Source: Octopus sinensis (taxonomy: Eukaryota). From it: DNA of 63,868 bases. Made by a program: the position numbers and the translations under genes. Location: assembly GCF_006345805.1 (NCBI RefSeq), contig NW_021832256.1, positions 1-63,868 of the forward strand. Direction: 5' to 3'. The notes below the pieces were generated by a model. It was not told the DNA's origin and made no database searches. It saw nothing but the letters and a program-made list of their open reading frames with translations. How positions within the stretch are numbered: the stretch's first letter is position 1; each line of letters begins with the position of its first letter. Of the stretch, positions 1 to 63,868 are shown piece by piece.

Positions 1-268
1 TGCCATTCTATTGGACACTGGCTAAACATCACTGCTGATATATTTGTATAAATAGACATCATAAATCGCTGTATAGGCAGTTGGCTTTTTGGCACTCGAC
101 TGATGTAAATCGTGTCCCTCTCGCCTGCCACGCTCACCACTCACGCAGCCTCGAACCTTTGTACTGCTATTTCACGCCTGAAATAAATCGCTGTATAAAC
201 TTACACCTCTTGTCTGCTCGTCATTTCAACTACTGCTTTCGTCTGTCCAGTTTTGCTGATTACGACCA

Positions 269-440
269 CAGTCCTTTTCAGGGCTAATTCAAGTCTGATC
301 TGAATGCGATAACAGTCCATTTTAGGACTTCTCTCAGATCCGATCTAATTACGATAACAGTCCTTTTTAGGACTATTCTTGGATCGGATCTAATTGCGAT
401 AAACGTCCTTTTAAGGGCTACCCTCAGATCAGACCAGAAG
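269..440. repeat. Degenerate ~45-bp minisatellite, about 3.7 copies
   Basis: Unit CAGTCC-TTTTAGGGAC...GATC-GATCTAATT-CGATAA starts at 269, 313, 358 and 403. Confidence 0.8.
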
Positions 441-704
441 TAGTGGCCAAGAATCCTACCCGCTACATAGTTACACACTGGGGTCGATGTGATTGACTAG
501 CTCCCACGCAGCAAAATTCCAGGTCTTGTGCCTATAATAGGAAGGATTCTTATGAATGTTAGAAGTGAAGTAAAACGGTAAAAGTATTCGATTGCCGGAT
601 TAAATATTGCGGCGTTTGGATTTATGTCCCTTGTCTTGCCGTGGGTTTAATTTGTTAATTATGAATTAATTACTCTACCAAACATCAATGCACACTCACA
701 CACA

Positions 705-1027
705 ATGGCACTCCGTCGCTAACGACGACGAGTGTTCCAGCTGATCCGAATCAACGGAACGGCCTGCTCGTGAAATTAACGTGCAAGTGGCTGAGTACTC
801 CATAGACATGCATGCCCTTAACGTAGTTCTCAGGGAGATTCAACATGACACAGAGTGTGTCAAGGCCGGCCCCCTTGAAATACAGGTACAACTCATTTTT
901 ACCAATTAAGTGGACTGGAGCCAGGTGAAATAAAAGTGACTTGCTCAAGGACACAACGACAGGAATCGAACTCACGACATTACGATTGCGAGCCGAATGC
1001 TCCCAGCCACTGAACCACGTGTCTTCA
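705..1027 (-). mobile_element. tRNA-headed SINE, here called family B
   Basis: Minus strand has A/B-box-like head (GGTTCAGTGG...GAGTTCGATTCC) then GTGTCCTTGAGCAAGTCAC; homologous bodies at 26630-27290 and 29025-29340. Confidence 0.75.
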
Positions 1028-1029
1028 CT

Positions 1030-1187
1030 AGCCACACACACACACACATATGTATATACATGCATATTATACATGTATTAAATACACACACACGTGTGTG
1101 TGTGTACGTGTATTTAATGCATGCATAATGTACATGTATATAATATATATATATATATATATCTCTCTCTATATATATATATATATA

Positions 1188-1236
<49 letters not shown>

Positions 1237-1319
1237 TATATCTTCTCTGTATATATGAATGCTTGTGTGTATGTACGTGAATCAAGTGAACATTTTACAC
1301 ACACTTATATGCGTATATA

Positions 1320-1353
<34 letters not shown>

Positions 1354-1580
1354 CAGTCATATATATATATGCACACCCTGATATGTATATCTTATACACA
1401 CAACACACACACAATACACACATATCAGAGAGAGAAGGGGAGACGGGGTGAAGAGTAAGAGGGAGAAGAGAAGGAAAGGGGGAAGGAGAGGAGAGGAGAG
1501 AGAGAAAGAAAGAGAGAGGTTTGCATATGCAAATATATAAAGGAATATATATATGTATATATATATATGTATATATATAT

Positions 1581-1620
<40 letters not shown>

Positions 1621-1690
1621 TATAGGAAGGTGGCTGTATGCATTGATTGCTAATATATATATATATATATATATGTGCATGTAATTATGT

Positions 1691-1734
<44 letters not shown>

Positions 1735-2181
1735 TATGTACACATACATATATGTACATATACATGCATACATAAATACATACGTACATACATACATATT
1801 TGCATACATACACACATGCATGCATACATACACACACACACACACACATATACCCACACACACACACACATATACCCACCCACACACACACATGCTTAGT
1901 TATATCATCTGAATCTGAAAGAATCGTCTGATCTTGAAAGCGACTCCGGTCGAGTGCCCGACTTCACTGGAGGCAACTGCGCCATTTTCATCTCCCTTCC
2001 ATAATGGCCATCCCGAGGAAAGAAGAGCGACTTGGCTTCTTTCTCATTTTACGTTTGTTGACTCGAGATTGTTGCATGAGGTAAAAATGAGGCATGGATA
2101 ATAGATAACTACGTGGCGTGTGTAGATGTGTGTGTGTGTGTACGTGTGTGTGTGTGTTTTGTGTGTTGTGTGTGTGTGTAC

Positions 2182-2212
<31 letters not shown>

Positions 2213-2401
2213 GGTGTGTGTGTGTGTGTGTGTACGTGTGTGTGTGTTGTGTGTGTGTGTAGATGTGTGTGTGTGTGACGTGTGTGTGTGTGCGTGTACG
2301 TGCGTGTGTGTGTGTGTTGTGTGTGTGTTTATAAAGTGAGACAGCGAGGCGTTCTTTTATTCTTTGACTGGTTTTAATCATTAGACCGGCCCAGATATAC
2401 A

Positions 2402-2454
<53 letters not shown>

Positions 2455-2469
2455 TATACATATAATATA

Positions 2470-2528
<59 letters not shown>

Positions 2529-2680
2529 ATACTGCATACATGCATGTTTTCATTTTATGAATCTCTGCCTTGACTTCTGTGTATATGTGTGTGTGTGTAT
2601 GTGTGTGTGTGTGTTTGTGGTGGTGCGTGTGTGTGCGTGTGTGACTTCATTCGTATGTCTGTACACGTGTGTACGTTACT
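1030..2680. repeat. Compound (CA)n/(TA)n/(GA)n/(TG)n microsatellite region with a short unique island
   Basis: Direct inspection; the ORF-track calls here are dinucleotide-repeat artefacts. Confidence 0.9.
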
Positions 2681-2904
2681 GTTTTGGGACTAAAGTTTTT
2701 TAATTCTTAGCATATATTCACAGTTCCATAAAGACAACCTATAATTAGCATAAAATATTATAATTAGCCGTGTCCTTTCTGGTTTTTGTGACGCCCGTGT
2801 GCTCAAGACTGTGACATAGTTTGTTACATAACTAAGTGCCTGATGCGGAACTAGAATTTGTGCCACTCCTGGACTGTCCTTGAACGTACTCTGACCGTTG
2901 ATGA

Positions 2905-3200
2905 AGGACGGATTCGGCATCAAGAGTTACACAAATACTAGAACTGGGCGCCACTGCATAGTGCCAAGGACTCCAAATTTGCCATCAAGATGTAGGACAA
3001 GATACTGTGATAGCCTGGGCTTCAGAGGCCCACACTCTTCAATATCCTCCCGAAGAACCTGAGAGACCTGCATTGAGTGGATGCAGATGTCTTTAAAATA
3101 AACTGGATCTCTTCCTGTCAGGTGTCCCAGATGAACCATTCACGGCAGCAGGTGCAGATGAGGGCAGCTGCATCGAATCTCTCATGCACCAAATGCAATT
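2905..3200 (+). mobile_element. CR1/L2-like LINE 3' fragment
   Basis: Broken reading DSLGFRGP-LFNILPKNLRDL...DVFK..LDLFLSGVPDEP, typical of CR1-group ORF2 C-termini. Confidence 0.6.
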
Positions 3201-3303
3201 GCTAAAAGGCATTCGTGAGTAAATCATGTAGCAACACCAATGGCGGTACCCCAGCAGGCCACAGCTCGAGCTGAAACTAGATAAAATAAAATAAATAAAA
3301 AGA

Positions 3304-3760
3304 GGAGTGCTGTGTGTAAGTAGCTTCTAACCAACCACATGGTTCCGGTTCAGTCCCGCTGCGTGGCTCTTGGGCAAGTGTCTTTGCTATAGCCCCGTCC
3401 GACCAATGCCTTGTGTGGATTTGGTAACGGAAACTGAAAGAATGCTGTCGTATATATGTTAATATTTATATATTATATATATATATAAGATATATATATA
3501 TATTATATATATAGATATATATATATATATAATTGTGTGTGTATTGTGTGTGTTTTGTTTGTGTCTGCGTTTGTCCCCCTAGCATTGCTTGACAACCGAT
3601 GCTGGTGTGTTTACTCCCCGTCACTTAGCGTTTCGCAAAAGAGACCGATAGAATAAGTACGGGCTTACAAGAATAAGTCCCGGGTCGATTTGCTCGACTG
3701 AAGACGGTCTCAGCAAACCGCAGTCAAATGACCTGAAACAAGTTAAATAGTAAAAGAGTA
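3304..3760 (+). mobile_element. tRNA/CORE-like SINE family A with internal (TA)n(TG)n tract
   Basis: Head GGAGTG(G)CTGTGTG(G)TAAGTAGC...CCCACTGCGTGGC..TTGGGCAAGTG and tail GCAGTCAAATGACTGAAACAAGT; many copies in window. Confidence 0.8.
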
Positions 3761-3974
3761 TCTCCACTGCTATCATTTGGCAAAGAAAAGGACTTCGGTA
3801 CCCAAAGGGGTTGTATAAACGTAGATGAAGGGTTTGAGGAGAGCTGTTTGACGCCTAACAAACACTTCATTTTCTAATTCACGTATCGCTTCAAATGGAA
3901 AATGAGAATGGAGGATAGGTTGCTCTTTTCTAGCAAAGTTTGATAGCCGGGTGGATGTATGATGAATGGATACA

Positions 3975-4084
3975 TCGATGAATAGATAGATAGATCGATA
4001 GATAGATAGATCGATCGATCGATCGATAGATAGATATATAATAGATAGATAGACAATATAGAAGAGAGAGATAGATAGACAGAC

Positions 4085-4139
<55 letters not shown>

Positions 4140-4143
4140 AGAT
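3975..4143. repeat. (GATA)n microsatellite abutting the 3' end of Tx1 element A
   Basis: Direct inspection. Confidence 0.95.
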
Positions 4144-4521
4144 ATGTTTTTCTTTATTAGCCACACAGGGCTGCACACAGATAGAACAAATTACAAGGTA
4201 GAGCTTTTCTTTTGAAGGTTTAAAAAAAAAAAAAAAAAGGAAAGGGGGGATTCGATCAAAGGGATCGTAAAAGGAGAGAAAGAGGACAAAAAATGGGGGT
4301 TAAAAAAAGGGGGGAGAGAAAAAAAAATTGATCAATAGGGATCGTTATCACAGAAATGTCAATATGAAGTGTAAAGGGAGACAGGTGAGGTTTACCCGTG
4401 GAAAGAAAAGCCTACGGAAAGACCACGGTACCCTCGGTCAATGAAGTCACATTTATATTTCTTTTTTTTTTTTTTTTTTTTTTTTTGCAAATAAGCAAAT
4501 CTCTGTTTTCAATTTCTGGGT

Positions 4522-7500
4522 TCATAGGATTATGCTCAAGGTGGCTTCGTCATTCATACGTGCCATTCTTGCTACATTCACCCATCTTTTTTTAAAACAT
4601 TCGCTAGACAAAACTTGCCTCTCTACTCTCACTTTCCTTTTCAAGTGGTACTTGAAGAAGTTGATGAGAGATTGACCAGAGAGGAAAGTGTTTGTCTCCA
4701 ATCCTTTCAGACGCGTCCACCAGATACATTCTTTCGCCATAGCCACAAGGATGATGAAAATAGCTCTTCCTTCCCGTTTGAAGGAAGGAGGCGTGACAAT
4801 ATTGACGATAGACTCAGCTGATAAACCGACTCGTCCCACACGTGACAGCAGTTGTTCGACATAAGCCCACAGGTCGGAAATTGTTGGACACTGAACGAGT
4901 GCGTGCAGAACGGTTTCGTCGCTCTGACCGCATCTCGGGCAGGTCGGCCCCGTGTTTCTCGAGCCGTGTCTGTAGAGCTTATCCCGAACGGGTAGCGCTT
5001 CTCGGTAGCACTGCCAGGCCAGGGATCTCTGGAAGTTGTCCATGGGCCCTGGCCCGAAAGTCGTCCTGAACAGGCGGGTCAGGTACTCCTCGTCGACGTC
5101 CAGGTTCGCCCCGAGCTCGTCGTCGTACCTCCCCTCCACTAAACCCCTATAGAATGCTTTGGTTGTGTTGAAGTCACTTAAGGTCGACCCAGGACGGCAG
5201 AGTTGCTTGAGAGCAACGCGACACTCGCGGTGCCATTCGCCCTTCCTCGGCCTCTTTTTGATCCACGACTGCAGTTCGGTCATGGAGACGAGCTGCGGGA
5301 AAGCGTGCCTCACAAACGGCGACCACACCTGTTCACCGTCGTCTACATAGAGCCAGAGATGTCGCAGTCTCAGCGCGTGTCTGCGCATCATCAACCACGG
5401 CATGCCCAGCCCTCCTTTTAACGGGTGTTGACAGCAAATGGATCGCCTGACCATCGGGACGCATCCTTTCCACAAGAAGCGAAAGAGAATGCGTTGTAGT
5501 TTGGTGATGGTAGGGTCGGGACAAGGTACGACGGTCAGGCGGTAGTAGATGACGGACGCGATGTACGTGTTCGCCACCTCCGCTCGACCTTTTAGGGACA
5601 GTTTCCTCTCGGCCATTGCCGGGCGAGAGTGACCACCCTACTCGTTATCTCGTTCCAGTTCTTCTCCACTTGGAGGTCCGGACCAAACCAGACCCCGAGC
5701 AACTCAACCGGGCCGTCGGTCCAGCGTCCCACGACGGAGGCGCTGGTGGACGGCATGGGCTTGCTTCTCCAGGTGCCTAGTCGCAAGCCCACTGACTTTT
5801 CCCGGTTGATTTTCGCTCCTGTCACCGCTTCGTAGTTTTTCAGTGTCTCGCCGACCAGCTCGATGTGCTCGTGGCTAGACACTATGACGGTGACGTCGTC
5901 CGCGTATGCAGACACGCTCGTCCCGCATCCCAATTCTCGCGGGATGCCCCTTAGAGTCGCCAGCTTCCGCAGTAGTGGCTCAAGAGTCAATACGTATAGA
6001 AGCGCCGAGAGGGGGCATCCCTGACGGACCGAACGTGCAATGTCGAAAGGTCTCGATAGATGTCCATTTACGCGAATTACCGAACGGATGCCTCTGTACA
6101 AGGCAGCTATCCAGCCGCGGAAGACGGGACCGAAACCAGCCGCTCTCAGGACTGCCTCCAAGTATCGATGGTCTACCCTATCAAGGCTTTCGATTGATCC
6201 AAGTTGATCAGGGCCCCACCCATGCCAGGTTCGTTAACTACCCTGTCTATGATGTAGCGCATCAGATGGAGGTTGTCATGGATGGTCCGGCCTGGCACGG
6301 CGCACGTTTGCGCCTTGTCGACCAGTTTCTCGATGACAAGCGCCAACCTCTTGGCTAGCACCTTGGCCAAAATTTTCAAGTCTGCATTAAGCAGAGTGAT
6401 GGGCCTAAAGTTATCTATTACATTTCCTTGTTTAGATCTTTCTTCAGCAGTGTTACGGCTCCTCGGCTCACAAAACCAGGAATGCTCCCGTTTTGCTGCC
6501 AGTTGCAGTACACCGCCGCCAGAGATCTCCAAACAGTCTGGCATACAATTGTAAGCTCGTAGGTAGACCATCCAAACCCGGTGATTTGTCCCTCGAGCAT
6601 TCTGCCATCGCTTCCCGCACTTCCGCCGCCGTGATGGCACCTTCGCAGCACCCTGCCTTTCTTGTCGAGAGTCGTGGTAGGCTATGTAGGTAGGCACTGA
6701 AGTCCACCCTACGTTCTTGCCCTCCACTCGTTCCGAACAGTCGGGCAAAATGCTGCTGAAAGGCCTCACACATTTTACTTGGCTCGAGCAATTCGCGCCC
6801 CTGTTCATCTACCAGTGACCGAATGGTGGCTTTGTTGCCCTGTTGCGCCTCTGCCACCCGGGCCTCTCTCGCGGCTCCAACACCTTCGTTCCTTAGAGCA
6901 CGCATCCTAGCTCTGACAGCACATCCTTCGTGTTTGGCGTTGAAGTGTTGGTCGAGGGCCAACCTCGCCGCCAAAACGTCGGATGCGATGCCGCTTCTAA
7001 TTGCCTCTTCTAGCTTCTTAACTAGCTCACCCTCTACTCTATTTCTATCTATGGCTAGTGCTTTGCTGTACCTAATCGCTTCTGCTTTTACTGCTCTCTT
7101 GAGGGCAAACCACCATTTGTTGTTGATGATGGCTCCCGTCAAAGCCCTCTTTACTAGTGTGCTAATCCGGTCTCTGAAAACCTGTCTCGATGGGAAAGAC
7201 GCGTTTAGTTTCCAGTATCCGGGACCCTGCCTAAGTGTCTTACCTAAGTCTAGCGTACATGTCACAAGTTTGTGATCCGTGTAGCTGACTATGTGGAATT
7301 GTGGACATCCTATGCTATCTCTATCTACTGTCCTACACAGTATCCTATCTAGATACGATCTCGACGACCCGATGCGGTTGCTCCATGTCCACGTTGGCGC
7401 ATTCGGGTGGTCTAGTCGGAACCTGTCAGACAGTTGAAAGCGTCTGAGCAGGTCTCTGAGGCATTTGCATCCCCGTCTATTCCTATCTCTACCCACGTAG

Positions 7501-7952
7501 TCTACATGCGTGTCCAAGGTAGCATTCCAATCCCCCACTAAGAGTAAAGGACGAGACGTTCCCAAGAATACTTCTAGACGTTGAAAGAAATCCGCCCGAC
7601 CTGTTAAGGGCGGTGCGTAAACTGATACGAGTCGAAAAGCGCACCCATTGCTGCCGTCGACATCCAGGACGACCAGTCTACCCTCCGGGTCTACGAATAT
7701 TGTCCTTACTTTGAGATCCAGACTCTTGTGAAAAAGTACCGCGGTGCCACTACCGCCCATTCTCGGCAGACAGGGGGAAAAATAAATGTTGAACTGTCCG
7801 CCAAACATGGTCTTTAGGGCCCGCGGATTGTGGAGTCTGGTCTCACTTATGGCTATGATTTCTAACTTATGTGACTTTATGTCATTTAAGAGGTACCCTT
7901 GTTTCCAAGGGGACCCCAAGCCACGCGCATTTACACAACCAATCTTGATCAT
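4522..7952 (-). pseudogene. Element A ORF2: APE endonuclease + reverse transcriptase + zf-RVT-like motif, several frameshifts
   Basis: MIKIGCVNARGL, LLLVGDWNA, SYLDRI, SYTDHK (APE); FRPITLLNADLKILAK, VRQGCPLS, AYADD (RT); CPRCGQSDETVLHALVQC. Confidence 0.92.
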
Positions 7953-8071
7953 AGTTCTAATGAATTAGAATACAGAGGGTTACTTACTGCTCGAAAGTTT
8001 TTGCTTTCTCCTCCGTTGGTTTGTCCTCGAGAAGATCCCAGTACAGTTTCTTTGTGAGATATTTTTGGCAT

Positions 8072-9966
8072 TTACCAACCGCACTGGGGAAAATGCCTTT
8101 GAGTGTGTGGTGCAGACTTTTGGAGATGTGTAATATTTTGATGTGGTCTGGTGGTGTTGTGTATGGGTGTTGTTTGTTTTTTTATGTCATCTTCTGTTAT
8201 GTTTGTTTTTGATTGGATGTATTCCATCAAATTTGTGTTTTTGGTGTCTATGGCTGTGAGCATGTTTGCTGTATATGTTTTTGTGGTGTTGGTGTGGCTG
8301 TTGTTTGCGTTGGGTTTTGAAATGTCTTCGGGAGATGTATTTCCCCCTGCTTTGTTCGTGTTTGCATTTGGTTTGGTTGTGTTTCTGCTCTTTATTTTCC
8401 TTCTTTTTGTAGCTATTTGCCATTCCTCACTGGTTTCGTCTTCCGACGAAATTTCTGAGGAATCAGAAGGGGGTAGGGGTATGTTGTGGGCTTCTATGTA
8501 TGTCTGTGTAAGGGGTTGTGTGTTTGTTTTCGTTGTTGTTGGTTGTTGAGTGTTTGTGTGTGTTGAGTGCGGTATAAGGGATGGGGGATCAGTTTGTGTG
8601 TGTTTTCTTTGTTTTTCTGTTCCTTTGGGTTTTGCTGTTGTTCTTGGTGTTGGAATTGGTTTATTTGTTGTTGGTGGTGATGATTCTGTTCTTGGCGCTG
8701 GTGTTGGTGTTGTTTGGTTGGGTGGCTTGTTCTTGTTGTTTTTTCTGCATTTCCGCATACAGCTTCTTGACTAGCTGTCCATATTGTGGTGTGGGCAATA
8801 ATCCTGGCTTTTGTGATTTTTCCTGTGGCTGTTGTTGTTGTTGTAATTTTGCGGCAGATTTGCACTCCTTTTTGAGGTGTGCCTCACTGCCACATGTATA
8901 GCATCGTGGCCTTCTGCCCTCGACTACTACGTATAACTTGCGGCCATCCTCAAGATGTACGTGGGTGGGGATTTTATTTATGTCCTCTTGACTTATGTGG
9001 AAGAGGAACTCTATTCTCTTTCCCAGCCAGTCCTTGTTTTCCGAAACACCGATATCTAGGATGTTTAAGTCCTCCATTTCGGATGTTAAGGCGGATGTTA
9101 TCCACAGTGTTGTAGTCACTTGGGGGACACCACTGATAATGACTTTCGTCACCTTCTGGCCGAGGTAACTCGGTGTCAACGTTAGTTCATCAGAATGAAG
9201 GGTTATCGTTGAGAATTTCTTCGCCAACTCTTCATTCTGAAAAACCACCTGTACGTGTGCGAACTTGTTCGCCCAAGTCACACAATCCTTGTATCCCCAG
9301 ATGGGGCGTAAGCACTTTTCGACTTTGTCTGTGCTTGCCTTTTCTGGACTTTTAGTTTTTTATTTGTGATTTTATATACAATTGTCTTTTTTTCTCCTCA
9401 TTCAGTATGTGCTGAGGTATGTGTAAGAGTATTTTTCCGTTTTCATTTGTAATAAGGTTTCTGCAATCTTTAATCTGTTGTGTAGTAAACGAAACTTTTG
9501 TTACCTTTTCTTTTATCGCCTCGGCGAAGTTTGTTGTTGTTTTGTTATTGTTGTTACTGCCGGTGGTGTTGGTGTTGATGGCAGGGGTGTGGGTTGTAGG
9601 TTTGTGGTTGCTGATTATGCAACTAGCAAGGGGTGGAAAATTGCCTGCGTAATTTAGTCCTGCATTAGCGCAAATTTCGGCATTTCGTTTGCTGTCGTCG
9701 TTATTTTCCACTTGTTGGTGAGTGAGCAGTGGTTGAAGGGAATTGTTGGTTGTCGTCGTCGTCGTCGTCGTCGTTGTTGTTGTGTTGTTGTTGTTGTTGT
9801 GTTGTTGTTGTTGTTTTGTTATTGTCGTTCTGGGTGACGGCGGTGGTGTTAGTAGTATTAGTAGCATTGACGGCACGGTCTTTGGTGGCGGTGATGGTGG
9901 TGTTGGTATTGTTATTGGTGGCGATGTCTTTAGTAGGGATAGCAGTTTTAGTAGCAGATTCGCCAT
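8072..9966 (-). pseudogene. Element A ORF1 (gag-like, CCHC zinc knuckle, low-complexity T/N/Q), frameshifted
   Basis: RPRCYTCGSEAHLKKEC in ORF 8661-9281; lies upstream of ORF2; homologous to element B ORF1. Confidence 0.8.
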
Positions 9967-10394
9967 GGTGTTGTTGTCGGTGTTGGGGTGGACTTACTGA
10001 TGGTGTTGACGGTGCTTGGCCTTGCGACCTTTGTTTTGTATTTGTTGCTGTTGTCGATGTTGATGGTGGTGGAGGTGTGTTTGTTGTCACGTTCAGCGTA
10101 TGCTAACAGAGCATCCTGTTTTTCTGTCCTGCGTCACGCTTGACTTGCACCTCAGCCTCGTGGTGACCAGTGGCCATTTTGGAAATAAAATGGCTAAATG
10201 AAACCACGAAGGCTATGAGAATTTTTTCTTTTAAATTTTGCCCACAAGGCAAAATTTTGTGTAGATATTTATCAAAGGTTTGCAGTGGATGTGTTGCACA
10301 ACTTTTAACACAAAATATTTGTCAATATACACTTTTGAACGTATAAAATACCAACTTACGTGGAGCCCATTTGACTTGCGTCTGTCTGTCCAAG

Positions 10395-10488
10395 AGAGAT
10401 AGATAGATAGAGATAGATAGAATAATAGATGATAGATAGATAGTAGATAGATAGATAGATTATAGACAGATAGCAGACAGATAGATAG

Positions 10489-10519
<31 letters not shown>

Positions 10520-10893
10520 CAATAGAAGGATAGATAATAATAGATAGAATAGATAGATAAGATAGTGATAGACAGATAGCAGACAGATAGATAGATAGAT
10601 AATAGATAATAGATAGATAGATAGATAGATAGATGATAGATAGATTGAGATAGATAGATAGATAGATAGAATAGATAGATAGACAGATAGAGAGAGAGAG
10701 AGAGTATAGATAGATAGATAGATAGATAGATGATAGATATGATAGACAGACAGATGATAGATATATAGATAGAGAAGAGAGAAGAGGGAGATAATATAGA
10801 GAGGTATATACATTATATTATATATATATAGATAGATAGATAGATAGAAGAGAGAGGGAGATAAGAGGAGAGGTTATACATATATATATATAT

Positions 10894-10960
<67 letters not shown>
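10395..10960. repeat. Degenerate (GATA)n/(GA)n tract between the two Tx1 elements
   Basis: Direct inspection. Confidence 0.95.
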
Positions 10961-10961
<1 letters not shown>

Positions 10962-11256
10962 CGTTTTATTGTAGCCACACAGGGCTAAACACAGATTAAA
11001 AATGGACGAAATACAATGTAGAATTTTTTTCTTTTCAGGTGGGATGGGTGGGGCACAAAAAAAAAAACAACGTTTGATCAATAGGGATCTGTGGGGTTGT
11101 GTGGTGTATAAAAAGCAATATATATATATATATATAAGGTTCACAGTTTAGGTGTAGCCTTGGAAAGAAAAACCTACAAAAAAGACCAAGGTCACCTCAG
11201 ACAATTCGAAAAAGAACACATGAGCAAGTCGCCTTACTTCTCGTTGTCTCTTTTGG

Positions 11257-14200
11257 TTACAGATTTATGCTTAAAATAGTGTCGTCTTTCATACTGACCA
11301 TTTTTGCCACTTTTACCCACTTTTTATTAAAACATTCGTTCGACAAAGCCTTCCTCTCTATTCTCATCCTCCTTGAAAAAGTTGACACTTGGTACTTGAA
11401 AAAGTTGACAAGAGACTTACCAGAGAGTAAGGTGTTTGTTTGCAGTCCTTTCAAACGCGTCCACCACACACATTCTTTCGCCATAGCCATCAGCGTAACG
11501 AAAACCGTGTTCCCTTCCCGTTTAAAGGAAGGTGGTGGAACAATATTCACGATAGACTCGGCCGATAGGAGGGCCCGACCTACACGTGACAACAGCTGTT
11601 CGACGAAGGACCACAGCTCTGAAATATCTGGACACTGCACGAGTGCGTGCAGAACGGTTTCGTCGCTCTGACCGCATCTCGGGCAGGTCGGTCCGGTGAT
11701 GGTTTTCGAACCGTGCCTGTAGCTCTTCTCTCGAACAGGTATGCGTCTCGCCTCGATAGCATTGCAAGCCAGGGATTTCTGGAAGTTATCCATAGGCCCC
11801 GGCCCGAACGTCGTCCTGAACAGGCGGGTTAGGAATTCCTCGTCGACGCCCAGGTTTGCCCCGAGTGTGTCGTCGGACCTCCCCTCCACTAGTCCTCTAT
11901 AGAACGCTTTAGTCGTTTGTAAGTTGCACAAGTTTGACCCCGGTCGGCAGAGCTGCTGTAGAGCTTGGCGACACTCTCGGTGCCAATCGCCCAGTTTCGG
12001 TCTCTTCTTGATCCACGTTTGCAGTTCGGTCAGTGAGACGAGCTGCGGGAAAGCGCGCCTCACAAACGGTGCCCACACCTGTTCACCGTCGTCGATGAAG
12101 TTCCAGAGATCGCAGTCTCAGCGCATGCCTGCGCATCATCAACCACGGCATGCCCAGTCCTCCATTCAACGGATGTTGACAGCAAATAGACTTCCTCACC
12201 ATCGGAACGCGGAAGAGTATGCGTTCCAGTTTGGTGATGGTGGCGTCGGGACAAGGCACGACGGTCAGGCGGTAATCGATGACGGATGCGATGTACGCGT
12301 TCGCCACCTCCGCCCGGCCTTTTAGAGACAGCTTTCTCTCGGCCCATGTTTGGCTGAGAGCGACCATTCTACTCGTGATCTCGTCCCAGTTCTTATCCAT
12401 TTGGAGGTCCGGACTGAACCAGACCCCGAGCAATTTAACCGATCCGTCCGTCCAGCGTCCCACTACTGAGCCACAGTCGGACGGCATGGGCTTGCTTCTC
12501 CAGGTGCCAAGTAGCAAACCCACTGACTTTTCCGGGTTAATCTTCGCTCCCGTCACCGTTTCGTATTTTCTTAGTGTCTCGCCTATCATCTGGATGTGTT
12601 TGTCGCTCGACTCTATGACGGTGACATCGTCCGCATATGCCGACACGCTCGTCCCGCAACCCAGTTCCCGTGGGATGCCCCTCAGTGTTGCCAGCTTCCG
12701 TAGTAGCGGCTCGAGAGTCAATACATACAGAAGCGCCGACAGGGGACACCCCTGACGGACCGAACGCGTGATGTCAAACGGTTTCGATAAGTGGCCATTC
12801 ACCCGAATCACCGATCGAATGCCGCTATACAAGGCAGCGATCCAACCGCAGAAGACGGGACCGAAGCCAGCCGCCCTGAGGACGGCCGCCAAGTACCGAT
12901 GGTCGACCCTATCGAAGGCTTTAGACTGATCCAAATTTATCAGCGCCCCACCCATGCCAGGATCCTTAACTACCCTGTCCACAATGTAGCACATCAGATG
13001 GAGGGTGTCATGTATGTTTCTGCCCGGCACAGCGCATGCTGCATGTCCTGTCGACCATTTACCAACCATGACAAGTGCCAACCTCTCGGCTATTACTTTG
13101 GCCAAAATTTTCAAATTTGCGTTGAGCAGAGTGATGGACCTGAAATCTATAAAATTCCCCTTGTTTGGGTCTTTCTTCAGCAACGTCACTGCACCTCGGC
13201 TCACGAAACCGGGGATTCTCCCGTTTTGTTGCCAGTTGCAGTAGACTGATGCCAAGAGGTCGCCAAACAAGCCTGGCATTTGACAATACAGCTCGTAGGG
13301 TAAACCATCCAATCCAGGCGACTTATCCCTCGCGCATCCCGCCATCGCATCCCGCACGTCAGCGGCTGTGATGGGACTTTCACAACACTCCGCTTCTCTT
13401 GCCGAGAGCCGCAACAAGTCGGTCAGGTAGGCACTGAAATCCATCCCGCGTTCCGACCCACCACTCGCACCAAACAGTCGAGCAAAGTGCTGTTGAAAGG
13501 CCTCACACATCCTTTCAGGTTCGAGTAAACTGCATCCCTGTTGATCTATTAGAGACCGAATGGTGGCTCTGTTGCCACGCTGCGCCTCCGCTACCCTGGC
13601 CTCTCGCGCAGCTTCGATCCCTTCGTTCCTTAAGGCACGCATTTTAGCTCTGACGACGCAACCTTCGTGCTTGGCGTTGGGTGTTGGTCGAGGGCCATCC
13701 TCGCAGCGCACGTTGGTTGCGCTGCCATTGGTATGCCTCTTCTAGTTTCTTAACTAGGTCTCTCTCTACTCTATTTCGATCTATCGCTAATTCCTTGCTA
13801 ACCTAATTGATTCCGATTTTATTGCCATTTTCAGGGCGGTACCACCAGCGGTTGTTAACGACGGCTCCCGTCAGCGCCTCTTGATTAACTCGCTAATCCG
13901 GTTCCTGTAAACCTGTCGCGCTAAGAGCGACGTGTTCAGTTTCCAGTAACCGGGACCCTGTCTATGTGTCTTATCTAAGTCGAGCGTACACGTCACAAAT
14001 TTGTGATCTGTGTAGCTGACTATTTTAAATTGTGGACATCCTACACTATCCTTATCCGCTGTCCTGCATAGAATTCTATCTAGATAAGATCTCGACGATC
14101 CGACGCGGTTTGTCCAAGTCCACGTTGGCACGTTCAGATGGTCGAGTCAGAACCTGTCAGACAAATGGAAACGTCTGAGTAGGTCTTTGAGGCACTTACA

Positions 14201-14683
14201 CCCCCCTCTATTCCTATCTATTCCCACATAATCTAGATGCGTGTCCAAGGTAGCGTTACAATCCCCTACTAACAGTAAAGGTCTAGACGTACCCAGGAAA
14301 ACCTCTAGACGTCTGAAGAAATCCGCCCGACCCGTTAAGGACGGTGCATAAACTGCCATCAGACGGAATGCACACCCATTTCTGCCATCCACGTCCAAGA
14401 CAACTAGCCTACCCGCCGGGTCTAGGAATATTGTTCTTACTTTTACATTTAGACTCTTTCGAAAAAGCACCGCGGTAGATCCACCACCCATGTTCGGCAG
14501 ACAAGGAGAAAAATAAATGTCAAATTGATCGCCAAACATGGACGCGAGGGCCCACGGCTTGCTGAGTCTAGTTTCACTGATAGCTACTATATCCACGTTC
14601 AGTGACTTGATGTTGTTTAGAAGGTAACCTTGCTTCCAAGCCGATGCCAAGCCACGCGCATTCACACAACCTAATTTAAGCAT
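11257..14683 (-). pseudogene. Element B ORF2 (APE-RT-zf), frameshifted with an internal deletion near 13.7 kb
   Basis: MLKLGCVNARGL, SYTDHK, LDQSKAFDRVDH, VRQGCPLS, AYADD, CPRCGQSDETVLHALVQC. Confidence 0.92.
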
Positions 14684-14771
14684 AATTGACGTTTACGAAA
14701 ATTGTGTTTCACACACTACATTGGAAGAGACAAGAGGCAAGAGGGAAGGTCACTTACTCATTTCGAAAGTT

Positions 14772-16518
14772 TCATTTTTTTTCTTCTTCTTTTGTAGTGT
14801 CTTTGATGAGGTGTTTGTATAGTTTTTTGGAGATGTATCGTTGAAACCCGCCTACCGCATTTGGAAATATTGTTTTCAGTGTATGGTGTTGTGTTTGTGT
14901 TATGTGTACAATTCTTATGTGTTTCGGTGGTGTGGTGCGCGGATGATTGTTTGTCTTAAAGTCATCTTCACAGATGTCCGTGTTGGATGCAATGTAATCC
15001 ATAAATTTTTTATTGTCTGTGTCTATTGCAGTTAGTTGTGTGTGTGGTTTTGCGGGTTCATTGATTTTTTGATTGTCTAGGGGGATGCTGTCCGGAGTTA
15101 AATATCTCCCTGCTTTACTTCCTTGTTTGGTAGGCTTTTTTAATCTTTTCCTTTTACCCCCTGTGGCTATTTGCCATTCCGTCGAACTTTCGTCGTCCGA
15201 CGAATCAGAAGGGGGTAAAGGTAAATCATTTGCGTTAATATGTATGCTTGTAGAAATTGTTGATGTTTTGTGCGGTGTTTGTGTTGTTGTGGTGTTAGGG
15301 GTAGAATTTGTCTTCTCGTCACTGTTTTCTGTCTTTTTAATTGTCGTCCTCGGTGTTGGTGTTGATCTATTTTTTGTTGGTTCAGCATGTTGAATTGGTT
15401 GCGACGTCAACAGTGATTGTGTTGGTACCGTTTCTTTTCTTGGTGATGTTGTTGGGGTTTGTTTGCTGGTTTGTTGTTTTTCTTGGCATTGTTCCATAAT
15501 TGAGTGTGTTGGTGTTGGTGTTGGTTTTGGCAACAAGGGTTTTTTATTTGTTTTCTGATTTGTTCTTTCTTGTTTTTTTCTGTGCCAGAGCGCACTTGGC
15601 AATTAAATGTTCTGGGCTGCCACAGTTGTAGCATCTAGGCTTTTTGCCTTCTGCTACAACATATAGGCTTTGCCCATTTTCTAAGTGGATCCTATCAGGT
15701 AGGTTCTCGATAGAGGACCCCTCAATCATGATGTTCACTACTATTGTTTTTCCACTCCAATTGTCGTTTTCGTATACGGCAATCTCTAAAATATTTATAG
15801 TTTTCAAATGGTAACAGATTGCCCCTGTTATCCATTTGTTAGAAATCTCGGGGGGTACATTTTTAATAGTAATTCTACTGACTCTCTGGCCTTTGTAATA
15901 AGGTACCATGATGATTTCATCATTCTGCAAAGACTCCGTAGAGTGAGCTTTTGCCACTTCCTGTTTAGGGAAGCGGACCACCACTGTATTAAACTGGGGA
16001 CCCCAGTTTTTTTTTTTTTCATTATGTTTTTTAAACACTTTTCTATGTCCGTTTTTGTAATCTGTTCATTTCGTTTTTTGTTTTTTCTTATAATTTTATA
16101 TATAATTGTCTTATTTTCTATTTGTACCTTTATGTGTTGAGGTGTATGCAGCACTAAATCTTGCCCTTGAGTTGTAAAGAGTGCTCTCGTTTCTATTAAC
16201 TCTTCATTCGTAAATTTTACTATTTCTTTTTTTGTGACGCAGAGTGTCAGCGAAATTTACTGGTGTTGTTGATTCTTTTATATTAACGTCTTCACTATGA
16301 GATAGTAAGATATTTATTTCATTTTTATTGTTGTTCTTCTTGTTGTTGTTGTTTTTGTTAATAGTATTCGCGTGAGTTTCATTTTTATCATTTATGTTGG
16401 TGGTGGTGGAGGTGGTGGTGGTAGCAGTAGTAGTCTCGTTGTTGTTGTTAGTGGTGGTGGTGGTGGTGGTGGTGGTGACAGGGCTGTTACCGCAAGTGGT
16501 TGCAGCGTTCACTACCAC
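14772..16518 (-). pseudogene. Element B ORF1 (CCHC knuckle), frameshifted
   Basis: KPRCYNCGSPEHLIAKC; SDSSDDESSTEWQIAT resembles element A SDSSEISSEDETSEEWQIAT. Confidence 0.8.
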
Positions 16519-16835
16519 GTCATTCAGGTTTGCACTTTGCGTGCATAAGTTCTTTTTTTCACCTAGCGTTTCCAGACTAGGAAAATGCTAGTCCATAAAG
16601 GAACGCGACCAGCGTTCTACAATAAAATTTCTCGATATTTTCTAATGTCGAGAAGAAAATTACACTAATTAAATAGGGTTGAAACTGCCCCTAGGGACGA
16701 ATTCCTCCCTTGGAAAAGCACCCAAACGAAAGTTGGGTGCCTTACACACCTTATTTACAAAAATGTACACAAAATATTGGCTATAAATAGTCAAAATAAA
16801 CGATTACCTTCGGAGCCGAGATGACAGTACGTCCG

Positions 16836-16871
<36 letters not shown>

Positions 16872-16876
16872 GAGAC

Positions 16877-16936
<60 letters not shown>

Positions 16937-16948
16937 GGATAGATAGGC

Positions 16949-17011
<63 letters not shown>

Positions 17012-17026
17012 ATAGATGGATGGATG

Positions 17027-17107
<81 letters not shown>
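16836..17107. repeat. (GACA)n(GATA)n microsatellite at the 5' end of element B
   Basis: Direct inspection. Confidence 0.95.
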
Positions 17108-17109
17108 GC

Positions 17110-17560
17110 GGACCGCAACTCGTCCATGAACCAACTAGAAGCAACCAAATTGCTTTGGATCTAGTGGTAAGCAATCATGCTAACACTATCCATGACATAA
17201 CAGTGGAGAGAACCCTCTTGGCCGATCGTGACAAAGTACTCTGTAACCTCAATCTTCAGCATCTAAAAATTTGGCATAAATCACAAACTCCAGTGCGCCC
17301 ATTTGATAATATGAATTTACACAGGTGAAACTGGAGTGCGATCACACAAGACTTATCTCAAGTGGGCTGGTCCTTCACCGTTGCTTCCTCCAGTACCACA
17401 ACTAACACAAACGCATGACAACTATTTGAGGACACAATCACCCACCCATGCTCAAAACACGCATCCTCACGACTCGTAAGGAACAGTAGATGCAGGATTG
17501 CAAAACAGAAAAGCACTCATCAGGAGGATAAAAACAATAAACCGAAAAATCAAAACTCTA
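17110..17560 (+). mobile_element. CR1/L2-like LINE fragment (APE C-terminus and linker)
   Basis: Translates to [21 protein letters not shown]...LADRDKVLCNL, resembling the APE PTR...LDL...SDH motifs. Confidence 0.6.
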
Positions 17561-17567
17561 AAAGACC

Positions 17568-18353
17568 TATTTCTTTACTACCCACAAGGGGCTAAACACA
17601 GAGAGGACAAACAAGGACAGACACACGGACTAAGTCGATTATATCGACCCCAGTGCGTAACTGGTACTTATTTAATCGACCCCGAAAGGATGAAAGGTGA
17701 AGTCGACCTCGGCGGAATTTGAACTCAGAACGTAACAGCAGACGAAATACCTATTTCTTACTACTCACAAGGGCTAACACAGAGAGGACAAACAAGGACA
17801 GACAAACGGATTAAGTCAATTACATCGACCCCAGTGCGTAACTGGTACTTATTTAATCGACCCCGAAAGGATGAAAGGCAAAGTTGACCTCGGCGGAATT
17901 TGAACTCAGAACGTAAAAACAGAAATACCTATTTCTTTACTACCCACAAGGGGTTAAACACAGAGAGGACAAACAAGGACAGACAAACGGATTAAGTCAA
18001 TTACATCGACCCCAGTGCGAAACTGGTACTTATTTAAACGACCCCGAAAGGATGAAAGGCAAAGTTGACCTCGGCGGAATTTGAACTCAGAACGTAAAAA
18101 CAGAAATACCTATTTCTTTACTACCCACAAGGGGCTAAACACAGAGAGGACAAACAAGGACAGACAAACGGATTAAGTCAATTACATTGATCCCAGTGCG
18201 TAACTGGTACTTAATTTATCGACCCCGAAAGGATGAAAGGCAAATTCGACCTGGGCGGAATTTGAACTCAGAACGTAGCGGCAGAGGAAATACTGGTAAG
18301 CATTTCGCCCGGCCTGCTAACGTTTCTGCCAGTTTGCCACCTAAATACCACAA
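17568..18353 (-). mobile_element. SINE family M (tRNA head + central domain + Tx1-like tail): one headed copy plus three tandem 3' units
   Basis: Unit boundaries at 17568, 17752, 17930 and 18111; single head at ~18290-18353; core GCCTTTCATCCTTTCGGGGTCGAT resembles the Meta/Sauria-type domain as I recall it (unverified). Confidence 0.85.
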
Positions 18354-18719
18354 CTTTCTATCACTCTTTCTTCCTGTTTCTTGTCCTCGACTTCCTACGC
18401 AACCGCATTCATCCATCCGTCGATGCTCTCGGTGTCAGGGGTTAACTTGCTTTCTCTTCTGCGGGTCTTACGAATAGTAAAGGACCACGTTTCGGACTAG
18501 GGACGAAGACCTCTTCGCTCAACAAACAAACAGCAACATTAGCTGAAGTGTGCACATCAACAAAAAAGTCGATGTTGCCCGCATAATGTGCTCATGTATC
18601 CTCAGAACTTTGCAATCTAGGGGTCATGAAACCATCATCATTCTCCTTTCTACATTCGTTTGGCCCCACCACGAATACTGCTTTTGAGTATGGTCGTTGC
18701 CAGAACTGCCTGACTGGCC

Positions 18720-18860
18720 CTCATGCCATAGTAAAAGCATCCACTACACTCTAAGAGTGGTTGGCGCTAGGAAGGGCATCCAGCTGTTAAAACTTTGCCA
18801 GATCAGATTGAGCCTGGTGCAGCCTTCTGGCTTGCCAGTCCTCAGTCAAACCGTCCATGT
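18720..18860 (+). mobile_element. 3' UTR fragment of the RTE-like LINE (family C)
   Basis: GAGTGGTTGGCGCTAGGAAGGGCATCCAGCTG matches the 3' UTR at 39705-40280. Confidence 0.7.
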
Positions 18861-18873
18861 ATATATGTATGTA

Positions 18874-18912
<39 letters not shown>

Positions 18913-19139
18913 GTCAGGTCACTTTCGAGTGCTACTGGTAACATGTAACCCAGTACAACCTGTTGCATTGTCGGGTTGTCGGTGACTAAACCAGCAACTC
19001 CACCAAGCTGACTTGGTGAGGAGAGTGTTTATTGGACACCCTGCGGGATGAAAAACAAAACCCGTCAAAGGGCGGAGGAACTCTTGAGAGTCAACGGCCA
19101 TCCAATAAATGTCTTAAAGCTGTATCATGCGTAGGGACA

Positions 19140-19310
19140 TACATCATCATCATCATTGTTCGACCGTGGTCGAGACAATGGAATTTACCATGCTACGCCA
19201 GACTTCACGGTCCATCATAGCATTACGGAGGTCCTGTTGCTGGATGCCTGTATCCCTGGAGATTACATCAGGGTAGGAGAGTGTGCGCCCTCTGGTATTG
19301 CGAGTAGATG
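19140..19310 (-). mobile_element. RTE-like LINE 3' end with (GAT)n tail
   Basis: Reads RGRTLSYPDVISRDTG...AMMDREVWR; second copy at 53750-53875 (+). Confidence 0.65.
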
Positions 19311-19350
19311 GACATACATACATACATACATACATACATACATACATACA

Positions 19351-20530
19351 TTATGGCTGCCCCCTCGTTATCGAGTATGGCCACTGCACGAAGCTTAACT
19401 GTTACTGGTGCTGTGATCGAATGTGACTTTTTAGCCCAGCTAAAGATCTACAATGTCTTGTACAGAATTGGCAACTAAAACCTTTACTGGTAATAGCCGG
19501 CTGTAGTTGTAACTGGGCTTCATGTACCTTTGCATGTCGTTTAAGTCCTCCTGCCGAATTACACTCTCTTCCACATGCCCGACAGATATGATTAGTATGG
19601 TGTGTTACACCACCACCATTAGCCAGGTTGTCACTCATCTGTCTAGTTTTATGACTACGAAGATGACTCATGAGTCCAGCTTTACTGAGGCAGTGTCTTG
19701 CACAGACATTGCATGTCAGAATCAAAGGAAAACCCTTCCCTTCTGGAAGTGTAACAGCGATGCCCTTCCTGACATCTCTCCTTACTTTCTCATGTGCAAC
19801 TCGAGATTTCTCAAAAGTAGCTGTCCCCTCGTGCACAATCCTTCTCCACCTGCTACGATCAATAGCTATGCCTTCCCATGTGTCAGGAGAGATGCAAGCA
19901 TCTCTTAAGGAAGCCTTCAGCAAGTCCTTATACCTCTTTTTTGGTTTATGTGGAGGTCGTTCTCCTTTAGCTAACTCTCCATAAAAGAGTTGTTTTGGCA
20001 TCCTTGAATCCTTCATCCTGACCAGATGACCACTCCATCTGAGCCTTTGCTTTAACACAAGAGCTTCCATACTTTCACACCGAGAGCCTTCCAATATTTC
20101 AAGATCACTGATGCGATCCTCCCACTTAATGCCATAGATCCGTCTGAGACACACCTGATGGAAATGTTCCAGTTGTTTAAGGTGGTATCGATATGTGACC
20201 CACGTCTCGCAGGTATAGAGAAGAGAAGGGAGGACACATGTCTTGTACACCTTTATCTTTGTCTTTCTGCATATGTCTCGCTGACTCCAGGGGCGCCTTT
20301 CTAGCCTTCCGAAAGCATCACTTGCTTTCCTAATTCAGTATGGAATTTCACCATCCAAATTGCTATATCTATTAACAGTGCTTCCCGGGTAGACAAACTG
20401 ATCGACTACATCAAGTCGTTTACCATACACATAGATATTTGGTACACTATACTGCCTACCAGGGGTAGTTTGGTACATGACAACAGTTTCTTGAGACTGA
20501 CTGTCAACTCTAAGGCAGTGCAAGCATCAG
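19351..20530 (-). mobile_element. 5'-truncated RTE/BovB-like LINE with three C-terminal C2H2 fingers and (ATGT)n tail
   Basis: YKTCVLPSLLYTCETW...RLRWSGHLVRM...QLFYGEL (RTE RT C-terminus), then three CxxC...HxxxH fingers. Confidence 0.85.
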
Positions 20531-20610
20531 AGAATGCATTCATATATACATACATACATTCATTCATACATACATACATACATACATACATACAGACATA
20601 CAGACATGCA

Positions 20611-21200
20611 TTATTATGACTGCCCCCCGTTATCGAGTATGGCCATTGCACGAAGCTTAACTGTTACTGGTGCTGTGATCGAATGTGACTTTTTAGCCCA
20701 GCTAAAGATCTACAATGTCTTGTACAAAATTGGCAACTAAAACCTTTTTCTGGTTATAGTCGGCTGTAGTTGTAACTGGGCTTCATGTACCTTTGCATGT
20801 CGTTTAAGTCCTCCTGCCAAATTACACTCTCTTCCACATGCCCGACAGATATGATTAGTATGGTGTGTTACACCACCACCAGTGGCCAGGTTGTCACTCA
20901 TCTGTCTCGCTTTATGACTACGAAGATGACTCGTGAGTCCAGCTTTTTTACTGAGGCAGGGTCTTGCACAGACATTGCATGTCAGCATCAAAGGAAGACC
21001 CTTCCCATCTGGAAGTGTAACAGCGATGTCCTTCCTGACATCCCTCCTTACTTTCTCGAGTGCAACTCGAGATTTCTCAAAAGTGGCTGTCCCCTCATGC
21101 ACAATCCTTCTCCACCTGCTACGATCAATAGCTATGCCTTCCCATGCGTCAGGAGAGATGCAAGCATCTCTTAAGGAAGCCTTAAGCAAGTCCTTATACT
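20611..21200 (-). mobile_element. Second, shorter copy of the same RTE family
   Basis: Near-identical to 19351-19930 with a small deletion; same tail. Confidence 0.85.
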
Positions 21201-21354
21201 TTGACTTGTTGACATACATACATACGTACATACATACATACATACGTACGTACGTACATACATACATACATACATACATACATACATACATACATACATA
21301 CATACATACACACACATACATACAAACACACATACATACATGTTTGCATACGAC

Positions 21355-21510
21355 GAGTTTCCTCACAGTTTCCGTCAACCAGCTTCCTTCTCAAGTCATG
21401 AGCAGTCCCGAGGCTGATAGAAGACACTCGTCGAAGGTGGCACGCAGTGAGATTGAACCTGAAACCACGTGGTTTTGGATGCAAACTTCTTACCACACAG
21501 CCACACAGTC
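21355..21510 (-). mobile_element. SINE family A 5' fragment (diverged)
   Basis: Reverse complement GTGGCTGTGTGGTAAGAAGTTTGC...GGTTCAATCTCACTGCGTGCCACC. Confidence 0.6.
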
Positions 21511-22055
21511 CGTCATGCACTTACGTACCCTTTAAATCTTGGCCTGGCTAACAATACCTGTGCCCACCCAAAGGAGAATGGCATAGCCCACTCAGAATCG
21601 GTTGTTGTGGGTCGTCAGTACTGTTGTGGGTGTCACAAAAAGAATCTCGTTGCTCCACTGCTTATCTACCTGTTTAAATGGCATAAGTTTGGCAAACCCT
21701 TTGGATCAGTGAGATGGTGTATGTATGTGTGTGTGTGGGGGTGGGTGGGTGTAAGGGGGCACTGATTTTGTTCGTCTTCTATAACTTATATTGTTGTTGT
21801 TGTTGTTGTTTTTCTTCTTCTTGTTCTACTTCTTCTTCCCCTCCTCCTTTCCTCGCTTCCCCTTCCATATTCCCCTACTCTTCTTTCCCTTCCGCCCTCC
21901 CCCTCCTCCACCTCCCCTCCCCCTCCCCCTCCTCCCCCTCCTTTAGAAAGTGTTTTCTACTATAGCCCCGAACCAACCAAAGCTCTGTGAATGGATTTTA
22001 GAAAGGAAACTAAAAGAAGCCCGTCGTACACACACACATACATATATATATCTAT

Positions 22056-22118
<63 letters not shown>

Positions 22119-23594
22119 CGTATATATAGAATAATTAAGTAGGTGAATGAATTATCCTAGTATGGATAATTCGGTTAACCGATACCCGGGTAGCAATTCA
22201 CGTCAGAAATCACAGTTGAAGCTCCATGCCAAGGGCAGAAATCCCGTGCTTTACACACACACACATGTACGCACATACACACACACATATACGCACATAC
22301 ATATATACCTACACACATGCACACACACACACACACACACACGCACATGCATACGCATACAGGCATACATGCATACACACACACACACGCACGTACACAT
22401 ACATACACACACACACACATACATACACCCATACACATACATGCATCCTACACACACAGACATACACACTCACACATACATACACACACACACACTCACA
22501 CACCTGCATGTACGCGTACACACATGCACATACACACACTTCCACACACACACACGTACATACATACACACTAATACACATACACACACACACGGACATA
22601 CATCTATATACACACATATACACACACATACATACATTCATCGGACACACTGACACCCAGACTTACACACATACATACTTACACACACACTCGCAGGCAC
22701 GCGCACATACACGCTTGTGCACGTTCGCGCACGCATACACGCATGCATGCACCACGCTCGTGGTTGACCGACTAGATCTCCTGTACGTATCTGGGGCCGG
22801 CGCGTGTCTTTGGGTTCTCCCACGCCTGTCGCCGCGGGACCACTCTTCCATCTTCCCCTTTCCCCCCTCTCCGCTGCAGTTTTTTTCCTTAACCCCCCCC
22901 TCTTTGTACACACACGCACACACATACACACACCCACTCACACACACACATTTGCATACATATATACATTACACTTACACACACTTCAAATTTACTTGCC
23001 ATACACACAACTACGCACACTGGACACACACACACACACTACCACTCAACACACACACTGGCACGTTACATACGCCCCCACCCTTTCCCTCCTTCCCTTC
23101 TTCCCTCCTTCCTCCCTTGTTTTACCACTGACCACTCACTCGAGACTTGCTATGTCATCCGTTCGCCCTGCACGCACTAACATATACATATTTTTTGTTT
23201 TTTTATCTCGCCTCACACACACATACACACACGCACACGCACACGCACACACTCACACATACATACACACGCACACACACATACCTCCCTGTTTCTGATC
23301 TGCCTTTCTGACTTGCTAGGGTACCCCCACACCACTCCTTTAATTCTACTACTGCCTGCTACTAGCCACTGTCCACCATACACACACATACACACACACG
23401 CACGCACTCACACACACACCCTCGTCTTCTCGCACACCTTTTTTACCATTCCCTCTTTGATTCAGCTCTCCTGTTTTTAAAAAATATTTTCCTCCTTTTT
23501 TACAACTTCTGTCTTTTTAGTATGTGACCTCGTGAAGACTACCTGCAATTTCTTTTCCTCTGTCCTCCCGTCTCGGGATCTTTCTTTCTCCTAT

Positions 23595-23629
23595 GTTTCC
23601 GACGAAGAGCTCCGCTCGAAACGTCATAC
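23595..23629 (+). ncRNA. Degenerate minimal hammerhead ribozyme (Penelope-type)
   Basis: CCGACGA (core U4 mutated), stem II GAGC/GCTC, GAAACGTC, imperfect stem I. Confidence 0.4.
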
Positions 23630-23720
23630 CCTCCTTCTTCCATTTTCCTGAGCGCCTAATAATAATAATACTGTAATTGTTCCACGTGTTGTTGTTTTTT
23701 CTGTTTTCCCGTTTGGATTA

Positions 23721-23769
<49 letters not shown>

Positions 23770-23770
<1 letters not shown>

Positions 23771-24583
23771 TGCGGATTCCATGCACAGCGAGGCTCACCA
23801 ATGGAGAAGTTCTTAAGCAGATCAGGCCGAAAATGTCGCTAGAAGCTGGGATCACCAAGCATAGATTGGCTATATTTCGGTCATATTATGCGGAGAGAAT
23901 CCCTGGAGAAGGACATCATGCTCGGAATGGTCAGTGGCAAGAGAGGAAGAGGCCGACCAATGGAGAGGTTCTTAAGCAGATCAGGCCGAAAATGTCGCTA
24001 GAAGCTGGGATCACCAAGCATAGATTGGCATATTTCGGTCATATTATGTGGAGAGAATCCCTGGAAAAGGACATCATGCTCGGAATGGTCAGTGGCAAGA
24101 GAGGAAGAGGCCGACCAATGGAGAGGTTCTTAAGCAGATCAGGCCGAAAATGTCGCTAGAAGCTGGGATCACCAAGCAAAAAAGATTGGCATTATTTCGG
24201 TCATATTATGCGGAGAGAATCCCTGGATAAGGACATCATGCTCGGAATGGTCAGTGGCAAGAGAGGAAGAGGCCGACCAATGGAGAGGTCTTAAGCAGAT
24301 CAGGCCGAAAATGTCGCTAGAAGCTGGGATCACCAAGCGTAGTTAGATTGGCATATTTCGGTCATATTATGTGGAGAGAATCCCTGGAGAAGGACATCAT
24401 GCTCGGAATGGTCAGTGGCAAGGTAGTGGCCAGAGGGAGAGGCCGACAAAGAACCCACTGGCTTGACACCATCAGGAGTGATACCGGAATGGACATGGCC
24501 AATCTGAAGGAAGCGGCCCAGGATAGAACTGATTGGAGGACACTGATCCAACGAGTAACCGAGAGTCGACTTCGACTGAGCGG

Positions 24584-24618
<35 letters not shown>

Positions 24619-24790
24619 GGAATGGTCAATGGCAAGAGAGGAAGAGGCTGACCAAGAACTCACTGGCTTGACACCATCAGGAGTGATACCAGAATGGACA
24701 TAGCCAGTCTGAAAGAAGCGGCCCAGGATAGAACTGACTGGAGGACACTGATCCAACCAGTGAACGAGAGTCAACTTCGACTGAGCGGTT
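23770..24790 (+). mobile_element. RTE-like LINE 3' fragment with four tandem ~159-bp units and a duplicated tail
   Basis: RLAYFGHIM-RESLEKDIMLGMVSGKRGRGR...WLDTI; units start at 23798, 23957, 24115 and 24277. Confidence 0.8.
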
Positions 24791-24873
24791 AGACAGAGAG
24801 AGATATATATTTACATAATATTGAGGTCTCTTTCTTTCTTTTGTTATCTTACCATTTTTACCAATATTATATA

Positions 24874-25111
24874 TCTTTATATATAAAAGTGAAGTTGTGT
24901 GTCTGTCTCCTACGATTTAGATTCCTAACTACTCCCACATTTTGCAGTGCAGTTTAACCAAAACCGGGTATCTTATAGCAGTGATTCATATCGAGCCCGT
25001 CTGGGTATTTTAATGCATTTTTTCTCTATTATATAAGGGAAGTAACTCTCTAAAAATGCTTATATAGTTATTTCCCTTACAAACCCGAGCAACGTCGAGC
25101 GATACTGCTAG
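24874..25111 (+). mobile_element. Non-autonomous Helitron-type element
   Basis: 5' TC(TTTATATATAAAAG), subterminal CCCGAGCAACG.. hairpin motif, 3' CTAG, between A and T; copy at 62398-62699. Confidence 0.7.
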
Positions 25112-25129
25112 TATTATATATATATATAT

Positions 25130-25190
<61 letters not shown>

Positions 25191-25193
<3 letters not shown>

Positions 25194-25558
25194 AAATATT
25201 ATTCGAGACAAAACCACTATTTTGCAAAACACAAACAAGGAAAGACTTAATTAATACATAAAATTTTAATAAATAGTCAAAAAAACCGCCACTACAATCG
25301 TTTCTTGTCTTGATCGACAATCTTCAGGTGGACTTCCAATAATTCAGTGTCAAATTATGAAGTAAAGACCCAATCAATACATAATAATATTTCATAATTT
25401 GACACTGAATATTGGAAGTCCACCTGAAGATTGTCGATCAAGACAAGAAACGATTGTAGTGGCGGTTTTTTTGACTATTTATTAAAATTTTATGTATTAA
25501 TTAAGTCTTTCCTTGTTTGTTTTGCAAAATAGTGGTTTTGTCTCGAATAATATTTTAT
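25191..25558. mobile_element. ~170-bp inverted repeat, each arm with a minimal hammerhead (Penelope-like terminal repeat)
   Basis: Arms 25191-25361 and 25391-25558 are near-perfect reverse complements. Confidence 0.75.
25420..25462 (+). ncRNA. Type I minimal hammerhead ribozyme; mirror copy at 25289-25331 (-)
   Basis: CCAC-CTGAAGA-TTGTC(gatcaa)GACAA-GAAAC(gatt)GTA-GTGG: intact core and all three stems. Confidence 0.75.
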
Positions 25559-26048
25559 AATATTTTACTATAAAATCGATTTAATCCTAAATCTGATTTT
25601 TTCCCTGTAAATTTGGATTTATTCCCTAATATTTATTATTTATATATATATATATATACAAAATGAGACAAGAACGTAAGACATCCGTATAACTAGGTGA
25701 TACAAAAAGGGACAACAAAACATTCAGATAGACGATACGAAAGAAAAACAAGGACGGGTCATTCGAAGCTTCCTATCTTCAGTCAAGAACCGGATCATCC
25801 TCGCAATTTCGGCCCCATATACGTATGTGTGTGTATTTATATGTGTATGTGTTTATGCTCTTCCACCGTTGGCAACCGGCGCTGGTTTGTTTGTATCCAC
25901 GTAATTTGGCGCTTCAGCAAAAAATATCGGGCTTTAAGAACATAAAACATGTACAGAGCTCGATTTGTTTGACTAAAACCTTCAAAGCGGTGCTCCAGCC
26001 TGGCCTCGGTCAAATGGCTGAAATAGGTATAGAATGAAAAATGCGTAT

Positions 26049-26370
26049 TCTTCTACTTGCTTCAGTCATTTGACTGCGACCATGCTGGAGCAGCGCCTTT
26101 CGTCGAGCAAATCGACCCCAGAATCTTATTCTTTGTAAGCCTAGTACTTATTCTATCGGTCTCTTTTGCCGAACCGCTAAGTTATGGGGACGTAAACACA
26201 CCAGCATCGGTTGTCAAGCGATGGTAGGGGGACAAACACAGACACACAAACACACACACACATACACACACACACATATATATATATATATAAATACATA
26301 TATACGACGGGCTTCTTTCAGTTTCCGTCTACCAAATCACACACACACACACACACATACATATAATACA

Positions 26371-26463
<93 letters not shown>

Positions 26464-26620
26464 GATGGGCTTCTTTTCAGTTTCCATCTACCAAATCCAC
26501 TTACAAGACATTGATCAATCTGAGGCTATAGTAGAAGACACTTGCCCAAGGTGCCATGCAGTGGGACCCAAACCGGAACCATGTGGTTGGGAAGCAAGCT
26601 TCTTACCACACAGCCACTCC
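26049..26620 (-). mobile_element. SINE family A (adjacent partial + copy at ~25860-26040)
   Basis: Reverse complement of the family A head and tail. Confidence 0.8.
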
Positions 26621-26629
26621 TGTGCCTAT

Positions 26630-27290
26630 CTTCGTGGCACTCCGTCGGTTACGACGACGAGCGCCCCAGCCGATCCAATCAACAGAACAGCCTGCTACAC
26701 GTGAAATTAACGTGCAAGTGGCTGAGCACTCCACAGACACGTGTAACATAGTTCCCAGGAAGATTCAGCGTGACCAAGGCTGGCCCCTTTGAAAGAAAGG
26801 TACAACAGAGACGGGAAGAAAGAGTGAGAGAAAGTTGTGGTGATAGAGTATAGAAGGGTTCGCCCCACCCCGTCAGAGCCTCGTGGCACTTTTAGGTGTT
26901 TTTGTTCGGTAAACACTCACGACGCCCTGTCTGGGAATCGAAACCGTGATCCTACGATAGCCGATCCAATCAACAGAACAGCCTGCTACACGTGAAATTA
27001 ACGTGCAAGTGGCTGAGCACTCCACAGACACGTGTAACATAGTTCCCAGGGAGATTCAGCGTGACCAAGGCTGGCCCCTTTGAAGGAAAGGTACAACAGA
27101 AACGGGAAGAAAGAGTGAGAGAAAGTTGTGGTGACAGAGTATAGAAGGGTTCGCCCCACCCCGTCAGAGCCTCGTGGCACTTTTAGGTGTTTTTGTTCTG
27201 TAAACACTCACGACGCCCTGTCTGGGAATCGAAACCGTGATCCTACGATCGCAAGTCCGCTGCCCTAACCACTGGGCCATTGTGTCTTCA
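26630..27290 (-). mobile_element. Tandem pair of chimeric SINEs (family D-like middle + family B tail)
   Basis: ~295-bp direct duplication; single tRNA head at ~27215-27290; middle AAGAAAGAGTGAGAGAAAGTTGTGG shared with family D. Confidence 0.7.
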
Positions 27291-27299
27291 CACACACAC

Positions 27300-27680
27300 A
27301 CACATCATCATCATCATCATCATCATCGTTTAGCGTCCGTTTTCCATGCTAGCATGGGTTGGACGGTTCTACTGGGGTCTGTGAAGCCAGAAGGCTTCAT
27401 CAGGCCCAGTCAAATCTGGCAGTGTTTCTACGGCTGGATGCCCTTCCTAACGCCAACCCACTCCGTGATGAGTGTAGTGGATGCTTTTACGTGCCACCCG
27501 CACAGGTGCCAGACAGAGCTGGCAAACGGCCACAAACGGATGGTGCTTTTACGTGTCACCGGCACGGGGCCAGGCGAGGCTGGCAACGGACACGAACGGA
27601 TGGTGCTTTTACGTGCCACCAACACGGGGGCCAGACAGAGCTGGCAAACGTCCACGAAACGGATGGTGCTTTTACGTGTC
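27300..27680 (-). mobile_element. 5'-truncated 3' UTR of the RTE-like LINE (family C) with multiple hairpin modules
   Basis: (CAT)n tail; homology to 39705-40150. Confidence 0.75.
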
Positions 27681-27785
27681 TACATCGTTTGTAGAAATGC
27701 ATTAATCTGGAGGAGCACACTGTAAGATGCACAGCAGTTAATATTGTAGTGGGGTCAGGGTTTAGGGTTAGGGGGCACAAACGTT

Positions 27786-28975
27786 AGCACACCGGACGAA
27801 ATGCTTTGTGGTATTTCGTCCGCCGCTGCGTTCTGAGTTCAAATTCCGCTGAGGTCGACTTTACCTTTCATCCTTTCAGGGTCGATAAATTAAGTACCTA
27901 TTTCTTTGTTACCCACAAGGGGCTAAACACAGAGGGCACAAACAGGGACAGACATAGGTATTAAGTCGATTACATCGACCCCAGTGCGTAACTGGTACTT
28001 ATTTAATCGACCCCGAAAGGATGAAAGGTAAAGTCGACCCCGGCGGAACTTGAACTCAGAACGTAGCGGCGGACGAAATACCTATTTCTCTACTACCCAC
28101 AAGGGGCTAAACACTGAGAGGACAAACAAGGACAGACAAACAGATTAAGTTGATTATATCGACCCCAGTGCGTAACTGGTACTTATTTAATCGACCCCGA
28201 AAGGATGAAAGGTAAAGTCGACCCCGGCGGAACTTGAACTCAGAACGTAGCGGCGGACGAAATACCTATTTCTCTACTACCCACAAGGGGCTAAACACTG
28301 AGAGGACAAACAAGGACAGACAAACAGATTAAGTTGATTATATCGACCCCAGTGCGTAACTGGTACTTATTTAATCGACCCCGAAAGGATGAAAGGTAAA
28401 GTCGACCCCGGCGGAACTTGAACTCAGAACGTAGCGGCGGACGAAATACCTATTCTCTACTACCACAAGGGGCTAAACACTGAGAGGACAAACAAGGACA
28501 GACAAACAGATTAAGTTGATTATATCGATCCCAGTGCGTAACTGGTACTTATTTAATCGACCCCGAAAGATGAAAGGTAAAGTCGACCCCGGCGGAATTT
28601 GAACTCAGAACGTAGCGGCGGACGAAATACCTATTTCTCTACTACCCACAAGGGGCTAAACACTGAGAGGACAAACAAGGACAGACAAACAGATTAAGTT
28701 GATTATATCGACCCCAGTGCGTAACTGGTACTTATTTAATCGACCCCGAAAGGATGAAAGGCAAAGTGAACCTCGGCGGAATTTGAACTCAGAACATAGC
28801 GGCAGACGAAATACCGCTGAGCATTTCGCCCGGCGTGCTAACGTTTCTGCCAGCTCGCCGCCTTAGATAAATTAAGTACCAGTTATGCACTGGGGTCGAT
28901 GTAATCCACCTAATCCGTTTGTCTGTACTTGTTTGTCCCCTCTATGTTTAGCCCCTTGTGGGCAATAAAGAAATA
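27786..28975 (+). mobile_element. SINE family M copy interrupted by an antisense five-unit family M concatemer
   Basis: Host halves 27786-27898 and 28866-28975; GATAAATTAAGTACC duplicated at 27884-27898 and 28866-28880. Confidence 0.85.
27899..28865 (-). mobile_element. SINE family M concatemer (one head + five bodies) with 15-bp TSD
   Basis: Unit boundaries at 27899, 28083, 28267, 28451 and 28632; single head ending at 28865. Confidence 0.88.
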
Positions 28976-29024
28976 AATATTGTAGTGGGGTAGACCGGTA
29001 TGTGTGTGTGTGTGTGTGGTGTGG

Positions 29025-29340
29025 AAAACGCATGGCTTAGTGGTTAAGGGTATTCGGCTCACGATCTTAGGGTAGTGAGTTCAATTCTGGGCTACATATT
29101 TTTCCCTTCAGCTAGACACTTTATTTCACGTTGCTCCAGTCCACTCAGCTAGCAAAAATGAGTGGTACCTGTAATTCACAAGGGTTGACCATGTAACATT
29201 CTGTGTCACGCCGAATCTCTCCCCGAGAACTACGTGTCTGCGGAGTACTCAGCCACTTGCACATTAATTTCACGAGCAGCTGGCTGTTCCGTTGATCGGA
29301 TCAACTGGAACCCTCGTCGTCGTAACTGACGGAGTACCAG
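29025..29340 (+). mobile_element. SINE family B
   Basis: tRNA-like head and body homologous to 705-1027. Confidence 0.7.
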
Positions 29341-29382
29341 TTAAATATATATTTTACTTGTTTCTCCAGTGCCTAATATATT

Positions 29383-30355
29383 GGGGTCTTTTCGGTTTGA
29401 ATGGCAGTTTTTAACATAATTTCTAGTTAACTAAACACTTTTAAACTTCGTATACTGGTAGAATATATTTATAAAACATATTTTTCTCTTGGTTTTATTG
29501 AGAAGATTCTATAGTTTGTAAGATATTTGTTGTGTTTTTCTCTTCAATTTCTGCAATTTCAACCAATCACTAACGTCTATTGAGGTGAAAAACATTCTGT
29601 GCCGTATGAATATGTCCCTCGTTTCAGAAACAGATTGGGTTTATTTACATTTGCGAAGAAAAAAAGATACCCTTCCCCCACCCCTAACCCTAAAACAGAT
29701 TGAAATGCAATAGATCGATACTAGGGTCATAATTATGGGTGACAATTTCATACGGCACCGCTACGGAAAATGTGATTTTTTTCTAGCGGTGTCAAATGAA
29801 AATGTCACCCATAATTATAACCCTAGTATCGATCTATTGCATTTCAATCTATTTTAGATTTAGGGTTAGGGTTAGGGGGGGAGGGTATTAGTGGGGGAAG
29901 GGTATCTTTTTTTTCTTCGCAAATGTAAATAAACCCAATCTGTTTCTTAAACGAGGGACATATTCATACAGCACGGAATGTTTTCACCCCAAATGGAGGT
30001 CAGCGATTGGTTAAAATTGCCGAAATGCTCAAAATTTCAGACGATATATCTTACAAACTATAGGATTTTCTCAATAAAGCCAAGAGAAAAAATGATGTTT
30101 TATAAACACATTCTACCAGTATACGAAGTTTAAAAGTGTTTGGTTAACTAGAAATTGTGTTGACAAGTGCCGTTCAAAAGGAAAAGATCCAAAAAGATAC
30201 CCTTCCCCCCACCCTTAATCCTAACCCACCCTAACTCTAACCCTAACCCTAAAACAGATTGAAATGCAATAGATCCATACTAGGGTCATAATTATGGGTG
30301 ACAATTTCATACGACACCGCTAGAAAAAACTGCCGTTCAAACCGAAAAGATCCCC
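29383..30355. mobile_element. Foldback/MITE-like element with long internal inverted arms, (TAACCC)-like tracts and a long flanking duplication
   Basis: Termini GGGG-TCTTTTCGGTTTGAATGGCAG and CTGCCGTTCAAACCGAAAAGATCCCC; AGTGCCTAATATATT at 29368-29382 and 30356-30370. Confidence 0.8.
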
Positions 30356-30546
30356 AGTGCCTAATATATTGGGCGCCTGCGCTGAACCGAAGTAAACAAA
30401 CCAACGCTGGCTGTGAAGTGGTGGGGGTGGGGGACAATGTCTTTGGTCAGCGACACTCGTTCAAAGTGTCACCAAACCCATAACCATGTGTTTCGTAGAA
30501 AACTTATTACTACACACGCATCAGCCGCGCCTGTATGTATACCTTG

Positions 30547-31522
30547 CTGTGGCTGTGTGGTAAGTAGCTTGCTTACCAACCACATGGTTCCGGGTTCAGT
30601 CCCACTGTGTGTCACCTTGGGCAAGTGTCTTCTACTATAGCCTACCTTGTGAGTGGATTTGGTAGACGGAAACTGAAAAGAAGCCTATCGTATATATGTA
30701 TATACATATATGTGTAGGAGTGGCTGTGTGGTAAGTAGCTTGCTTACCAACCACATGGTTCCGGGTTCAGTCCCACTGCGTGGCACCTTGGGCAAGTGTC
30801 TTCTGCTATAGCCCCGGGCCGACCAATGCCTTGTCAGTAGATTTAGTAGACGGAAACTGAAAAGAAGCCTGTCGTATATATGTATATACATATATGTGTA
30901 GGAGTGGCTGTGTGGTAAGTAGCTTGCTTACCAACCACATGGTTCCGGGTTCAGTCCCACTGCGTGGAACCTTGGGCAAGTGTCTTCTGCTATAGCCTAC
31001 CTTGTGAGTGGATTTGGTAGACGGAAACTGAAAAGAAGCCTATCGTATATATATATACGACAAAAGGAAAAGATCCTTATTTACATTTCTGAAGAAAAAA
31101 AGGATACCCTACCCCCACCCCTAACCCTAACCCTAAAATAGATTGGCTGTGTGGTAAGTAGCTTGCTAATCAACCACATGGTTCCGGGTTCAGTCCCACT
31201 GTGTGGCACCTTGGGCAAGTGTCTTCTGCTATAGCCTCGGGCCGACCAATGCCTTGTGAGTGGATTTGGTAAATGGAAACTGAAAGAAGCCCGTCGTATA
31301 TATGTATATATATATATGTGTGTGTGTATGTGTTTGTCCCCCTAGCATTGCTTGACAACCGATGCTGGTGTGTTTACGTCCCCGTTACTTAGCGGTTCGG
31401 CAAAAGAGACCGATAGAATAAGTACTGGGCTTACAAAAGAATAAGTCCCGGGGTCGATTTGCTCGATTAAAGGCGGTGCTCCAGCATGGCCGCAGTCAAA
31501 TGACTGAAACAAGTAAAAGAGT
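30547..31522 (+). mobile_element. SINE family A array: three 5' halves, a foldback fragment, then a complete copy
   Basis: Heads at ~30547, 30717, 30900 and 31145. Confidence 0.8.
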
Positions 31523-31739
31523 ATATATATATATAGAGAGAGAGAGAGAGGAGAGAGAGGATGTTTATGAGAGTTAACTTAGTAGTTCGATAGAGAGAGA
31601 GTTTAAAGCATTAAACAGAGAAAGGGGAACAGAGAGAGAATGAATGAGAGGAGATTCTGAAAGGCAGACGACCGAAGCACATCTCCCGCCTGATGATGTA
31701 AGAAGAGAAGACGAGACTGACCGATAGAGAAACACATCG

Positions 31740-31810
31740 ACTCGCTAGCCAATGAAAACTTCGTATATGTCACACGTGACTACGTGCTGCCCGCCATCTT
31801 GTCTGCATTC
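31740..31810. promoter_or_regulatory. Candidate promoter: CCAAT box, E-box and YY1-type motif
   Basis: CCAAT 31749-31753, CACGTG 31773-31778, CCGCCATCTTG 31791-31801 in a CpG-rich non-repeat island 1.4 kb upstream of the RYBP ATG. Confidence 0.5.
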
Positions 31811-31819
31811 GACGCCGGC

Positions 31820-33000
31820 CTCGTTTTAATACTGAGTGAGAGTGAGTGAGAAGGAACGGTTAAGTGTGAGTGAGGAACGTCAGAGGGAGGTGAAAGGGTA
31901 AAAGTTTAAGTGAGGGATATTTAAATAGAGTATTTAATGTTAAGGAGGAAGACACCGCTAGAGTAAAAGATACATAAATACGTTGAGGAGACGATCTATT
32001 TCAGAGGGACAGATACAAATAGAATGAGGGTGAAAGAGAGGAAGTGAGAGGCAGGTAATAAGACATATTGAGAGAGGGGCAGAGAAACAGAGTGTCAGAC
32101 ACTAAGAGGCTAGGAAAGAATGAGTGGGAAAGAGGGAGAAGGATACGTAGAGAGAGAGAGAGAGTGAGAGAGAAAGAGGCAGTGTGTGTCAGAAAGAATT
32201 TGAGTGAGACACACAGGGAAACAAATAGATACATAGAAAGGGGTTGGATAAAAGTGAGAGTGAGTGAATGAGAAACAGAGGAAAGCCGAAGACCTGGAGA
32301 GAAGGGTAGAATGTGACTGAGAGGGAGATACAGAGAGACAGGGATAGAGAGAGAGAGAGACAAACAGTGAAATGGAAAGATAGATAGAGGAACGGTAGAG
32401 TGAGACTGTAAGAGAGAGAGAGAGATAGACAGGGAACAGATAGAGACATAGAGAGGGGTAGAGTGAAACTAAAAGAGAGAGAGAGAGAGAGGGTGAGTGA
32501 GAATTATATGGAAACAGATGACGGAAAGAGGGGGAGAGTAAAACTGATAGAGACTGAGTGAGTATTATAAAGACACAAATGAGGGAAAGAGGGGGGTAAG
32601 TAAAACTGATAGAGAGTGAGTGAGACGGACAAGGAACAGATAGAGAGGGGTAGAGTAAGACGGAAAGAATAATAGAGACACAGAGAGTGCGAGTGAGAAT
32701 TATATGGAAACAGATGACGGAAAGAGGGGGAGAGTAAAACTGATAGAGACTGAGTGAGAATTATAAAGACACAAATGAGGGAAAGAGGGGGGTAAGTAAA
32801 ACTGATAGAGAGTGAGTGAGACGGACAAGGAACAGATAGAGAGGGGTAGAGTAAGACGGAAAGAGTAATAGAGACACAGAGAGTGCGAGTGAGAATTATA
32901 TGGACATAGATGACGGTAAGAGGGGGTGAGTAAGACCGATAGAGAGTGAGTGAGACACAAAGGGGAAACGGCTAGATGCATAGAGAGGGGGGTAAAAGTG
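31820..33000. repeat. Purine-rich (GA) low-complexity tract including ~2.4 copies of a 196-bp unit
   Basis: GAATTATATGG restarts at 32501, 32697 and 32893. Confidence 0.75.
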
Positions 33001-33201
33001 AGGAAGAGCGACTAAGCACTACAACGTGTGCATGAGTGTGTGTGGGTTTTTTTATATTTGGCGGTTCCGCTACTGTGTGTGTGTTTTGTTGTGTGAAATA
33101 CTTATATGTATTGTATATTGTTAAGCACCAACCCTTTACCTTCGAATCACTGTCATTAATTCTGTGTTAGGGACACCATCCTCTCGACAAAACGACCGTC
33201 A

Positions 33202-33227
33202 ATGGAAGACAAGCGGGGGACAAGTAG
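33202..33227 (+). CDS. RYBP: RYBP/YAF2 homologue, first coding exon (MEDKRGTS + AG, phase-2 intron)
   Basis: ATG GAA GAC AAG CGG GGG ACA AGT AG|GTAAGT parallels vertebrate YAF2 MGDKKSPT-R; phase matches the exon at 48173; possible acceptor TTAG at 33167-33170. Confidence 0.75.
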
Positions 33228-33530
33228 GTAAGTTCGAGCTCCCTGCTACTCTCCTGTTTATATATGTGGTTGGATGTTTCACCTTCTTTTACACTTTCCA
33301 TCATGAATACGCGTATATCGCTGTGTATATGTATGTATATTTACGATTATCTTGCACCTAATGATGATTATATACACTCACTAGTGTACAACAGTGTGTA
33401 TATAAAAAAAAAAACCAAATGATAATTGTACACAATAATATAAATATATTTGGATATGTGTGTATATATAGCATAGGTCAGTCACCCAGTTCGTGTATGT
33501 TTGTATATATAATATTATATATATAATATA

Positions 33531-33564
<34 letters not shown>

Positions 33565-34069
33565 TATATATATATATAATATATATGTGTGTGTGTATGT
33601 ATGTATATGAATGATAATTATACACACTAGTGTAGTGTATAAGTAAATACAGAATCATAATTGCACATAGTAACATTATATATAGTAAATGAACTGGGTG
33701 TATAATGCATAAAGCATTTTTACATATATCGGCTTTTCTGAAATTCCATATATATACATATATATATAGATATACATATATATAATATATATATAGGTAC
33801 TATATATATGTATATATATATATATATGTATATGAAGCACTGGGGGGTCAGTCACTTAGTGTATGTATAAATCTATATATGTAAACATTTTTTGAATCTG
33901 ATATTATTTATATCTGAATAGACTTTATAAGACTAGAAATGTATTTGATGATACATTTCATAAATAAAGGCCACCACCTATAAATTCAATTTGCTTACTG
34001 AGATCATTGAGATCCCCTATCGACTAATTACTAATTAGCAACACACTGTATTTAGTGTGTGCTGTGTGT

Positions 34070-34070
34070 A

Positions 34071-34111
<41 letters not shown>

Positions 34112-34635
34112 GTTATATCTATATATACATGTATATATATATATATATATTCATACATACATATATTCATACTTATGTATATATATATATATATGTATGT
34201 GTATATATATATGTGTATATATATATATATGTAGTATATATATATATAGGTGTATATATATGTGTATGTGTATATATATGTGTTATATATATATATATGT
34301 GTATGTGTATATATATGGTGTATATATATATATATGTGTATGTGTATATATATATGTGTATGTATATATATATGTTGTATATATATATATATGTGTATAT
34401 ATATATATATGTGTATATATGGTATATTATTATATGTGTATATATTATATATATATATATGTTATTATATATATGTATAATATATAGTGTATAATATGTA
34501 TATATATATATGTATATATTATATGTATATATATATGTATATATATATGTATCTATATATGTATATATATATGTATCTATATATGTATATATAATGTATA
34601 TATATATGTAGATATATATGTATATATATAATATG

Positions 34636-34673
<38 letters not shown>

Positions 34674-34680
34674 GCATCTA
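34070..34680. repeat. (TA)n/(TATG)n low-complexity tract
   Basis: Direct inspection. Confidence 0.9.
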
Positions 34681-34809
34681 GACAGCTATATTATTATATT
34701 ACAAGCCCATCTTTTACGTGTAGATGCAATGAAAACAGAGACTGGGTCATGCTGCTAGTACGACTACTATTACTACTACATATGTGTTGTGTGTTCATCC
34801 ATACACACA

Positions 34810-34851
<42 letters not shown>

Positions 34852-35048
34852 TTGTGTGTATACATAAATATATTTTCGCCACTGCCAAGGTTTTAATGTA
34901 CCGGCCCGTCTAGGAAGCAGTAATTGTTGTCTGAGATCCATTTTTTGAATCTTCATTTTAAATCATATGTATATATGGAAATAAATAAATACGTGTGTGT
35001 ATATATACATACATACATACACACCATACAATATATCTATATATATAT

Positions 35049-35081
<33 letters not shown>

Positions 35082-35769
35082 GTATAGACACATACATATA
35101 TATGGTGTATGGAGATGGTGAGGTAGGTATTATTGAAGATGCAGGCCAAAGGCCTTTTAAAATTAGGAAAAATAAAATTTATGTATATATATAGTGTGTA
35201 TAAATTTATATATATACATAGATATGTATGTATATATATATATATATATATACACACACTTATTACAGTTGTAGTAATTAACATGCAGAGCTAGGACCTA
35301 CTTAAAAAAACAGAGTTAGTAGTAGCAGCCTGCTTTGAAATATTTGCAATATACATAAATATATACATCTATATCTCCATAACTAATGAGTTCATAGAGT
35401 AGTTCGATCGATATATTAACAGTAACGGTGAATATCACAACAATATCGGTGGTAATTTGTTAATAATAATGCAATAAAGCGAATGGTTCTCTGACAAGGG
35501 AACAGTGGCGATAAACAATAACCGCGAGGCTGATATCAGCCAGCCGTAGTTTCGTATCCGCAATTCGGTTCGTTTTCTTACAAATGGCAGAATATATTAA
35601 AATTCTTTGGTCGGAATGGATTCGGGGTTTTCTTGGAGAACCTTTTGGGTTCCTGTTTTGAATTCTACGGGGTTTGCTGAATCGCAAACTATTAGAATGG
35701 TACCAGTTCCTTATTGAACCCGATTTAGCTGCATGTTCCCTCTCACGACATATCACAACTTGTGGTGTG

Positions 35770-36535
35770 TATATATAATGTATATTATAAGCGTATATAT
35801 ATTTATGTATATATAATGTATATTATAAGTGTATATATAATGTATATTATAAGTGTATATATATTTATATATATATAATGTATATATAATGTATTTTGTA
35901 TGCATATATATATGTATATATAATGTATATTATATGCATATATATATGTATATATAATATATATTATATGCATATATATGTATACATAATGTATATTATA
36001 TGCATATATGTATGTATATATAATGTATATTGTATGCATATATATATATGTATATATAATGTATATTGTATGCATATATATATGTATATATAATGTATAT
36101 TGTATGCATATATATGTATATATAATGTATATTATATGCATATATATATGTATATATAATGTATATTGTATGCATATATATATGTATATATAATATATAT
36201 TCTATGCATATATATAATGTATATTATATGCATATATAATGTATATTGTATGCATATATAATGTATATTATATGCATATATATAATGTATATTGTATGCA
36301 TATATAATGTATATCATATGCATATATATAATGTATATTATATACATATATATATGTATATATAATGTATATTATATGCATATATATATGTATATATAAT
36401 GTATATTATATGCATATATATATGTATATATAATGTATATTATATGCATATATATATGTATATATAATGTATATTATATGCATATATATATGTATATTAT
36501 ATGCATATATATATGTATATATAATGTATATTGTA

Positions 36536-36570
<35 letters not shown>
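35770..36570. repeat. AT-rich minisatellite (ATATAATGTATATTATATGCAT-type units)
   Basis: Direct inspection. Confidence 0.85.
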
Positions 36571-36572
<2 letters not shown>

Positions 36573-36895
36573 TCATCATCGTTTAGCGTCCGTTTTCCAT
36601 GCTAGCATGGGTTGGACGGTTCTACTGGGGTCTGTGAAGCCAGAAGGCTTTATCAGGCCTACTCAAATCTGGCAGTGTTTCTACGGCTGGATGCCCTTCC
36701 TAACGCCAACCACTCCGTGAGTGTAGTGGGTGCTTTTTACGTGCCACCCGCACAGGTGCCAGACAGAGCTGGCAAACGGCCACGAACGGATGGTGCTTTT
36801 TATGTGCCACCGGCACGAGGCCAGTCGGGGCGGCGCTGGCAACGGTCGCGAAACGGAAGGTTCTCTTACATGCCACCGGCACTGGTAACACATCT
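36570..36895 (-). mobile_element. Family C (RTE 3' UTR) copy
   Basis: (CAT)n tail and GTGCCACCGGCAC modules. Confidence 0.75.
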
Positions 36896-36917
36896 GCATA
36901 TGTATATATATATATAT

Positions 36918-37333
36918 AATCAAAATAAGCAACAAATATATCTCCGGTAATTTGGTACGATCGTTTCACGCTACATCATTTTATTAAATATTGTAAATAT
37001 TACAACAGTTTTAAAATGTTGAGCAATCACCAGCCATTAATAGATCTCATTAATACATAATTTTCATATTAATTGATAACATTATAGAGAAGGTAGATAT
37101 ATAGACAAAGATGTTGATTTGTCTCTATATAGACATCTTTGTCTATATATCTACCTTCTCTATAATGTTATCAATAAATATGAAAATTATGTATTAATGG
37201 GAAACCTCTATAAATGGCTGATGATTGCTCAACATTTTAAAACTGTTGTAATATTTACAATATTTAATAAAATGATGTAGTGTGAAACGATCGTACCAAA
37301 TTACCGGAGATATTCTTGTTGCTTATTTTGATT
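36918..37333. mobile_element. ~197-bp inverted repeat with hammerhead cores (Penelope-like)
   Basis: Arms 36918-37114 and 37133-37333; right arm continues into sequence related to 57935-58140. Confidence 0.75.
37215..37298 (+). ncRNA. Hammerhead ribozyme with extended stem II; left-arm copy (36953-37036, -) has a core mutation
   Basis: TGG-CTGATGA-[long stem II]-GAAAC(GATC)GTA-CCA. Confidence 0.65.
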
Positions 37334-37469
37334 ATAATCACCCCATGGATTTATATGGATAACACCATACAAAGTTCTGGTGCATCTAACTTAAGTACCA
37401 TATTCATCTGAATCTAAATTTTGCTGTATATATATATATATATATATATATAATGTATGTTATATGTAT

Positions 37470-38235
37470 ATTCATATGATGTACAAATAACAAGCGGTGT
37501 TCCACAGGGCACTGTCTTGGGGCCACTGCTATTCATAGTGGCCCTTTCAGACATACCCTCAGTTGCTAAGATGGCCACTCTTGCTAGCTATGCAGATGAC
37601 ACAAAAGTCTCCCACACAATACAAAACCCTGGAAATATTGCACATCTGCAACAGGAGTTGGATACAATATACACGTGGGCTGAGGACAACAACATGCAGC
37701 TTAATGCAGGTAAGTTCTAGGCCCTGCGCTACCTTTACACAAAGGTAAACGACATGCAGACTGAATTCACTGGCCCGGGAAGAATTGCAATCCCTGAGTC
37801 AAAATCAGTGTGTGACCTGGGCATTGACATGAGCAATGATGCATCTTTCCAAGTGCATATTACTAATTTGGTAATAAAATGCAGACGGCTTGCTGGATGG
37901 ATTCTCCGAACTTTCAGAACAAGAAAGAAGGAGACACTGATGGTCCTTTGGAAAACATTTGTCCTCAGCCGCTTGGACTACTGCTCCCAACTATGGTCAC
38001 CACACAATATAAAACTAACAGCAGAACTTGAAGCAATTCAAAGAAGCTACACAAAGAAGATCATCTCAATGCAACATATCAGCTACTTGGAAAGACTGAA
38101 AGTATTAAACTTCTTCTCCCTAGAGTGGAGGCGGGAGAGATATGCGGTGATATACATCTGGAAAATCCTGGAGGGTCTTGTCCCAAACTTTGGCATTCAA
38201 AGTTACTCCAACCGCAGAACGGGGCGCCACTGGTT
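37470..38235 (+). mobile_element. CR1/L2-like LINE RT fragment
   Basis: SGVPQGTVLGPLLF, YADDTK, DLGI, SRLDYCSQLWSP, RRERY. Confidence 0.85.
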
Positions 38236-38339
38236 TCACATATTAGTGTAGCTCATTCAGCGGTGGTGCCCCAGCATGGCCTCAGCTTTCGGGCTGAAAC
38301 ATCTTTAAGGATTTATATAATGTATATTATATATATGAT

Positions 38340-38870
38340 GTATCATCATCATCATGATCATTTAGCGTCCGCTTTCCATGCTAGCATGGGTTGGACGGTT
38401 CAACTGGGGTCTGGGAAGCCAGATGGCTGCACCAGGCCCAGTCTGATCTGGCAGAGTTTCTACAGTTGGATGCCCTTCCTAACGCCAACCACTCCATGAG
38501 TGTAGTGGGTGCTTTTTACGTGCCACCGTCACAGGTGCCAGACGGGGCTGGAAAACGGCCACGGTCGGATGGTGCTTTGTACATGCCACTGGCATGGAGG
38601 CCCATTGGGGCGGTGCTGGCAACGGCCACGTTCGGATTGTTCGCTTATGTGCCACCGGCACTGGTATTACAGCTACAATTTCCATTGATGTTGATCGATT
38701 TTGATTTTGATTTTCACTTGCCTCAACAGGTCTTCACAGGTAGAGTTTTGTGTCCCAAGAAGGAAAGGTATGCATAAGTGGGCTGGCTATGTCCCAGGTA
38801 GAGGCCACGGGTTATGGTCTCACTTGTTCTGCCGGGTCTTCCCACGCACAGCATACTTCCAGATTACATA
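38340..38870 (-). mobile_element. Family C copy extending into the RTE ORF2 end
   Basis: Continues into GATTTTCACTTGCCTCAACAGGTCTTCAC, as at 40195. Confidence 0.75.
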
Positions 38871-38985
38871 CATTTATATACATTCCAGATTACATACATT
38901 TATATACATTCCAGATTATATACATTTATATACATTCCAGATTATATACATTTATATACATTCCAGATTATATACATTTATGTGT
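38868..38985. repeat. 26-bp tandem repeat CCAGATTA(C/T)ATACATTTATATACATT, about 4.5 copies
   Basis: Direct inspection. Confidence 0.8.
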
Positions 38986-39224
38986 ATTTACAGATGATGT
39001 ACATGTGTATTTAGATAAATATTATTTAATGTCCAGTTTTCATGCTGGTATCGGCTGGACAGCTTGACCCATAAGACATGTGTGGGGTTATGCATATATA
39101 TACATAGGTAATGTGAATACATAATTTTACCTATTACTTGTTCTGGTCATTAGACTGCAGCCATGCTGGAGCACTTGCCTTGGACAATGAATCGGCCTCA
39201 GTACTTATTTAATAATCATAATTA

Positions 39225-39490
39225 TTGCCGATGCCAGCGCCGCCTTGACTGACTTCCGTGCCGGTGGCACATAAAAAGCACCAATCCGATCATGGCCGTT
39301 GCCAGCCTCGCTTGGCACGTAAAAAGCACCCACTACACTCGCGGAGTGGTTGGCGTTAGGAAGGGCATCCAGCTGTAGAAACACTGCCAGATCAGACTGG
39401 AGCCTGGTGCAGCCTTCTGGCTTCCCAGATCCCCGGTCGAACCGTCCAACCCATGCTAGCATAGAGAATGGACGTTAAACGATGATGATG
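39225..39490 (+). mobile_element. Family C copy
   Basis: Ends in GGACGTTAAACGATGATGATG. Confidence 0.75.
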
Positions 39491-39704
39491 AATTGTTTCA
39501 AATTTTGGTTCAAGGCCAACAATTTTGAGGGGAGGGGCAAGGGAATTGCATCAGTCCCATTGTTCAGCCTATTTCCTATTTTATCAGCAATGAAAAAGGA
39601 GTACCGGCAGAGTTGACCTCAGTGGAATTTGAACTCAGAACAGAGAACCAGAAGAAATTCCACAAGGCGTTTTTTGTCTGATCTGCTAATGATTGTGCAA
39701 ACTC

Positions 39705-42700
39705 ATCATCATGATTGTTTAACGTCCGCTTTCCATGCTAGCATGGGTTGGACGGTTCAACTGGGGTCTGGGAAGCCTGAAGGCTGCACCAGACCAGTCA
39801 GATCTGGCAGTGTTTCTACAGCTGGATGCCCTTCCTAACGCCAACCACTCCGTGAGTGTGGTGGGTGCTTTTTATGTGCCACCGACACAGGTGCCAGACG
39901 AGGCTGGCAACGGCCACGCTCGGATGGTGTTTTTTATGTGCCACCGACACAGGGCCCAAACGAGGCTGGCAAACGGCCACGCTCGGATGGTGCTTTTAAC
40001 GTGCCACCGGCACGGAGGCCAGGCGAGGCTGGCACGGCCACGATCGGATGGTGTTTGTTACATGCCCACAGCACGGAGGCCAGTCGATGTGGTACTGGCT
40101 ACGGCCACGTTCAGATGGTTTTCTTATGTGCCACCGGCACTGGTATCACAAAAATACAAATTCCATTGATGTTCATCGATTTTGATTTGGTTTGATTTTC
40201 ACTTGCCTCAACAGGTCTTCACAAGTGTCCCAAGAAGGAAGGTATACACAGGTCTTCTCGCGCGCAGCATACTTCCAAAGGTCTCAGTCTCTGGTCATTT
40301 CCTCGGTGAGACCTAAAGCGCGAAGGTTGTTCTTCACCACCTCGTCCCAGGTTTTCCTGGGTCTACCTCTTCCACAGGTTCCCTCAACCGCTAGGGTGTG
40401 GCACTTTTTCACACAACTATCTTCATCCATTCTTACTACGTGTCCATACCAGCGTAGACGCCTCTCTTGCACACCACATCTGATGCTTCTTAGGTCCAAC
40501 TTTTCTCTCAAGGCACTTACACTCTGTCGGGTATGAACACTGACATTACACATCCAACGGAGCATACTGGCTTCATTTCTTGCGAGCTTACGCATATCCT
40601 CAGCAGTCATGGCCCATGTTTCACAGCCATGTAGCATGGCTGTTCGCACACATGCGTCATACAGTCTGCCTTTTATTCTGAGTGAAAGGCCTTTTGTCAC
40701 CAGCAGAGGTAAGAGCTCTCTGAACTTTGCCCAGGCTATTCTTACTCTAGCAGTTACACTTTCGGCACACCCACCCCTGCTACTGACTTGGTCACCTAGG
40801 TAACGGAAACTATCAACTATTTCAAGTTTTTCTCCCTGTAATGTGGCGGAAGATGGTCTCTGCACATCTTCAGTCTTTATTGAACCAGAGCATCTGCCAC
40901 ATACAGAAACTATCTTCCTAGTTAGCCTTCCTTTGACATTGCTGCACCTCTTATGTGTCCATAGCTTACACTTGGTGCATCTTATAGAGTTCCTACCTAT
41001 GCCTTTTCTACAGATCGAGCAGGGCCATCTACCTGAAGGTGTTTGAGATTTGTCTACCTTCCTACTTATTACGACTTTGGTTTTAGCTAGATTGACTCTA
41101 AGGCCCTTCGATTCTAATCCTTGCTTCCACGCCTGAAACTTCACCTCAAGTTCTGATAGTGATTCAGCAATTAGAGCAAGGTCGTCAGCATAGAGGAGCT
41201 CCCAGGGGCATCCTGTCTTGAATTCCTCCGTTATTGCCTGGAGGACTATGATAAATAGGAGGGGGCTGAGGACTGAGCCTTGGTGGACCCCAACCTCCAC
41301 CCAGAATTCTTCACTGTACTCATTGCCAACCCTCACCTTACTAACAGCGTCCCTGTACATGGTATGCACAGCTCTCACTAACCATTCATCTACCCCTAGT
41401 TTCCTCATTGACCACCAGATGAGGGATTGGGGGACCCTGTCAAAGGCTTTCTCCAAGTCAACGAAAGCCAGGTACAGAGTTTTATCTTTGGCTAGGTATT
41501 TCTCCTGCAGCTTTCTCACCAGAAATATGGCATCAGTGGTGCTTTTCCCTGGCACGAAACCAAACTGCATCTCGTCTAGGTTGACTCTCTCTCTAATCAA
41601 TTGGGCTATGACCCTTTCCGTAACCTTCATTACCTGATCCAACAGCTTAATACCTCTGTAATTACTTGTATCTAGGGCGTCACCTTTACCTTGTAGCAGT
41701 TGACTATTATGCTGCTACACCAGTCATTGGTATGACTCCTTCGTGTATCACCTGGTTAATAATATACGGGTGACTAGGCTATAACCAACACTGCCAGATT
41801 ATTTTGAGCATCTCCGCAGTAATTCCTGACGGGCCTGGGGCTTTCCCTGTCTTCATGCTTCCAATTGCCTTAACTACCGTGGAACTGTCAACTCGGATAG
41901 CTGGTCCCTCTATTGGGTCGACATTCGGCAGACTCTCTTTATCCCATTCATTCTCTTTGTTGAGCAACCTTTCATAGTGGCATCTCCAAACCTCTCTCTT
42001 TGCATCCTCATTTTTTCTTATCTGCTTCCCCTCTAGCTAAATACACCTGTCTCCTAGCTTCTCTTTTCGCAGTCTGATACAATTCCCTACTACCGCCTTT
42101 CCTCCAGTCCTTCCAAGCCTCTCTCTTGTCTCTAATAGCCCTGTCTACAACATTGTTCCACCACCACGTTACCCTGGGACGAGATGGGACTTTGCTCCAT
42201 CCACAGATCTGGTCAGTAGCTCTCAGCAGATTGTCCCGTAGAAACCTCCAGTTGGCTTCCACATTATGTGATGCTATATCCCCTTCTATTTTGTCGAAAG
42301 CTTCGAGTAGAACTTCTCTAAATCTCCGTCCATTTACAGGATCTTTAAGTTTCCAGACTCTTCTCCTCCGAGCTGGTCTTCTTCTGGGCAGCCATTTGGC
42401 CCTGATCCTGAAGACGCTAACTACTAATCTATGTTGAGGAGTACATTCCTCGCCTGGGAAGGTTTTGGCATTTATAAGCAGCCCTCTTTCCCTCTTTCTG
42501 GCAAGGATGTAGTCGATCTGGCTAGTGTGTCTGCCAGAACGGTAAGTGACTAGGTGAGAGGTGGGTTTCCTGAAGTTGGTATTGCAGACCATAAGGTCAT
42601 TTGCATCGCAGAACTCCAGCAGCCTGGTTCCCTTCTCATTGCGAGAACCAAAACCGTAGCCCCTGTGTATGCCATAGAAGCCCCCGACATGCCGTCCAAC

Positions 42701-42945
42701 ATGTCCATTGAAGTCACCTGCCACAAAGAGAAGGTCACTGTCATTTGTCAACGAGGTAGTCTGTAATAGGGTGTTGTAGAATTGGTCTTTCTGTCCTTCC
42801 GGTAGCCCTGGTTGAGGGGCATATGCCGAGATGATGGTAACTGACCTATGGTGAAGCACTAATCTAATCTTAAGTACTCTGTCACTTACTCTGACTACCT
42901 CGATTACCTTATCTACTCATTTCTCCACAAGAAGTATACCCACGC
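39705..42945 (-). mobile_element. 5'-truncated RTE-like LINE (APE + RT with Cys-rich insert) with long modular 3' UTR
   Basis: ORF 42008-42859 (IISAYAP, VAGDFNGHVG, SQIDYIL); ORF 40284-41642 (DLEKAFD, HQGSVLSP, YADD, RLRWYGHV); UTR ends in (GAT)n. Confidence 0.9.
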
Positions 42946-42990
42946 CTGTTCATAATAATAATAATAATAATAATAATGATAATAATAATA

Positions 42991-44098
42991 GCAGTACCAG
43001 ACAGTGGCTCTCATGGCTTCTGATCTTAACTGATTGGAAGTGTTATCATGTACATTGTTTTGTCTTAGTATAAAAGATGGTCTACAGCAAATATTCTGCT
43101 CAATACCACAAATTTGCTTGTCAGTTGTTTGACCACAACCAGTTGAGCATGTCCCTTAGTGGCTGACGATATGTGCATCTCTGATCACGAGCAGAAGTAG
43201 TGGGGGAGCATCATAGCCATGTGTTGAGAGGGGTCCTTTGGGGTTTGGATAATTCACCTCTGGAAACATGGCTGGTTTGTTCAACATCCTTAAACAATCC
43301 TTATTCAGGGACCTTTTGAGCGGGATGGGTTACTCGACCTGAAGAAAATTCTAACTGGGCCCCACCTGCAAGGTCTTGCGCTGTTTATCTTGATATGAGA
43401 TCACCATGTCGCGCACATATGGTTGTGATGCATGTGCCTGGTGTACCCTTATCAGATGGGTAGTGATGATGGGTATACTGGGCTTCGTATATTTTACCCC
43501 AGTGTCACTTTGATGGCATGCTCTGCTCGCTCACTCAATAATAATAATAATAATAGCAGTACCAGACAGTGGCTCTCGTAGCTTCTGATCTTAACTGATT
43601 GGAAGTGTTATGTACATTGTTTTGTCTTGGTATAAAAGATAGTCTACAGCAAATATTCTGCTCAATACCACAAATTTGCTTGTCAGTCGTTTGACTTTAA
43701 CCAGTTGAGCATGTCCCTTAGTGGCTGACGATATGTGCATCTCTGATCACGAGCAGAAGTAGTGGGGGAGCATCATAGCCATGTGTTGAGAGGGGGTCTT
43801 TGGGGTTTGGATAATTCACCTCTGGAAACATTGGTGGTTTGTTCAACATCCTTAAACAATCCTTATTCAGGTACCTTTTGAGTGGGATGGGTTACTCGAC
43901 CAGAAGAAAATTCTAACTGGGCCCCACCTGCAAGGTCTTGCGCTGTTTATCTTGATATGAGATCACTGTGTCGCGCACATATGGTTGTGATGCATGTGCC
44001 TGGTGTACCCTTATCAGATGGGTAGTCATGATGGGTATACTGGGCTTCGTATATTTTACCCCAGTGTCACTTTGATGGCATGCACTGCTCTCTCACTC
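42991..44098. mobile_element. Two tandem copies of an unclassified ~545-bp element embedded in (AAT)n
   Basis: Copies 42991-43536 and 43556-44098; (AAT)n before, between and after. Confidence 0.7.
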
Positions 44099-44218
44099 AG
44101 TAGTAATAATAATAATATTTCTTTTATTTTCCACTAGGGTGAAAGATGAGCAGGACAATACGAAAACAGATATAAAGTGTTGGGGTTTGCATATAATGAA
44201 TTGATAAGAGAATTATCT

Positions 44219-44594
44219 CTTCTCTCTCTATATAAACGGCAGTTTGTCTGTGCGTGTTTCTGTGTGTCTGTTTGCTTGTACCCTCACCCTGACCACGGCT
44301 TTCAACCGATTCTGATGAAACTTGACACACACATAGCCCAATGTCATAATTCAAAACTAACCCAGCAAAAATTTTGAAAAGTTCCCCCAGTTCTGAAAAA
44401 AATCGATAAATTCGACATGGGGTTGAGAATCAGAAACACGAACCACAAACTGTCTAGGGGATGCAACTCCACCTTTTTTAAATCTCAAAAAAAAATTTAC
44501 CATCATTTTTTTCCATTTTTTGGCTATAACTCTCTAAAAATGCTTTATAGTTATTTCCCTTACAAACCTGAGCAACGCCGGGCGATACTGCTAG
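44219..44594 (+). mobile_element. Non-autonomous Helitron-type element
   Basis: TC..TATATAAA 5' end; 3' end identical in type to 24874-25111 (GAGCAACGCCGGGCGATACTGCTAG). Confidence 0.65.
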
Positions 44595-44608
44595 TATATA
44601 TATATATA

Positions 44609-45030
44609 CTAGCAGTATTGCCCGGCTTTGCAAAATGGTCACATTTAATTCAAAGCGTTAAAAATGTTATGAAAACAATTGGTATGTGTTCACAAAGTCC
44701 AAACAATTAATACGGAAAAATCCTCCAGGCTACATCCTGAAAATTCATTTCTTTGCCGAATTTCTTCAATGTTTATGGCGATTCGTTTTTATATCTTGAT
44801 TTTTTATTTTTCATGCAATTTACGCATGCTTGCACGCGTGGTGAACACAGTTCACGTCAAACAGCTGACTGAGTAAAGTTCACTATTCAATGCATGGGAT
44901 AAGGCCTAAACACACACATTATCGATTTTTGCACTTGCGAGATGAATTTCGGAACAGAAATAGCGCAGTTCAATTTTCATTCGCCTAAACTTTAAATGAC
45001 CCATTTGTTGGCTAGGAGGAGATGTGCCGG
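44609..45030 (-). mobile_element. Opposite-strand Helitron-type 3' end (5' limit uncertain)
   Basis: CTAGCAGTATTGCCCGGC at 44609 is the reverse complement of the Helitron terminus. Confidence 0.45.
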
Positions 45031-45038
45031 GAAGTTAA

Positions 45039-45790
45039 CCCTTTCGTTACCAAACCGCCCAAAGCCGCCCGAAAAAAATTTTGGTTCATGTGACCAAGCC
45101 GCCCAAACCCGCCCGTATTTACCTATTCATATTTAAATGAGAATATCAGAGCAAATCTCTTTAGTACATTCGTGAAAACACGTGATTATACTTCGTAAAC
45201 AGTTCATCTACAGTTTTGTACAACGATCGAAGTGTAATTTTAATTCCGTGAATTTTGGGAGATTTTTTTCCGAAATTTGTTCCTATTGTGTTTTCAAAAT
45301 TTGTAATTCTGACAAAAAATGGATACGAATTTCATTATATCAAGCAGCGAGTCAGAATTCGAAGGATTTTCTACTGAAGACCTTAAATCTAACTCTATGA
45401 CTGAAAAAAAAAAAGCACATGGTATTTGATAATGAATCTGATGTTTCATTTTCCGAAAGTGAAAACAGTGAATCCGAGAGCTCCGACAGCGATAAAGAAA
45501 ATGAATTGGCACCTGAATGGAGTGAAAATTTAAAAACTGTTTCTCTTGGTGATTTTTCTGAAGAAACTGGACCAAGCCACAGACTTTCCCAGGAGAGTAA
45601 AGCCTTAGACTATCTCTATTTACTTTTTCAAATGAGCCTATTTGAAATCATTACGACGGAAACGAACCGTTACGCTAAAGAAAGCGAAAGAAAGGATAGT
45701 TAGTGGTTTCCCACAACCTTAAATGAAATTAAGACTATTTTGCCATAAATATTAGTATGGGTATCAGAAAGTTACCCAGAATAACAAATT
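45039..45790 (+). mobile_element. piggyBac-type transposon remnant (left end + transposase N-terminus)
   Basis: TTAA|CCCTTTCGTTACC; acidic N-terminus then LDYLYLLF..LFEIITTETNRYA..WFPTTLNEIK, typical of PGBD/piggyBac proteins. Confidence 0.75.
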
Positions 45791-46109
45791 CTATCGTAAA
45801 ATTTTGTTGTATACCCAATTGAATATTAGCTAATAACCCATTTTCTATAGCGATGTTTGAACAAAATTTTAATAATTTTATATTTTGTTGAATTTACCTG
45901 TATCTACCTGTGACAAAAATTATAGTATAGAATTGGTTGAGAACATTTCATTAAATTATCTTCCAAAAATCATGTTACTATATTGATAAATAAAAAAGTT
46001 ATAGTTGTTTAATGAAACCAGACTAAATTTATGATTATGTTAGAAATTAATTGTTCAATTCATGTATTTTTACCTGAGGGAAACAATTTTTTTTTCACAT
46101 GACGTAATA

Positions 46110-46457
46110 CTTCTCTTCATCAATAAAAACAGTCATCCTGTTTGTTGTTCACACAACATTTTGGCTGATATACCCTCCAGCCTTTATCAGGTGTCTTGGG
46201 GAAGTTTCGAACCTGGGTTCTCATTCCTAAGGTATTTTTTTATGTTATTTTCCACATGAGACCTTTTCTTTTTTTCGAAGCGTCTCCTCTATTGGGAGTT
46301 TTGTAAATTGTTGAATTTTTCGTTGTTGTAAAGCTTGTTTACACGGACTTTTTTCTTTCGAAAAACGAACAAAACCTTTTGTAACCTTTCGTCCTGTTTT
46401 GTCCCTTTATGTTTTCCAATCATATTTGTCAGCCCTTGTGGCCAATAAAAAGAATTA

Positions 46458-46503
<46 letters not shown>

Positions 46504-46574
46504 TCCCTGCTTGGAATTGAACTCGGAATCTTGGGGTTAGTAGCCCTTGCTCTTAGCCACTATGCCATATGCCC
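46110..46574 (-). mobile_element. tRNA-headed element with (AAT)n linker and hammerhead, interrupted by a Tx1-like 3' fragment
   Basis: Head 46499-46574 (GAGTTCAATTCC B-box); hammerhead 46151-46195; same layout in the + copy at 46578-46710. Confidence 0.6.
46250..46455 (+). mobile_element. 3' end of a Tx1-like element joined to (ATT)n
   Basis: CAGCCCTTGTGGCCAATAAAAAG resembles the termini of elements A and B; U-rich 3' UTR. Confidence 0.55.
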
Positions 46575-46577
46575 ACA

Positions 46578-46710
46578 GACATATGGCGTAGTGGTGCAAT
46601 TCCAAGCAGTGACCTGAATAATAATAATAATAACAACAACAACATCAAAAAATACCTTAGGAATGAGAACCTAGGTTCAAAATTTCCCAAGACACCTGAT
46701 GAAGGCTGGG
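46578..46710 (+). mobile_element. Internally deleted copy of the tRNA-head/hammerhead element
   Basis: CATATGGCGTAGTGG..CAATTCCAAGCAGTGACCTG(AAT)n..AATACCTTAGGAATGAGAACC..GACACCTGATGAAGGCTGG. Confidence 0.6.
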
Positions 46711-46982
46711 GAATAAAAAAAACTTGTTGGAAACAGCTGTAGTGAATGAACTAATTTCCATCTGTTATATATACTTGCCATAACACAAACAAGGGATGCA
46801 TACATAGTATACAACATTAAAAGGAAAGCAAGCAAAAATAGGATGAAATAGTGGTTGTGGTCCTCCTGTTAAAGGATGGTCTCTAGGCATAATTGAGGAA
46901 CTTCACCACCTGAGATCTCCCTGAATGCCAACGGCAAATGTCCGTTCCAATTCCTGTTCTCCAACTCACAGGTCTATACTTA

Positions 46983-47296
46983 GAATATTACCATCCTCTC
47001 TTGCGATTTTTGAATATTACCATCCTCTCTTGCGATTTTTGAATATTACCATCCTCTCTTGCGATTTTTGAATATTACCATCCTCTCTTGCGATTTTTGA
47101 ATATTACCATCCTCTCTTGCGATTTTTGAATATTACCATCCTCTCTTGCGATTTTTGAATATTACCATCCTCTCTTGCGATTTTTGAATATTACCATCCT
47201 CTCTTGCGATTTTTGAATATTACATCCTCTCTTGCGATTTTTGAATATTACCATCCTCTCTTGCGATTTTTGAATATTACCATCCTCTCTTGCGAT
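46983..47296. repeat. 29-bp tandem repeat, about 11 near-identical copies
   Basis: GAATATTACCATCCTCTCTTGCGATTTTT; no spacers. Confidence 0.95.
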
Positions 47297-47678
47297 AAGG
47301 AGGAAAAGTGAATGAGGGTTCTACCAAAGAGAAATGTCTCCGTCCTCATGCCTTTCAACCTCGTCCACCAAACAACCCCTTTCACTACAGCCACCATGCA
47401 AAGGAAAACTGCCTAACTTGCTCAATTAAAGGAAGGTAGTGGGGCAATCATCACTGTAATCATCATCATCATCATTATTCAACATCTGTTTGAGTGGTTG
47501 GTGTTGTGAAGGGCATCCAGCTGTAAAAACCTTACCAAAACTGACCTTGCTTGTGCTTGTGCCACATAAAAAGCACTAAGTCTACTCTGCTGAGTGGTTG
47601 TTGTTAGGAAGGGCATCCAGCTGTAAAAACCTCACCAAAACTGACCTCACCTCTGCTTGTGCCATGTAAAAAGCACTA

Positions 47679-48191
47679 AATCCACCGTTCTTCACTTCCA
47701 TCCCCATTGACCCTTCTAAGATTTCACCATCTTCTACTTCTCAGGTCCAAACGACGCTCTAAGAATCCACCGTTCTTCACTTCCATCCCCATTGACCCTT
47801 CTAAGATTTCACCATCTTCTTCTACTTCTCAGGTCCAAACGACACTCTAAGAATCCACCGTTCTTCACTTCCATCCCCATTGACCCTTCTAAGATTTCAC
47901 CATCTTCTACTTCTCAGGTCCAAACGACACTCTAAGAATCCACCGTTCTTCACTTCCATCCCCATTGACCCTTCTAAGATTTCACCATCTTCTACTTCTC
48001 AGGTCCAAACGACACTCTAAGAATCCACCGTTCTTCACTTCCATCCCCATTGACCCTTCTAAGATTTCACCATCTTCTACTTCTCAGGTCCAAACGACAC
48101 TCTAAGAATCCACCGTTCTTCACTTCCATCCCCATTGACCCTTCTAAGATTTCACCATCTTCTACTTCTCAGGTCCAAACGACACTCTAAG
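47679..48191 (+). repeat. 85-bp tandem repeat x6 spanning the intron 3' end, acceptor and first 19 nt of the RYBP exon
   Basis: Units start at 47679, 47764 (88 bp), 47852, 47937, 48022 and 48107. Confidence 0.95.
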
Positions 48192-48295
48192 GCCCCTGAC
48201 GAGGGTTACTGGGACTGCAGTGTGTGTACTTACCGAAATTCTCCCGAGGCTTACAAATGTGAAATGTGTGACGTACGTAAAGGTACTTCAACAAG
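48173..48295 (+). CDS. RYBP: RYBP/YAF2 homologue exon encoding the RanBP2-type (NZF) zinc finger
   Basis: CTCAG|[43 protein letters not shown]|GTGAGT; closely matches RYBP/YAF2 [31 protein letters not shown]; 123 nt, phase 2-2. Confidence 0.95.
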
Positions 48296-48910
48296 GTGAG
48301 TAAGGTGCCACCGTTGTGCCACCAGTGGCACACCTTTCATTGTTTTACTGTTTTTTTTTTTCGTTTGTTGGAGTTTCTTTAGATTTTTTTTTTCTTCGTT
48401 GCTTTATATTTTGTCTTTTCTGTGTGTTTGTGTGTGTGTGTGTGTGTTGTTGTATATCTGTGTGTATGCATATTTCTGTGAGGGAGTGTATTGTCAGTGC
48501 GCGTGTGTGTATGTGTGTGCGTGTATCCTTGTATGTGTGTTTGTGTATGCCTCTGTGAGTGCGTATGTATGTGTAGTGTGTGTGTGTGTGTATGTGTGTG
48601 CGCGTATCCTTGTATGTGTGTTTGTGTATGCTTCTATGAGTGCGTATGTATGTGTAGTGTGTGTGTGTGTGTGTATCCTTGTATTTGTGTTTGTGTATGC
48701 CTCTATGAGTGCGTATGTTTGTATGTGTAGTGTGTGTGTGTATGTAACTCTATGTGTGTATGTCTCTGCATGTGTGTCTCTGTGAGTGTATATGTGTATC
48801 CGTGTGGGAGTGTTTGTGGCTGTGTGTTTGCATGCGTGAGTATATCCGTGTATATATATATATACAAAAAAGGTTAACATATATATATATATATATATAT
48901 ACATATGTGC

Positions 48911-48947
<37 letters not shown>

Positions 48948-49079
48948 ATTAATCAGCCGAAATTGCTAAGATGATCTGGTTCTTGACTGATGACTGAGGG
49001 CTTCGAATGTCCCGTCCTGTGGTTCTTGTGTCGTCTCTGTGGTGTTTCATGTTCTTGTCCATGTCTGTAATTATTTTTA

Positions 49080-49690
49080 CTGTTTACCTATATATATATA
49101 TATATATATATACATATGTGCGTGTGTGTATGTATATATGTATATATATGTACATGTGTGTGTATATGTATATACACACTTTTGGTCTCCTGTATGTATG
49201 TATATATATATATATTTGCATACATATATATATATATATATACATTCATACATTCATACATACATAAATATGTATATATATATGTATGTATGTATATATT
49301 TATTTATTTATGTATGTATATATATATATATAATATATATGTATATGTATGTATATATATGTATATGTATGTATATATATGTATATGTATGTATATATAT
49401 GTATATGTATGTATATATATGTATATGTATGTATATGTATGTATATATATGTATATATGTATGTATATATATGTATATATATATGTATGTATATATGTAT
49501 ATATATATGTATGTATATATATGTATATATATATGTATTTATATATATGTATATATATGTATATATATATGTATGTATATATATGTATATATATACATAC
49601 ATACAGGAGACCAAAGTGTATATATATATATATATATGTGTGTGTGTATATATGTGTGTGTGTGTATATATATACCTATATGCTAAATGT
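49080..49690. repeat. (TA)n/(TATG)n low-complexity tract
   Basis: Direct inspection. Confidence 0.9.
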
Positions 49691-49925
49691 ATATACAAAA
49701 AAAAGAAAACAATAAATGGAACAAGAGCGTAACAGGCGACAACAAAACATCCGGACAGTTAGGTGATACATAAAAGGACAGGAAAAAACAAGGATGGGTC
49801 ATTCGGAGCTTTCAATCTTCAGTCGACTACCAAATCGTTTTTGCAGTTTACTCGAGACTGCTATAATCTGGCCAGCCCCAAGAAAATCTAAGCCAAGAGC
49901 ACTACATTGCTATATATATATATAT

Positions 49926-50154
49926 ATTTCTTTACTACCCACAAGGGGCTAAACACAGAGGGGGACAAACAAGGACAGACAAACAGATTAAGTTGATTAC
50001 ATCAACCCCAGTGCGTAACTGGTACTTAATTTATCGACCCCGAAAGGATGAAAGGCAAAGTCGACCTCGGCGGAATTTGAACCCAGAACGTAACGGCAGA
50101 CGAAATATGGCTACGCATTTCGCCCGGCGTGCTAACGTTTCAGCCAGCTCGCCT

Positions 50155-50155
<1 letters not shown>
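49926..50155 (-). mobile_element. SINE family M monomer
   Basis: Single head + body + tail AGCCCCTTGTGGGTAGTAAAGAAATA. Confidence 0.85.
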
Positions 50156-50219
<64 letters not shown>

Positions 50220-50220
<1 letters not shown>

Positions 50221-50570
50221 CATCATCATCATCATTTAACGTCCATTTTCTGTGCTAGCATGGGTTGGACGGTTCGACCGGATCTGGGAAGCCAGGAGGC
50301 TGCACCAGGCTCTAGTCTGATCTGGCAGTGTTTCTACAGCTGGATGCCCTTCCTAATGCCAACCACTCCGTAAGTGTAGTGGGTACTTTTTACGTGCCAC
50401 CGGCACAGGTATCACGGCTACTATTTCCATTGATATTCATTTCGATGTCGATGTACTTGACTCAATAGGTCTCCTCAAGCACAGCAGGTTGTTCTGAAAT
50501 CCAAGGTACTTTGAATGGGCTGGGGCTATGAGGAACTGGCGCAGGAAGCAGCCTGGGTCTTTGCAGTCAC
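50220..50570 (-). mobile_element. Family C variant
   Basis: (CAT)n tail and GGATGCCCTTCCTAA motif. Confidence 0.7.
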
Positions 50571-50571
50571 A

Positions 50572-50613
<42 letters not shown>

Positions 50614-50645
50614 TATATATATATACGCATACATACGTATATGCA

Positions 50646-51020
50646 GGAGTGGCTGTGTGGTAAGTAGCTTGCTAACCAGCCATATGGTTCCGGGTTCAGT
50701 CCCACTGCGTGGCATCTTGGGCAAGTGTCTTCTACTATAGCCTCGGGCCGACCAAAGCCTTGTGAGTGGATTTGGTAGACGGAAACTGAAAGAAGCCTGT
50801 CGTATATATGTATATATATATGTGTGTCTGTGTTTGTCCCCCCTACATTGCTTGACAACCGATGCTGGTGTGTTTACGTCCCCGTCACTTAGTGGTTCGG
50901 CAAAAGAGACCGATAGAATAAGTACTGGGCTTACAAAGAATAAGTCCCAGGGTCGATTTGCTTGACTAAAGGCGGTGCTCCAGCATGGCCGCAGTCAAAT
51001 GACTGAAACAAGTAAAAGAG
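50646..51020 (+). mobile_element. SINE family A
   Basis: Complete head, internal microsatellite and tail. Confidence 0.8.
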
Positions 51021-51057
51021 AGAGAGTAAAAGAGAAAGAGAGAGTATACATACATGC

Positions 51058-51115
<58 letters not shown>

Positions 51116-51235
51116 ACACACGTGTGTTAATATATATACTCATGTGCATTTTCGTCTGTCTGTAACTGTCTACTTACGTATCTCTGTGCATCTGTATGTA
51201 TGTTTGTGCGCCTGTCCTTGCATAAGTATGTATGC

Positions 51236-51454
51236 CAGTGGTTTTCAACCAGGGTTCCACGGAAACTTAGGGTTCCGCCAGTACAGTCCAGGGGTTCCGC
51301 AAGAAGTTACAAAACTGCAAAAATCGGCAGTAATTTTTAATTCTCCTATGCAGATATGTGTGCATAAGACTATTAAATTATTGCACAGGGGTTCCTCGAG
51401 CCAGTGGAATGTTTCCTTGGGGTTCCACTCCAGCAAAAAGTTTGAAAAGCACTG
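51236..51454. mobile_element. hAT-type MITE, copy 1
   Basis: TIRs CAGTGGTTTTCAA / TTGAAAAGCACTG; 8-bp flanks ATGTATGC (left) and CTCTATAT (right). Confidence 0.8.
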
Positions 51455-51643
51455 CTCTATATATATATATATTTAAGTCATCGTTATCCAGCATGCCTTT
51501 CCTTTTTTAAGACAGCAGGGTGTTATACGAGGGTGATCTGGCTGCAATTTCTAGCAGTTTGAATGACCATGTAGTTGATTCATGTTGCTGTAGTTCTTGT
51601 TGTTGCTTAGCCAATTCAGCTGAACTATGGTCAAACTCTATAT

Positions 51644-51862
51644 CAGTGGTTTTCAACCAGGGTTCCGCAGAACGTTAGGGTTCCGTCAGTACAGTCCAGG
51701 GGTTCCGCAAGAAGTTACAAAACTGCAAAAATCGGCAGTAATTTTTAATTCTCCTGTGCAGATATGTGTGCATAAGACTATTAAATTATTGCACAGGGGT
51801 TCCTCGAGCCAGTGGAATGTTTCCTTGGGGTTCCGCTCCAGCAAAAAGTTTGAAAAGCACTG
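51644..51862. mobile_element. hAT-type MITE, copy 2 (same orientation)
   Basis: Same TIRs; flanks CTCTATAT (left) and ATGTATGC (right). Confidence 0.8.
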
Positions 51863-52200
51863 ATGTATGCAGTACCACCTTAAGATATGGGGTACAGCAA
51901 GTTGCTTCTCAAGGGCCCCACACACAAAGGGCCTCACATCTGATGTGTGCCTGCTGTGCTTGCTGTCAATAAATAAATAAATAAATAAATAAATACTGTA
52001 GGGCCTAGTGTATTGATTTGCCTGGGGGCCTCAAGCGCTACTAAAACCAGCCCCATATGTGTCTAACTTTGTGTGTCTGTAAATGTTTGTATATTTGCAT
52101 TTCTCTCTCTCTCTTTCCCTCTTTTATCTTTCTTTCTCATTTTCTTGTCATTTACTTTGGGTCTATACCTGTGGTGGTGGTGGTGATAGTTATAGCATCC

Positions 52201-52618
52201 AAGGCAGCGAGCTGGCAGAAACATTAGCACGCCAGGCGAAATGCTTGGCGGTATTTCGTCTGCCGCTACGTTCTGAGCTCAAATTCCGCCAAGGTCGACT
52301 TTGCCTTTCATCCTTTCAGGGCCGATAAATTAAGTACCAGTTATGCACTGGGGTCGATGTAATCGACTTAATCCATTTGTCTGTCCTTGTTTGTCCTCTC
52401 TGTGTTTAGCCCCTTGTGGGTAATAAAGAAATTGGTATTTCGTCTGCCGCTACGCTCTGAGTTCAAATTCCGCCGAGGTCGACTTTGCCTTTCATCCTTT
52501 CAGGGTCGATAAATTAAGTACCAGTTACGCACTGGGGTTGATGTAATCAACTTAATCCATGTGTCTGTCCGTGTTTGTCCCCTCTATGTTTAGCCCCCTG
52601 TGGGCAATAAAGAAATAA
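52201..52618 (+). mobile_element. SINE family M dimer (head + two bodies)
   Basis: GTATTTCGTC at 52251 and again at 52435. Confidence 0.85.
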
Positions 52619-52619
52619 G

Positions 52620-53070
52620 AATAAGATGGGAGGTGCTTAAGGTGGTAGGGTGAGGAACAGCTCCACATAAGATAGGGGGAGGTTAAGGGAAGGGACTTAC
52701 TTAACATCAGAGGGGTGGAGCTTAAGGCAGTGGGGTGGGGAACAACTTCACATAGTAAGATAGGAGAATGTTAACAGAGGGGCTTACTTGACATCAGGTG
52801 GGAGGAGCTTAAGGCAGTAGGGTGGGGAACAACTTTATATAATGAGATAGGTGGATGTTAAGGGAGGAATTACTTGACCTAAGATGAAAGGAGCATGTGG
52901 TGGAGGGGAGCTACTTTATATAAGATGGGAGGAGCTTAAAGCAGTGAGGTGAGAAACTATGTAATAAGATGATGGAGTTTAAGGGAGGGGCACTGGCTTA
53001 AGAAGGCGGGAGGAACTTAAGGTGATGGTGAGGAATTACTTTGGATAATAAGATAGGAGGGGTGGGAGGA
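52620..53070. repeat. Degenerate G-rich tandem repeat, roughly 85-90 bp period
   Basis: GGAGCTTAAGGCAGT-GGGTGGGGAACAACTT recurs. Confidence 0.6.
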
Positions 53071-53108
53071 ACGTTTGTGTTTAGGTTGTTGTTGTTGTTT
53101 TAGGCGCA

Positions 53109-53600
<492 letters not shown>

Positions 53601-54569
53601 AAAAGAGAATATAGTCTCTGTTCCTTCAGATGCCTATGATCAGTGGTGTTAGAGTTCTGACAATCCTGTGTCATAGTGTATCTGAGACTACACTACTTGG
53701 TGTACCCTTCTCATACTGACTCACATAAACTAACTCTGGTCCCTGGACCAAGTGTTTTCTCCAGGGATACAGGCATCCAGCAACAGGACCTCTGTAATGC
53801 TATGATGGACTGTGAAGTCTGGCGTAGCATGGTAAATTCCATTGTCTCGACCAAGGTCGAACAACGATGATGATGAACTCTGGTCCCCACGGTGTAGGAC
53901 TTTAATTTTAAAGTTTCTCTATTTAAACTAGAATCTTCTCTCCTGATTTTATCCTTTGCGTTGTACTTGATTCAGTTTTTTGGCCTGTGGCCATGCTTGG
54001 AAGGGTTTAAGGGAACAACTAACCCCCCCCTCCATACTTTATTGCAAACTTTTGTGCCTATTGTATCTGCCTGTTTTGCCAAACTGCTTAGTTACAGGGA
54101 TGTAAATAAACCATCATTGGTTGGTGTGTGGGGAGACAAATACAAATGCACACACACACACACACACATTCAATGGGGACCTTATCGCCATTATCCGCCT
54201 CTTGGTCTCTTGCAGCTTCTACTGGTTATCTGTTCCTCCCCCCCCCACTTCCCCTGCTACGTGTGAGTAACCATGTGCAAATTCCTCTACAGGAACCTTC
54301 TGACCCCACCCCACTTCCCAATAATCCTTTTGTCCCCTAGCATGAAGCTGATCCCCTACCTTCCCCAAGGCTTGTAGTCCTATGAACTGCACAGTGCCCT
54401 CAATAGGGTGGTTACCACAGAAATAAGCACTCAGTGCCCACTGTAAAGTGGTTGCTATTAAGAAGGGTTTCTGGTTGTAAAGGTCCTGCTAAATCAAACC
54501 ATGGAGCTTGATGCCCTCCTTGGACACGTCGGATCCTGTCAAGGTTAGTTAGTTAATTTTTTGGTTCAA

Positions 54570-54810
54570 AAAGCAAAAAGCAAGGTCATGTATGGGGAAC
54601 ATGGAGTTATGTACAGGGTGGTGTTCATGCAAAGAGTTCAGGCCATTTCTGGTCAAGAGAGACTTTGAACCGAGCGGTCGTCGGCATCTTCACTATCTTG
54701 TCTGGCAGCTTATTCCACGGATCCGCAACCCAGACGGAGAAAGCCCCTCTCCTTCGATTGAGATTAAATCGTTGCAGATAGAGCTTTTCGGAGTGACCCT
54801 GCAGCCGACG
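54570..54810 (-). mobile_element. CR1-like LINE 3' fragment
   Basis: RGH-EKLYLQRFNLNRRRGAFSVWVADPWNKLP..IV....FKVSLD. Confidence 0.7.
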
Positions 54811-54899
54811 CTCTGGAGCAGGAGTGAAGAACAGCTCTTTCGAGAGGTTACACTTTCCAAGTCCTTGCCAGTATGGAATATGGATGTTCAGTAATAGTT

Positions 54900-55098
54900 T
54901 CAACTTTTTGCACAAGGCCAATAATTTTGGAGGAGGGGGATGAGTCAAATACAGTGCTCAACTGGTACTTATTTTATTGACCCCGAAAGGATGAAAGGCA
55001 AAGTTGACCTTGGTGGAATTTGAACTTGGAATGTAAAGACAAAATGCCGCTAAGCATTTTGCCTGGGGTGCTAACAATTCTGCCAGCTTGCTGCCTTA
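54900..55098 (-). mobile_element. Family M head and core with an alternative (non-Tx1) tail
   Basis: Same head and core, but tail CCCCTCCTCCAAAATTATTGGCCTTGTGC; related tails near 469-550 and 39495-39550. Confidence 0.6.
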
Positions 55099-55569
55099 TG
55101 GATATTACATAACAATGATGATATCTTCAGTGAGCTTCCTGACAGTTTCTGCCTTCCAGATTCACTCACAATGCATTGGTCAACCCAGGGGCTATGGTAG
55201 GGAACACGTACCCAAGGTGCCACATACTGGGATTGAACTGAAAACGGTTGTTCATGTTTGAGAGGTCATCCAGAAAGTCTAATGACAGTTGCTTCTGGTA
55301 GGACCTGATGGTGGAGGTGCTTGAGGACTCTACCCCCGTAACAGGCAGGAGACCTTGGGACAGACCAAGAACGAGATAGTTGGATAGTGTCCAAAGTCTT
55401 AGTTCTTCATGCATGGAAATCCAGCTGGAAACTTTAATAACGGTTACTTCTGAGAAGACCCTACAAGGGAGGTTGCCTGCAGTTTCACCCCTATGACCTT
55501 TTCCAAAATAATGGTCAGATAAGACAACTGTTTTGCTAAATTCCCCCAATTGTTTGTTCCTTCTCGAGC

Positions 55570-56443
55570 CATGCCTGACTCATTAGGGCTGGTTTCTTGG
55601 CGTATAGGTTCCCCACCTGGACGGGACGCCGGTCCGTCGCAGGTGAGCTGCAAGATGCAGGAGGAAAGAGTGAGAGAAAGTTGTGGCAAAAGAGTCAGCA
55701 GAAATTTCGCCATTACCTTCTGCTGGAGTCGCGTGGAGCTTAGGTGTTTCGCTCATAAGCACACACATCGTCCGGTCTGAGATTCAAACCGGCGATCCCT
55801 CAACCGCATGTCCACTGTTGTTTCTTTGTTCTTTCTCAAGCCATGCCTGACTCATAAGGACTGGTTTCCCGGTTTCTTGGTGTATAGGTTCCCCACCTGG
55901 ATGGGACACCGGTCCGTTGCAGGTGAGCTACAAGATGCAGGAGGAAAGAGTGAGAGAAAGTTGTGGCAAAAGAGTCAGCAGAATTTTTGCCATTACCTTC
56001 TGCCGGAGCCGCGTGGAGCTTAGGTGTTTCGCTCATAAGCACACACATCGCCCGGTCTGAGATTTGAACCCGCGATCCCTCGACTGCTGCTCTAACCACT
56101 AGGCCATGTGCCTCCACTATGTGTATGTGTGTATGTTTCTTGTTTGTTCCTTCTTGAGCTATGCCTGGCTCATAAGGGCCGGTTTCCCGGTTTCTTGGCG
56201 TATAGGTTCCCCACCTGGACGGGACGCCAGTTCATCGCAGGTGAGCTGCAAGATGCAGGAGGAAAGAGTGAGAGAAAGTTGTGGCAAAAGAGTCAGCAGA
56301 AATTTCGCCATTACCTTCTGCTGGAGTCGCGTGGAGCTTAGGTGTTTCGCTCATAAGCACACACATCGTCCGGTCTGAGATTCGAACCCGCGATCCCTCG
56401 ACCGCGAGTCCGCTGCTCTAACCACTAGGCCATGTGCCTCCAC
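55570..56443 (-). mobile_element. Three tandem copies of tRNA-headed SINE family D
   Basis: Head GTGGAGGCACATGGCCTAGTGGTTAGAGCAGCGGACTCGCGGTCGAGGGATCGCGGGTTCGAATC; ~290-bp period. Confidence 0.8.
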
Positions 56444-56898
56444 AAATTCCCCCAATTCCTTAATTACTTTCAAAACAGTGCCTTTTTATTGGGAATAGGG
56501 TAACAAAAGAGTGAAGATGATGGAACCATAGTTATAAGAAAAGGAAGAATTAGTTGCTATTTCTGTCAGATTATACAACCACATAGAGGCTGTCTTGCTG
56601 GGCCATTGTTGTCAGTGGTGGTCAGTAGTTGTTGTCTGTGATAGAGTTCATTGTAGTTGTGGTTATTGTTGTTGGTATTGCTGTTGTTTTTGTCAGTGTG
56701 TGGGGTGTATAATTTGATATACACATAACTAGTTTAATGTAAACTTAACATACATATATATATATATATATAATTTACAAGATAAGGGCAAAAGAAAAAT
56801 TCTAATGCCAAATATGCCGAAACAAAAAATTGTCGATAACCATTATAATTTATGCGTCTCGAAACAAACCGATAGAAATCTCTAAAAAATTTGTTATT

Positions 56899-56954
56899 AC
56901 CGTATTGGCCCAATTTCGGGGTTAATTCATAAGAATTTTCCCCTCTTCAGCGGC
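56899..56954 (-). ncRNA. Minimal hammerhead ribozyme candidate
   Basis: GCCG-CTGAAGA-GGGG..CCCC-GAAA-TTGG(G)CCAA-TA-CGGT. Confidence 0.6.
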
Positions 56955-57514
56955 AAATACGTGAGATATAAGTGAAGTACTTACTCATACCCACGGAAAA
57001 AGCAAGCACCAAGTCCTGAGCAGACCTAAGTACCCCAAATATATCCAAAATAGAAAAATCTTCGGCACATCTCGAGACACGTGTGATTCGAACTAGAAAC
57101 TTTCACAGAATGAAAGAATCTGGAAATGAACACTATTCAATTTATAACTAATGTAGGATAAAAATTTTTTCGGGAAAAATATATATCATCCAGTGTTTGA
57201 AATCTGGGTTTTGTCCCCATCAATGGGGCTGGTCGGATTTAACGCAATGCCATAGCAACTGAGGCAGGCAGGTGCAGCCCACCCCAACATTTGGGCTGGT
57301 TGGTTGCTGCCCATTCTCCTTTGCTATCATGAGGCTTTTTTGGAGCTGGATTTTCTATGGGGGTGCATGCCCTTGCTTACCCTCAACCTCAGTTTCTAGA
57401 CATGAGTGGTCCCGAGACCAAGGCTTCTACCATGATTTTTAAGAAATGTGGTGAAAAACTAGTTCAGGAAGATAGGGACACTACTCCCAGAGACCCCTTT
57501 TGGGGTCTCATATA

Positions 57515-57907
57515 GGAGTGGCTGTTTGGTAAGTAGCTTGCTAACCAACCACATGGTTCCGGGTTCAGTCCCACTGCGTGGCATCTTGGGCAAGTGTCTT
57601 CTGCTATAGCCCCGGGCCGACCAATGCCTTGTGAGTGGATTTGGTAGATGGAAACTGAAAGAAGCCTGTCGTATATATTTATATATATATAAGTGTGTGA
57701 ATATGTTTGTGTGTCTGTGTTTGTTCCCCTAGCATTGCTTGACAACCGATGCTGGTGTGTTTAAGTCCTCGTCACTTAGCGGTTCGGCAATAGAGACCGA
57801 TAGAATAAGTACTGGGCTTACAAAGAATAAGTCCCGGGGTCGATTTGCTCGACTAAAGGCGGTGCTCCAGCATGGCCGCAGTCAAATGACTGAAACAAGT
57901 AAAAGAG
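57515..57907 (+). mobile_element. SINE family A
   Basis: Complete copy. Confidence 0.8.
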
Positions 57908-58054
57908 TAAAGAGAATATATATATACATATATATAGATTCAGATGAATATGGTACCTAAGTCGAGGAATCAGAATTTAGCACTGTATTATCCATACAAT
58001 TTCAAAGTAAGGTGATTAAAATCAAAATAAGCAACAAGGATATCCAGAGGTAGT

Positions 58055-58139
58055 GCAGTACCCTCGTTTCATGCAACTCCATTTAATTGAACAATGCAAT
58101 CATTACATCAATTTAAAATGCAGAGCAATCTTCAGCTGC
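58055..58139 (-). ncRNA. Hammerhead ribozyme related to that at 37215
   Basis: GCAG-CTGAAGA-TTGC..GCAT-GAAAC(GAGG)GTA-CTGC. Confidence 0.65.
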
Positions 58140-58853
58140 ACAAAGACATAGAAATTAATTAAATTTGAACAGATGGACTCATTAGTATAATTATACCTAA
58201 AATCTCCAATATTAGGAGATAGACAGTAGGCTTATTTGAGTTTCTGTCAAGCAAATCCACTCACAAGGTTTTGGTCAGCTCAGGGCTCTAGTAGATGACA
58301 CTTGTCCAAGATGCCATGTTGTGGAACTGAACTCAGAACCATGTGGCCGGGAAGCAAACTTCTTACCACACAGCCACGCCTGCACTTAATAAAGACGAAG
58401 TAAATTCTAAATCTTTATAATACTAACGGAAATGCTGGAAATAATCATAGTTTGTCTGTGCGTATGTGTCTTTACTGTGACCGTGTGTATCGACCTGGTT
58501 TTGTTTTTAGTGTTTTACCTGTGTGTGTCTGTGTGTGTGTGCTTTTGCATCTGAGGATAAGTCAAGTGGTGAGAAAGTGTCTGTTTGTGGGTGTCTTTAT
58601 ATCTGCATCTGAGACTGGTGCTGCTTGTGAGTGTTGTGTGTCGGTCTGTCATGTGACTGTCATATCTGCTTACATGTGACTCCATAGGTCTGCTTTCCAT
58701 GTGTCCATCAAGGACTCCCTCTATGCGACAGTCTCTGCCATTGAGTCAAATACAATCGCATGTAAGAGTTCCATTTCTCTACTCTGGGTGCAGCATAAAT
58801 ATTTACCCATTCATTTTATCATACAATCAAAAAAAATTTTTGGCTTCGTTTAA

Positions 58854-59526
58854 CCCTTTAGCGTTCAGATTATTCAATCAAACATAATGCTTATTGATTC
58901 CCATTGATTTGAATTAATCGTGCATTATCTCATATCTTCAAGATCTTGATGGTGTAATTACTTAATGTAGAATAACATTGTAGGGTAGGTGTGAGAGCCT
59001 GGATCTGGTCAGTTTGAACATAAAACAGATTAACTATTTTGGCTGGATATGGCCCGTTTAATCCTTTTGTTATCATATTCCTTCTGAGATGTTCTGTGTT
59101 TCTTTCAATTACTTTAGATATAACAAAGAATTTAGTAAAATAACTTAGTTATCATTAAGCTAGTGTTAGGAACATAAATTGTGACTAAGGTTTGGTGGAA
59201 GATTTTAATTCAAAACTTAGGAAAACGAGACATTTGTACTCAGAGCCAGAGCTGGTTTCAGCTGGGTTGGTATCGAAAGGGTTAAAAATATCATGGTGAC
59301 TTTAACCCTTTTGTTACCATATTTCTGTGAGATGCTCTGTGTTTCGTTCAACTAATTTTAAATATAACAAAGAATTTAGTAAAATAACTTAGTTATCATT
59401 AAGCTAGTGTTAGGAAAATAAATTGTGACTAAGGCTTGGTGGAAGATTTTAATTCAAAACTTATGGAAACAAGACATTTGTACTACAGAGCCAGAGGCGG
59501 TTTCTGCCGGGTTGGTGACGAAAGGG
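58854..59526. mobile_element. Cluster of TTAA-flanked piggyBac-type MITEs (58854-59061, 59062-59281, 59306-59526)
   Basis: TTAA|CCCTTT...AAAGGG|TTAA termini; further fragments at 59710-60010. Confidence 0.75.
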
Positions 59527-60460
59527 TTAAATACTAAAGGGTTATTGAAAGTTTACAGGTTTTTGTTATATTTATTAACAATATTTTACATATATTTACA
59601 ATTCAGTATGGCCACCCTTTGCTTCCACCATTGCCCTTAACCTTTTCTGAAGTGTTTCATCCCCTCACAATTCTTTAGCCCAGCCATTTTCAATGCTACA
59701 GTTTGTTCCTGATGACATTGTAGGGTAGGTGTGAGAGGCAGGATCTGGCCTTGTTTTGAATTAAACCTGCATTTGAGATTTTCAATGATATGATTGTTTA
59801 TTTTTAGAATGACATTGTAGGGTAGGTGTGAGAGGCAGGATCTGGCCTTGTTTTGAATTAATCATGCATTATCTCATAGCCTTGAGACTTCAGCGATATG
59901 ATTGTTTATTTTTAGAATGATATAGGGAAGGTGGGCGAGACTGGATCTGGACAGTTTGACCGTAAAACAAGCAGAATATATGAGCTGAATATCACTTGTT
60001 TATATGCCAAAGATTAAGTTAAACAGTAAACAATAACACAAAAGAATCTTAGTGAGTATTATACAACACTTTGCTAGTATTTTTGCAAATAACAATGTTT
60101 CGGTTTACATCCGAAAACCGGGCAAAGTATTAAATTCAAATAACGGGTAAATATATATGTTGCTCCTAGCTTATCTAGCTCTTTTATCATCTCTTCTGCC
60201 TGACAATTCAACAATGTGTGTATCTGCTAATGATGTCTATATCTGCTTCTCTGTATATCTCCGTCTGTACCAGCTTACGTATCTATTATCTTCCTCTGTT
60301 ACATCGATATAATTATGCTTATTACTGAGTCAACATCCTCGTTAGTGTTGTCAATAAGACAACAATACTGGGCTTCATTAATCTTGTATCAAATAATAAA
60401 ATTGTAATTTTCCAGGCTATTAACCTCGTCTTCAGGGTATATATTTACAACATAATGCAG

Positions 60461-60491
<31 letters not shown>

Positions 60492-60499
60492 GTATATGT

Positions 60500-60745
60500 A
60501 TCATCATCATCATCATCATCATTTAACGTCCGTTTTCCGCGCTAGCACGGGTTGGACGGTTTCGACCGGGGTCTGGGGAGCTCGGGACTGCCCCAGGCTC
60601 CAGTCTAGTCTGGCAGTGTTTCTACAGCTGGATGCCCTTCCTAACGCCAACACTCCGCGAGTGTAGTGGGTGTTTTTTACGTGCCACCTGCACAGGTGCC
60701 AGAGGGGTCTGGCATCGGCCACGTTCGGATGGTGCTTTTTATGTG
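60500..60745 (-). mobile_element. Family C copy
   Basis: (CAT)n tail and conserved motif. Confidence 0.7.
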
Positions 60746-60989
60746 GGGGGGGGGAGAAATATAGGGGAGCACCAGTGGGGAGGGGGTTCAGAGAAATGAT
60801 GACAGGTTCTAGGCAAGTAGAACGTAGGATATCAAGAGAGGGGTAATGCATGGTCAAATAGCGTATTGAAGAGGGGTTCGAAGAGTAGACACCTATAATG
60901 GTGGTGGGAGAAGCGACATCCGGTATAGATGGAGCAAAAATATAGAGATATCCGGTATTGGTGGTGGGGGTGGGCAAGGGCGGGTGCAC

Positions 60990-61245
60990 CGGGAATATGA
61001 CGGGCTGGCTTAAAATGCTCTTAGCAAGGAACTCCCTCTTTTACGTTGTCTGCCATCCCCCCTCTTCCTTTGCTAAGAGCATTTAAGCCAGCCCGTCATA
61101 TTCCCGTGTCAGGCCGAAGAACGAAATGTTCCAAGATAAGAGAGTCTTTCTAATCTAATGTTGTGGTTGAGCTGTTTATATTTATTATTATTACTATTAT
61201 TAGTAGTATTAGTATTGTCCCTTTGATCCTCGGTCGAAAATTTGC

Positions 61246-61300
<55 letters not shown>

Positions 61301-61612
61301 TTTCAGCTTCGCCTTGTATTGCATATTATTTCTCCATACAGGGGTTTTTTCAATGGCGGGCCCATTTTCGCGGGGTTCCACTATTTCCCTTCTCTCTCTC
61401 CCTCTTTTACGTTGTCTGCCATCCCCCCTCTTCCTTTGCTAAGAGCATTTAAGCCAGCCCGTCATATTCCCGTGTCAGGCCGAAGAACGAAATGTTCCCA
61501 AGATAAGAGAGTCTTTCTAATCTAATGTTGTGGTTGAGCTGTTTATTATTTATTATATTACTATTATTAGTAGTATTAGTATTGTCCCTTTGATCCTCGG
61601 TCGAAAATTTGC

Positions 61613-61673
<61 letters not shown>
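60990..61673. repeat. ~38-bp inverted repeat plus ~272-bp direct duplication ending in (TAT)n
   Basis: IR 60990-61028 / 61069-61106; direct copies 61032-61303 and 61398-61673. Confidence 0.75.
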
Positions 61674-61705
<32 letters not shown>

Positions 61706-61798
61706 GTATATATATATGTATATATATATGTATATGTATATATATATGTATATATATGTATTGTATATATATATGTATATATATATATAATGTATATA

Positions 61799-61840
<42 letters not shown>

Positions 61841-61844
61841 TGCA

Positions 61845-62032
61845 GGAGTGGCTGTGTGGTAAGTAGCTTGCTACCAACCACATGGTTCCGGTTCAGTCCC
61901 ACTGCGTGGCATCTTGGGCAAGTGTCTTCTGCTATAGCCCCGGGCCGACCAATGCCTTGTGAGTGGATTTGGTAGATGGAAACTGAAAGAAGCCTGTCGT
62001 ATATATGTGTATATATATATATATATGTGTGT

Positions 62033-62068
<36 letters not shown>

Positions 62069-62274
62069 TGTTTCTGTGTTTGTCCCCCCACCCCTAGCAT
62101 TGCTTAACAACCGATGCTGGTGTGTTTATGTCCCCGTAACTTAGCGGTTCAGCAAAAGAGACCGATAGAATAAGTACTAGGCTTACAAAGAATAAGTCCC
62201 GAAGTCGATTTGCTCGACTAAAGGCGGTGCTCCAGCATGGCCGCAGTCAAATGACTGAAACAAGTAAAAGAGTA
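61845..62274 (+). mobile_element. SINE family A
   Basis: Complete copy; a more diverged copy follows at 62792-63140. Confidence 0.8.
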
Positions 62275-62397
62275 TATAATAAGAGTAAATAATATCTTTA
62301 ATGGTTTTTAAAAAAACCAACAATTATTTACTGGTAGGTTTCGGCATGTAAATATAACCATTAACGGTAGGAACCTCTATAAAGTTCAGTATATATA

Positions 62398-62699
62398 TCT
62401 TTATATATAAAAGTGAGGTTGTGTGCTGTCTGTCTCCCACGATTTAGATTCCTAACTACTCCCACATTTTGCGGTGCAGTTTAACCAAAACCGGGTATCT
62501 TATAGTCGTGATTCATATCGAGCCCTTCTGGGTATTAGCGCACGTCTACGATGAGTCTATGATTTAAAAAAAAATTTACCATCAATTTTCCCCATTTTTA
62601 ATGCATTTTTTTGCTATTATATAAGGGAAGTAACTCTCTAAAAATGCTTATATAGTTATTTTCCTTACAAACCCGAGCAACGCCGGGCGATACTGCTAG
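62398..62699 (+). mobile_element. Non-autonomous Helitron-type element (longer version of 24874-25111)
   Basis: A|TC...CCCGAGCAACGCCGGG..CTAG|T. Confidence 0.75.
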
Positions 62700-63229
62700 T
62701 ATATATATAAATACCGTTTAATGCGGGTATTTGTTATATACTCACTGTTTATGTTTACAATATGTAAACGATATATATATACATAAATGTTGGGTGGCTG
62801 TGTGGTAAGAAGTTTGCTTCCCAACCACATGGTTCCGGGTTCAATCCTACAACACGGACCTTGTGCAAGTATCTTCTGCTATAACACTAAGCTGACCTAA
62901 GCCTTGTGAGGGGATTTGGTAGATGGAAACTGCAAGAAGCCCATCATGCATGCATGTATGTGTGTGTGTGTGTATATGCTTGTCTCTCTACCACCAGTTG
63001 ATAACCATTGTTGGTTTGTTTATGTCCTCATAACTTAGCAGTTCAGCAAAAGAGAACAATAGAATAAGTACCAGGCTTTAAAAAAAAAATACCGTGGTGC
63101 CCCAGCCTGGCCACAGTCCAATGATTGAAACAAGTAAAAGGTTGCTGTTTATTTAGTTTATTTTAACCATAATTACTAAAGCTATTTTAACATTTATAAT
63201 TTAATATTTTTAATTAATATAATATAATT

Positions 63230-63610
63230 AGTGCCACGTAAGCGAACCATCCGAACGTGGCTGTTGCTAGCGCCGACCCCGACGTGTCTCTGTGCCAGTG
63301 GCACGTAAAAAGCACCATCCGATCGTGACCGTTGCCATCCTCTCCTGGCCCCCGTGCCGGTGGCACGAAAAAAGCACCATCCGATCATGGCCATTTGCCA
63401 CCCCAGTCTGGCACCTGTGTCAGTGGCATGTAAAATGCACCCACTACACTCACGGAGTGGTTGGCATTAGGAAGGGCATCCAGCTGTAGAAACATTGCCA
63501 GATCAGATTGGGCCTGGTGCAGCCTTCTGGCTTCCCAGACCCCAGTTGAACCGTCCAACCCATGCTAGCATGGAAAGCGGATGCTAAATGATTATGATGA
63601 TGATGATGAT
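63230..63610 (+). mobile_element. Family C copy with several hairpin modules
   Basis: GTGCCGGTGGCACG-AAAAAGCACC modules and (GAT)n tail. Confidence 0.75.
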
Positions 63611-63868
63611 GGTGATGGTGTTGAGCTGGCAGAGTCATTAGCATGCTGGGAAAAATACTTAGCGACCTTTTGTCTCTTTATGTTCTGAGTTCAAATTCCG
63701 CCATTGTCAACTTTGTTTCTCCTCCTTTTAGGATTGATAAAATAAAATAAGAACTAGTTAATTGCTGGCTTTGTGTCAGAGTTGGAATCCAATAACCCAT
63801 GGCCTCTACCTGGGATGTAGCCAGTCCACTTATGCATACCTTTCCTTCTTGGGACACAAACTCTACAT

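What the first reader, a model, noticed from the sequence alone, without database searches (positions are those of the whole stretch)
4144..4185. Tx1 LINE 3' stem-loop is shared with the tail of SINE family M
Seen: element A ends TCTGTGTGCAGCCCTGTGTGGCTAATAAAG, element B ends TCTGTGTTTAGCCCTGTGTGGCTACAATAAA, and SINE M ends TCTGTGTTTAGCCCCTTGTGGG(T/C)A(G/A)TAAAGAAATA. All fold into a short GCC/GGC-type stem with a CT(G/T)TGT-like loop before the A-rich signal. The same SINE head and core carries a different tail at 54900-55098, so the Tx1-like tail looks like an acquired module. Known: shared 3' tails mark stringent LINE/SINE partners, mostly described for CR1, L2 and RTE. Inference: SINE M is mobilised by these Tx1 elements.
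Basis: partly seen in the sequence, partly recalled or inferred. Interest (0 to 1): 0.75.

Follow-up and report, generated by a model that had tools for sequence, protein, structure and literature searches.

The report
Octopus SINE borrows L1/Tx1-type LINE tail
A short mobile element (SINE) that is very common in this octopus-like genome ends in the same ~45-base tail, with a small hairpin, as a family of L1/Tx1-type LINEs. It therefore probably uses that LINE family's enzymes to copy itself, but not the two broken LINE copies next to the reported site.

Summary
LINE A (tail 4147-4187, minus strand), LINE B (10961-11001, minus strand) and every SINE M copy carry the same terminal motif: TCTGTGT, then a GC hairpin, then an A-rich end. 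The best local alignment between the SINE and each 6-kb LINE falls exactly on both 3' termini.

I fetched related LINE copies from Octopus sinensis, Argonauta hians and environmental contigs. In these the last 40 nt is the only conserved part of the 3' UTR: 71% mean identity, against 51% upstream, which is the shuffle level.

SINE M matches the O. sinensis copy best (88%; blastn E about 1e-9). It matches LINE A at 71% and LINE B at 64%. A and B are frame-broken and end in (TATC)n, which the SINE lacks, so the likely partner is a sister subfamily with no repeat tail.

In Argonauta the same tail sits on several different SINE bodies. In the window the same head and core also occurs with another tail. 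Both facts support a swappable tail module.

Every tail folds into the apical 3-4 bp hairpin, and RNAalifold finds it independently. Support from covariation is thin: one compensatory pair and non-significant energies.

Assignment to the L1 superfamily is solid. Tx1 is consistent with the evidence but was not tested by phylogeny. Mobilisation is inferred, not shown. Verdict: a new member of a known kind (stringent LINE/SINE pair).

The parts
4147..4187 (-). LINE A 3'-terminal module: TCTGTGT, AGCC/GGCT hairpin with CTGTGT loop, then AATAAAGAAA
   Evidence: Sequence read. Covariance-model hit of 51.2 bits, E 7e-11. Fold.
4145..10392 (-). LINE A, full length. ORF1 has a CCHC knuckle. ORF2 (APE, RT, zf-RVT) is broken into at least 4 reading-frame pieces.
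   Evidence: ORFs. Pfam. Best PDB match is human L1 ORF2p. 5' end aligned.
10961..11001 (-). LINE B 3'-terminal module
   Evidence: Covariance-model hit of 35.3 bits, E 1.6e-6.
10961..16835 (-). LINE B, full length and degenerate. 80% identical to LINE A over 3.4 kb.
3982..4144 (.). (TATC)n microsatellite abutting the 3' end of LINE A
   Evidence: TRF; sequence
10393..10960 (.). (TATC)n between the 5' end of LINE A and the 3' end of LINE B
16836..17107 (.). (TCTA)n upstream of the 5' end of LINE B. No LINE tail precedes it.
17565..18342 (-). SINE M array: one full unit plus three 5'-truncated units, each ending in the shared tail
   Evidence: TRF period 181; covariance-model hits
27896..28863 (-). 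SINE M array: one full unit plus four truncated units. It is inserted inside another SINE M copy with a ~15-bp target-site duplication.
27774..27898 (+). 5' half of the interrupted SINE M copy (SINE positions 13-137)
28866..28975 (+). 3' half of the interrupted SINE M copy, including the tail. The target-site duplication AATATTGTAGTGGGGT follows it.
49925..50153 (-). Single SINE M copy inserted in (TA)n
52212..52617 (+). SINE M dimer: one full unit plus one truncated unit
46415..46499 (+). 5'-truncated LINE 3' end of a third subfamily: ...CAGCCCTTGTGGCCAATAAAAAGAATTA followed by (ATT)14
   Evidence: Covariance-model hit of 37.8 bits.
44100..44165 (-). Degenerate LINE tail fragment followed by a short (ATT)n run
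54880..55095 (-). SINE with the same head and core as SINE M but a different tail (...CCCCCTCCTCCAAAATTATTGGCCTTGTGCAAAAAGTTGAAACTATTA)
39470..39660 (-). Second, more divergent SINE carrying the alternative tail type

Best explanation
The feature is the 3'-terminal recognition module of an octopod LINE family in the L1 superfamily, most likely L1-Tx1. The module is about 40-45 nt long. It consists of a U/G-rich arm (UCUGUGU), a 3-4 bp G-C hairpin with a CUUGU or CUGUGU loop, and an A-rich end (AAUAAAGAAAU).

A SINE family with a Pol III-type head has captured a copy of this module as its own tail. The proposed mechanism is stringent-type recognition. The LINE ORF2 protein binds this terminal module on its own RNA and starts target-primed reverse transcription at the ...GAAAU(A) end. 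SINE RNA carrying the same module is picked up in trans, which gives insertions flanked by 12-16 bp target-site duplications.

Shown here:
- homology located at both termini;
- selective conservation of the tail across divergent LINE subfamilies and three octopod sources;
- the tail behaving as a swappable module;
- target-site duplications;
- a hairpin that is always present.

Inferred: protein recognition and trans-mobilisation.

The partner is most likely a subfamily without a microsatellite tail, of the type found in O. sinensis locus L010. It is not the (TATC)n-tailed, frame-broken copies A and B in the window.
For: 1. The best SINE-versus-LINE local alignment is terminal in both elements.
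2. LINE tails from O. sinensis (L010) and Argonauta (L009), used as blastn queries, hit every SINE M tail. The best hit is 43 nt at 88%, E 1.6e-9. The reverse query gives E 1e-6.
3. Among 8 LINE 3' ends, the last 40 nt average 71% identity against 44% for shuffles. The 150 nt upstream average 51%, which equals the shuffle level. The L009 and L010 tails are 90% identical although their ORF2 C-termini share only 50% of amino acids.
4. SINE M tail identity is 88% to L010, 80% to L009, 71% to LINE A and 64% to LINE B.
5. A covariance model built from the tails finds the same module on several different SINE-like bodies in Argonauta. An Argonauta SINE with a 12-bp target-site duplication carries its own LINE's tail variant.
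6. The same head and core occurs with another tail in the window.
7. The hairpin is in the minimum-energy fold of 10 of 10 tails and is the RNAalifold consensus. Pair 21-31 is C-G in the 7 window SINE variants and G-C in 6 LINE or Argonauta sequences. 87.9% of cells are paired, against 44-52% when the partners are slid.
8. SINE target-site duplications are about 15-16 bp in the window and 12 bp in Argonauta.
9. ORF2 carries APE, RT and zf-RVT, and ORF1 carries CCHC. The best solved-structure match is human L1 ORF2p.
10. The other APE+RT LINE in the window (40284-42859) lacks the motif.
Against: - Hairpin energies are not better than shuffles (z from -0.02 to -2.0).
- There is only one compensatory pair, probably a single event on the SINE M lineage. 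The lower stem shows no double changes.
- The conserved AATAAA could reflect a polyadenylation signal rather than RT recognition.
- No intact LINE of the best-matching subfamily was seen. L010 is a 5'-truncated copy, and A and B are broken.
- LINE target-site duplications and target preference could not be compared with those of the SINE in the same genome.
- Other LINE clades of this genome (RTE, CR1, Dong-R4) were not surveyed outside the window.
- ARAGORN and Rfam do not call a tRNA in the SINE head.
Confidence: 0.7

Rival explanations
1. One reading: LINE A and LINE B, or their (TATC)n-tailed subfamilies, are themselves what mobilises SINE M.
For: They share TCTGTGT(T/G)(T/C)AGCCC...GTGG...TAA at the terminus. 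LINE B has the identical 14-mer TCTGTGTTTAGCCC.
Against: - Both copies have a multiply interrupted ORF2.
- Tail identity to the SINE is only 71% and 64%, against 88% for L010.
- Their hairpin uses a shifted register and a 6-nt loop, and in the SINE register pair 21-31 is C-C.
- They end in (TATC)n and sit in (TATC)n on both sides. No SINE M copy has or adjoins such a repeat.
Confidence: 0.12
2. The tail is shared by descent, but SINE M is now mobilised by a different LINE clade (for example RTE or CR1, both abundant in octopus). Under this view the tail is conserved in the LINEs for another reason, such as a polyadenylation signal.
For: AATAAA lies within the conserved block. The thermodynamic and covariation support for a recognition hairpin is weak. 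Octopus carries several active LINE clades (PMC13282606).
Against: - Neither LINE nor SINE copies carry poly(A), so reverse transcription starts at the conserved end itself.
- Several unrelated SINE bodies in Argonauta all carry exactly this tail. That is what selection for RT recognition predicts.
- The one non-L1 LINE in the window lacks the motif.
Confidence: 0.13
3. The similarity arose by chance or from low-complexity sequence, or the LINEs captured their tail from the SINE (the reverse direction).
For: The shared block is short (33-50 nt against A and B). One of 200 shuffles reaches the raw alignment score.
Against: - The match is terminal in both elements.
- The blastn E-value is about 1e-9 for L010.
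- The tail is present in LINE subfamilies that share only 47-50% of amino acids, and in three sources, so it is ancestral to the LINE family.
- SINE heads and cores occur with other tails.
Confidence: 0.03
4. 'SINE M' in this window is mainly a tandem satellite with a period of 181-184 bp, not an actively retrotransposing SINE.
For: Three of the five loci are head-to-tail arrays.
Against: - A single dispersed copy and an interrupted copy both have target-site duplications.
- One whole array is flanked by a ~15-bp duplication inside another copy.
- Every array begins with one full-length unit that includes the head.
The arrays therefore look like products of SINE biology rather than an alternative to it.
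Confidence: 0.05

Closest known systems
[quoted passage not shown] 2014, PMC4176376)
   Same: The SINE tail is homologous to the LINE 3' terminus. A conserved terminal stem-loop precedes the end. There is no poly(A). The tail is the conserved part of the 3' UTR.
   Different: The LINE here belongs to the L1 superfamily (Tx1-like), not L2, CR1 or RTE. The hairpin is very short (3-4 bp). Protein binding and trans-mobilisation have not been tested.
L1-clade stringent pairs: maize LINE1-1_ZM with ZmSINE2/3, and Chlamydomonas L1-1_CR with SINEX-3_CR (Ohshima 2012, PMC3472496; Ohshima 2013, PMC3747384)
   Same: An L1-superfamily LINE with a conserved 3' end, including a stem-loop, that is shared with a SINE.
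   Different: Those pairs are from a plant and a green alga. The Chlamydomonas pair, like most plant L1-clade LINEs, ends in poly(A). This pair is from an animal (cephalopod), is Tx1-like, and ends in GAAAT(A) or in subfamily-specific microsatellites: (TATC)n, (ATT)n, or none.
Tx1-Mar LINEs and SINEU in crocodilians (Kojima 2015, PMC4494074)
   Same: A Tx1-group LINE is proposed as the mobiliser of a SINE.
   Different: That link rests on a shared insertion target (Mariner-N4_AMi), and the SINEs there have poly(A) tails and snRNA heads. Here the link is a shared 3' tail, and no shared specific target has been shown.
Octopus tRNA-derived SINEs OK, OR1 and OR2 (Ohshima and Okada 1994), annotated as tRNA-Core, tRNA-Deu or 'unclassified SINE' in octopus genomes (PMC8967140, PMC13282606)
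   Same: Abundant octopod SINEs with Pol III-type heads. SINE M is probably one of these families or a relative.
   Different: I could not obtain their sequences, so identity was not tested. None of the papers I read names a LINE partner for them.

Membership tests
Stringent-type LINE/SINE partner pair (shared 3' tail) | The SINE 3' end is homologous to the LINE 3' end, at the very terminus of both | tested here: met
   (88% over 40-43 nt to L010, E about 1e-9)
Stringent-type LINE/SINE partner pair (shared 3' tail) | The tail is selectively conserved among divergent LINE subfamilies | tested here: met
   the last 40 nt average 71% identity, against 51% for the upstream 150 nt (shuffle level); the corresponding ORF2 C-termini share 50% of amino acids.
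Stringent-type LINE/SINE partner pair (shared 3' tail) | A conserved stem-loop supported by compensatory changes | tested here: inconclusive
   The hairpin is present in all folds. There is one compensatory pair (C-G versus G-C) and several wobble-compatible changes. Energy z-scores are not significant.
Stringent-type LINE/SINE partner pair (shared 3' tail) | The same terminal repeat or end sequence in the SINE and its LINE | tested here: not met
   Not met for LINE A and B: they end in (TATC)n and SINE M ends in GAAATA. It is met for the L010 and L002 type copies, which end AAAGAAAT with no repeat.
Stringent-type LINE/SINE partner pair (shared 3' tail) | Trans-mobilisation of the SINE RNA by the LINE ORF2 protein | not testable with these tools
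   This needs a retrotransposition assay.
Tx1 group of the L1 superfamily | ORF2 with an N-terminal APE endonuclease, an RT and a C-terminal zinc-binding motif | tested here: met
   Pfam Exo_endo_phos, RVT_1 and zf-RVT
Tx1 group of the L1 superfamily | Closest to L1 among LINE proteins | tested here: met
   The best PDB matches are human L1 ORF2p (E 7e-32 for the RT part, 4e-12 for the EN part). R2 matches are much weaker.
Tx1 group of the L1 superfamily | ORF1 of the type I variant (RRM/zf-CCHC) rather than the mammalian Transposase_22 type | tested here: met
   A weak zf-CCHC match (below the Pfam cut-off for A, just above it for B) in both ORF1s and no Transposase_22. PMC5203782 links this ORF1 type in animals to Tx1.
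Tx1 group of the L1 superfamily | The RT domain groups with Tx1 reference elements in a phylogeny | not tested
Tx1 group of the L1 superfamily | Target-sequence-specific insertion | tested here: inconclusive
   A and B are bracketed by (TATC)n on both sides. Sister subfamilies carry (ATT)n only at the 3' end, or no repeat at all, so the repeats may be 3' tails rather than targets.
tRNA-derived SINE | A Pol III head recognisable as tRNA, with A and B boxes | tested here: inconclusive
   A B-box-like GAGTTCAAATTCC is visible by eye. ARAGORN and Rfam give no tRNA call.
tRNA-derived SINE | Short, non-coding, dispersed copies flanked by target-site duplications | tested here: met

The most novel reading that the evidence does not exclude
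Octopod L1/Tx1-type LINEs recognise their RNA in the stringent way, through a very small terminal hairpin module. This module has been captured repeatedly by several SINE families. On this reading the large, octopus-specific SINE expansion (about 12% of the O. vulgaris genome) is driven by a Tx1-type LINE. It would be the first tail-sharing SINE partnership for the Tx1 group, and evidence from an animal that stringent recognition is ancestral in the L1 superfamily.
Probability: 0.5. Interest if true: 0.6.

Novelty: new member of a known kind. Interest (0 to 1): 0.45.

Why it matters
SINEs are the main component of the repeat content of octopus genomes, and most are still annotated as 'unclassified', with no named LINE partner in the papers I could read. 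A tail-defined partner would show which LINE machinery drove that expansion.

It would also add an animal, Tx1-type example to the few L1-superfamily LINEs known to require a specific 3' end. So far these are maize and Chlamydomonas. That bears on whether the relaxed, poly(A)-based recognition of mammalian L1 is a derived state.

Finally, it gives a compact 40-nt element with natural variants (GGCC/GGCU, GCCC/GGGU, AGCC/GGCU) that can be tested directly.

Tried and rejected
1. The metagenome scan with CTTGTGGNNAATAAAN{0,1}GAAAT returned 120 loci. All were chance matches with no upstream hairpin half.
2. ARAGORN and Rfam at the gathering threshold and at E<=10 gave no tRNA or other family for the SINE head.
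3. The alternative SINE tail looked by eye like the 3' UTR of a more distant LINE lineage (L003/L005: CCCCTCCCCC...CGGCCTTGTGCCA). blastn-short finds only the 10-mer GGCCTTGTGC (E 6.3). I keep this as a lead, not a finding.
4. Contigs L001, L006, L007, L011 and L012 end before the LINE tail. P0124 was not on record.
5. L008 has only a degenerate version of the tail, followed by (AC)n.
6. The lower stem (UCU.UGUU with AAUA.AGA) suggested by RNAfold is not supported by any double change and is not in the RNAalifold consensus.
7. Literature searches found no paper linking an octopus SINE to a Tx1 tail. I could not check Repbase or Dfam.

Full report
**What is at the site.** The window is eukaryotic and rich in repeats. 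Proteins related to its LINE ORFs come from cephalopods: Octopus sinensis, O. bimaculoides, Argonauta hians and Acanthosepion. Coordinates 4144-4185 cover the 3' end of a full-length LINE on the minus strand (LINE A, 4145-10392). This end abuts a (TATC)n microsatellite at 3982-4144. A second full-length LINE (B, 10961-16835, minus strand) lies directly upstream. It is separated from A by (TATC)n at 10393-10960 and is followed at its own 5' side by (TCTA)n at 16836-17107.

**The LINEs.** Each LINE has an ORF1 with a CCHC knuckle and an ORF2 with an APE endonuclease, an RT and the zf-RVT motif. The best solved-structure match is human L1 ORF2p; R2 proteins match far more weakly. Both ORF2s are split into several frames. 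The two elements are 80% identical over 3.4 kb.

The quoted strings are present, and the degenerate motif occurs 14 times against 0 expected. Twelve of those hits are copies of one SINE, so I used independent tests.
- The best Smith-Waterman alignment between a SINE M copy and the whole of LINE A or B, on both strands, falls on the last ~35-50 nt of both elements.
- With LINE 3' ends fetched from other genomes as blastn queries, every SINE M tail in the window is hit. The best hit is 43 nt at 88% identity with E 1.6e-9.

**SINE M.** The full unit is about 235 nt. It has a head with a B-box-like GAGTTCAAATTCC, a core, and the tail ...TCTGTGTTTAGCCCCTTGTGGGTAGTAAAGAAATA. The copies are:
- a single element at 49925-50153;
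- an interrupted element at 27774-27898 plus 28866-28975, with the 16-bp target-site duplication AATATTGTAGTGGGGT;
- three head-to-tail arrays at 17565-18342, 27896-28863 and 52212-52617.

None of them has a poly(A) or microsatellite tail. ARAGORN and Rfam do not recognise a tRNA in the head, so a tRNA origin is plausible but was not shown here.

**The tail belongs to the LINE family.** I recovered related LINE 3' ends from several sources:
- Argonauta hians (L002, two copies, and L009);
- O. sinensis (L010);
- a JGI contig (L004);
- the window itself, where a 5'-truncated third subfamily lies at 46415-46499 and a degenerate fragment at 44100-44165.

All end in the same block, with 3' UTRs of 200-375 nt after the ORF2 stop. 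Across eight LINE ends the last 40 nt average 71% pairwise identity, against 44% for shuffles. The 150 nt upstream average 51%, which is exactly the shuffle level. L009 and L010 share 90% of the tail although their ORF2 C-termini are only 50% identical in amino acids. So the terminal module is the only part of the UTR under constraint. It is also ancestral to the LINE family, which makes LINE-to-SINE the likely direction of transfer.

**Which LINE is the partner.** Identity of the SINE M tail is 88% to L010, 80% to L009, 71% to LINE A and 64% to LINE B. L010 and the two L002 copies end AAAGAAAT directly at the flank, as SINE M does. A and B run into (TATC)n. The third window subfamily, L004 and L009 run into (ATT)n. 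A and B are therefore relatives of the partner, not the partner. They are also non-functional copies.

**Do the microsatellites mark tails or targets?** This stays open. (ATT)n occurs only on the 3' side of the elements that carry it, and its length varies from 4 to more than 30 units. That favours a tail added at the 3' end. A and B, in contrast, are bracketed by (TATC)n on both sides.

**The tail is a module.** In the window, the copy at 54880-55095 has the SINE M head and core (80.6% over positions 6-149) but a different tail. A second, more divergent copy with that tail type is at about 39470-39660, and a third breakpoint variant is in O. sinensis L010 at 3237-3400. Conversely, a covariance model built from the tails finds the same module on several different SINE-like bodies in the two Argonauta loci. 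One Argonauta SINE, with a 12-bp target-site duplication, carries the Argonauta LINE variant of the stem, GGCC/GGCT.

**Structure.** RNAfold places a 3-4 bp G-C hairpin with a 5-6 nt loop in the minimum-energy fold of all ten tails. RNAalifold returns exactly that hairpin as the consensus. The per-pair and energy evidence is as follows.
- Pair 21-31 of alignment A4 is C-G in all seven SINE M variants from the window. It is G-C in six LINE or Argonauta sequences.
- Pair 20-32 varies among G-U, G-C and A-U.
- 87.9% of cells pair, against 44-52% when the partners are slid.
- LINE A and B keep a 4-bp stem only in a register shifted by one (AGCC/GGCT).
- The energies are not better than shuffles (z from -0.02 to -2.0).
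- The single compensatory pair is probably one event.
- The lower stem suggested by RNAfold has no covariation support.

The hairpin is therefore plausible and consistently present, but not statistically established.

**Comparison with known systems.** Tail sharing defines stringent LINE/SINE pairs, and most of these involve CR1, L2 or RTE LINEs (PMC3747384). Recognition of a stem-loop by ORF2 was shown for zebrafish L2 (PMC4176376). Within the L1 superfamily, tail-sharing pairs are described for maize and Chlamydomonas (PMC3472496). For Tx1, the known SINE link (Tx1-Mar and SINEU) rests on a shared target and poly(A) tails, not on a shared tail (PMC4494074). Octopus genomes carry L1-Tx1 LINEs and very abundant SINEs that are mostly unclassified (PMC13282606; PMC8967140). 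I found no paper that names a partner for them. The Tx1 label fits the domain architecture and the ORF1 type (PMC5203782), but I could not run a phylogeny with Tx1 references.

**Verdict.** The mechanism is the ordinary stringent-type model applied to an L1/Tx1-type LINE in a cephalopod. This is a new member of a known kind, of moderate interest.

Noticed in passing
window 17565-18342 (-), 27896-28863 (-), 52212-52617 (+): SINE M forms head-to-tail arrays with a period of 181-184 bp. Each array starts with one full unit (positions 1-235), followed by units that begin at SINE position ~50. The junction ...AAGAAATA|GGTATTTC is a near-palindrome. This could come from RT template jumping between SINE RNAs or from a multimeric master copy. 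I did not resolve which.
   Followed up: partly
window 27774-28991: One SINE M array is inserted, in the opposite orientation, inside another SINE M copy, with a ~15-bp target-site duplication (GGTACTTAATTTATC). An array, or its founder, was therefore integrated as a single unit.
   Followed up: partly
window 27756-27773: Eighteen extra bases, CAGGGTTTAGGGTTAGGG (telomere-type TTAGGG repeats), sit between the target-site duplication and the 5'-truncated start of a SINE M copy.
   Followed up: no
window 3982-4144, 10393-10960, 16836-17107: The only GATA-type microsatellites in the window bracket the two full-length LINEs on both sides. Either the subfamily targets (GATA)n, or it carries (TATC)n tails and new copies insert into older tails.
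   Followed up: partly
L002 7600-9310 and L009 4390-5850 (Argonauta hians): Several SINE-like elements with different bodies all end in the same tail and all abut flanks starting TAT (GAAATC|TAT...), as does a truncated LINE copy at L002 6650. This hints at a shared nick-site preference.
   Followed up: partly
window 40284-42859 (-): A second, unrelated LINE (Exo_endo_phos_2 plus RVT_1) lies here. A 63-bp tandem repeat at 39864-40140 lies near its 3' side. It lacks the shared tail motif.
   Followed up: partly
window 39440-39760: The divergent alternative-tail SINE is flanked by a ~40-bp inverted repeat (ccgtccaacccatgctagcatgg... / ...ccatgctagcatgggttggacgg). It looks as if it inserted into a palindromic or MITE-like element.
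   Followed up: no
window 30645-30997 and 61840-61868: A different SINE-like family (…GGAGTGGCTGTGTGGTAAGTAGCTTGC…ACCAACCACATGGTTCCGG…) is also present, once as a 184-bp tandem dimer.
   Followed up: no
window 19402-20250 (-): This ORF has several weak matches to C2H2 zinc-finger Pfam families, most of them below the curated cut-offs. It may be a fragment of a zinc-finger gene, a family said to be expanded in octopus.
   Followed up: no

What the first reader, a model, noticed from the sequence alone, without database searches (positions are those of the whole stretch)
17568..18353. SINE M forms fixed-register concatemers at three independent loci
Seen: arrays at 17568-18353 (4 bodies), 27899-28865 (5) and 52201-52618 (2) each have one complete head, and each extra ~180-bp unit restarts at the same GTATTTC site about 50 nt into the SINE. 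The junction GAAATA-GG-TATTTC is a perfect inverted repeat, so the RNA 3' end can pair with the restart site. The unit also begins with GT and ends with AG. Random slippage would not reuse one breakpoint. Inference: programmed RT template jumping during insertion, or rolling-circle copying of a circular SINE RNA.
Basis: partly seen in the sequence, partly recalled or inferred. Interest (0 to 1): 0.8.

Follow-up and report, generated by a model that had tools for sequence, protein, structure and literature searches.

The report
SINE body arrays grown by recombination
A short retrotransposon (SINE) in an octopod genome forms one-head, many-body tandem arrays with one fixed junction, but the extra copies arose by ordinary unequal recombination from two-body founders, not by repeated reverse-transcriptase restarts or rolling-circle copying.

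Summary
Three loci carry one SINE head followed by 4, 5 and 2 bodies of about 184 bp, and every junction joins the SINE 3' end (…GAAATA) to the same site (G50, GGTATTTC).

The proposed mechanism for array growth is not supported. In both long arrays, every interior unit has its 5' part from the last unit and its 3' part from the first. That is the product expected from unequal crossing-over of a founder dimer. Two A1 units also share a derived 3-bp deletion plus a TTTTT run.

Only the founder dimer junction, shared by three loci, still needs a site-specific cause.
- **Hairpin:** G50 is the first base of the 3' arm of a conserved 12-13 bp head hairpin.
- **Target motif:** GGTATTT matches the element's own insertion sites. 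The target-site duplications (TSDs) start GGTATTT at A1 and GGTACTT at A2.
- **RNA pairing:** in the full-length RNA the 3' end does not pair with the restart site.
- **GT…AG:** this is a phase artefact.

My best reading is that a second SINE copy joined at G50, either by nested same-orientation insertion or by a reverse-transcriptase (RT) switch between two RNAs, and recombination then expanded the dimer. Similar SINE arrays are already described in bivalves and squamates. A genome-wide census was not possible with these tools.

The parts
17568..18340 (-). Array A1: head 18294-18340; bodies u1 18110-18293, u2 17929-18109, u3 17751-17928, u4 17568-17750.
   Evidence: u2 and u3 are u4(5')/u1(3') hybrids. 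They share a 3-bp deletion plus TTTTT at 17912-17928 and 18093-18109.
18341..18349 (-). A1 5' target-site duplication, GGTATTTAG.
   Evidence: The pre-insertion sequence is supported by alignment to the K-type SINE into which A1 inserted.
17558..17567 (-). A1 3' target-site duplication, GGTCTTTTAG (a diverged copy).
27899..28865 (-). Array A2: head 28815-28865; bodies u1 28631-28814, u2 28450-28630, u3 28266-28449, u4 28082-28265, u5 27899-28081.
   Evidence: u2-u4 carry u5 states at unit positions 11-53 and u1 states at positions 109-177. u3 and u4 are identical.
28866..28880 (-). A2 5' target-site duplication, GGTACTTAATTTATC (15/15 identical to the 3' copy).
27884..27898 (-). A2 3' target-site duplication, GGTACTTAATTTATC.
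52201..52617 (+). Array A3: head 52201-52250; bodies u1 52251-52434 and u2 52435-52617. Junction is GAAATTG|GTATTTC.
   Evidence: No target-site duplication was found.
27776..27898 (+). Monomer M2, 5' part (5'-truncated head plus body up to GATAAATTAAGTACC). It is interrupted by A2.
28881..28975 (+). Monomer M2, 3' part, ending …GAAATA. M2's own target-site duplication AATATTGTAGTGGGGT lies at 27740-27755 and 28976-28991.
49926..50152 (-). Monomer M1 (head plus one body), inserted in a (TA)n tract.
54952..55097 (-). Partial, diverged SINE M-like copy P1 (SINE positions 7-156). It carries a compensatory G-C to A-U change in the head hairpin.
4145..4190 (-). 3' end of a degenerate LINE (ORFs on the minus strand from 4522 up to 9966; Pfam matches for endonuclease, RT and zf-RVT lie within 4522-7952). 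Its last ~42 nt match the SINE M tail. It is followed by (TATC)n.
   Evidence: 83% over 42 nt, E=5e-7.
10961..10996 (-). 3' end of a second related LINE (RT and zf-RVT ORFs at 11257-13711) with the same tail motif, also followed by (TATC)n.

Best explanation
**What SINE M is.** It is a non-autonomous retrotransposon with four parts:
- a tRNA-promoter-like head of about 50 nt;
- a body of about 184 nt that contains the B-box-like motif and a core conserved across phyla;
- a roughly 40-nt tail shared with an endonuclease/RT/zf-RVT LINE;
- no poly(A).

**Shown.** Each array occupies a single insertion site. The arrays grew from two bodies to four or five by unequal homologous recombination between the first and last bodies of a founder dimer.

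**Inferred.** The founder dimer arose in a retrotransposition-coupled step that joined the 3' end of one SINE M copy (…GAAATA) to G50 of another. G50 is special in two ways. It is the first base of the 3' arm of the conserved head hairpin, and GGTATTT matches the family's own integration target. There are two versions of this step:
- A new copy inserted in the same orientation at the internal GGTATTT of a resident copy. Its 5' end was resolved by homology with the resident copy, which leaves no second head and no visible duplication.
- During one insertion the RT switched at the hairpin apex from one SINE RNA to the 3' end of a second one.

The palindrome at the junction is then a by-product of the 3' end meeting the target motif. 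It is not a pairing signal.
For: **Growth by recombination.**
- Interior units are last-unit(5')/first-unit(3') hybrids with one switch point, in the orientation expected from an unequal crossover. In A2 this holds at 20 of 20 informative sites, with one exception in u2. In A1 it holds at 12 of 14 scorable sites; the other two are private changes in u4.
- A derived 3-bp deletion plus TTTTT is shared by A1 u2 and u3.
- A derived G at unit position 33 is shared by A2 u3-u5 but not u2. This suggests stepwise growth.

**One insertion site per array.** A perfect 15-bp target-site duplication flanks all of A2, and a 9/10-bp duplication flanks A1.

**G50 is special.**
- Nucleotides 50-61 pair with 34-45; 51-61 at probability >0.98 and the loop-closing G50-U45 pair at 0.83. 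The hairpin alone is -15.7 kcal/mol.
- The hairpin is kept in 7 copies, with a compensatory G-C to A-U change at one stem pair (in P1).
- The target-site duplications begin GGTATTT (A1) and GGTACTT (A2), against the internal GGTATTT.
- Eleven of the 21 GGTATTT sites in the window are SINE M restart sites.
- A2 itself landed inside another SINE M copy.

**Founder units probably differed from the start.** They differ by 15-20 of about 184 positions, as much as copies at different loci. The differences include non-CpG sites that are polymorphic in the family.

**Partner LINE.** Its tail is shared with SINE M.

**Precedent.** The same array architecture has been reported in bivalves (PMC11481361) and squamates (PMC10702118).
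Against: - Only three arrays and about three monomers were available, and no genome-wide census was possible.
- A3 has no detectable target-site duplication, and its flank is not GGTA-like.
- The subfamily markers are mosaic, so the four-gamete test fails between them. 'Different source RNAs' is therefore suggestive only.
- Two non-CpG sites (unit positions 53 and 148) partly sort first units from last units. A single dimeric master would also predict this.
- No by-products of nested insertion, such as a second head at G50, were seen in the window.
- The two sub-versions (nested insertion versus RT switch) cannot be told apart here.
Confidence: 0.55

Rival explanations
1. One ancestral dimeric (or multimeric) master: a two-body SINE M arose once, became a Pol III source gene and spread as a unit, as Alu-type dimers do. 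The three loci then share the junction by descent, and local unequal crossing-over changed the body number.
For: - The junction is identical at three loci.
- The consensus unit has no TTTT run, so Pol III could read through several bodies.
- The derived T at unit position 148 is in the first units of all three arrays. The derived A at position 53 is in the last units of A1 and A2.
- Recombination-driven growth is shown.
Against: - Each position-specific marker has an exception (A1 u4 for position 148, A3 u2 for position 53). Monomer M2 also carries A53.
- The alpha/beta marker (GATAAATTAAG versus GATTAAATAAG) gives alpha-beta, beta-beta and alpha-alpha in the three arrays.
- Last units differ from one another at tail sites that are polymorphic in the family.
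- This model does not explain why the junction sits at the hairpin apex and matches the target motif.
Confidence: 0.25
2. DNA-level origin only. Because insertions favour GGTAYTT sites, the 3' target-site duplication forms a short direct repeat with the internal GGTATTT exactly one body apart. Replication slippage or unequal exchange between these repeats duplicates the body.
For: - The A1 flank GGTATTTAG matches the internal GGTATTTCG at 8 of 9 positions. The A2 flank is GGTACTT.
- Monomers M1, M2 and L121 lack such flanks.
- The window is full of other recent tandem duplications of 85-320 bp in arbitrary registers.
Against: - The A3 flank has no such repeat.
- The repeats are only 4-7 bp.
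- Founder units would be identical at birth. In fact they differ at non-CpG sites polymorphic in the family, including the two-base alpha/beta change within A1.
Confidence: 0.1
3. Whole arrays are made in one insertion, either by programmed serial RT jumps from position ~50 back to the RNA 3' end, guided by GAAAUA/UAUUUC pairing, or by rolling-circle reverse transcription of a circular one-unit RNA (GT…AG unit).
For: - The junction is fixed and palindromic.
- A head-less unit RNA is predicted to pair its two ends.
Against: - Interior units are first/last hybrids.
- Derived mutations are nested within arrays, including a TTTTT run that would stop Pol III.
- Founder units differ by 8-11%.
- Tail-to-restart pairing has probability 0 in the full-length RNA.
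- The junction G belongs to the restart side, so the unit is not GT…AG.
- The same palindrome was present at A1's outer 3' junction with its target (GAAATA|GGTATTTAG).
Confidence: 0.05

Closest known systems
TSD1-(SINE)n-TSD1 tandem arrays of conserved-domain tRNA-derived SINEs in the blood clam Scapharca broughtonii (PMC11481361, read)
   Same: - The first unit has a complete tRNA-related head.
- Interior units are truncated at one common head position.
- The last unit has a complete tail.
- One target-site duplication pair flanks the whole array.
- The host is a mollusc, and the SINE carries a conserved central domain.
- The authors suggest unequal recombination.
   Different: - In the clam, interior units are also 3'-truncated. 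Here each unit runs to the true SINE 3' terminus.
- Here the same junction recurs at three loci. It coincides with a hairpin apex and a target-like motif.
- Here the recombinant nature of the interior units is shown directly.
SINE-derived satellites (sSats) of squamate reptiles (PMC10702118, read)
   Same: - Tandem repeats are made from part of a SINE, with a longer terminal unit that reaches the SINE terminus.
- They have many independent origins.
- Homogenisation increases with array length.
- Unequal homologous recombination is proposed.
   Different: - Squamate arrays reach up to 1000 units and are subtelomeric. Here the arrays have 2-5 units and are dispersed.
- The repeat registers vary between squamate taxa.
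- No link to a target motif or hairpin was reported.
Tandem full-length SINE multimers and dimeric SINEs (Dip/B1/B2 tandems, PMC8466645; Alu-type dimers, from general knowledge)
   Same: - Units are arranged head to tail.
- The same open question applies: did one SINE integrate into another, or did a dimeric template retrotranspose?
   Different: - Those multimers consist of whole elements joined through A-rich tails. Here only the body is repeated under a single head.
- The window also holds whole-element tandems of other SINE families (30645-30997 and 55825-56443).
RT template switching and jumping by non-LTR retrotransposon RTs (R2 end-to-end jumps in vitro; U6-L1 chimeric retrocopies; from general knowledge, not tested here)
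   Same: It would join the 3' end of a second RNA to an internal or 5' position of the first RNA within one insertion event, under one target-site duplication pair.
   Different: Known jumps occur mainly at template 5' ends and join unrelated RNAs. No evidence here separates this route from nested insertion.
PcH-sat satellite of limpets, derived from a Nin-SINE (PMC11121367)
   Same: A mollusc SINE segment has become a tandem repeat.
   Different: PcH-sat is a pericentromeric high-copy satellite that lacks the Pol III boxes. Here the arrays are short, keep the head and are flanked by target-site duplications.

Membership tests
SINE (Pol III-type head, LINE-derived tail) | Internal A and B promoter boxes, or tRNA-like origin of the head. 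| tested here: inconclusive
   An A-box-like TGGCAGA and a B-box-like GAGTTCAAATTCC (GTTCGAATTCC in L121) can be read in the sequence. ARAGORN finds no tRNA. Rfam gives no tRNA match at E<=1 over M1 and A3.
SINE (Pol III-type head, LINE-derived tail) | Target-site duplications flanking short non-coding copies. | tested here: met
   A2 15/15 bp, M2 16/16 bp, A1 9/10 bp. None was found for A3.
SINE (Pol III-type head, LINE-derived tail) | 3' tail shared with a partner LINE. | tested here: met
   The tail matches the 3' end of the LINE at 4149-4190 over 42 nt at 83%. The same motif is present at 10972-10996. The LINE ORFs carry endonuclease, RT and zf-RVT domains.
SINE tandem array of the TSD1-(SINE)n-TSD1 type (PMC11481361) | A single target-site duplication pair around the whole array; a full head only on the first unit; interior units cut at one common head position. 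| tested here: met
SINE tandem array of the TSD1-(SINE)n-TSD1 type (PMC11481361) | Interior units are also truncated in the 3' tail. | tested here: not met
   Interior units end at …GAAATA. This is the same terminus as in monomers and in the last units next to the target-site duplication.
Array growth by unequal homologous recombination | Interior units are chimeras of the flanking units, with the polarity last(5')/first(3'). | tested here: met
   (A2: 20 sites; A1: 14 scorable sites, 12 consistent, the other two private to u4).
Array growth by unequal homologous recombination | Copy-number polymorphism at orthologous or allelic loci. | not testable with these tools
   No second assembly or haplotype of this genome could be reached.
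Rolling-circle or circular-RNA-templated concatemer | All units are copies of one template, so they are identical at birth with star-like divergence. | tested here: not met
   First and last units differ by 15-20 of about 184 positions. Interior units are hybrids, and shared derived mutations are nested.
Rolling-circle or circular-RNA-templated concatemer | A circular RNA carrying the junction exists. | not testable with these tools
   No RNA data were available. Folding shows the ends pair only if the head is absent.
Dimeric master SINE (Alu-like) | Position-specific diagnostic differences between unit 1 and unit 2 that are shared by all copies. | tested here: inconclusive
   Two sites partly sort by position, and others do not. 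Only three arrays were available.
Conserved-central-domain SINE superfamily (Deu/Nin/Meta type) | A central core shared with SINEs of distant animal hosts. | tested here: met
   The exact core pattern was found on 120 metagenome contigs. BLAST recovered SINE M positions ~98-142 at 82-97% identity on 91 of them. Their heads and tails are unrelated to SINE M. Which named domain this is was not tested.

The most novel reading that the evidence does not exclude
SINE M carries a copy of its own integration target (GGTATTT), placed exactly at the start of the 3' arm of its head hairpin. New cDNAs are therefore repeatedly captured at G50 of another SINE M, which may be a resident DNA copy or a second RNA at the hairpin apex. 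This would be a built-in, self-targeting way of making one-head, two-body dimers, which then seed minisatellites by recombination. Because TATTT can act as a Pol III stop, dimers may also be better source genes.
Probability: 0.3. Interest if true: 0.6.

Novelty: new member of a known kind. Interest (0 to 1): 0.35.

Why it matters
How dispersed SINEs turn into tandem repeats is an open question in satellite-DNA origin. These three loci show the growth phase directly, because the recombinant interior units record unequal crossing-over. That narrows the unexplained step to a single junction. If that junction is made by self-targeted retrotransposition or a hairpin-apex RT switch, it would give a concrete and testable route from SINE to minisatellite in SINE-rich cephalopod genomes. 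If instead it comes from one dimeric master, the case is ordinary.

Tried and rejected
**Attempts at a genome-wide junction census, all unsuccessful.**
- A metagenome scan with the conserved core returned 120 contigs. They share only the ~45-nt core of an unrelated SINE, and each carries a single copy.
- A protein search with the antisense ORF that crosses the junction gave one hit. It is a monomer on a 543-bp contig.
- Scans of bacterial and archaeal genomes and of viral contigs with the tail pattern gave nothing.
- Contigs fetched through LINE RT homologues did not help. ENA locus L122 has no SINE M. Argonauta hians locus L123 has only a ~73% related SINE. L124 is too short.

**Other negative or inconclusive results.**
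- ARAGORN and Rfam did not recognise the head as a tRNA.
- A search for a target-site duplication around A3 found none.
- Founder-unit distances and informative sites could not separate a single dimeric master from recurrent dimer formation.

**Ideas considered and rejected.**
- Microhomology between the head GAAAT and the tail GAAAT as the source of the junction. The predicted junction …GAAAT|GCTTAGCG… is not seen.
- Intron or back-splice reading of GT…AG. This is a phase artefact.
- Integration of a rolling-circle concatemer into a resident monomer. A1 u4 lacks the deletion carried by u2 and u3, so this does not fit.

Full report
**Context**

The window is AT-rich, repeat-dense eukaryotic DNA. 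A LINE reverse-transcriptase ORF at 12083-13711(-) has its best named relatives in Argonauta hians (64% identity) and the cuttlefish Acanthosepion pharaonis (44%). The source is therefore a cephalopod, most likely an octopod.

**The observation**

TRF reports arrays at 17561-18277 (period 181, 4 copies), 27895-28815 (period 184, 5 copies) and 52250-52616 (period 184, 2 copies). Reading both strands and BLASTing one monomer against the window gives these copies:

| Copy | Coordinates | Content |
|---|---|---|
| A1 | 17568-18340 (-) | head + 4 bodies |
| A2 | 27899-28865 (-) | head + 5 bodies |
| A3 | 52201-52617 (+) | head + 2 bodies |
| M1 | 49926-50152 (-) | monomer |
| M2 | 27776-27898 + 28881-28975 (+) | monomer, split by A2 |
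| P1 | 54952-55097 (-) | diverged 5' fragment |

- Every extra body starts at GTATTTC, about 50 nt into the element.
- GAAATAGGTATTTC occurs six times in the window, always at a junction. The other two junctions are point variants.

**Anatomy of SINE M**

- *3' end.* The element ends …AAAGAAATA with no poly(A).
- *Target-site duplications (TSDs).* A2 is flanked by a perfect 15-bp duplication (GGTACTTAATTTATC), M2 by a perfect 16-bp duplication, and A1 by GGTATTTAG / GGTCTTTTAG. No duplication was found for A3.
- *Partner LINE.* The last ~40 nt match the 3' ends of two degenerate LINEs on the minus strand, at 4145-4190 and 10961-10996. Their ORFs carry endonuclease, RT and zf-RVT domains, and both are followed by long (TATC)n tracts.
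- *Conserved core.* The central ~45 nt (…GCCTTTCATCCTTTCGGGGTCGATAAAT…) occur on 120 metagenome contigs inside an otherwise unrelated SINE. This is a conserved central domain shared across phyla. I did not test which named domain it is.
- *Head.* ARAGORN and Rfam do not call the head a tRNA. A- and B-box-like motifs are visible. The B-box-like motif lies inside the repeated body.

**How the arrays grew**

I aligned all units. At each site where the first and last unit of an array differ, I asked which of the two each interior unit matches.

- *A2.* u2-u4 carry the last-unit state at unit positions 11-53 and the first-unit state at positions 109-177. This holds at 20 of 20 sites, with one exception in u2.
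- *A1.* u2 and u3 are last-like at positions 14-106, apart from two changes private to u4, and first-like at positions 109-127.
- *Polarity.* Last(5')/first(3') is exactly the middle unit produced when two head-F-L chromatids misalign by one unit and cross over.
- *Nested derived changes.* A1 u2 and u3 share a 3-bp deletion plus a TTTTT run, built on substitutions also present in u4. A2 u3-u5 share a derived G that u2 lacks. A2 u3 and u4 are identical.

Growth from two bodies to four or five was therefore stepwise, homologous and most simply at the DNA level. It did not come from serial RT restarts or rolling-circle copying. A single-event RT copy-choice between the two units of a dimer RNA cannot be formally excluded for A2. 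It does not fit the nested mutations in A1.

**The junction itself**

- *The G belongs to the restart side.* Where the SINE 3' end abuts flanking DNA (M1, M2, end of A3, and a monomer on contig L121), GAAATA is followed by T or A. Most heads read GCG|GTATTTC. The GT…AG unit is a phase artefact.
- *The restart sits in a hairpin.* In the folded full-length RNA, nt 50-61 (GGUAUUUCGUCU) pair with head nt 34-45; probability is >0.98 for nt 51-61 and 0.83 for the loop-closing G50-U45 pair. The hairpin has 12-13 bp, a UAGC loop and an energy of -15.7 kcal/mol on its own.
- *No tail-to-restart pairing.* Its probability is 0, and forcing it costs about 13 kcal/mol. Only a head-less unit RNA pairs its two ends.
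- *The hairpin is conserved.* It is kept in seven copies, with a compensatory G-C to A-U change at one stem pair (in P1). The restart is precisely the first base of the 3' arm.
- *The restart looks like an insertion target.* GGTATTT resembles the element's own insertion sites. The duplications begin GGTATTT (A1) and GGTACTT (A2). Other copies have AATATT, AATATA or (TA)n. Eleven of the 21 GGTATTT sites in the window are SINE M restart sites.
- *The palindrome is not special to junctions.* A1's outer 3' junction originally read GAAATA|GGTATTTAG. The palindrome is simply the 3' end placed next to the target motif.
- *SINE M lands in SINE M.* A2 inserted into M2 at an antisense GGTACTT that every unit carries.

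**Origin of the founder dimers (inferred)**

First and last units of an array differ by 15-20 of about 184 positions. That is as much as copies at different loci differ. The differences include non-CpG sites that are polymorphic in the family:
- GATAAATTAAG versus GATTAAATAAG within A1;
- tail variants within A2 and A3.

This suggests the two bodies came from different source RNAs. The markers are mosaic, however, and the sample is tiny. I rank the origins as follows.

| Origin of the founder dimer | Probability |
|---|---|
| Retrotransposition-coupled joining at G50: nested same-orientation insertion into a resident copy with homology-resolved 5' end, or an RT switch at the hairpin apex between two RNAs | ~0.55 together |
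| One dimeric master spread by descent | ~0.25 |
| Slippage between the internal GGTATTT and a GGTA-type flank | ~0.10 |

**Background in the same window**

Other repeats also form recent tandem duplications in various registers:
- a 291-bp internal duplication in another SINE, starting about 40 nt into its head (26668-27249);
- whole-element SINE tandems (30645-30997 and 55825-56443);
- a 158-bp x4 array (23790-24422).

An Argonauta locus holds a whole-element dimer of a related SINE, with a flank-like sequence repeated before, between and after the copies. Tandemisation of SINEs is thus common here.

**Comparison with the literature**

- The architecture matches the TSD1-(SINE)n-TSD1 arrays of a bivalve (PMC11481361).
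- It also resembles the SINE-derived satellites of squamates (PMC10702118). Both are attributed to unequal recombination.
- Two things differ here. Each unit reaches the true 3' terminus, and one junction recurs at three loci at a hairpin apex that looks like a target site.

**Verdict**

This is a real feature and a cephalopod example of a known kind. Array growth is explained by unequal recombination. The founder junction remains an open but testable point.

Noticed in passing
window 27756-27775: The 5' end of monomer M2 is truncated. It is joined to its target-site duplication through filler CAGG plus GTTTAGGGTTAGGGGG, which resembles the telomeric repeat (TTAGGG).
   Followed up: no
window 3982-4144 and 10393-10960: Both LINE copies that share the SINE M tail are followed directly by long (TATC)n/(AGAT)n microsatellites. 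This could be a repeat tail or insertion specific to that microsatellite. Another (TAGA)n tract lies at 16836-17107.
   Followed up: partly
window 26668-27249: A different SINE family has a 291-bp internal tandem duplication (98% identical) that restarts about 40 nt into its tRNA-like head. One full head lies at 27250-27291 (minus-strand sense) and the tail continues after the second unit.
   Followed up: partly
window 55825-56443 and 30460-31070: Whole-element head-to-tail tandems of two other SINE families are present. The 30645-30997 pair even shares the same irregular TA-rich tail, which points to DNA-level duplication.
   Followed up: partly
window 23790-24422: A 158-bp unit is repeated four times (95% matches) in a sequence that looks like it may be coding. 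Its identity was not established.
   Followed up: no
window 27482-27678, 39864-40140, 63290-63441: A module of about 62 bp (…GTGCCACCAGCACAGGGGCCAGAC…) is repeated 2.4-4.4 times at three loci. Two of them lie near heads 70-75% similar to the SINE M head (39577-39704 and 63623-63745). This looks like another SINE family with an internal variable-number repeat.
   Followed up: no
L001-L120 (metagenome contigs): The ~45-nt SINE M core recurs in a high-copy SINE of another, unidentified animal host found in host-associated metagenomes. That SINE has a different head and tail.
   Followed up: partly
L123 14827-15323 (Argonauta hians): A related SINE (conserved core plus tail, ~73% to SINE M) forms a full-length tandem dimer at 77% identity. 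A flank-like sequence (AGRYCAGCAC) is repeated before, between and after the two copies.
   Followed up: partly
window 47679-48191 and 46983-47296: Very homogeneous minisatellites are present: 85 bp x6 at 98% matches and 29 bp x10.9 at 99%. Their origin is unknown.
   Followed up: no
window 52324-52338, 52508-52522, 27884-27898, 28866-28880: The 15-mer used as A2's target (GGTACTTAATTTATC, antisense to the SINE) is present unchanged in both A3 units. Every alpha-type SINE M body therefore carries this second potential landing site.
   Followed up: partly

What the first reader, a model, noticed from the sequence alone, without database searches (positions are those of the whole stretch)
27884..28880. 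Five-unit SINE concatemer bracketed by one 15-bp TSD inside another copy of the same SINE
Seen: GATAAATTAAGTACC at 27884-27898 and 28866-28880 flanks the antisense pentamer, and removing it restores an intact + strand SINE M. The 3'-terminal unit differs at several positions from the four near-identical others (e.g. TTCTTTGTTACC versus TTCTCTACTACC). Inference: at least a multimer went in as one TPRT event, possibly using more than one RNA template. The SINE core may be a preferred target.
Basis: partly seen in the sequence, partly recalled or inferred. Interest (0 to 1): 0.7.

Follow-up and report, generated by a model that had tools for sequence, protein, structure and literature searches.

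The report
Nested octopod SINE grown into array
A short mobile element (SINE) in an octopus-type genome jumped backwards into an older copy of itself; it now carries five tandem copies of its body, which grew from a two-unit founder by unequal recombination, a known route from SINEs to small satellite arrays.

Summary
An exact 15-bp duplication (27884-98, 28866-80) brackets a 967-bp antisense insert. Removing the insert and one repeat restores a colinear older sense copy (M), which has its own 16-bp TSD.

The insert is not five SINEs. It is one full element (50-nt head part plus a 184-nt rest) followed by four head-less 184-bp units. Each unit starts at the apical loop of a conserved hairpin in the head and ends at the SINE's last base.

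The same junction (GAAATA|GGTATTTCG) occurs in two other loci of this window (four units, two units), so it is a family trait.

Within the pentamer all divergence sits in the outer half-units: A·B | C·B ×3 | C·D. That is the signature of a two-unit founder expanded stepwise by unequal exchange, not of five templates copied in one event. The founder units differ by 11% while the TSDs are perfect, so at least a dimer was probably inserted.

The six bases after the SINE end resemble GGTATT at all five loci. This points to microhomology in dimer formation or in target choice.

Single-TSD SINE arrays are already published for bivalves, and SINE-derived satellites for squamates. The finding is real but modest. 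Genome-wide data are needed to settle the mechanism.

The parts
27740..27755 (+). 5' target-site duplication of the older host SINE copy M (AATATTGTAGTGGGGT)
   Evidence: Exact 16-bp repeat of 28976-28991.
27756..27773 (+). 18 extra bases (CAGGGTTTAGGGTTAGGG, telomere-like) between M's TSD and its 5'-truncated head
   Evidence: absent from the other copies' heads.
27774..27898 (+). Left part of host SINE M (family positions ~15-139); its last 15 bp are TSD copy 1 of the insert
   Evidence: 87% to the family query; colinear join with 28881-28975.
27884..27898 (.). TSD copy 1 of the antisense insert (GATAAATTAAGTACC; GGTACTTAATTTATC in the insert's orientation)
27899..28082 (-). Unit 5 (3'-terminal, 184 bp), type C·D: 5' ~109 bp identical to units 3 and 4; 13 differences, all in the last ~76 bp
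28083..28266 (-). Unit 4 (184 bp), type C·B, identical to unit 3
28267..28450 (-). Unit 3 (184 bp), type C·B
28451..28631 (-). Unit 2 (181 bp), type C·B with ancestral A33, one further substitution and three 1-nt homopolymer deletions
28632..28815 (-). Unit 1 body (184 bp), type A·B: 7 differences from the inner units, all in the first ~54 bp; 3' part identical to the inner units
28816..28865 (-). First 50 nt of the SINE head, present only once; ends in the apical loop (47-50) of the conserved hairpin 35-46/51-62
28866..28880 (.). TSD copy 2 of the antisense insert
28881..28975 (+). Right part of host SINE M, ending in GAAATA
28976..28991 (+). 3' TSD of M
17568..18342 (-). Independent four-unit array (T4) of the same family with the same junction GAAATA|GGTATTTC; tentative imperfect TSD GGTATTT(AG)/GGTCTTTT(AG)
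52201..52617 (+). Independent two-unit copy (D2) with the same junction (GAAATT|GGTATTTCG)
49925..50153 (-). Uninterrupted monomer of the family inside a (TA)n tract; used as reference for the empty site

Best explanation
An antisense copy of an octopod tRNA-type SINE inserted by LINE-driven target-primed reverse transcription into the core of an older sense copy (M), duplicating 15 bp. The TSD, the orientation and the restored empty site are shown. What inserted most likely already had two units: a full element plus one head-less 184-bp unit. The junction runs from the SINE's last base to position 51, which is the first base of the 3' arm of the head's anticodon-like hairpin. That it was a dimer at insertion is inferred. 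Such a dimer could be a copy of a multimeric source gene. It could also have formed during reverse transcription, by a microhomology-guided switch (GGUAUU) from position 51 of one SINE RNA to the 3' end of another. The two-unit founder [A·B][C·D] then grew stepwise to five units at the DNA level. Unequal crossing-over or replication slippage created the recombinant C·B units. The recombinant pattern is shown; whether growth happened at this locus or already in the source gene is not resolved.
For: One exact 15-bp TSD and a colinear empty site. The host copy has its own exact 16-bp TSD, so it is a nested insertion. Mosaic: all 13 differences of unit 5 from the inner units lie in columns 109-177 [(76/185)^13 is about 1e-5]. 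All 7 differences of unit 1 lie in columns 11-53 [(54/185)^7 is about 2e-4]. Units 3 and 4 are identical. Stepwise growth: unit 2 keeps ancestral A33 while units 3-5 share G33. Dimer at insertion: the founder units differ at 20/184 sites, which matches or exceeds their distance to copies at other loci (unit 1 is 13 from T4_u4). P(no change in the 62 bp of the two nested TSD pairs) is 0.03 if that divergence had arisen in place. Family trait: the same junction occurs in a 4-unit and a 2-unit locus. T4's first unit has TAAATT where its other units have TTAAAT, and both are linked double variants seen at other loci. Structure: the unit boundary lies at the loop of a conserved hairpin, with compensatory changes at pairs 39-58 and 46-51. 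Microhomology: the six bases after GAAATA match GGTATT at 20/30 positions over five loci (7.9 expected; 0/200,000 draws). There is no run of four or more T in the 967-nt sense strand, so Pol III read-through of a multimer is possible. Published precedent for single-TSD SINE arrays: PMC11481361.
Against: Only five loci of the family are available, and no further copies could be retrieved. The dimer-at-insertion step therefore rests on a weak clock (P 0.03-0.2) and on shared polymorphisms, several of which are CpG sites prone to parallel change. ARAGORN and Rfam do not recognise the head as a tRNA. No partner LINE with the same tail was found in the window. The identical units 3 and 4 and the homopolymer deletions in unit 2 could be assembly or polishing effects, so the copy number is unverified. 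T4's last unit does not share its 5' half with T4's inner units as cleanly as in the pentamer.
Confidence: 0.55

Rival explanations
1. A monomer inserted. A first tandem duplication then arose in place, by replication slippage or microhomology-mediated repair between GGTA at the start of the 3' TSD and GGTA at head position 51. The two units later diverged, and the array expanded by unequal exchange.
For: The periodicity runs 4 bp into the TSD (TRF array starts at 27895; junction GAAATA|GGTA both internally and at the flank). T4's tentative TSD also begins GGTATTT. A neighbouring SINE family shows a clearly DNA-level internal 291-bp duplication (26668-27249, 98% identity, junction not at the element end). 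Squamate SINE satellites are attributed to unequal recombination (PMC10702118).
Against: The founder units differ by 11% while both nested TSD pairs are perfect (P about 0.03). T4's units carry different subfamily variants. D2 has the same junction but no GGTA in its 3' flank. Three loci would need the same 4-7 bp microhomology event independently.
Confidence: 0.2
2. There were two separate insertions. A resident antisense monomer was hit by a second, same-orientation copy at its own head site GGTATT (position 50/51). The new cDNA joined in register through homology with the resident copy, giving a seamless heterodimer that unequal exchange later expanded.
For: The 3' flanks of all five loci resemble GGTATT. 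The pentamer itself sits in a GGTACTT site inside another copy. This would explain founder units of different lineage. Argonauta relatives lie in head-to-tail chains.
Against: It needs precise in-register 5' joining at three of five loci. No intermediate of the form [1-65][full copy][51-234] is seen. The targets of M, the monomer and D2 differ in sequence, so the nuclease is not strictly site-specific.
Confidence: 0.12
3. All five units were produced in one reverse-transcription event. This could be repeated template jumps between several SINE RNAs, rolling-circle copying of a circular 184-nt RNA, or repeated homologous switches on a dimer RNA.
For: A single TSD; near-identical inner units; junctions free of filler bases; the unit boundary at an RNA hairpin loop.
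Against: The inner units are recombinants of the two outer ones rather than independent copies. Unit 2 differs from units 3-5 at A33/G33 and by 6 further changes, while units 3 and 4 have none. Seven changes falling in one of about four unit-equivalents has P about 2e-4 if all units were the same age.
Confidence: 0.06
4. The copy number, or part of the array, is an assembly artefact (mis-expanded or mis-polished tandem repeat).
For: Units 3 and 4 are 100% identical. The three single-base deletions in unit 2, and similar ones in T4 unit 3, all fall in homopolymer runs.
Against: The outer half-units, the junctions and both TSDs are unique sequence that anchors the array. Two other loci show the same architecture.
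Confidence: 0.07

Closest known systems
TSD1-(SINE)n-TSD1 tandem-like SINE arrays in the blood clam Scapharca broughtonii (Mob DNA 2024, PMC11481361)
   Same: One TSD pair around the whole array; the first unit has a complete tRNA-related head; inner units lack the head's 5' part; the last unit has a complete tail; mollusc genome.
   Different: In the clam the first and inner units are also truncated in the 3' tail. Here every unit runs to the SINE's very last base. The same junction also recurs at independent loci, and the 3' flank shows microhomology with the unit start.
SINE-derived satellites (sSats) of squamate reptiles (Mob DNA 2023, PMC10702118)
   Same: Tandem repeats built from a portion of a SINE, arising repeatedly; initial duplication attributed to unequal recombination or same-locus insertion, followed by homogenisation.
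   Different: The squamate arrays are longer and satellite-like, with a suggested subtelomeric location. Here the arrays have 2-5 units, sit inside recognisable insertions with TSDs, and still carry the full head at the 5' end.
Template-switch chimeric retrocopies (e.g. U6-L1 chimeras) and end-to-end template jumping of non-LTR reverse transcriptases
   Same: Architecture of a full-length 5' partner plus a 5'-truncated 3' partner inside one TSD pair.
   Different: Known chimeras join different RNAs at variable points. Here both partners are the same SINE, and the switch point is the same base in all three loci.
Heritable dimeric/multimeric SINE families (Alu, Bov-A2; dimers/trimers of tRNA units cited in PMC4758252)
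   Same: A fixed junction shared by dispersed copies, consistent with multimeric source genes.
   Different: Copy number varies (1, 2, 4, 5) between loci, and the units of one locus are recombinants of each other. This behaves like a minisatellite rather than a fixed dimer.

Membership tests
LINE-mobilised (non-LTR) SINE | Short, non-coding, dispersed in many copies | tested here: met
   About 234-nt element at 5 loci in 64 kb, plus sister families. A homologous body/tail is present in Argonauta hians.
LINE-mobilised (non-LTR) SINE | Variable-length target-site duplications flanking individual copies | tested here: met
   15 bp (insert) and 16 bp (M), both exact; (TA)n for the monomer; T4 imperfect; D2 not found.
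LINE-mobilised (non-LTR) SINE | tRNA-derived head with internal Pol III A and B boxes | tested here: inconclusive
   ARAGORN finds no tRNA. Rfam gives no tRNA hit even at E<=10. Box-like motifs (TTAGCACGCCGGG, GAGTTCAAATTCC) were seen by eye, and a conserved anticodon-like hairpin is present.
LINE-mobilised (non-LTR) SINE | 3' tail shared with a partner LINE | tested here: not met
   The SINE query hit only SINE copies in the window. The stretch downstream of the RTE-like ORF turned out to be a sister SINE. The partner may lie outside the window.
TSD1-(SINE)n-TSD1 arrays (PMC11481361) | One TSD pair brackets the whole array; first unit has a complete head; later units have the same head truncation | tested here: met
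TSD1-(SINE)n-TSD1 arrays (PMC11481361) | First and inner units truncated in the 3' tail; only the last has a complete tail | tested here: not met
   Every unit ends ...GAAATA, as does the terminal unit and the monomers.
SINE-derived satellite (PMC10702118) | Tandem repeat whose monomer is a portion of a SINE, present at several loci | tested here: met
   184-bp monomer (positions 51-234) at three loci.
SINE-derived satellite (PMC10702118) | Amplification to long homogenised arrays, with a chromosomal (subtelomeric) bias | not testable with these tools
   Only a 64-kb window is available. The arrays here have 2-5 units.
Template-switch chimeric retrocopy | Two RNA templates joined within one TSD pair; 3' partner 5'-truncated, 5' partner full-length | tested here: inconclusive
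   The architecture fits, and the founder units look like different lineages. An inherited junction or DNA-level duplication is not excluded.

The most novel reading that the evidence does not exclude
The multimers are made during retrotransposition itself. The reverse transcriptase pauses at the apex of the head's anticodon-like hairpin. The nascent cDNA end (the complement of GGUAUU at positions 51-56) then transfers to the matching GGUAUU-like 3' end of a second SINE RNA. This resembles retroviral strand transfer through a short terminal repeat. A variant of the same idea is end-to-end jumping on SINE RNAs cleaved in the anticodon-like loop. Either way a single TPRT event would seed a tandem array, which would be a retrotransposition-coupled route from SINE to satellite.
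Probability: 0.18. Interest if true: 0.6.

Novelty: new variant of a known kind. Interest (0 to 1): 0.35.

Why it matters
SINE-to-satellite transitions are documented, but how the first duplication arises is mostly guessed. This locus has a dated frame (two nested perfect TSD pairs) and a readable internal history (A·B | C·B×3 | C·D). It also belongs to a family in which the same junction recurs, running from the element's last base to a hairpin-loop position, with flank microhomology. With the whole genome in hand, this family could separate reverse-transcription-coupled from DNA-level seeding of tandem arrays. For annotation, such arrays will be miscounted as several SINE insertions, and nested inverted copies (89-125 nt arms, 87-92% complementary) are potential hairpin or dsRNA sources. 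As a single locus it is a modest, largely explained finding.

Tried and rejected
(1) I scanned metagenome, prokaryote-genome and viral contig collections for more copies, using a 25-mer and an 18-mer of the SINE. Only chance 18-20-mers came back.

(2) Exact look-ups of four LINE ORFs from the window found nothing on record, so the source species is not indexed. A homology search placed the window in octopods, but the nearest sequence (Argonauta, L018) carries only a distant relative of the SINE.

(3) I tested whether the stretch downstream of the RTE-like ORF (39595-39661) is the partner LINE's 3' end beginning at SINE position 51. It is rejected: this is the head of a sister SINE family.

(4) I tested whether the partial copy at 54952-55098 is another copy interrupted at the core. 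It is rejected: this is a sister family with a different 3' module.

(5) Rfam and ARAGORN did not classify the head.

(6) No searchable paper quotes the SINE's sequence.

(7) Rolling-circle or one-shot synthesis of all five units is disfavoured by the A33/G33 pattern and by the uneven spread of private changes.

(8) I asked whether every tandem TE array here shares one mechanism. It does not. Family 2 (26668-27249) is an internal duplication with a junction away from the element end, and family 3 (30560-31060) is a whole-unit array.

Full report
**1. The observation**

The 15-mer GATAAATTAAGTACC is present exactly at 27884-27898 and 28866-28880. It is also part of the SINE's own core. It recurs in other copies, and a 2-mismatch variant sits in every array unit. 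The motif count alone therefore proves nothing.

What proves a target-site duplication is the context:
- Between the two copies lie 967 bp of the same SINE family in antisense orientation.
- Joining 27774-27898 to 28881-28975 gives a sequence that aligns without a gap across the join to an uninterrupted copy at 49925-50153 (88.6% identity).
- The interrupted host copy (M) has its own exact 16-bp TSD, AATATTGTAGTGGGGT, at 27740 and 28976.

The order of events is therefore M first, then the antisense insert.

TRF reports a 184-bp period, 5.0 copies and 96% matches at 27895-28815.

**2. Anatomy of the insert**

In its own orientation the insert is a 50-nt head part (28816-28865) followed by five units of 184, 181, 184, 184 and 184 bp. 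Only the first unit is a complete SINE of about 234 nt. The other four begin at family position 51 (GGTATTTCG) and run to the SINE's last base (...GAAATA). No filler bases occur at any junction.

Position 51 is the first base of the 3' arm of a 12-bp hairpin (35-46/51-62, loop 47-50) in the MFE fold. A consensus fold of seven heads from this and sister families keeps the hairpin, with compensatory changes at two pairs. The hairpin lies between A-box-like and B-box-like motifs, where a tRNA's anticodon arm would be. ARAGORN and Rfam do not call the head a tRNA.

**3. The multimer is a family trait**

A BLAST of the first unit against the window finds these copies:
- a four-unit array at 17568-18342(-), here called T4;
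- a two-unit copy at 52201-52617(+), here called D2;
- a monomer at 49925-50153(-);
- the host copy M.

T4 and D2 have the same junction, GAAAT(A/T)|GGTATTTC. Three of five loci are multimers.

Other SINE families nearby also form tandem structures, but of different kinds:
- an internal 291-bp duplication whose junction is not at the element end (26668-27249, 98% identity);
- a whole-unit array (30560-31060).

**4. Internal history of the pentamer**

All 13 family-1 units were aligned. The differences are segmental, not scattered.
- Unit 5 is identical to units 3 and 4 over its first ~109 columns. It then differs at 13 sites, all in columns 109-177.
- Unit 1 differs at 7 sites, all in columns 11-53, and is identical to units 3 and 4 thereafter.
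- Units 3 and 4 are identical to each other.

The chance of such clustering is about 1e-5 for unit 5 and 2e-4 for unit 1.

The array therefore reads A·B | C·B | C·B | C·B | C·D, which is the same as A(BC)x4 D. This is the expected product of unequal exchange within a two-unit founder [A·B][C·D]. It is not what five independently copied templates would give.

Unit 2 keeps the ancestral A at column 33, while units 3-5 share G. Unit 2 also carries one more substitution and three homopolymer deletions. This points to at least three successive steps, with the caveat that the deletions may be polishing errors.

T4 shows a similar but older pattern: unit 1's 3' half matches the inner units' 3' half (2 differences).

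**5. Was the founder dimer inserted as a dimer?**

The two founder units differ at 20/184 sites. That is no closer than they are to copies at other loci. For example, unit 1 is 13 differences from T4 unit 4. At seven of the 20 sites both states also occur at other loci, although several of these are CpG sites.

If an 11% divergence had accumulated in place, the 62 bp of the two nested TSD pairs should have changed. P(no change) is about 0.03, or 0.2 using the insert's own TSD alone.

In T4 the first unit has TAAATT where the other three have TTAAAT. This is a linked double difference, and both forms are found at other loci.

Together these observations favour founder units of different ancestry. 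That means either a dimer at the time of insertion or a second insertion, rather than in-place duplication of a monomer. The evidence is suggestive and not decisive, because only five loci are available.

**6. Microhomology**

In the insert's orientation its TSD begins GGTAC. T4's tentative TSD begins GGTATTT (5' copy) and GGTCTTT (3' copy). The internal junctions begin GGTATTT.

Over all five loci the six bases after GAAATA match GGTATT at 20/30 positions, against 7.9 expected (0 of 200,000 random draws). The three loci without GGTA still give 10/18 (P = 0.007).

The homologous Argonauta tail ends ...GAGAAATCTATT, so TATT may belong to the RNA's 3' end.

Three mechanisms predict the junction GAAATA|GGTATTT:
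- a cDNA switch from position 51 to the 3' end of another SINE RNA;
- priming at a unit junction of a multimeric RNA;
- DNA-level slippage between the flank and the head.

A preference for GGTAYT targets also explains why the insert hit M's core, which reads GGTACTT on that strand. However, only one of the 13 family-1 core copies in the window is interrupted.

The 967-nt sense strand has no run of four or more T, so Pol III read-through of a multimer is possible.

**7. Context and comparison**

The window comes from an octopod. A LINE RT ORF has its best named hit in Argonauta hians (64%), unnamed JGI hits at 74-76%, and 44% to a cuttlefish protein. No copy of this SINE exists in the searchable DNA collections, and no paper quotes its sequence.

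Single-TSD SINE arrays with a complete first head and head-truncated later units are described for the clam S. broughtonii (PMC11481361). There the first and inner units are also tail-truncated, which is not the case here.

SINE-derived satellites in squamates are attributed to unequal recombination or same-locus insertion (PMC10702118).

**8. Verdict**

The interpretation needs revision. There was one nested insertion, probably of a two-unit element whose junction is a family trait. Stepwise unequal exchange then took it to five units.

How the first dimer forms remains open. The candidates are an inherited multimeric source, an RT template switch, in-place slippage, or nested insertion. Settling this needs genome-wide data.

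The finding is a new variant of a known kind and of modest interest.

Noticed in passing
window 27756-27773: The host copy M is 5'-truncated at about position 15 and has 18 extra bases, CAGGGTTTAGGGTTAGGG (telomere-like), between its TSD and the truncated head. These could be untemplated or template-switched 5' filler.
   Followed up: partly
window ~29830-30290 (also 29682, 31119): A foldback/MITE-like element whose inverted ends contain (TTAGGG)3 and (CCCTAA)n, nested in longer inverted repeats (CACCCATAATTATAACCCTAG...). Further short telomere-repeat runs lie nearby.
   Followed up: no
window 26668-27249 (-): A second tRNA-headed SINE family carries an internal 291-bp tandem duplication (98% identity). 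Its junction lies inside the head and body, not at the element's end, so it is clearly a DNA-level duplication.
   Followed up: partly
window 30560-31060 (+): A third SINE family forms a head-to-tail array of whole units including the TA-rich tail. Its period is also 184 bp, and the first and third units are alike while the middle one differs.
   Followed up: partly
window 17751-18110 (-): The two inner units of the four-unit array T4 share a 3-nt deletion and a TTTTT run (GGTATTTCTGTTTTTACG) that would act as a Pol III terminator. T4 unit 3 has homopolymer deletions like those in pentamer unit 2.
   Followed up: partly
window 54952-55098 (-), 39595-39700 (-), 63623-63745 (+): Sister SINE families share the head (and in one case the core up to GTACCAGTT) with family 1 but continue with a different 3' module (...CCCCTCAAAATTGTTGGCCTTG...). 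This is modular 'jigsaw' SINE evolution.
   Followed up: partly
window 27482-27678 and 39864-40140: Tandem repeats of 60-63 bp inside another repeat family. The unit contains GAGCTGGCAAACG, which resembles the first ~20 nt of the SINE (GAGCTGGCAGAAACG).
   Followed up: no
window 23790-24422: A 158-bp x 4 tandem array (95% matches). By eye its consensus looks like the C-terminal coding region of an RTE-type LINE.
   Followed up: no
window 27774-28981: The nested inverted SINE copies give inverted-repeat arms of 89-125 nt at 86-94% complementarity, the nearest pair only 95 nt apart. They could form hairpins or dsRNA and might destabilise replication.
   Followed up: no
window 4522-7952 (-), 11257-14683 (-), 40284-42859 (-): Two degenerate copies of one LINE (endonuclease + RT + zf-RVT-type C-terminus) are each followed by an (ATCT)n-type microsatellite tail. 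There is also an RTE-like LINE. None shares the SINE's tail.
   Followed up: partly
L018 (Argonauta hians) 1460-3260 (-) and 14827-15323 (+): Related SINEs (body/tail 73-76% identical to positions 93-233) lie in head-to-tail chains. These include a 250-bp-period dimer of full units (77% matches) and a junction of one SINE's truncated tail to the next SINE's slightly truncated head.
   Followed up: partly

What the first reader, a model, noticed from the sequence alone, without database searches (positions are those of the whole stretch)
47679..48295. Six-fold tandem multiplication of the splice acceptor of the RYBP/YAF2 zinc-finger exon
Seen: each 85-bp unit contains a pyrimidine tract, CTCAG and the first 19 exon nt, giving AG acceptors ending at 47744, 47832, 47917, 48002, 48087 and 48172. 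Only the last is in frame. Any upstream acceptor reads on through its unit and then GTC CAA ACG ACA CTC TAA, a premature stop before the finger. Every junction is also CAG/GT. Known: RYBP/YAF2 are non-canonical PRC1 subunits, and AGGT-containing duplications are a proposed route to intron gain. Inference: a VNTR that could tune RYBP dosage through NMD-coupled 3' splice-site choice or weak recursive splicing.
Basis: partly seen in the sequence, partly recalled or inferred. Interest (0 to 1): 0.75.

Follow-up and report, generated by a model that had tools for sequence, protein, structure and literature searches.

The report
Splice-acceptor minisatellite in octopus RYBP/YAF2
An 85-bp stretch spanning the end of intron 1 and the first 19 bases of the zinc-finger exon of the single octopus RYBP/YAF2 gene is repeated six times head to tail; this kind of repeat is already known from amphioxus ("mirages") and is most likely a young, largely harmless one.

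Summary
TRF finds an 85-bp × 6.0 array at 47679-48191 with 98% matches. CAG acceptors end at 47744, 47832, 47917, 48002, 48087 and 48172. Only the last gives the conserved protein; each of the other five gives a 42-43 codon truncated frame.

The window is a whole unplaced scaffold of Octopus sinensis GCA_006345805.1. The gene is the single-copy RYBP/YAF2 orthologue, and its exons 3-4 lie on another scaffold. The 85-bp unit occurs nowhere else in the 2.7-Gb assembly. It abuts a dispersed 100-bp repeat, and both array edges carry CACTAA/CACTCTAAG microhomology, which fits origin by slippage.

About 15% of this window already lies in arrays of period 20 or more, so catching an acceptor is not improbable. 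The same architecture is published as amphioxus "mirages" and, mirror-wise, as the human F7 intron-7 VNTR. In both, the duplicated sites are reported silent.

Recursive splicing is unlikely because the regenerated donor GTCCAA is weak. Copy number, polymorphism and actual acceptor use cannot be checked here. My verdict is a real, ordinary-to-mildly-interesting new member of a known kind.

The parts
33202..33227 (+). Coding part of exon 1 of the RYBP/YAF2 orthologue: ATG GAA GAC AAG CGG GGG ACA AGT AG (MEDKRGTS + 2 nt), followed by the donor GTAAGT
   Evidence: Read from the sequence. The N-terminus matches Haliotis MEEKRSSSR and the related octopus model P0123, which starts KRGTSRSKRHSK.
33228..48172 (+). 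Intron 1 (14,945 nt, phase 2) if the last acceptor is used. It contains LINE fragments and many tandem arrays.
47491..47685 (.). 1.9 copies of a 100-bp unit from a dispersed, often tandemly arrayed genome-wide family. Its 3' end (GCACTAA|ATCCAC) runs into the first bases of the 85-bp array.
   Evidence: TRF. Own-genome search gave 97 scored matches out of 1953 first-look candidates, and the second local copy matches unit positions 1-95 at 47591-47685.
47679..48191 (+). 85-bp x 6 minisatellite. Each unit holds about 12 nt homologous to the end of the 100-bp repeat, about 54 nt of intron 3' end (yUnAy matches at -51, -35 and -19; a 17/20 pyrimidine tract; CAG), and the first 19 nt of exon 2.
   Evidence: The unit is found only at this locus in the 2.72-Gb assembly.
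47743..47744 (+). Decoy acceptor AG 1 (exon-like part carries G for A); use gives a 43-codon truncated frame
47831..47832 (+). Decoy acceptor AG 2 (pyrimidine tract 3 nt longer); use gives a 42-codon truncated frame
47916..47917 (+). Decoy acceptor AG 3; identical to the authentic site over 100 nt upstream and 19 nt downstream
48001..48002 (+). Decoy acceptor AG 4; identical over 185 nt upstream and 19 nt downstream
48086..48087 (+). Decoy acceptor AG 5; identical over 270 nt upstream and 19 nt downstream. Its use reads into TAA at 48188-48190.
48171..48172 (+). Authentic (only productive) acceptor AG of exon 2
   Evidence: Open frame; homology of SKRHSK to mollusc and vertebrate orthologues
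48173..48295 (+). Exon 2 (123 nt): G + [40 protein letters not shown] + AG. It encodes the RanBP2-type zinc finger.
   Evidence: Splicing to exon 3 on contig C1007 gives R-KPRLNTHVAQQ.
48296..48301 (+). Donor of intron 2, AAG|GTGAGT

Best explanation
This is a young 'mirage'-type minisatellite. An 85-bp segment spanning the intron 1/exon 2 boundary of the single-copy RYBP/YAF2 orthologue of Octopus sinensis was duplicated in tandem and then expanded to six copies by slippage or unequal exchange. The first duplication was probably mediated by the short direct repeat CACTAA / CACTCTAAG, formed by the end of an adjacent dispersed 100-bp repeat and the exon's own codons. The authentic boundary sits at the 3' edge of the array, so use of the exon-proximal acceptor (48172) removes all five extra copies with intron 1 and yields the normal, conserved mRNA. 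The five upstream copies are sequence-equivalent decoy acceptors. Any use of them gives a frameshifted mRNA with a stop 42-43 codons in, which would be unproductive and probably degraded by NMD. I infer that they are silent or used at a low level, so the array is neutral to slightly deleterious and not an evolved regulator. Shown here: the anatomy, the uniqueness of the unit, the gene identity, the frame consequences and the microhomology. Inferred: which acceptor is used, the mechanism of origin and the neutrality.
For: Array anatomy and equivalence of the six acceptors. The unit is unique to the locus in the 2.72-Gb assembly. Only the last acceptor is productive. The residues encoded by the duplicated 19 nt (SKRHSK) are conserved in Haliotis and other molluscs and in vertebrate YAF2. 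They are identical in a related octopus gene model that uses the canonical exon 1/exon 2 junction (P0123). The gene is single copy: one PF17219 hit and one strong zinc-finger exon hit in the genome. A grossly hypomorphic arrangement is therefore unlikely to persist. The neighbouring 100-bp repeat is a high-copy family that itself forms tandem arrays, and it ends in GCACTAA|ATCCAC exactly where the 85-bp array begins. 23% of the window is tandem repeat and 14.7% has period >=20, so minisatellite birth is frequent here. Near-identity of the units (2 differences in 513 bp, both in the two 5'-most units) indicates a recent origin. [quoted passage not shown] The human F7 IVS7 VNTR has identical pseudo-donors that stay silent (PMC1557585).
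Against: There is no transcript or read data for this locus, so silence of the upstream acceptors is inferred only from precedent and from gene essentiality. The six acceptors are identical over at least -66 to +11, apart from the TTC insertion at about -16 in unit 2. Each has its own branch-point-like motifs. The array RNA is less structured than shuffles (z = +2.71). Nothing in the core signals therefore favours the last site. A first-come or 5'-to-3' scanning rule would favour the upstream ones. NMD would hide aberrant products in ordinary RT-PCR, so the 'no aberrant mRNA' reports for mirages are not decisive. The scaffold is a small unplaced piece of a fragmented region (the gene is split over two scaffolds), so the copy number could be wrong.
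Confidence: 0.65

Rival explanations
1. Splicing rheostat. The decoy acceptors capture a substantial, copy-number-dependent share of intron-1 splicing. The products are destroyed by NMD, so array length sets the RYBP/YAF2 dose and through it variant-PRC1 activity.
For: All six acceptor modules are identical in their core signals, and each has its own yUnAy motifs and a 17/20 pyrimidine tract. The array is unstructured and accessible. Every upstream choice gives a stop in exon 2, upstream of at least two exon junctions. An intronic VNTR that shifts splicing towards an NMD isoform is documented for human TERT (PMC11830802).
Against: No polymorphism data and no aberrant transcript or ORF are on record. 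The related-species model has the canonical junction. In published arrays of the same architecture the extra sites are reported silent. The array looks young and lies in a genome region where 15% of sequence is minisatellite. Chance capture is therefore a sufficient explanation, and there is no sign of selection.
Confidence: 0.12
2. Assembly artefact. The true locus has one unit, or a different number, and the six-copy array is an error of long-read assembly or polishing in a poorly assembled, repeat-rich scaffold.
For: The window is a 63.9-kb unplaced scaffold and the gene is broken across two scaffolds with no overlap. The amphioxus BflGb6 mirage was reported as aberrantly assembled in the genome draft.
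Against: Units 1 and 2 carry private differences (a substitution and a 3-bp insertion), which is not what a simple stutter of one unit gives. A 513-bp array is far shorter than the PacBio reads used for this assembly (named in PMC10700109). The flanks are unique and continuous. An error in the exact copy number remains quite possible; complete absence of the duplication is unlikely.
Confidence: 0.15
3. Recursive splicing or nascent intron gain. Intron 1 is removed stepwise through the CAG|GT junctions, or each GT...AG unit behaves as an 85-nt intron, as in Rogers' AGGT-duplication model. Upstream acceptor use would then still end in the normal mRNA.
For: Every unit junction is CAG|GT, and each 85-nt GT...AG interval carries a branch-like motif and a pyrimidine tract. 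[quoted passage not shown]
Against: The regenerated donor would be TAG|GTCCAA. It matches the U1 consensus only at -2, -1, +1 and +2, whereas the gene's real donors are GTAAGT, GTGAGT and GTAAAT. Known recursive sites need a strong regenerated donor (established knowledge). No new intron is needed to explain a viable mRNA.
Confidence: 0.03

Closest known systems
[quoted passage not shown] 2002; globins BflGb6/BflGb9, PMC3087553; TnC; PGBD5, PMC3902484)
   Same: A tandem array whose unit spans a splice site plus a short piece of exon. The authentic boundary lies at the array edge. Units are tens to about 160 bp, a handful of copies, near-identical interior units and diverged edge units. BflGb6 duplicates the 3' end of an intron plus the 5' part of exon 2, with 6 units on one haplotype, which is the same layout as here.
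   Different: The phylum differs (a cephalopod mollusc, not a cephalochordate). I found no report of mirages outside amphioxus in the searched library. Here every decoy gives a frameshift and stop. Length polymorphism and normal splicing, both shown in amphioxus, are untested here.
Human F7 intron 7 37-bp VNTR, whose first unit spans the exon 7 donor (PMC1557585)
   Same: A minisatellite that multiplies a splice site into identical pseudo-sites next to the authentic one. The exon-adjacent site is the productive one.
   Different: It multiplies the 5' splice site, not the 3' splice site. Selection there was explained by 5'-to-3' scanning, which picks the first (exon-proximal) donor. The same direction of scanning would pick the wrong acceptor here, so the mechanism cannot simply be transferred.
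[quoted passage not shown]
   Same: A tandem duplication carrying AG|GT. The potato case also inherited its branch site, pyrimidine tract and 3' splice site from a parental intron/exon boundary.
   Different: No new intron is created or required here. The copies simply lengthen an existing intron, and the GT side (GTCCAA) is a poor donor.
Intronic VNTRs that modulate splicing towards NMD isoforms (TERT VNTR6-1, PMC11830802)
   Different: TERT VNTR6-1 acts through G-quadruplex structure deep in an intron, not by multiplying a splice site. The octopus array is G-poor (8% G) and unstructured.

Membership tests
Mirage-type minisatellite (tandem duplication of an exon/intron boundary) | Head-to-tail array of a short unit (tens to about 160 bp) with high identity | tested here: met
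   85 bp x 6.0, 98% matches, TRF score 992; unit-by-unit listing
Mirage-type minisatellite (tandem duplication of an exon/intron boundary) | The unit contains a real splice site plus adjoining exon sequence, and the authentic boundary lies at the array edge | tested here: met
   The exon start at 48173 is fixed by homology of [15 protein letters not shown] to orthologues and by frame. The array ends 19 nt into the exon.
Mirage-type minisatellite (tandem duplication of an exon/intron boundary) | Length instability or polymorphism between haplotypes and individuals | not testable with these tools
   Only one assembly and one copy of the locus are available. Related genomes could not be retrieved for this exon.
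Mirage-type minisatellite (tandem duplication of an exon/intron boundary) | Regular splicing is retained despite the duplicated sites | not testable with these tools
   Only indirect evidence exists: a canonical junction in the related-species model P0123, and neither the canonical nor the aberrant product of this species is in the protein collection.
RYBP/YAF2 (non-canonical PRC1 subunit) | N-terminal RanBP2-type (NZF) zinc finger | tested here: met
   PF00641, E = 8.1e-11, 41.4 bits against a cut-off of 27
RYBP/YAF2 (non-canonical PRC1 subunit) | C-terminal YAF2_RYBP (RING1B-binding) motif in the same gene | tested here: met
   PF17219, 70.3 bits against a cut-off of 22.4, at C1007:1407-1505(-), the only hit in the genome. 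Exon 3 on the same scaffold continues the frame. Linkage to the window's exons is inferred from single-copy status and colinearity with orthologues, not from a contiguous assembly.
Recursive splice site (ratchet point) | A 3' splice site immediately followed by a strong regenerated 5' splice site (AG|GTAAGT-like) | tested here: not met
   The junction is CAG|GTCCAA, and positions +3 to +6 all depart from the consensus
Intron gain by AGGT tandem duplication (Rogers model) | Duplication of an exonic AGGT segment, so that the GT of copy 1 and the AG of copy 2 bound a new intron | tested here: not met
   The AG|GT here is an existing intron/exon boundary, not an exonic AGGT. The copies extend intron 1, and the donor side is weak.
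Regulated unproductive splicing (AS-NMD) | Demonstrated use of the PTC-generating site, and conservation of the arrangement | not testable with these tools
   The PTC is shown in silico. No transcript evidence was found, and no orthologous DNA for this exon could be retrieved.

The most novel reading that the evidence does not exclude
The array is a length-polymorphic splicing rheostat. Five decoy acceptors, each with its own branch point and pyrimidine tract, divert a copy-number-dependent share of RYBP/YAF2 pre-mRNA into NMD. A fast-mutating minisatellite would then set the dose of a variant-PRC1 subunit in octopus individuals or tissues. It would also be the first mirage-type boundary repeat described in a mollusc.
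Probability: 0.1. Interest if true: 0.6.

Novelty: new member of a known kind. Interest (0 to 1): 0.3.

Why it matters
If the array is real and the upstream copies are silent, it is a clean natural test case for 3' splice-site choice. Six acceptors with identical branch, tract, AG and first 19 exon bases differ only in their distance to the rest of the exon. This is the acceptor-side counterpart of the F7 donor VNTR that was used to argue for oriented scanning. It would also extend 'mirage' boundary minisatellites from amphioxus to cephalopods, whose genomes are very rich in tandem repeats, and it bears on how exon boundaries tolerate local duplication. If the decoys are used, a hypermutable repeat would modulate a Polycomb subunit, which would be of wider interest. 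There is no evidence for that yet. On a practical level, the repeat and the split of the gene over two scaffolds explain why octopus RYBP/YAF2 gene models are truncated or wrong.

Tried and rejected
1. I searched for the full-length or N-terminal octopus protein in the 5.8-billion protein collection. Only a C-terminal O. bimaculoides model with a spurious N-terminus (P0005) and one partial related model (P0123, UniParc UPI0006957447) turned up.
2. I searched for the predicted 42-aa aberrant product and found nothing.
3. I tried to fetch orthologous DNA. P0123 has no contig on record. The O. bimaculoides contig for P0005 covers only the exon-4 region and is half N. An exact-pattern scan of metagenome contigs for exon 2 gave no hit.
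4. I looked for exons 3 and 4 in the window by motif and tblastn. They are not there; they lie on scaffold C1007.
5. I tested whether the two scaffolds overlap at their ends. They share only dispersed repeats.
6. I considered AAG|G at 48191/48192 as the true acceptor, which would make the whole array intronic. I rejected it because it deletes 19 nt (a frameshift) and removes the conserved SKRHSK.
7. I considered a coding or antisense role for the array. All three forward frames hit stops within each three-unit cycle.
8. I considered RNA structure that might mask the upstream sites. The array is less stable than shuffles, z = +2.71.
9. Gao & Lynch 2009 and Cañestro et al. 2002 are not held in the library, so they are cited only through papers that quote them.

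Full report
**What is there**

The sequence at 47679-48191 is a head-to-tail array of an 85-bp unit. TRF reports 6.0 copies, 98% matches and a score of 992. Unit by unit:
- The copies start at 47680, 47765, 47853, 47938, 48023 and 48108.
- Copy 1 has one substitution (CGACGCTC where the others have CGACACTC).
- Copy 2 has a 3-bp TTC insertion in the pyrimidine tract.
- Copies 3-6 are identical.
- Each is followed by GTCCAA, so every junction reads CAG|GT.

The array ends 19 nt after the last CAG. The next base is G in the real exon and A in the other units.

**The gene**

Exon 2 (48173-48295) encodes G+[40 protein letters not shown]+AG. It hits Pfam Zn_ribbon_RanBP at 41.4 bits against a cut-off of 27.

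Exon 1 is ATGGAAGACAAGCGGGGGACAAGTAG|GTAAGT at 33202-33227.

The rest of the gene is not in the window.
- A whole-genome search with PF17219 (YAF2_RYBP) finds a single hit of 70.3 bits on another scaffold, C1007:1407-1505(-).
- A search with the Haliotis orthologue finds exon 3 at C1007:3802-3930(-).
- The splice frames fit...GTST-R-KPRLNTHVAQQ... and ...KRAN-R-PPRLKNIDRSS....
- The zinc-finger exon and the C-terminal motif each occur once in the genome, so this is a single-copy RYBP/YAF2 orthologue of about 162 aa.

The assembly statistics are 2,719,151,902 bases in 13,516 sequences. They match those tabulated for Octopus sinensis GCA_006345805.1 (13,516 scaffolds, 2719.2 Mb; PMC10700109). 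The window is a complete unplaced 63.9-kb scaffold.

**Is the exon boundary right?**

This matters because an AAG|G at 48191/48192 would make the whole array intronic. Homology settles it.
- Haliotis has MEEKRSSSRSKRQSKSAPDEGFWDC, other molluscs have SKRPAK or AKRQPK, and the window has [24 protein letters not shown].
- A related octopus gene model (P0123, UniParc UPI0006957447) begins [21 protein letters not shown], which is the canonical exon 1/exon 2 junction.

The 19 duplicated exon bases therefore encode conserved residues, and 48172 is the authentic acceptor.

**Consequences of each acceptor**

Joining exon 1 to each AG gives the following:
- Each of the five upstream sites gives MEDKRGTSRSKR(H/R)[21 protein letters not shown](S)TSQVQTTL-stop, 42-43 codons.
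- Only 48172 reads on into the finger.
- For the acceptor at 48087 the stop is the TAA at 48188-48190.

The stop lies in exon 2, upstream of at least two exon junctions. The usual rule would therefore predict NMD; that is established knowledge and was not tested here.

**Are the decoys competent?**

On sequence alone they are equivalent to the real site.
- Relative to 48172, acceptors 3-5 are identical for 100, 185 and 270 nt upstream and for 19 nt downstream.
- Acceptor 1 is identical for 66 nt upstream and 11 nt downstream.
- Acceptor 2 differs only by the TTC insertion.
- Each has yUnAy matches with the A at -51, -35 and -19, and 17 of 20 pyrimidines before the CAG.
- The array RNA is G-poor (8% G, 67% pyrimidine) and folds less well than shuffles (z = +2.71), so structure does not hide the upstream sites.

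What distinguishes the last site is only what follows it: the purine-richer real exon (46% pyrimidine) and the strong donor AAG|GTGAGT 123 nt downstream. Cross-exon definition is the obvious candidate for why it would be preferred. That step is an inference.

**Origin**

The 85-bp unit occurs nowhere else in the 2.72-Gb assembly; all six matches are local. The search scores only the best candidates, so this carries that caveat.

Immediately upstream lie 1.9 copies of a 100-bp unit (47491-47685).
- This unit belongs to a very abundant dispersed family, with 1953 first-look candidates of which 40 were scored, giving 97 matches.
- The family often forms 100-bp tandem arrays elsewhere, for example eight consecutive copies on C7.
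- Its local second copy matches unit positions 1-95 and ends in ...AAAAAGCACTAA|ATCCACC, exactly where the 85-bp array begins.
- The array's other edge is ...ACACTCTAAG|GCCCC.

The duplicated segment was therefore flanked by an imperfect short direct repeat (CACTAA / CACTCTAAG) formed by a repeat-element end and the exon's own H-S-K codons. That is the classic substrate for slippage or unequal exchange. This too is an inference.

The region and genome are prone to such events.
- 23% of the window is in TRF arrays and 14.7% is in arrays of period >=20, with 26 such arrays in 64 kb.
- A 29-bp x 10.9 array at 99% identity lies 400 bp upstream in the same intron.

Only 2 differences in 513 bp, both in the two 5'-most units, argue that the expansion is recent.

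**Comparison with what is known**

This architecture has a name. [quoted passage not shown]
- In the globin BflGb6, the 3' end of an intron plus the 5' part of exon 2 is repeated, with 6 units on one haplotype and 3 on the other.
- The interior units there are homogenised and the edge units diverged.
- RT-PCR suggested that regular splicing is not disturbed (PMC3087553).

The mirror image on the donor side is the human F7 intron-7 37-bp VNTR. Its identical pseudo-donors are functional but silent (PMC1557585).

It does not apply well here. The AG|GT is an existing boundary, no new intron is needed, and the GT side is GTCCAA. The gene's real donors are GTAAGT, GTGAGT and GTAAAT.

For the same reason recursive splicing, which needs a strong regenerated donor, is unlikely.

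A VNTR that shifts splicing towards an NMD isoform exists for human TERT, but it works through G-quadruplexes (PMC11830802). This G-poor array cannot form those.

**What could not be tested**

I found no transcript, read or second-allele data.
- Neither the canonical 162-aa product nor the 42-aa aberrant product is in the protein collection. The tools note that records of this genome or very near ones may be left out.
- The O. bimaculoides model P0005 has a spurious, repeat-derived N-terminus without the finger. Its contig covers only the exon-4 region and is half N.
- P0123 has no contig on record.
- A metagenome scan for exon 2 found nothing.

Copy number, polymorphism ('VNTR'), ancestral state and acceptor usage therefore all remain open.

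The scaffold is small and unplaced, and the gene is split over two scaffolds without overlap. One amphioxus mirage was mis-assembled in its draft genome. An error in the copy number is a live possibility. The private variants in units 1 and 2, and the shortness of the array relative to long reads, make complete artefact unlikely.

**Verdict**

The best explanation is a young, microhomology-born mirage-type minisatellite that is removed with intron 1 through the exon-proximal acceptor. It is neutral or slightly leaky (confidence about 0.65). It is a new member of a known kind, apparently the first noted in a mollusc. Its interest is modest unless transcript data show copy-number-dependent decoy use.

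Noticed in passing
window 1-63868 and G000:C1007:1-18204: The single RYBP/YAF2 gene is split across two unplaced scaffolds. Exons 1-2 are in the window. Exon 3 (about C1007:3802-3930) and exon 4 (about C1007:1293-1508) are on the minus strand of an 18.2-kb scaffold. The scaffold ends share only dispersed repeats. Intron 2 is therefore at least about 30 kb, and any annotation of this assembly will give partial models.
   Followed up: yes
window 47491-47685: A 100-bp unit (1.9 copies) abutting the array belongs to a very abundant dispersed family (1953 first-look candidates). The family commonly forms 100-bp tandem arrays elsewhere, for example 8 copies at C7:105464149-105464944. It is probably a satellite-bearing transposable element, inserted only about 60 nt upstream of the acceptor.
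   Followed up: partly
window 46983-47296: A 29-bp x 10.9 minisatellite at 99% identity (GAATATTACCATCCTCTCTTGCGATTTTT) lies in the same intron, 400 bp upstream. It is another very young array.
   Followed up: no
window, whole: 23% of the window lies in TRF arrays and 14.7% in arrays of period >=20 (26 arrays). Several arrays of about 181-184-bp period share one unit (17561-18277, 27895-28815, 30645-30997, 52250-52616 in the opposite orientation) and look like a SINE-type element that multiplies in tandem.
   Followed up: partly
window 4522-7964(-), 11257-13741(-), 40284-42916(-): There are non-LTR retrotransposon fragments (RVT_1, Exo_endo_phos, zf-RVT) on the minus strand. Two lie upstream of the gene and one inside intron 1.
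   Followed up: partly
window 19402-20334(-): A 310-aa open frame has weak C2H2 zinc-finger matches, all but one (zf-C2H2_jaz, 22.9 vs 22.6 bits) below Pfam's cut-offs. It lies about 13 kb upstream of RYBP exon 1, and it is not clear whether it is a gene or a fragment.
   Followed up: no
P0005 / L016 (O. bimaculoides LGKD02014783.1): The NCBI O. bimaculoides 'YY1-associated factor 2-like' model (188 aa) has the correct last exon. Its N-terminus is unrelated and looks repeat-derived, and it has no zinc finger. The gene seems mis-modelled in that species as well.
   Followed up: partly
window 48373-48830: Directly after the exon 2 donor comes a T-run and then about 400 bp of (TG)n-rich imperfect repeats with 69-81-bp periods. 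Exon 2 is therefore flanked by tandem repeats on both sides.
   Followed up: no
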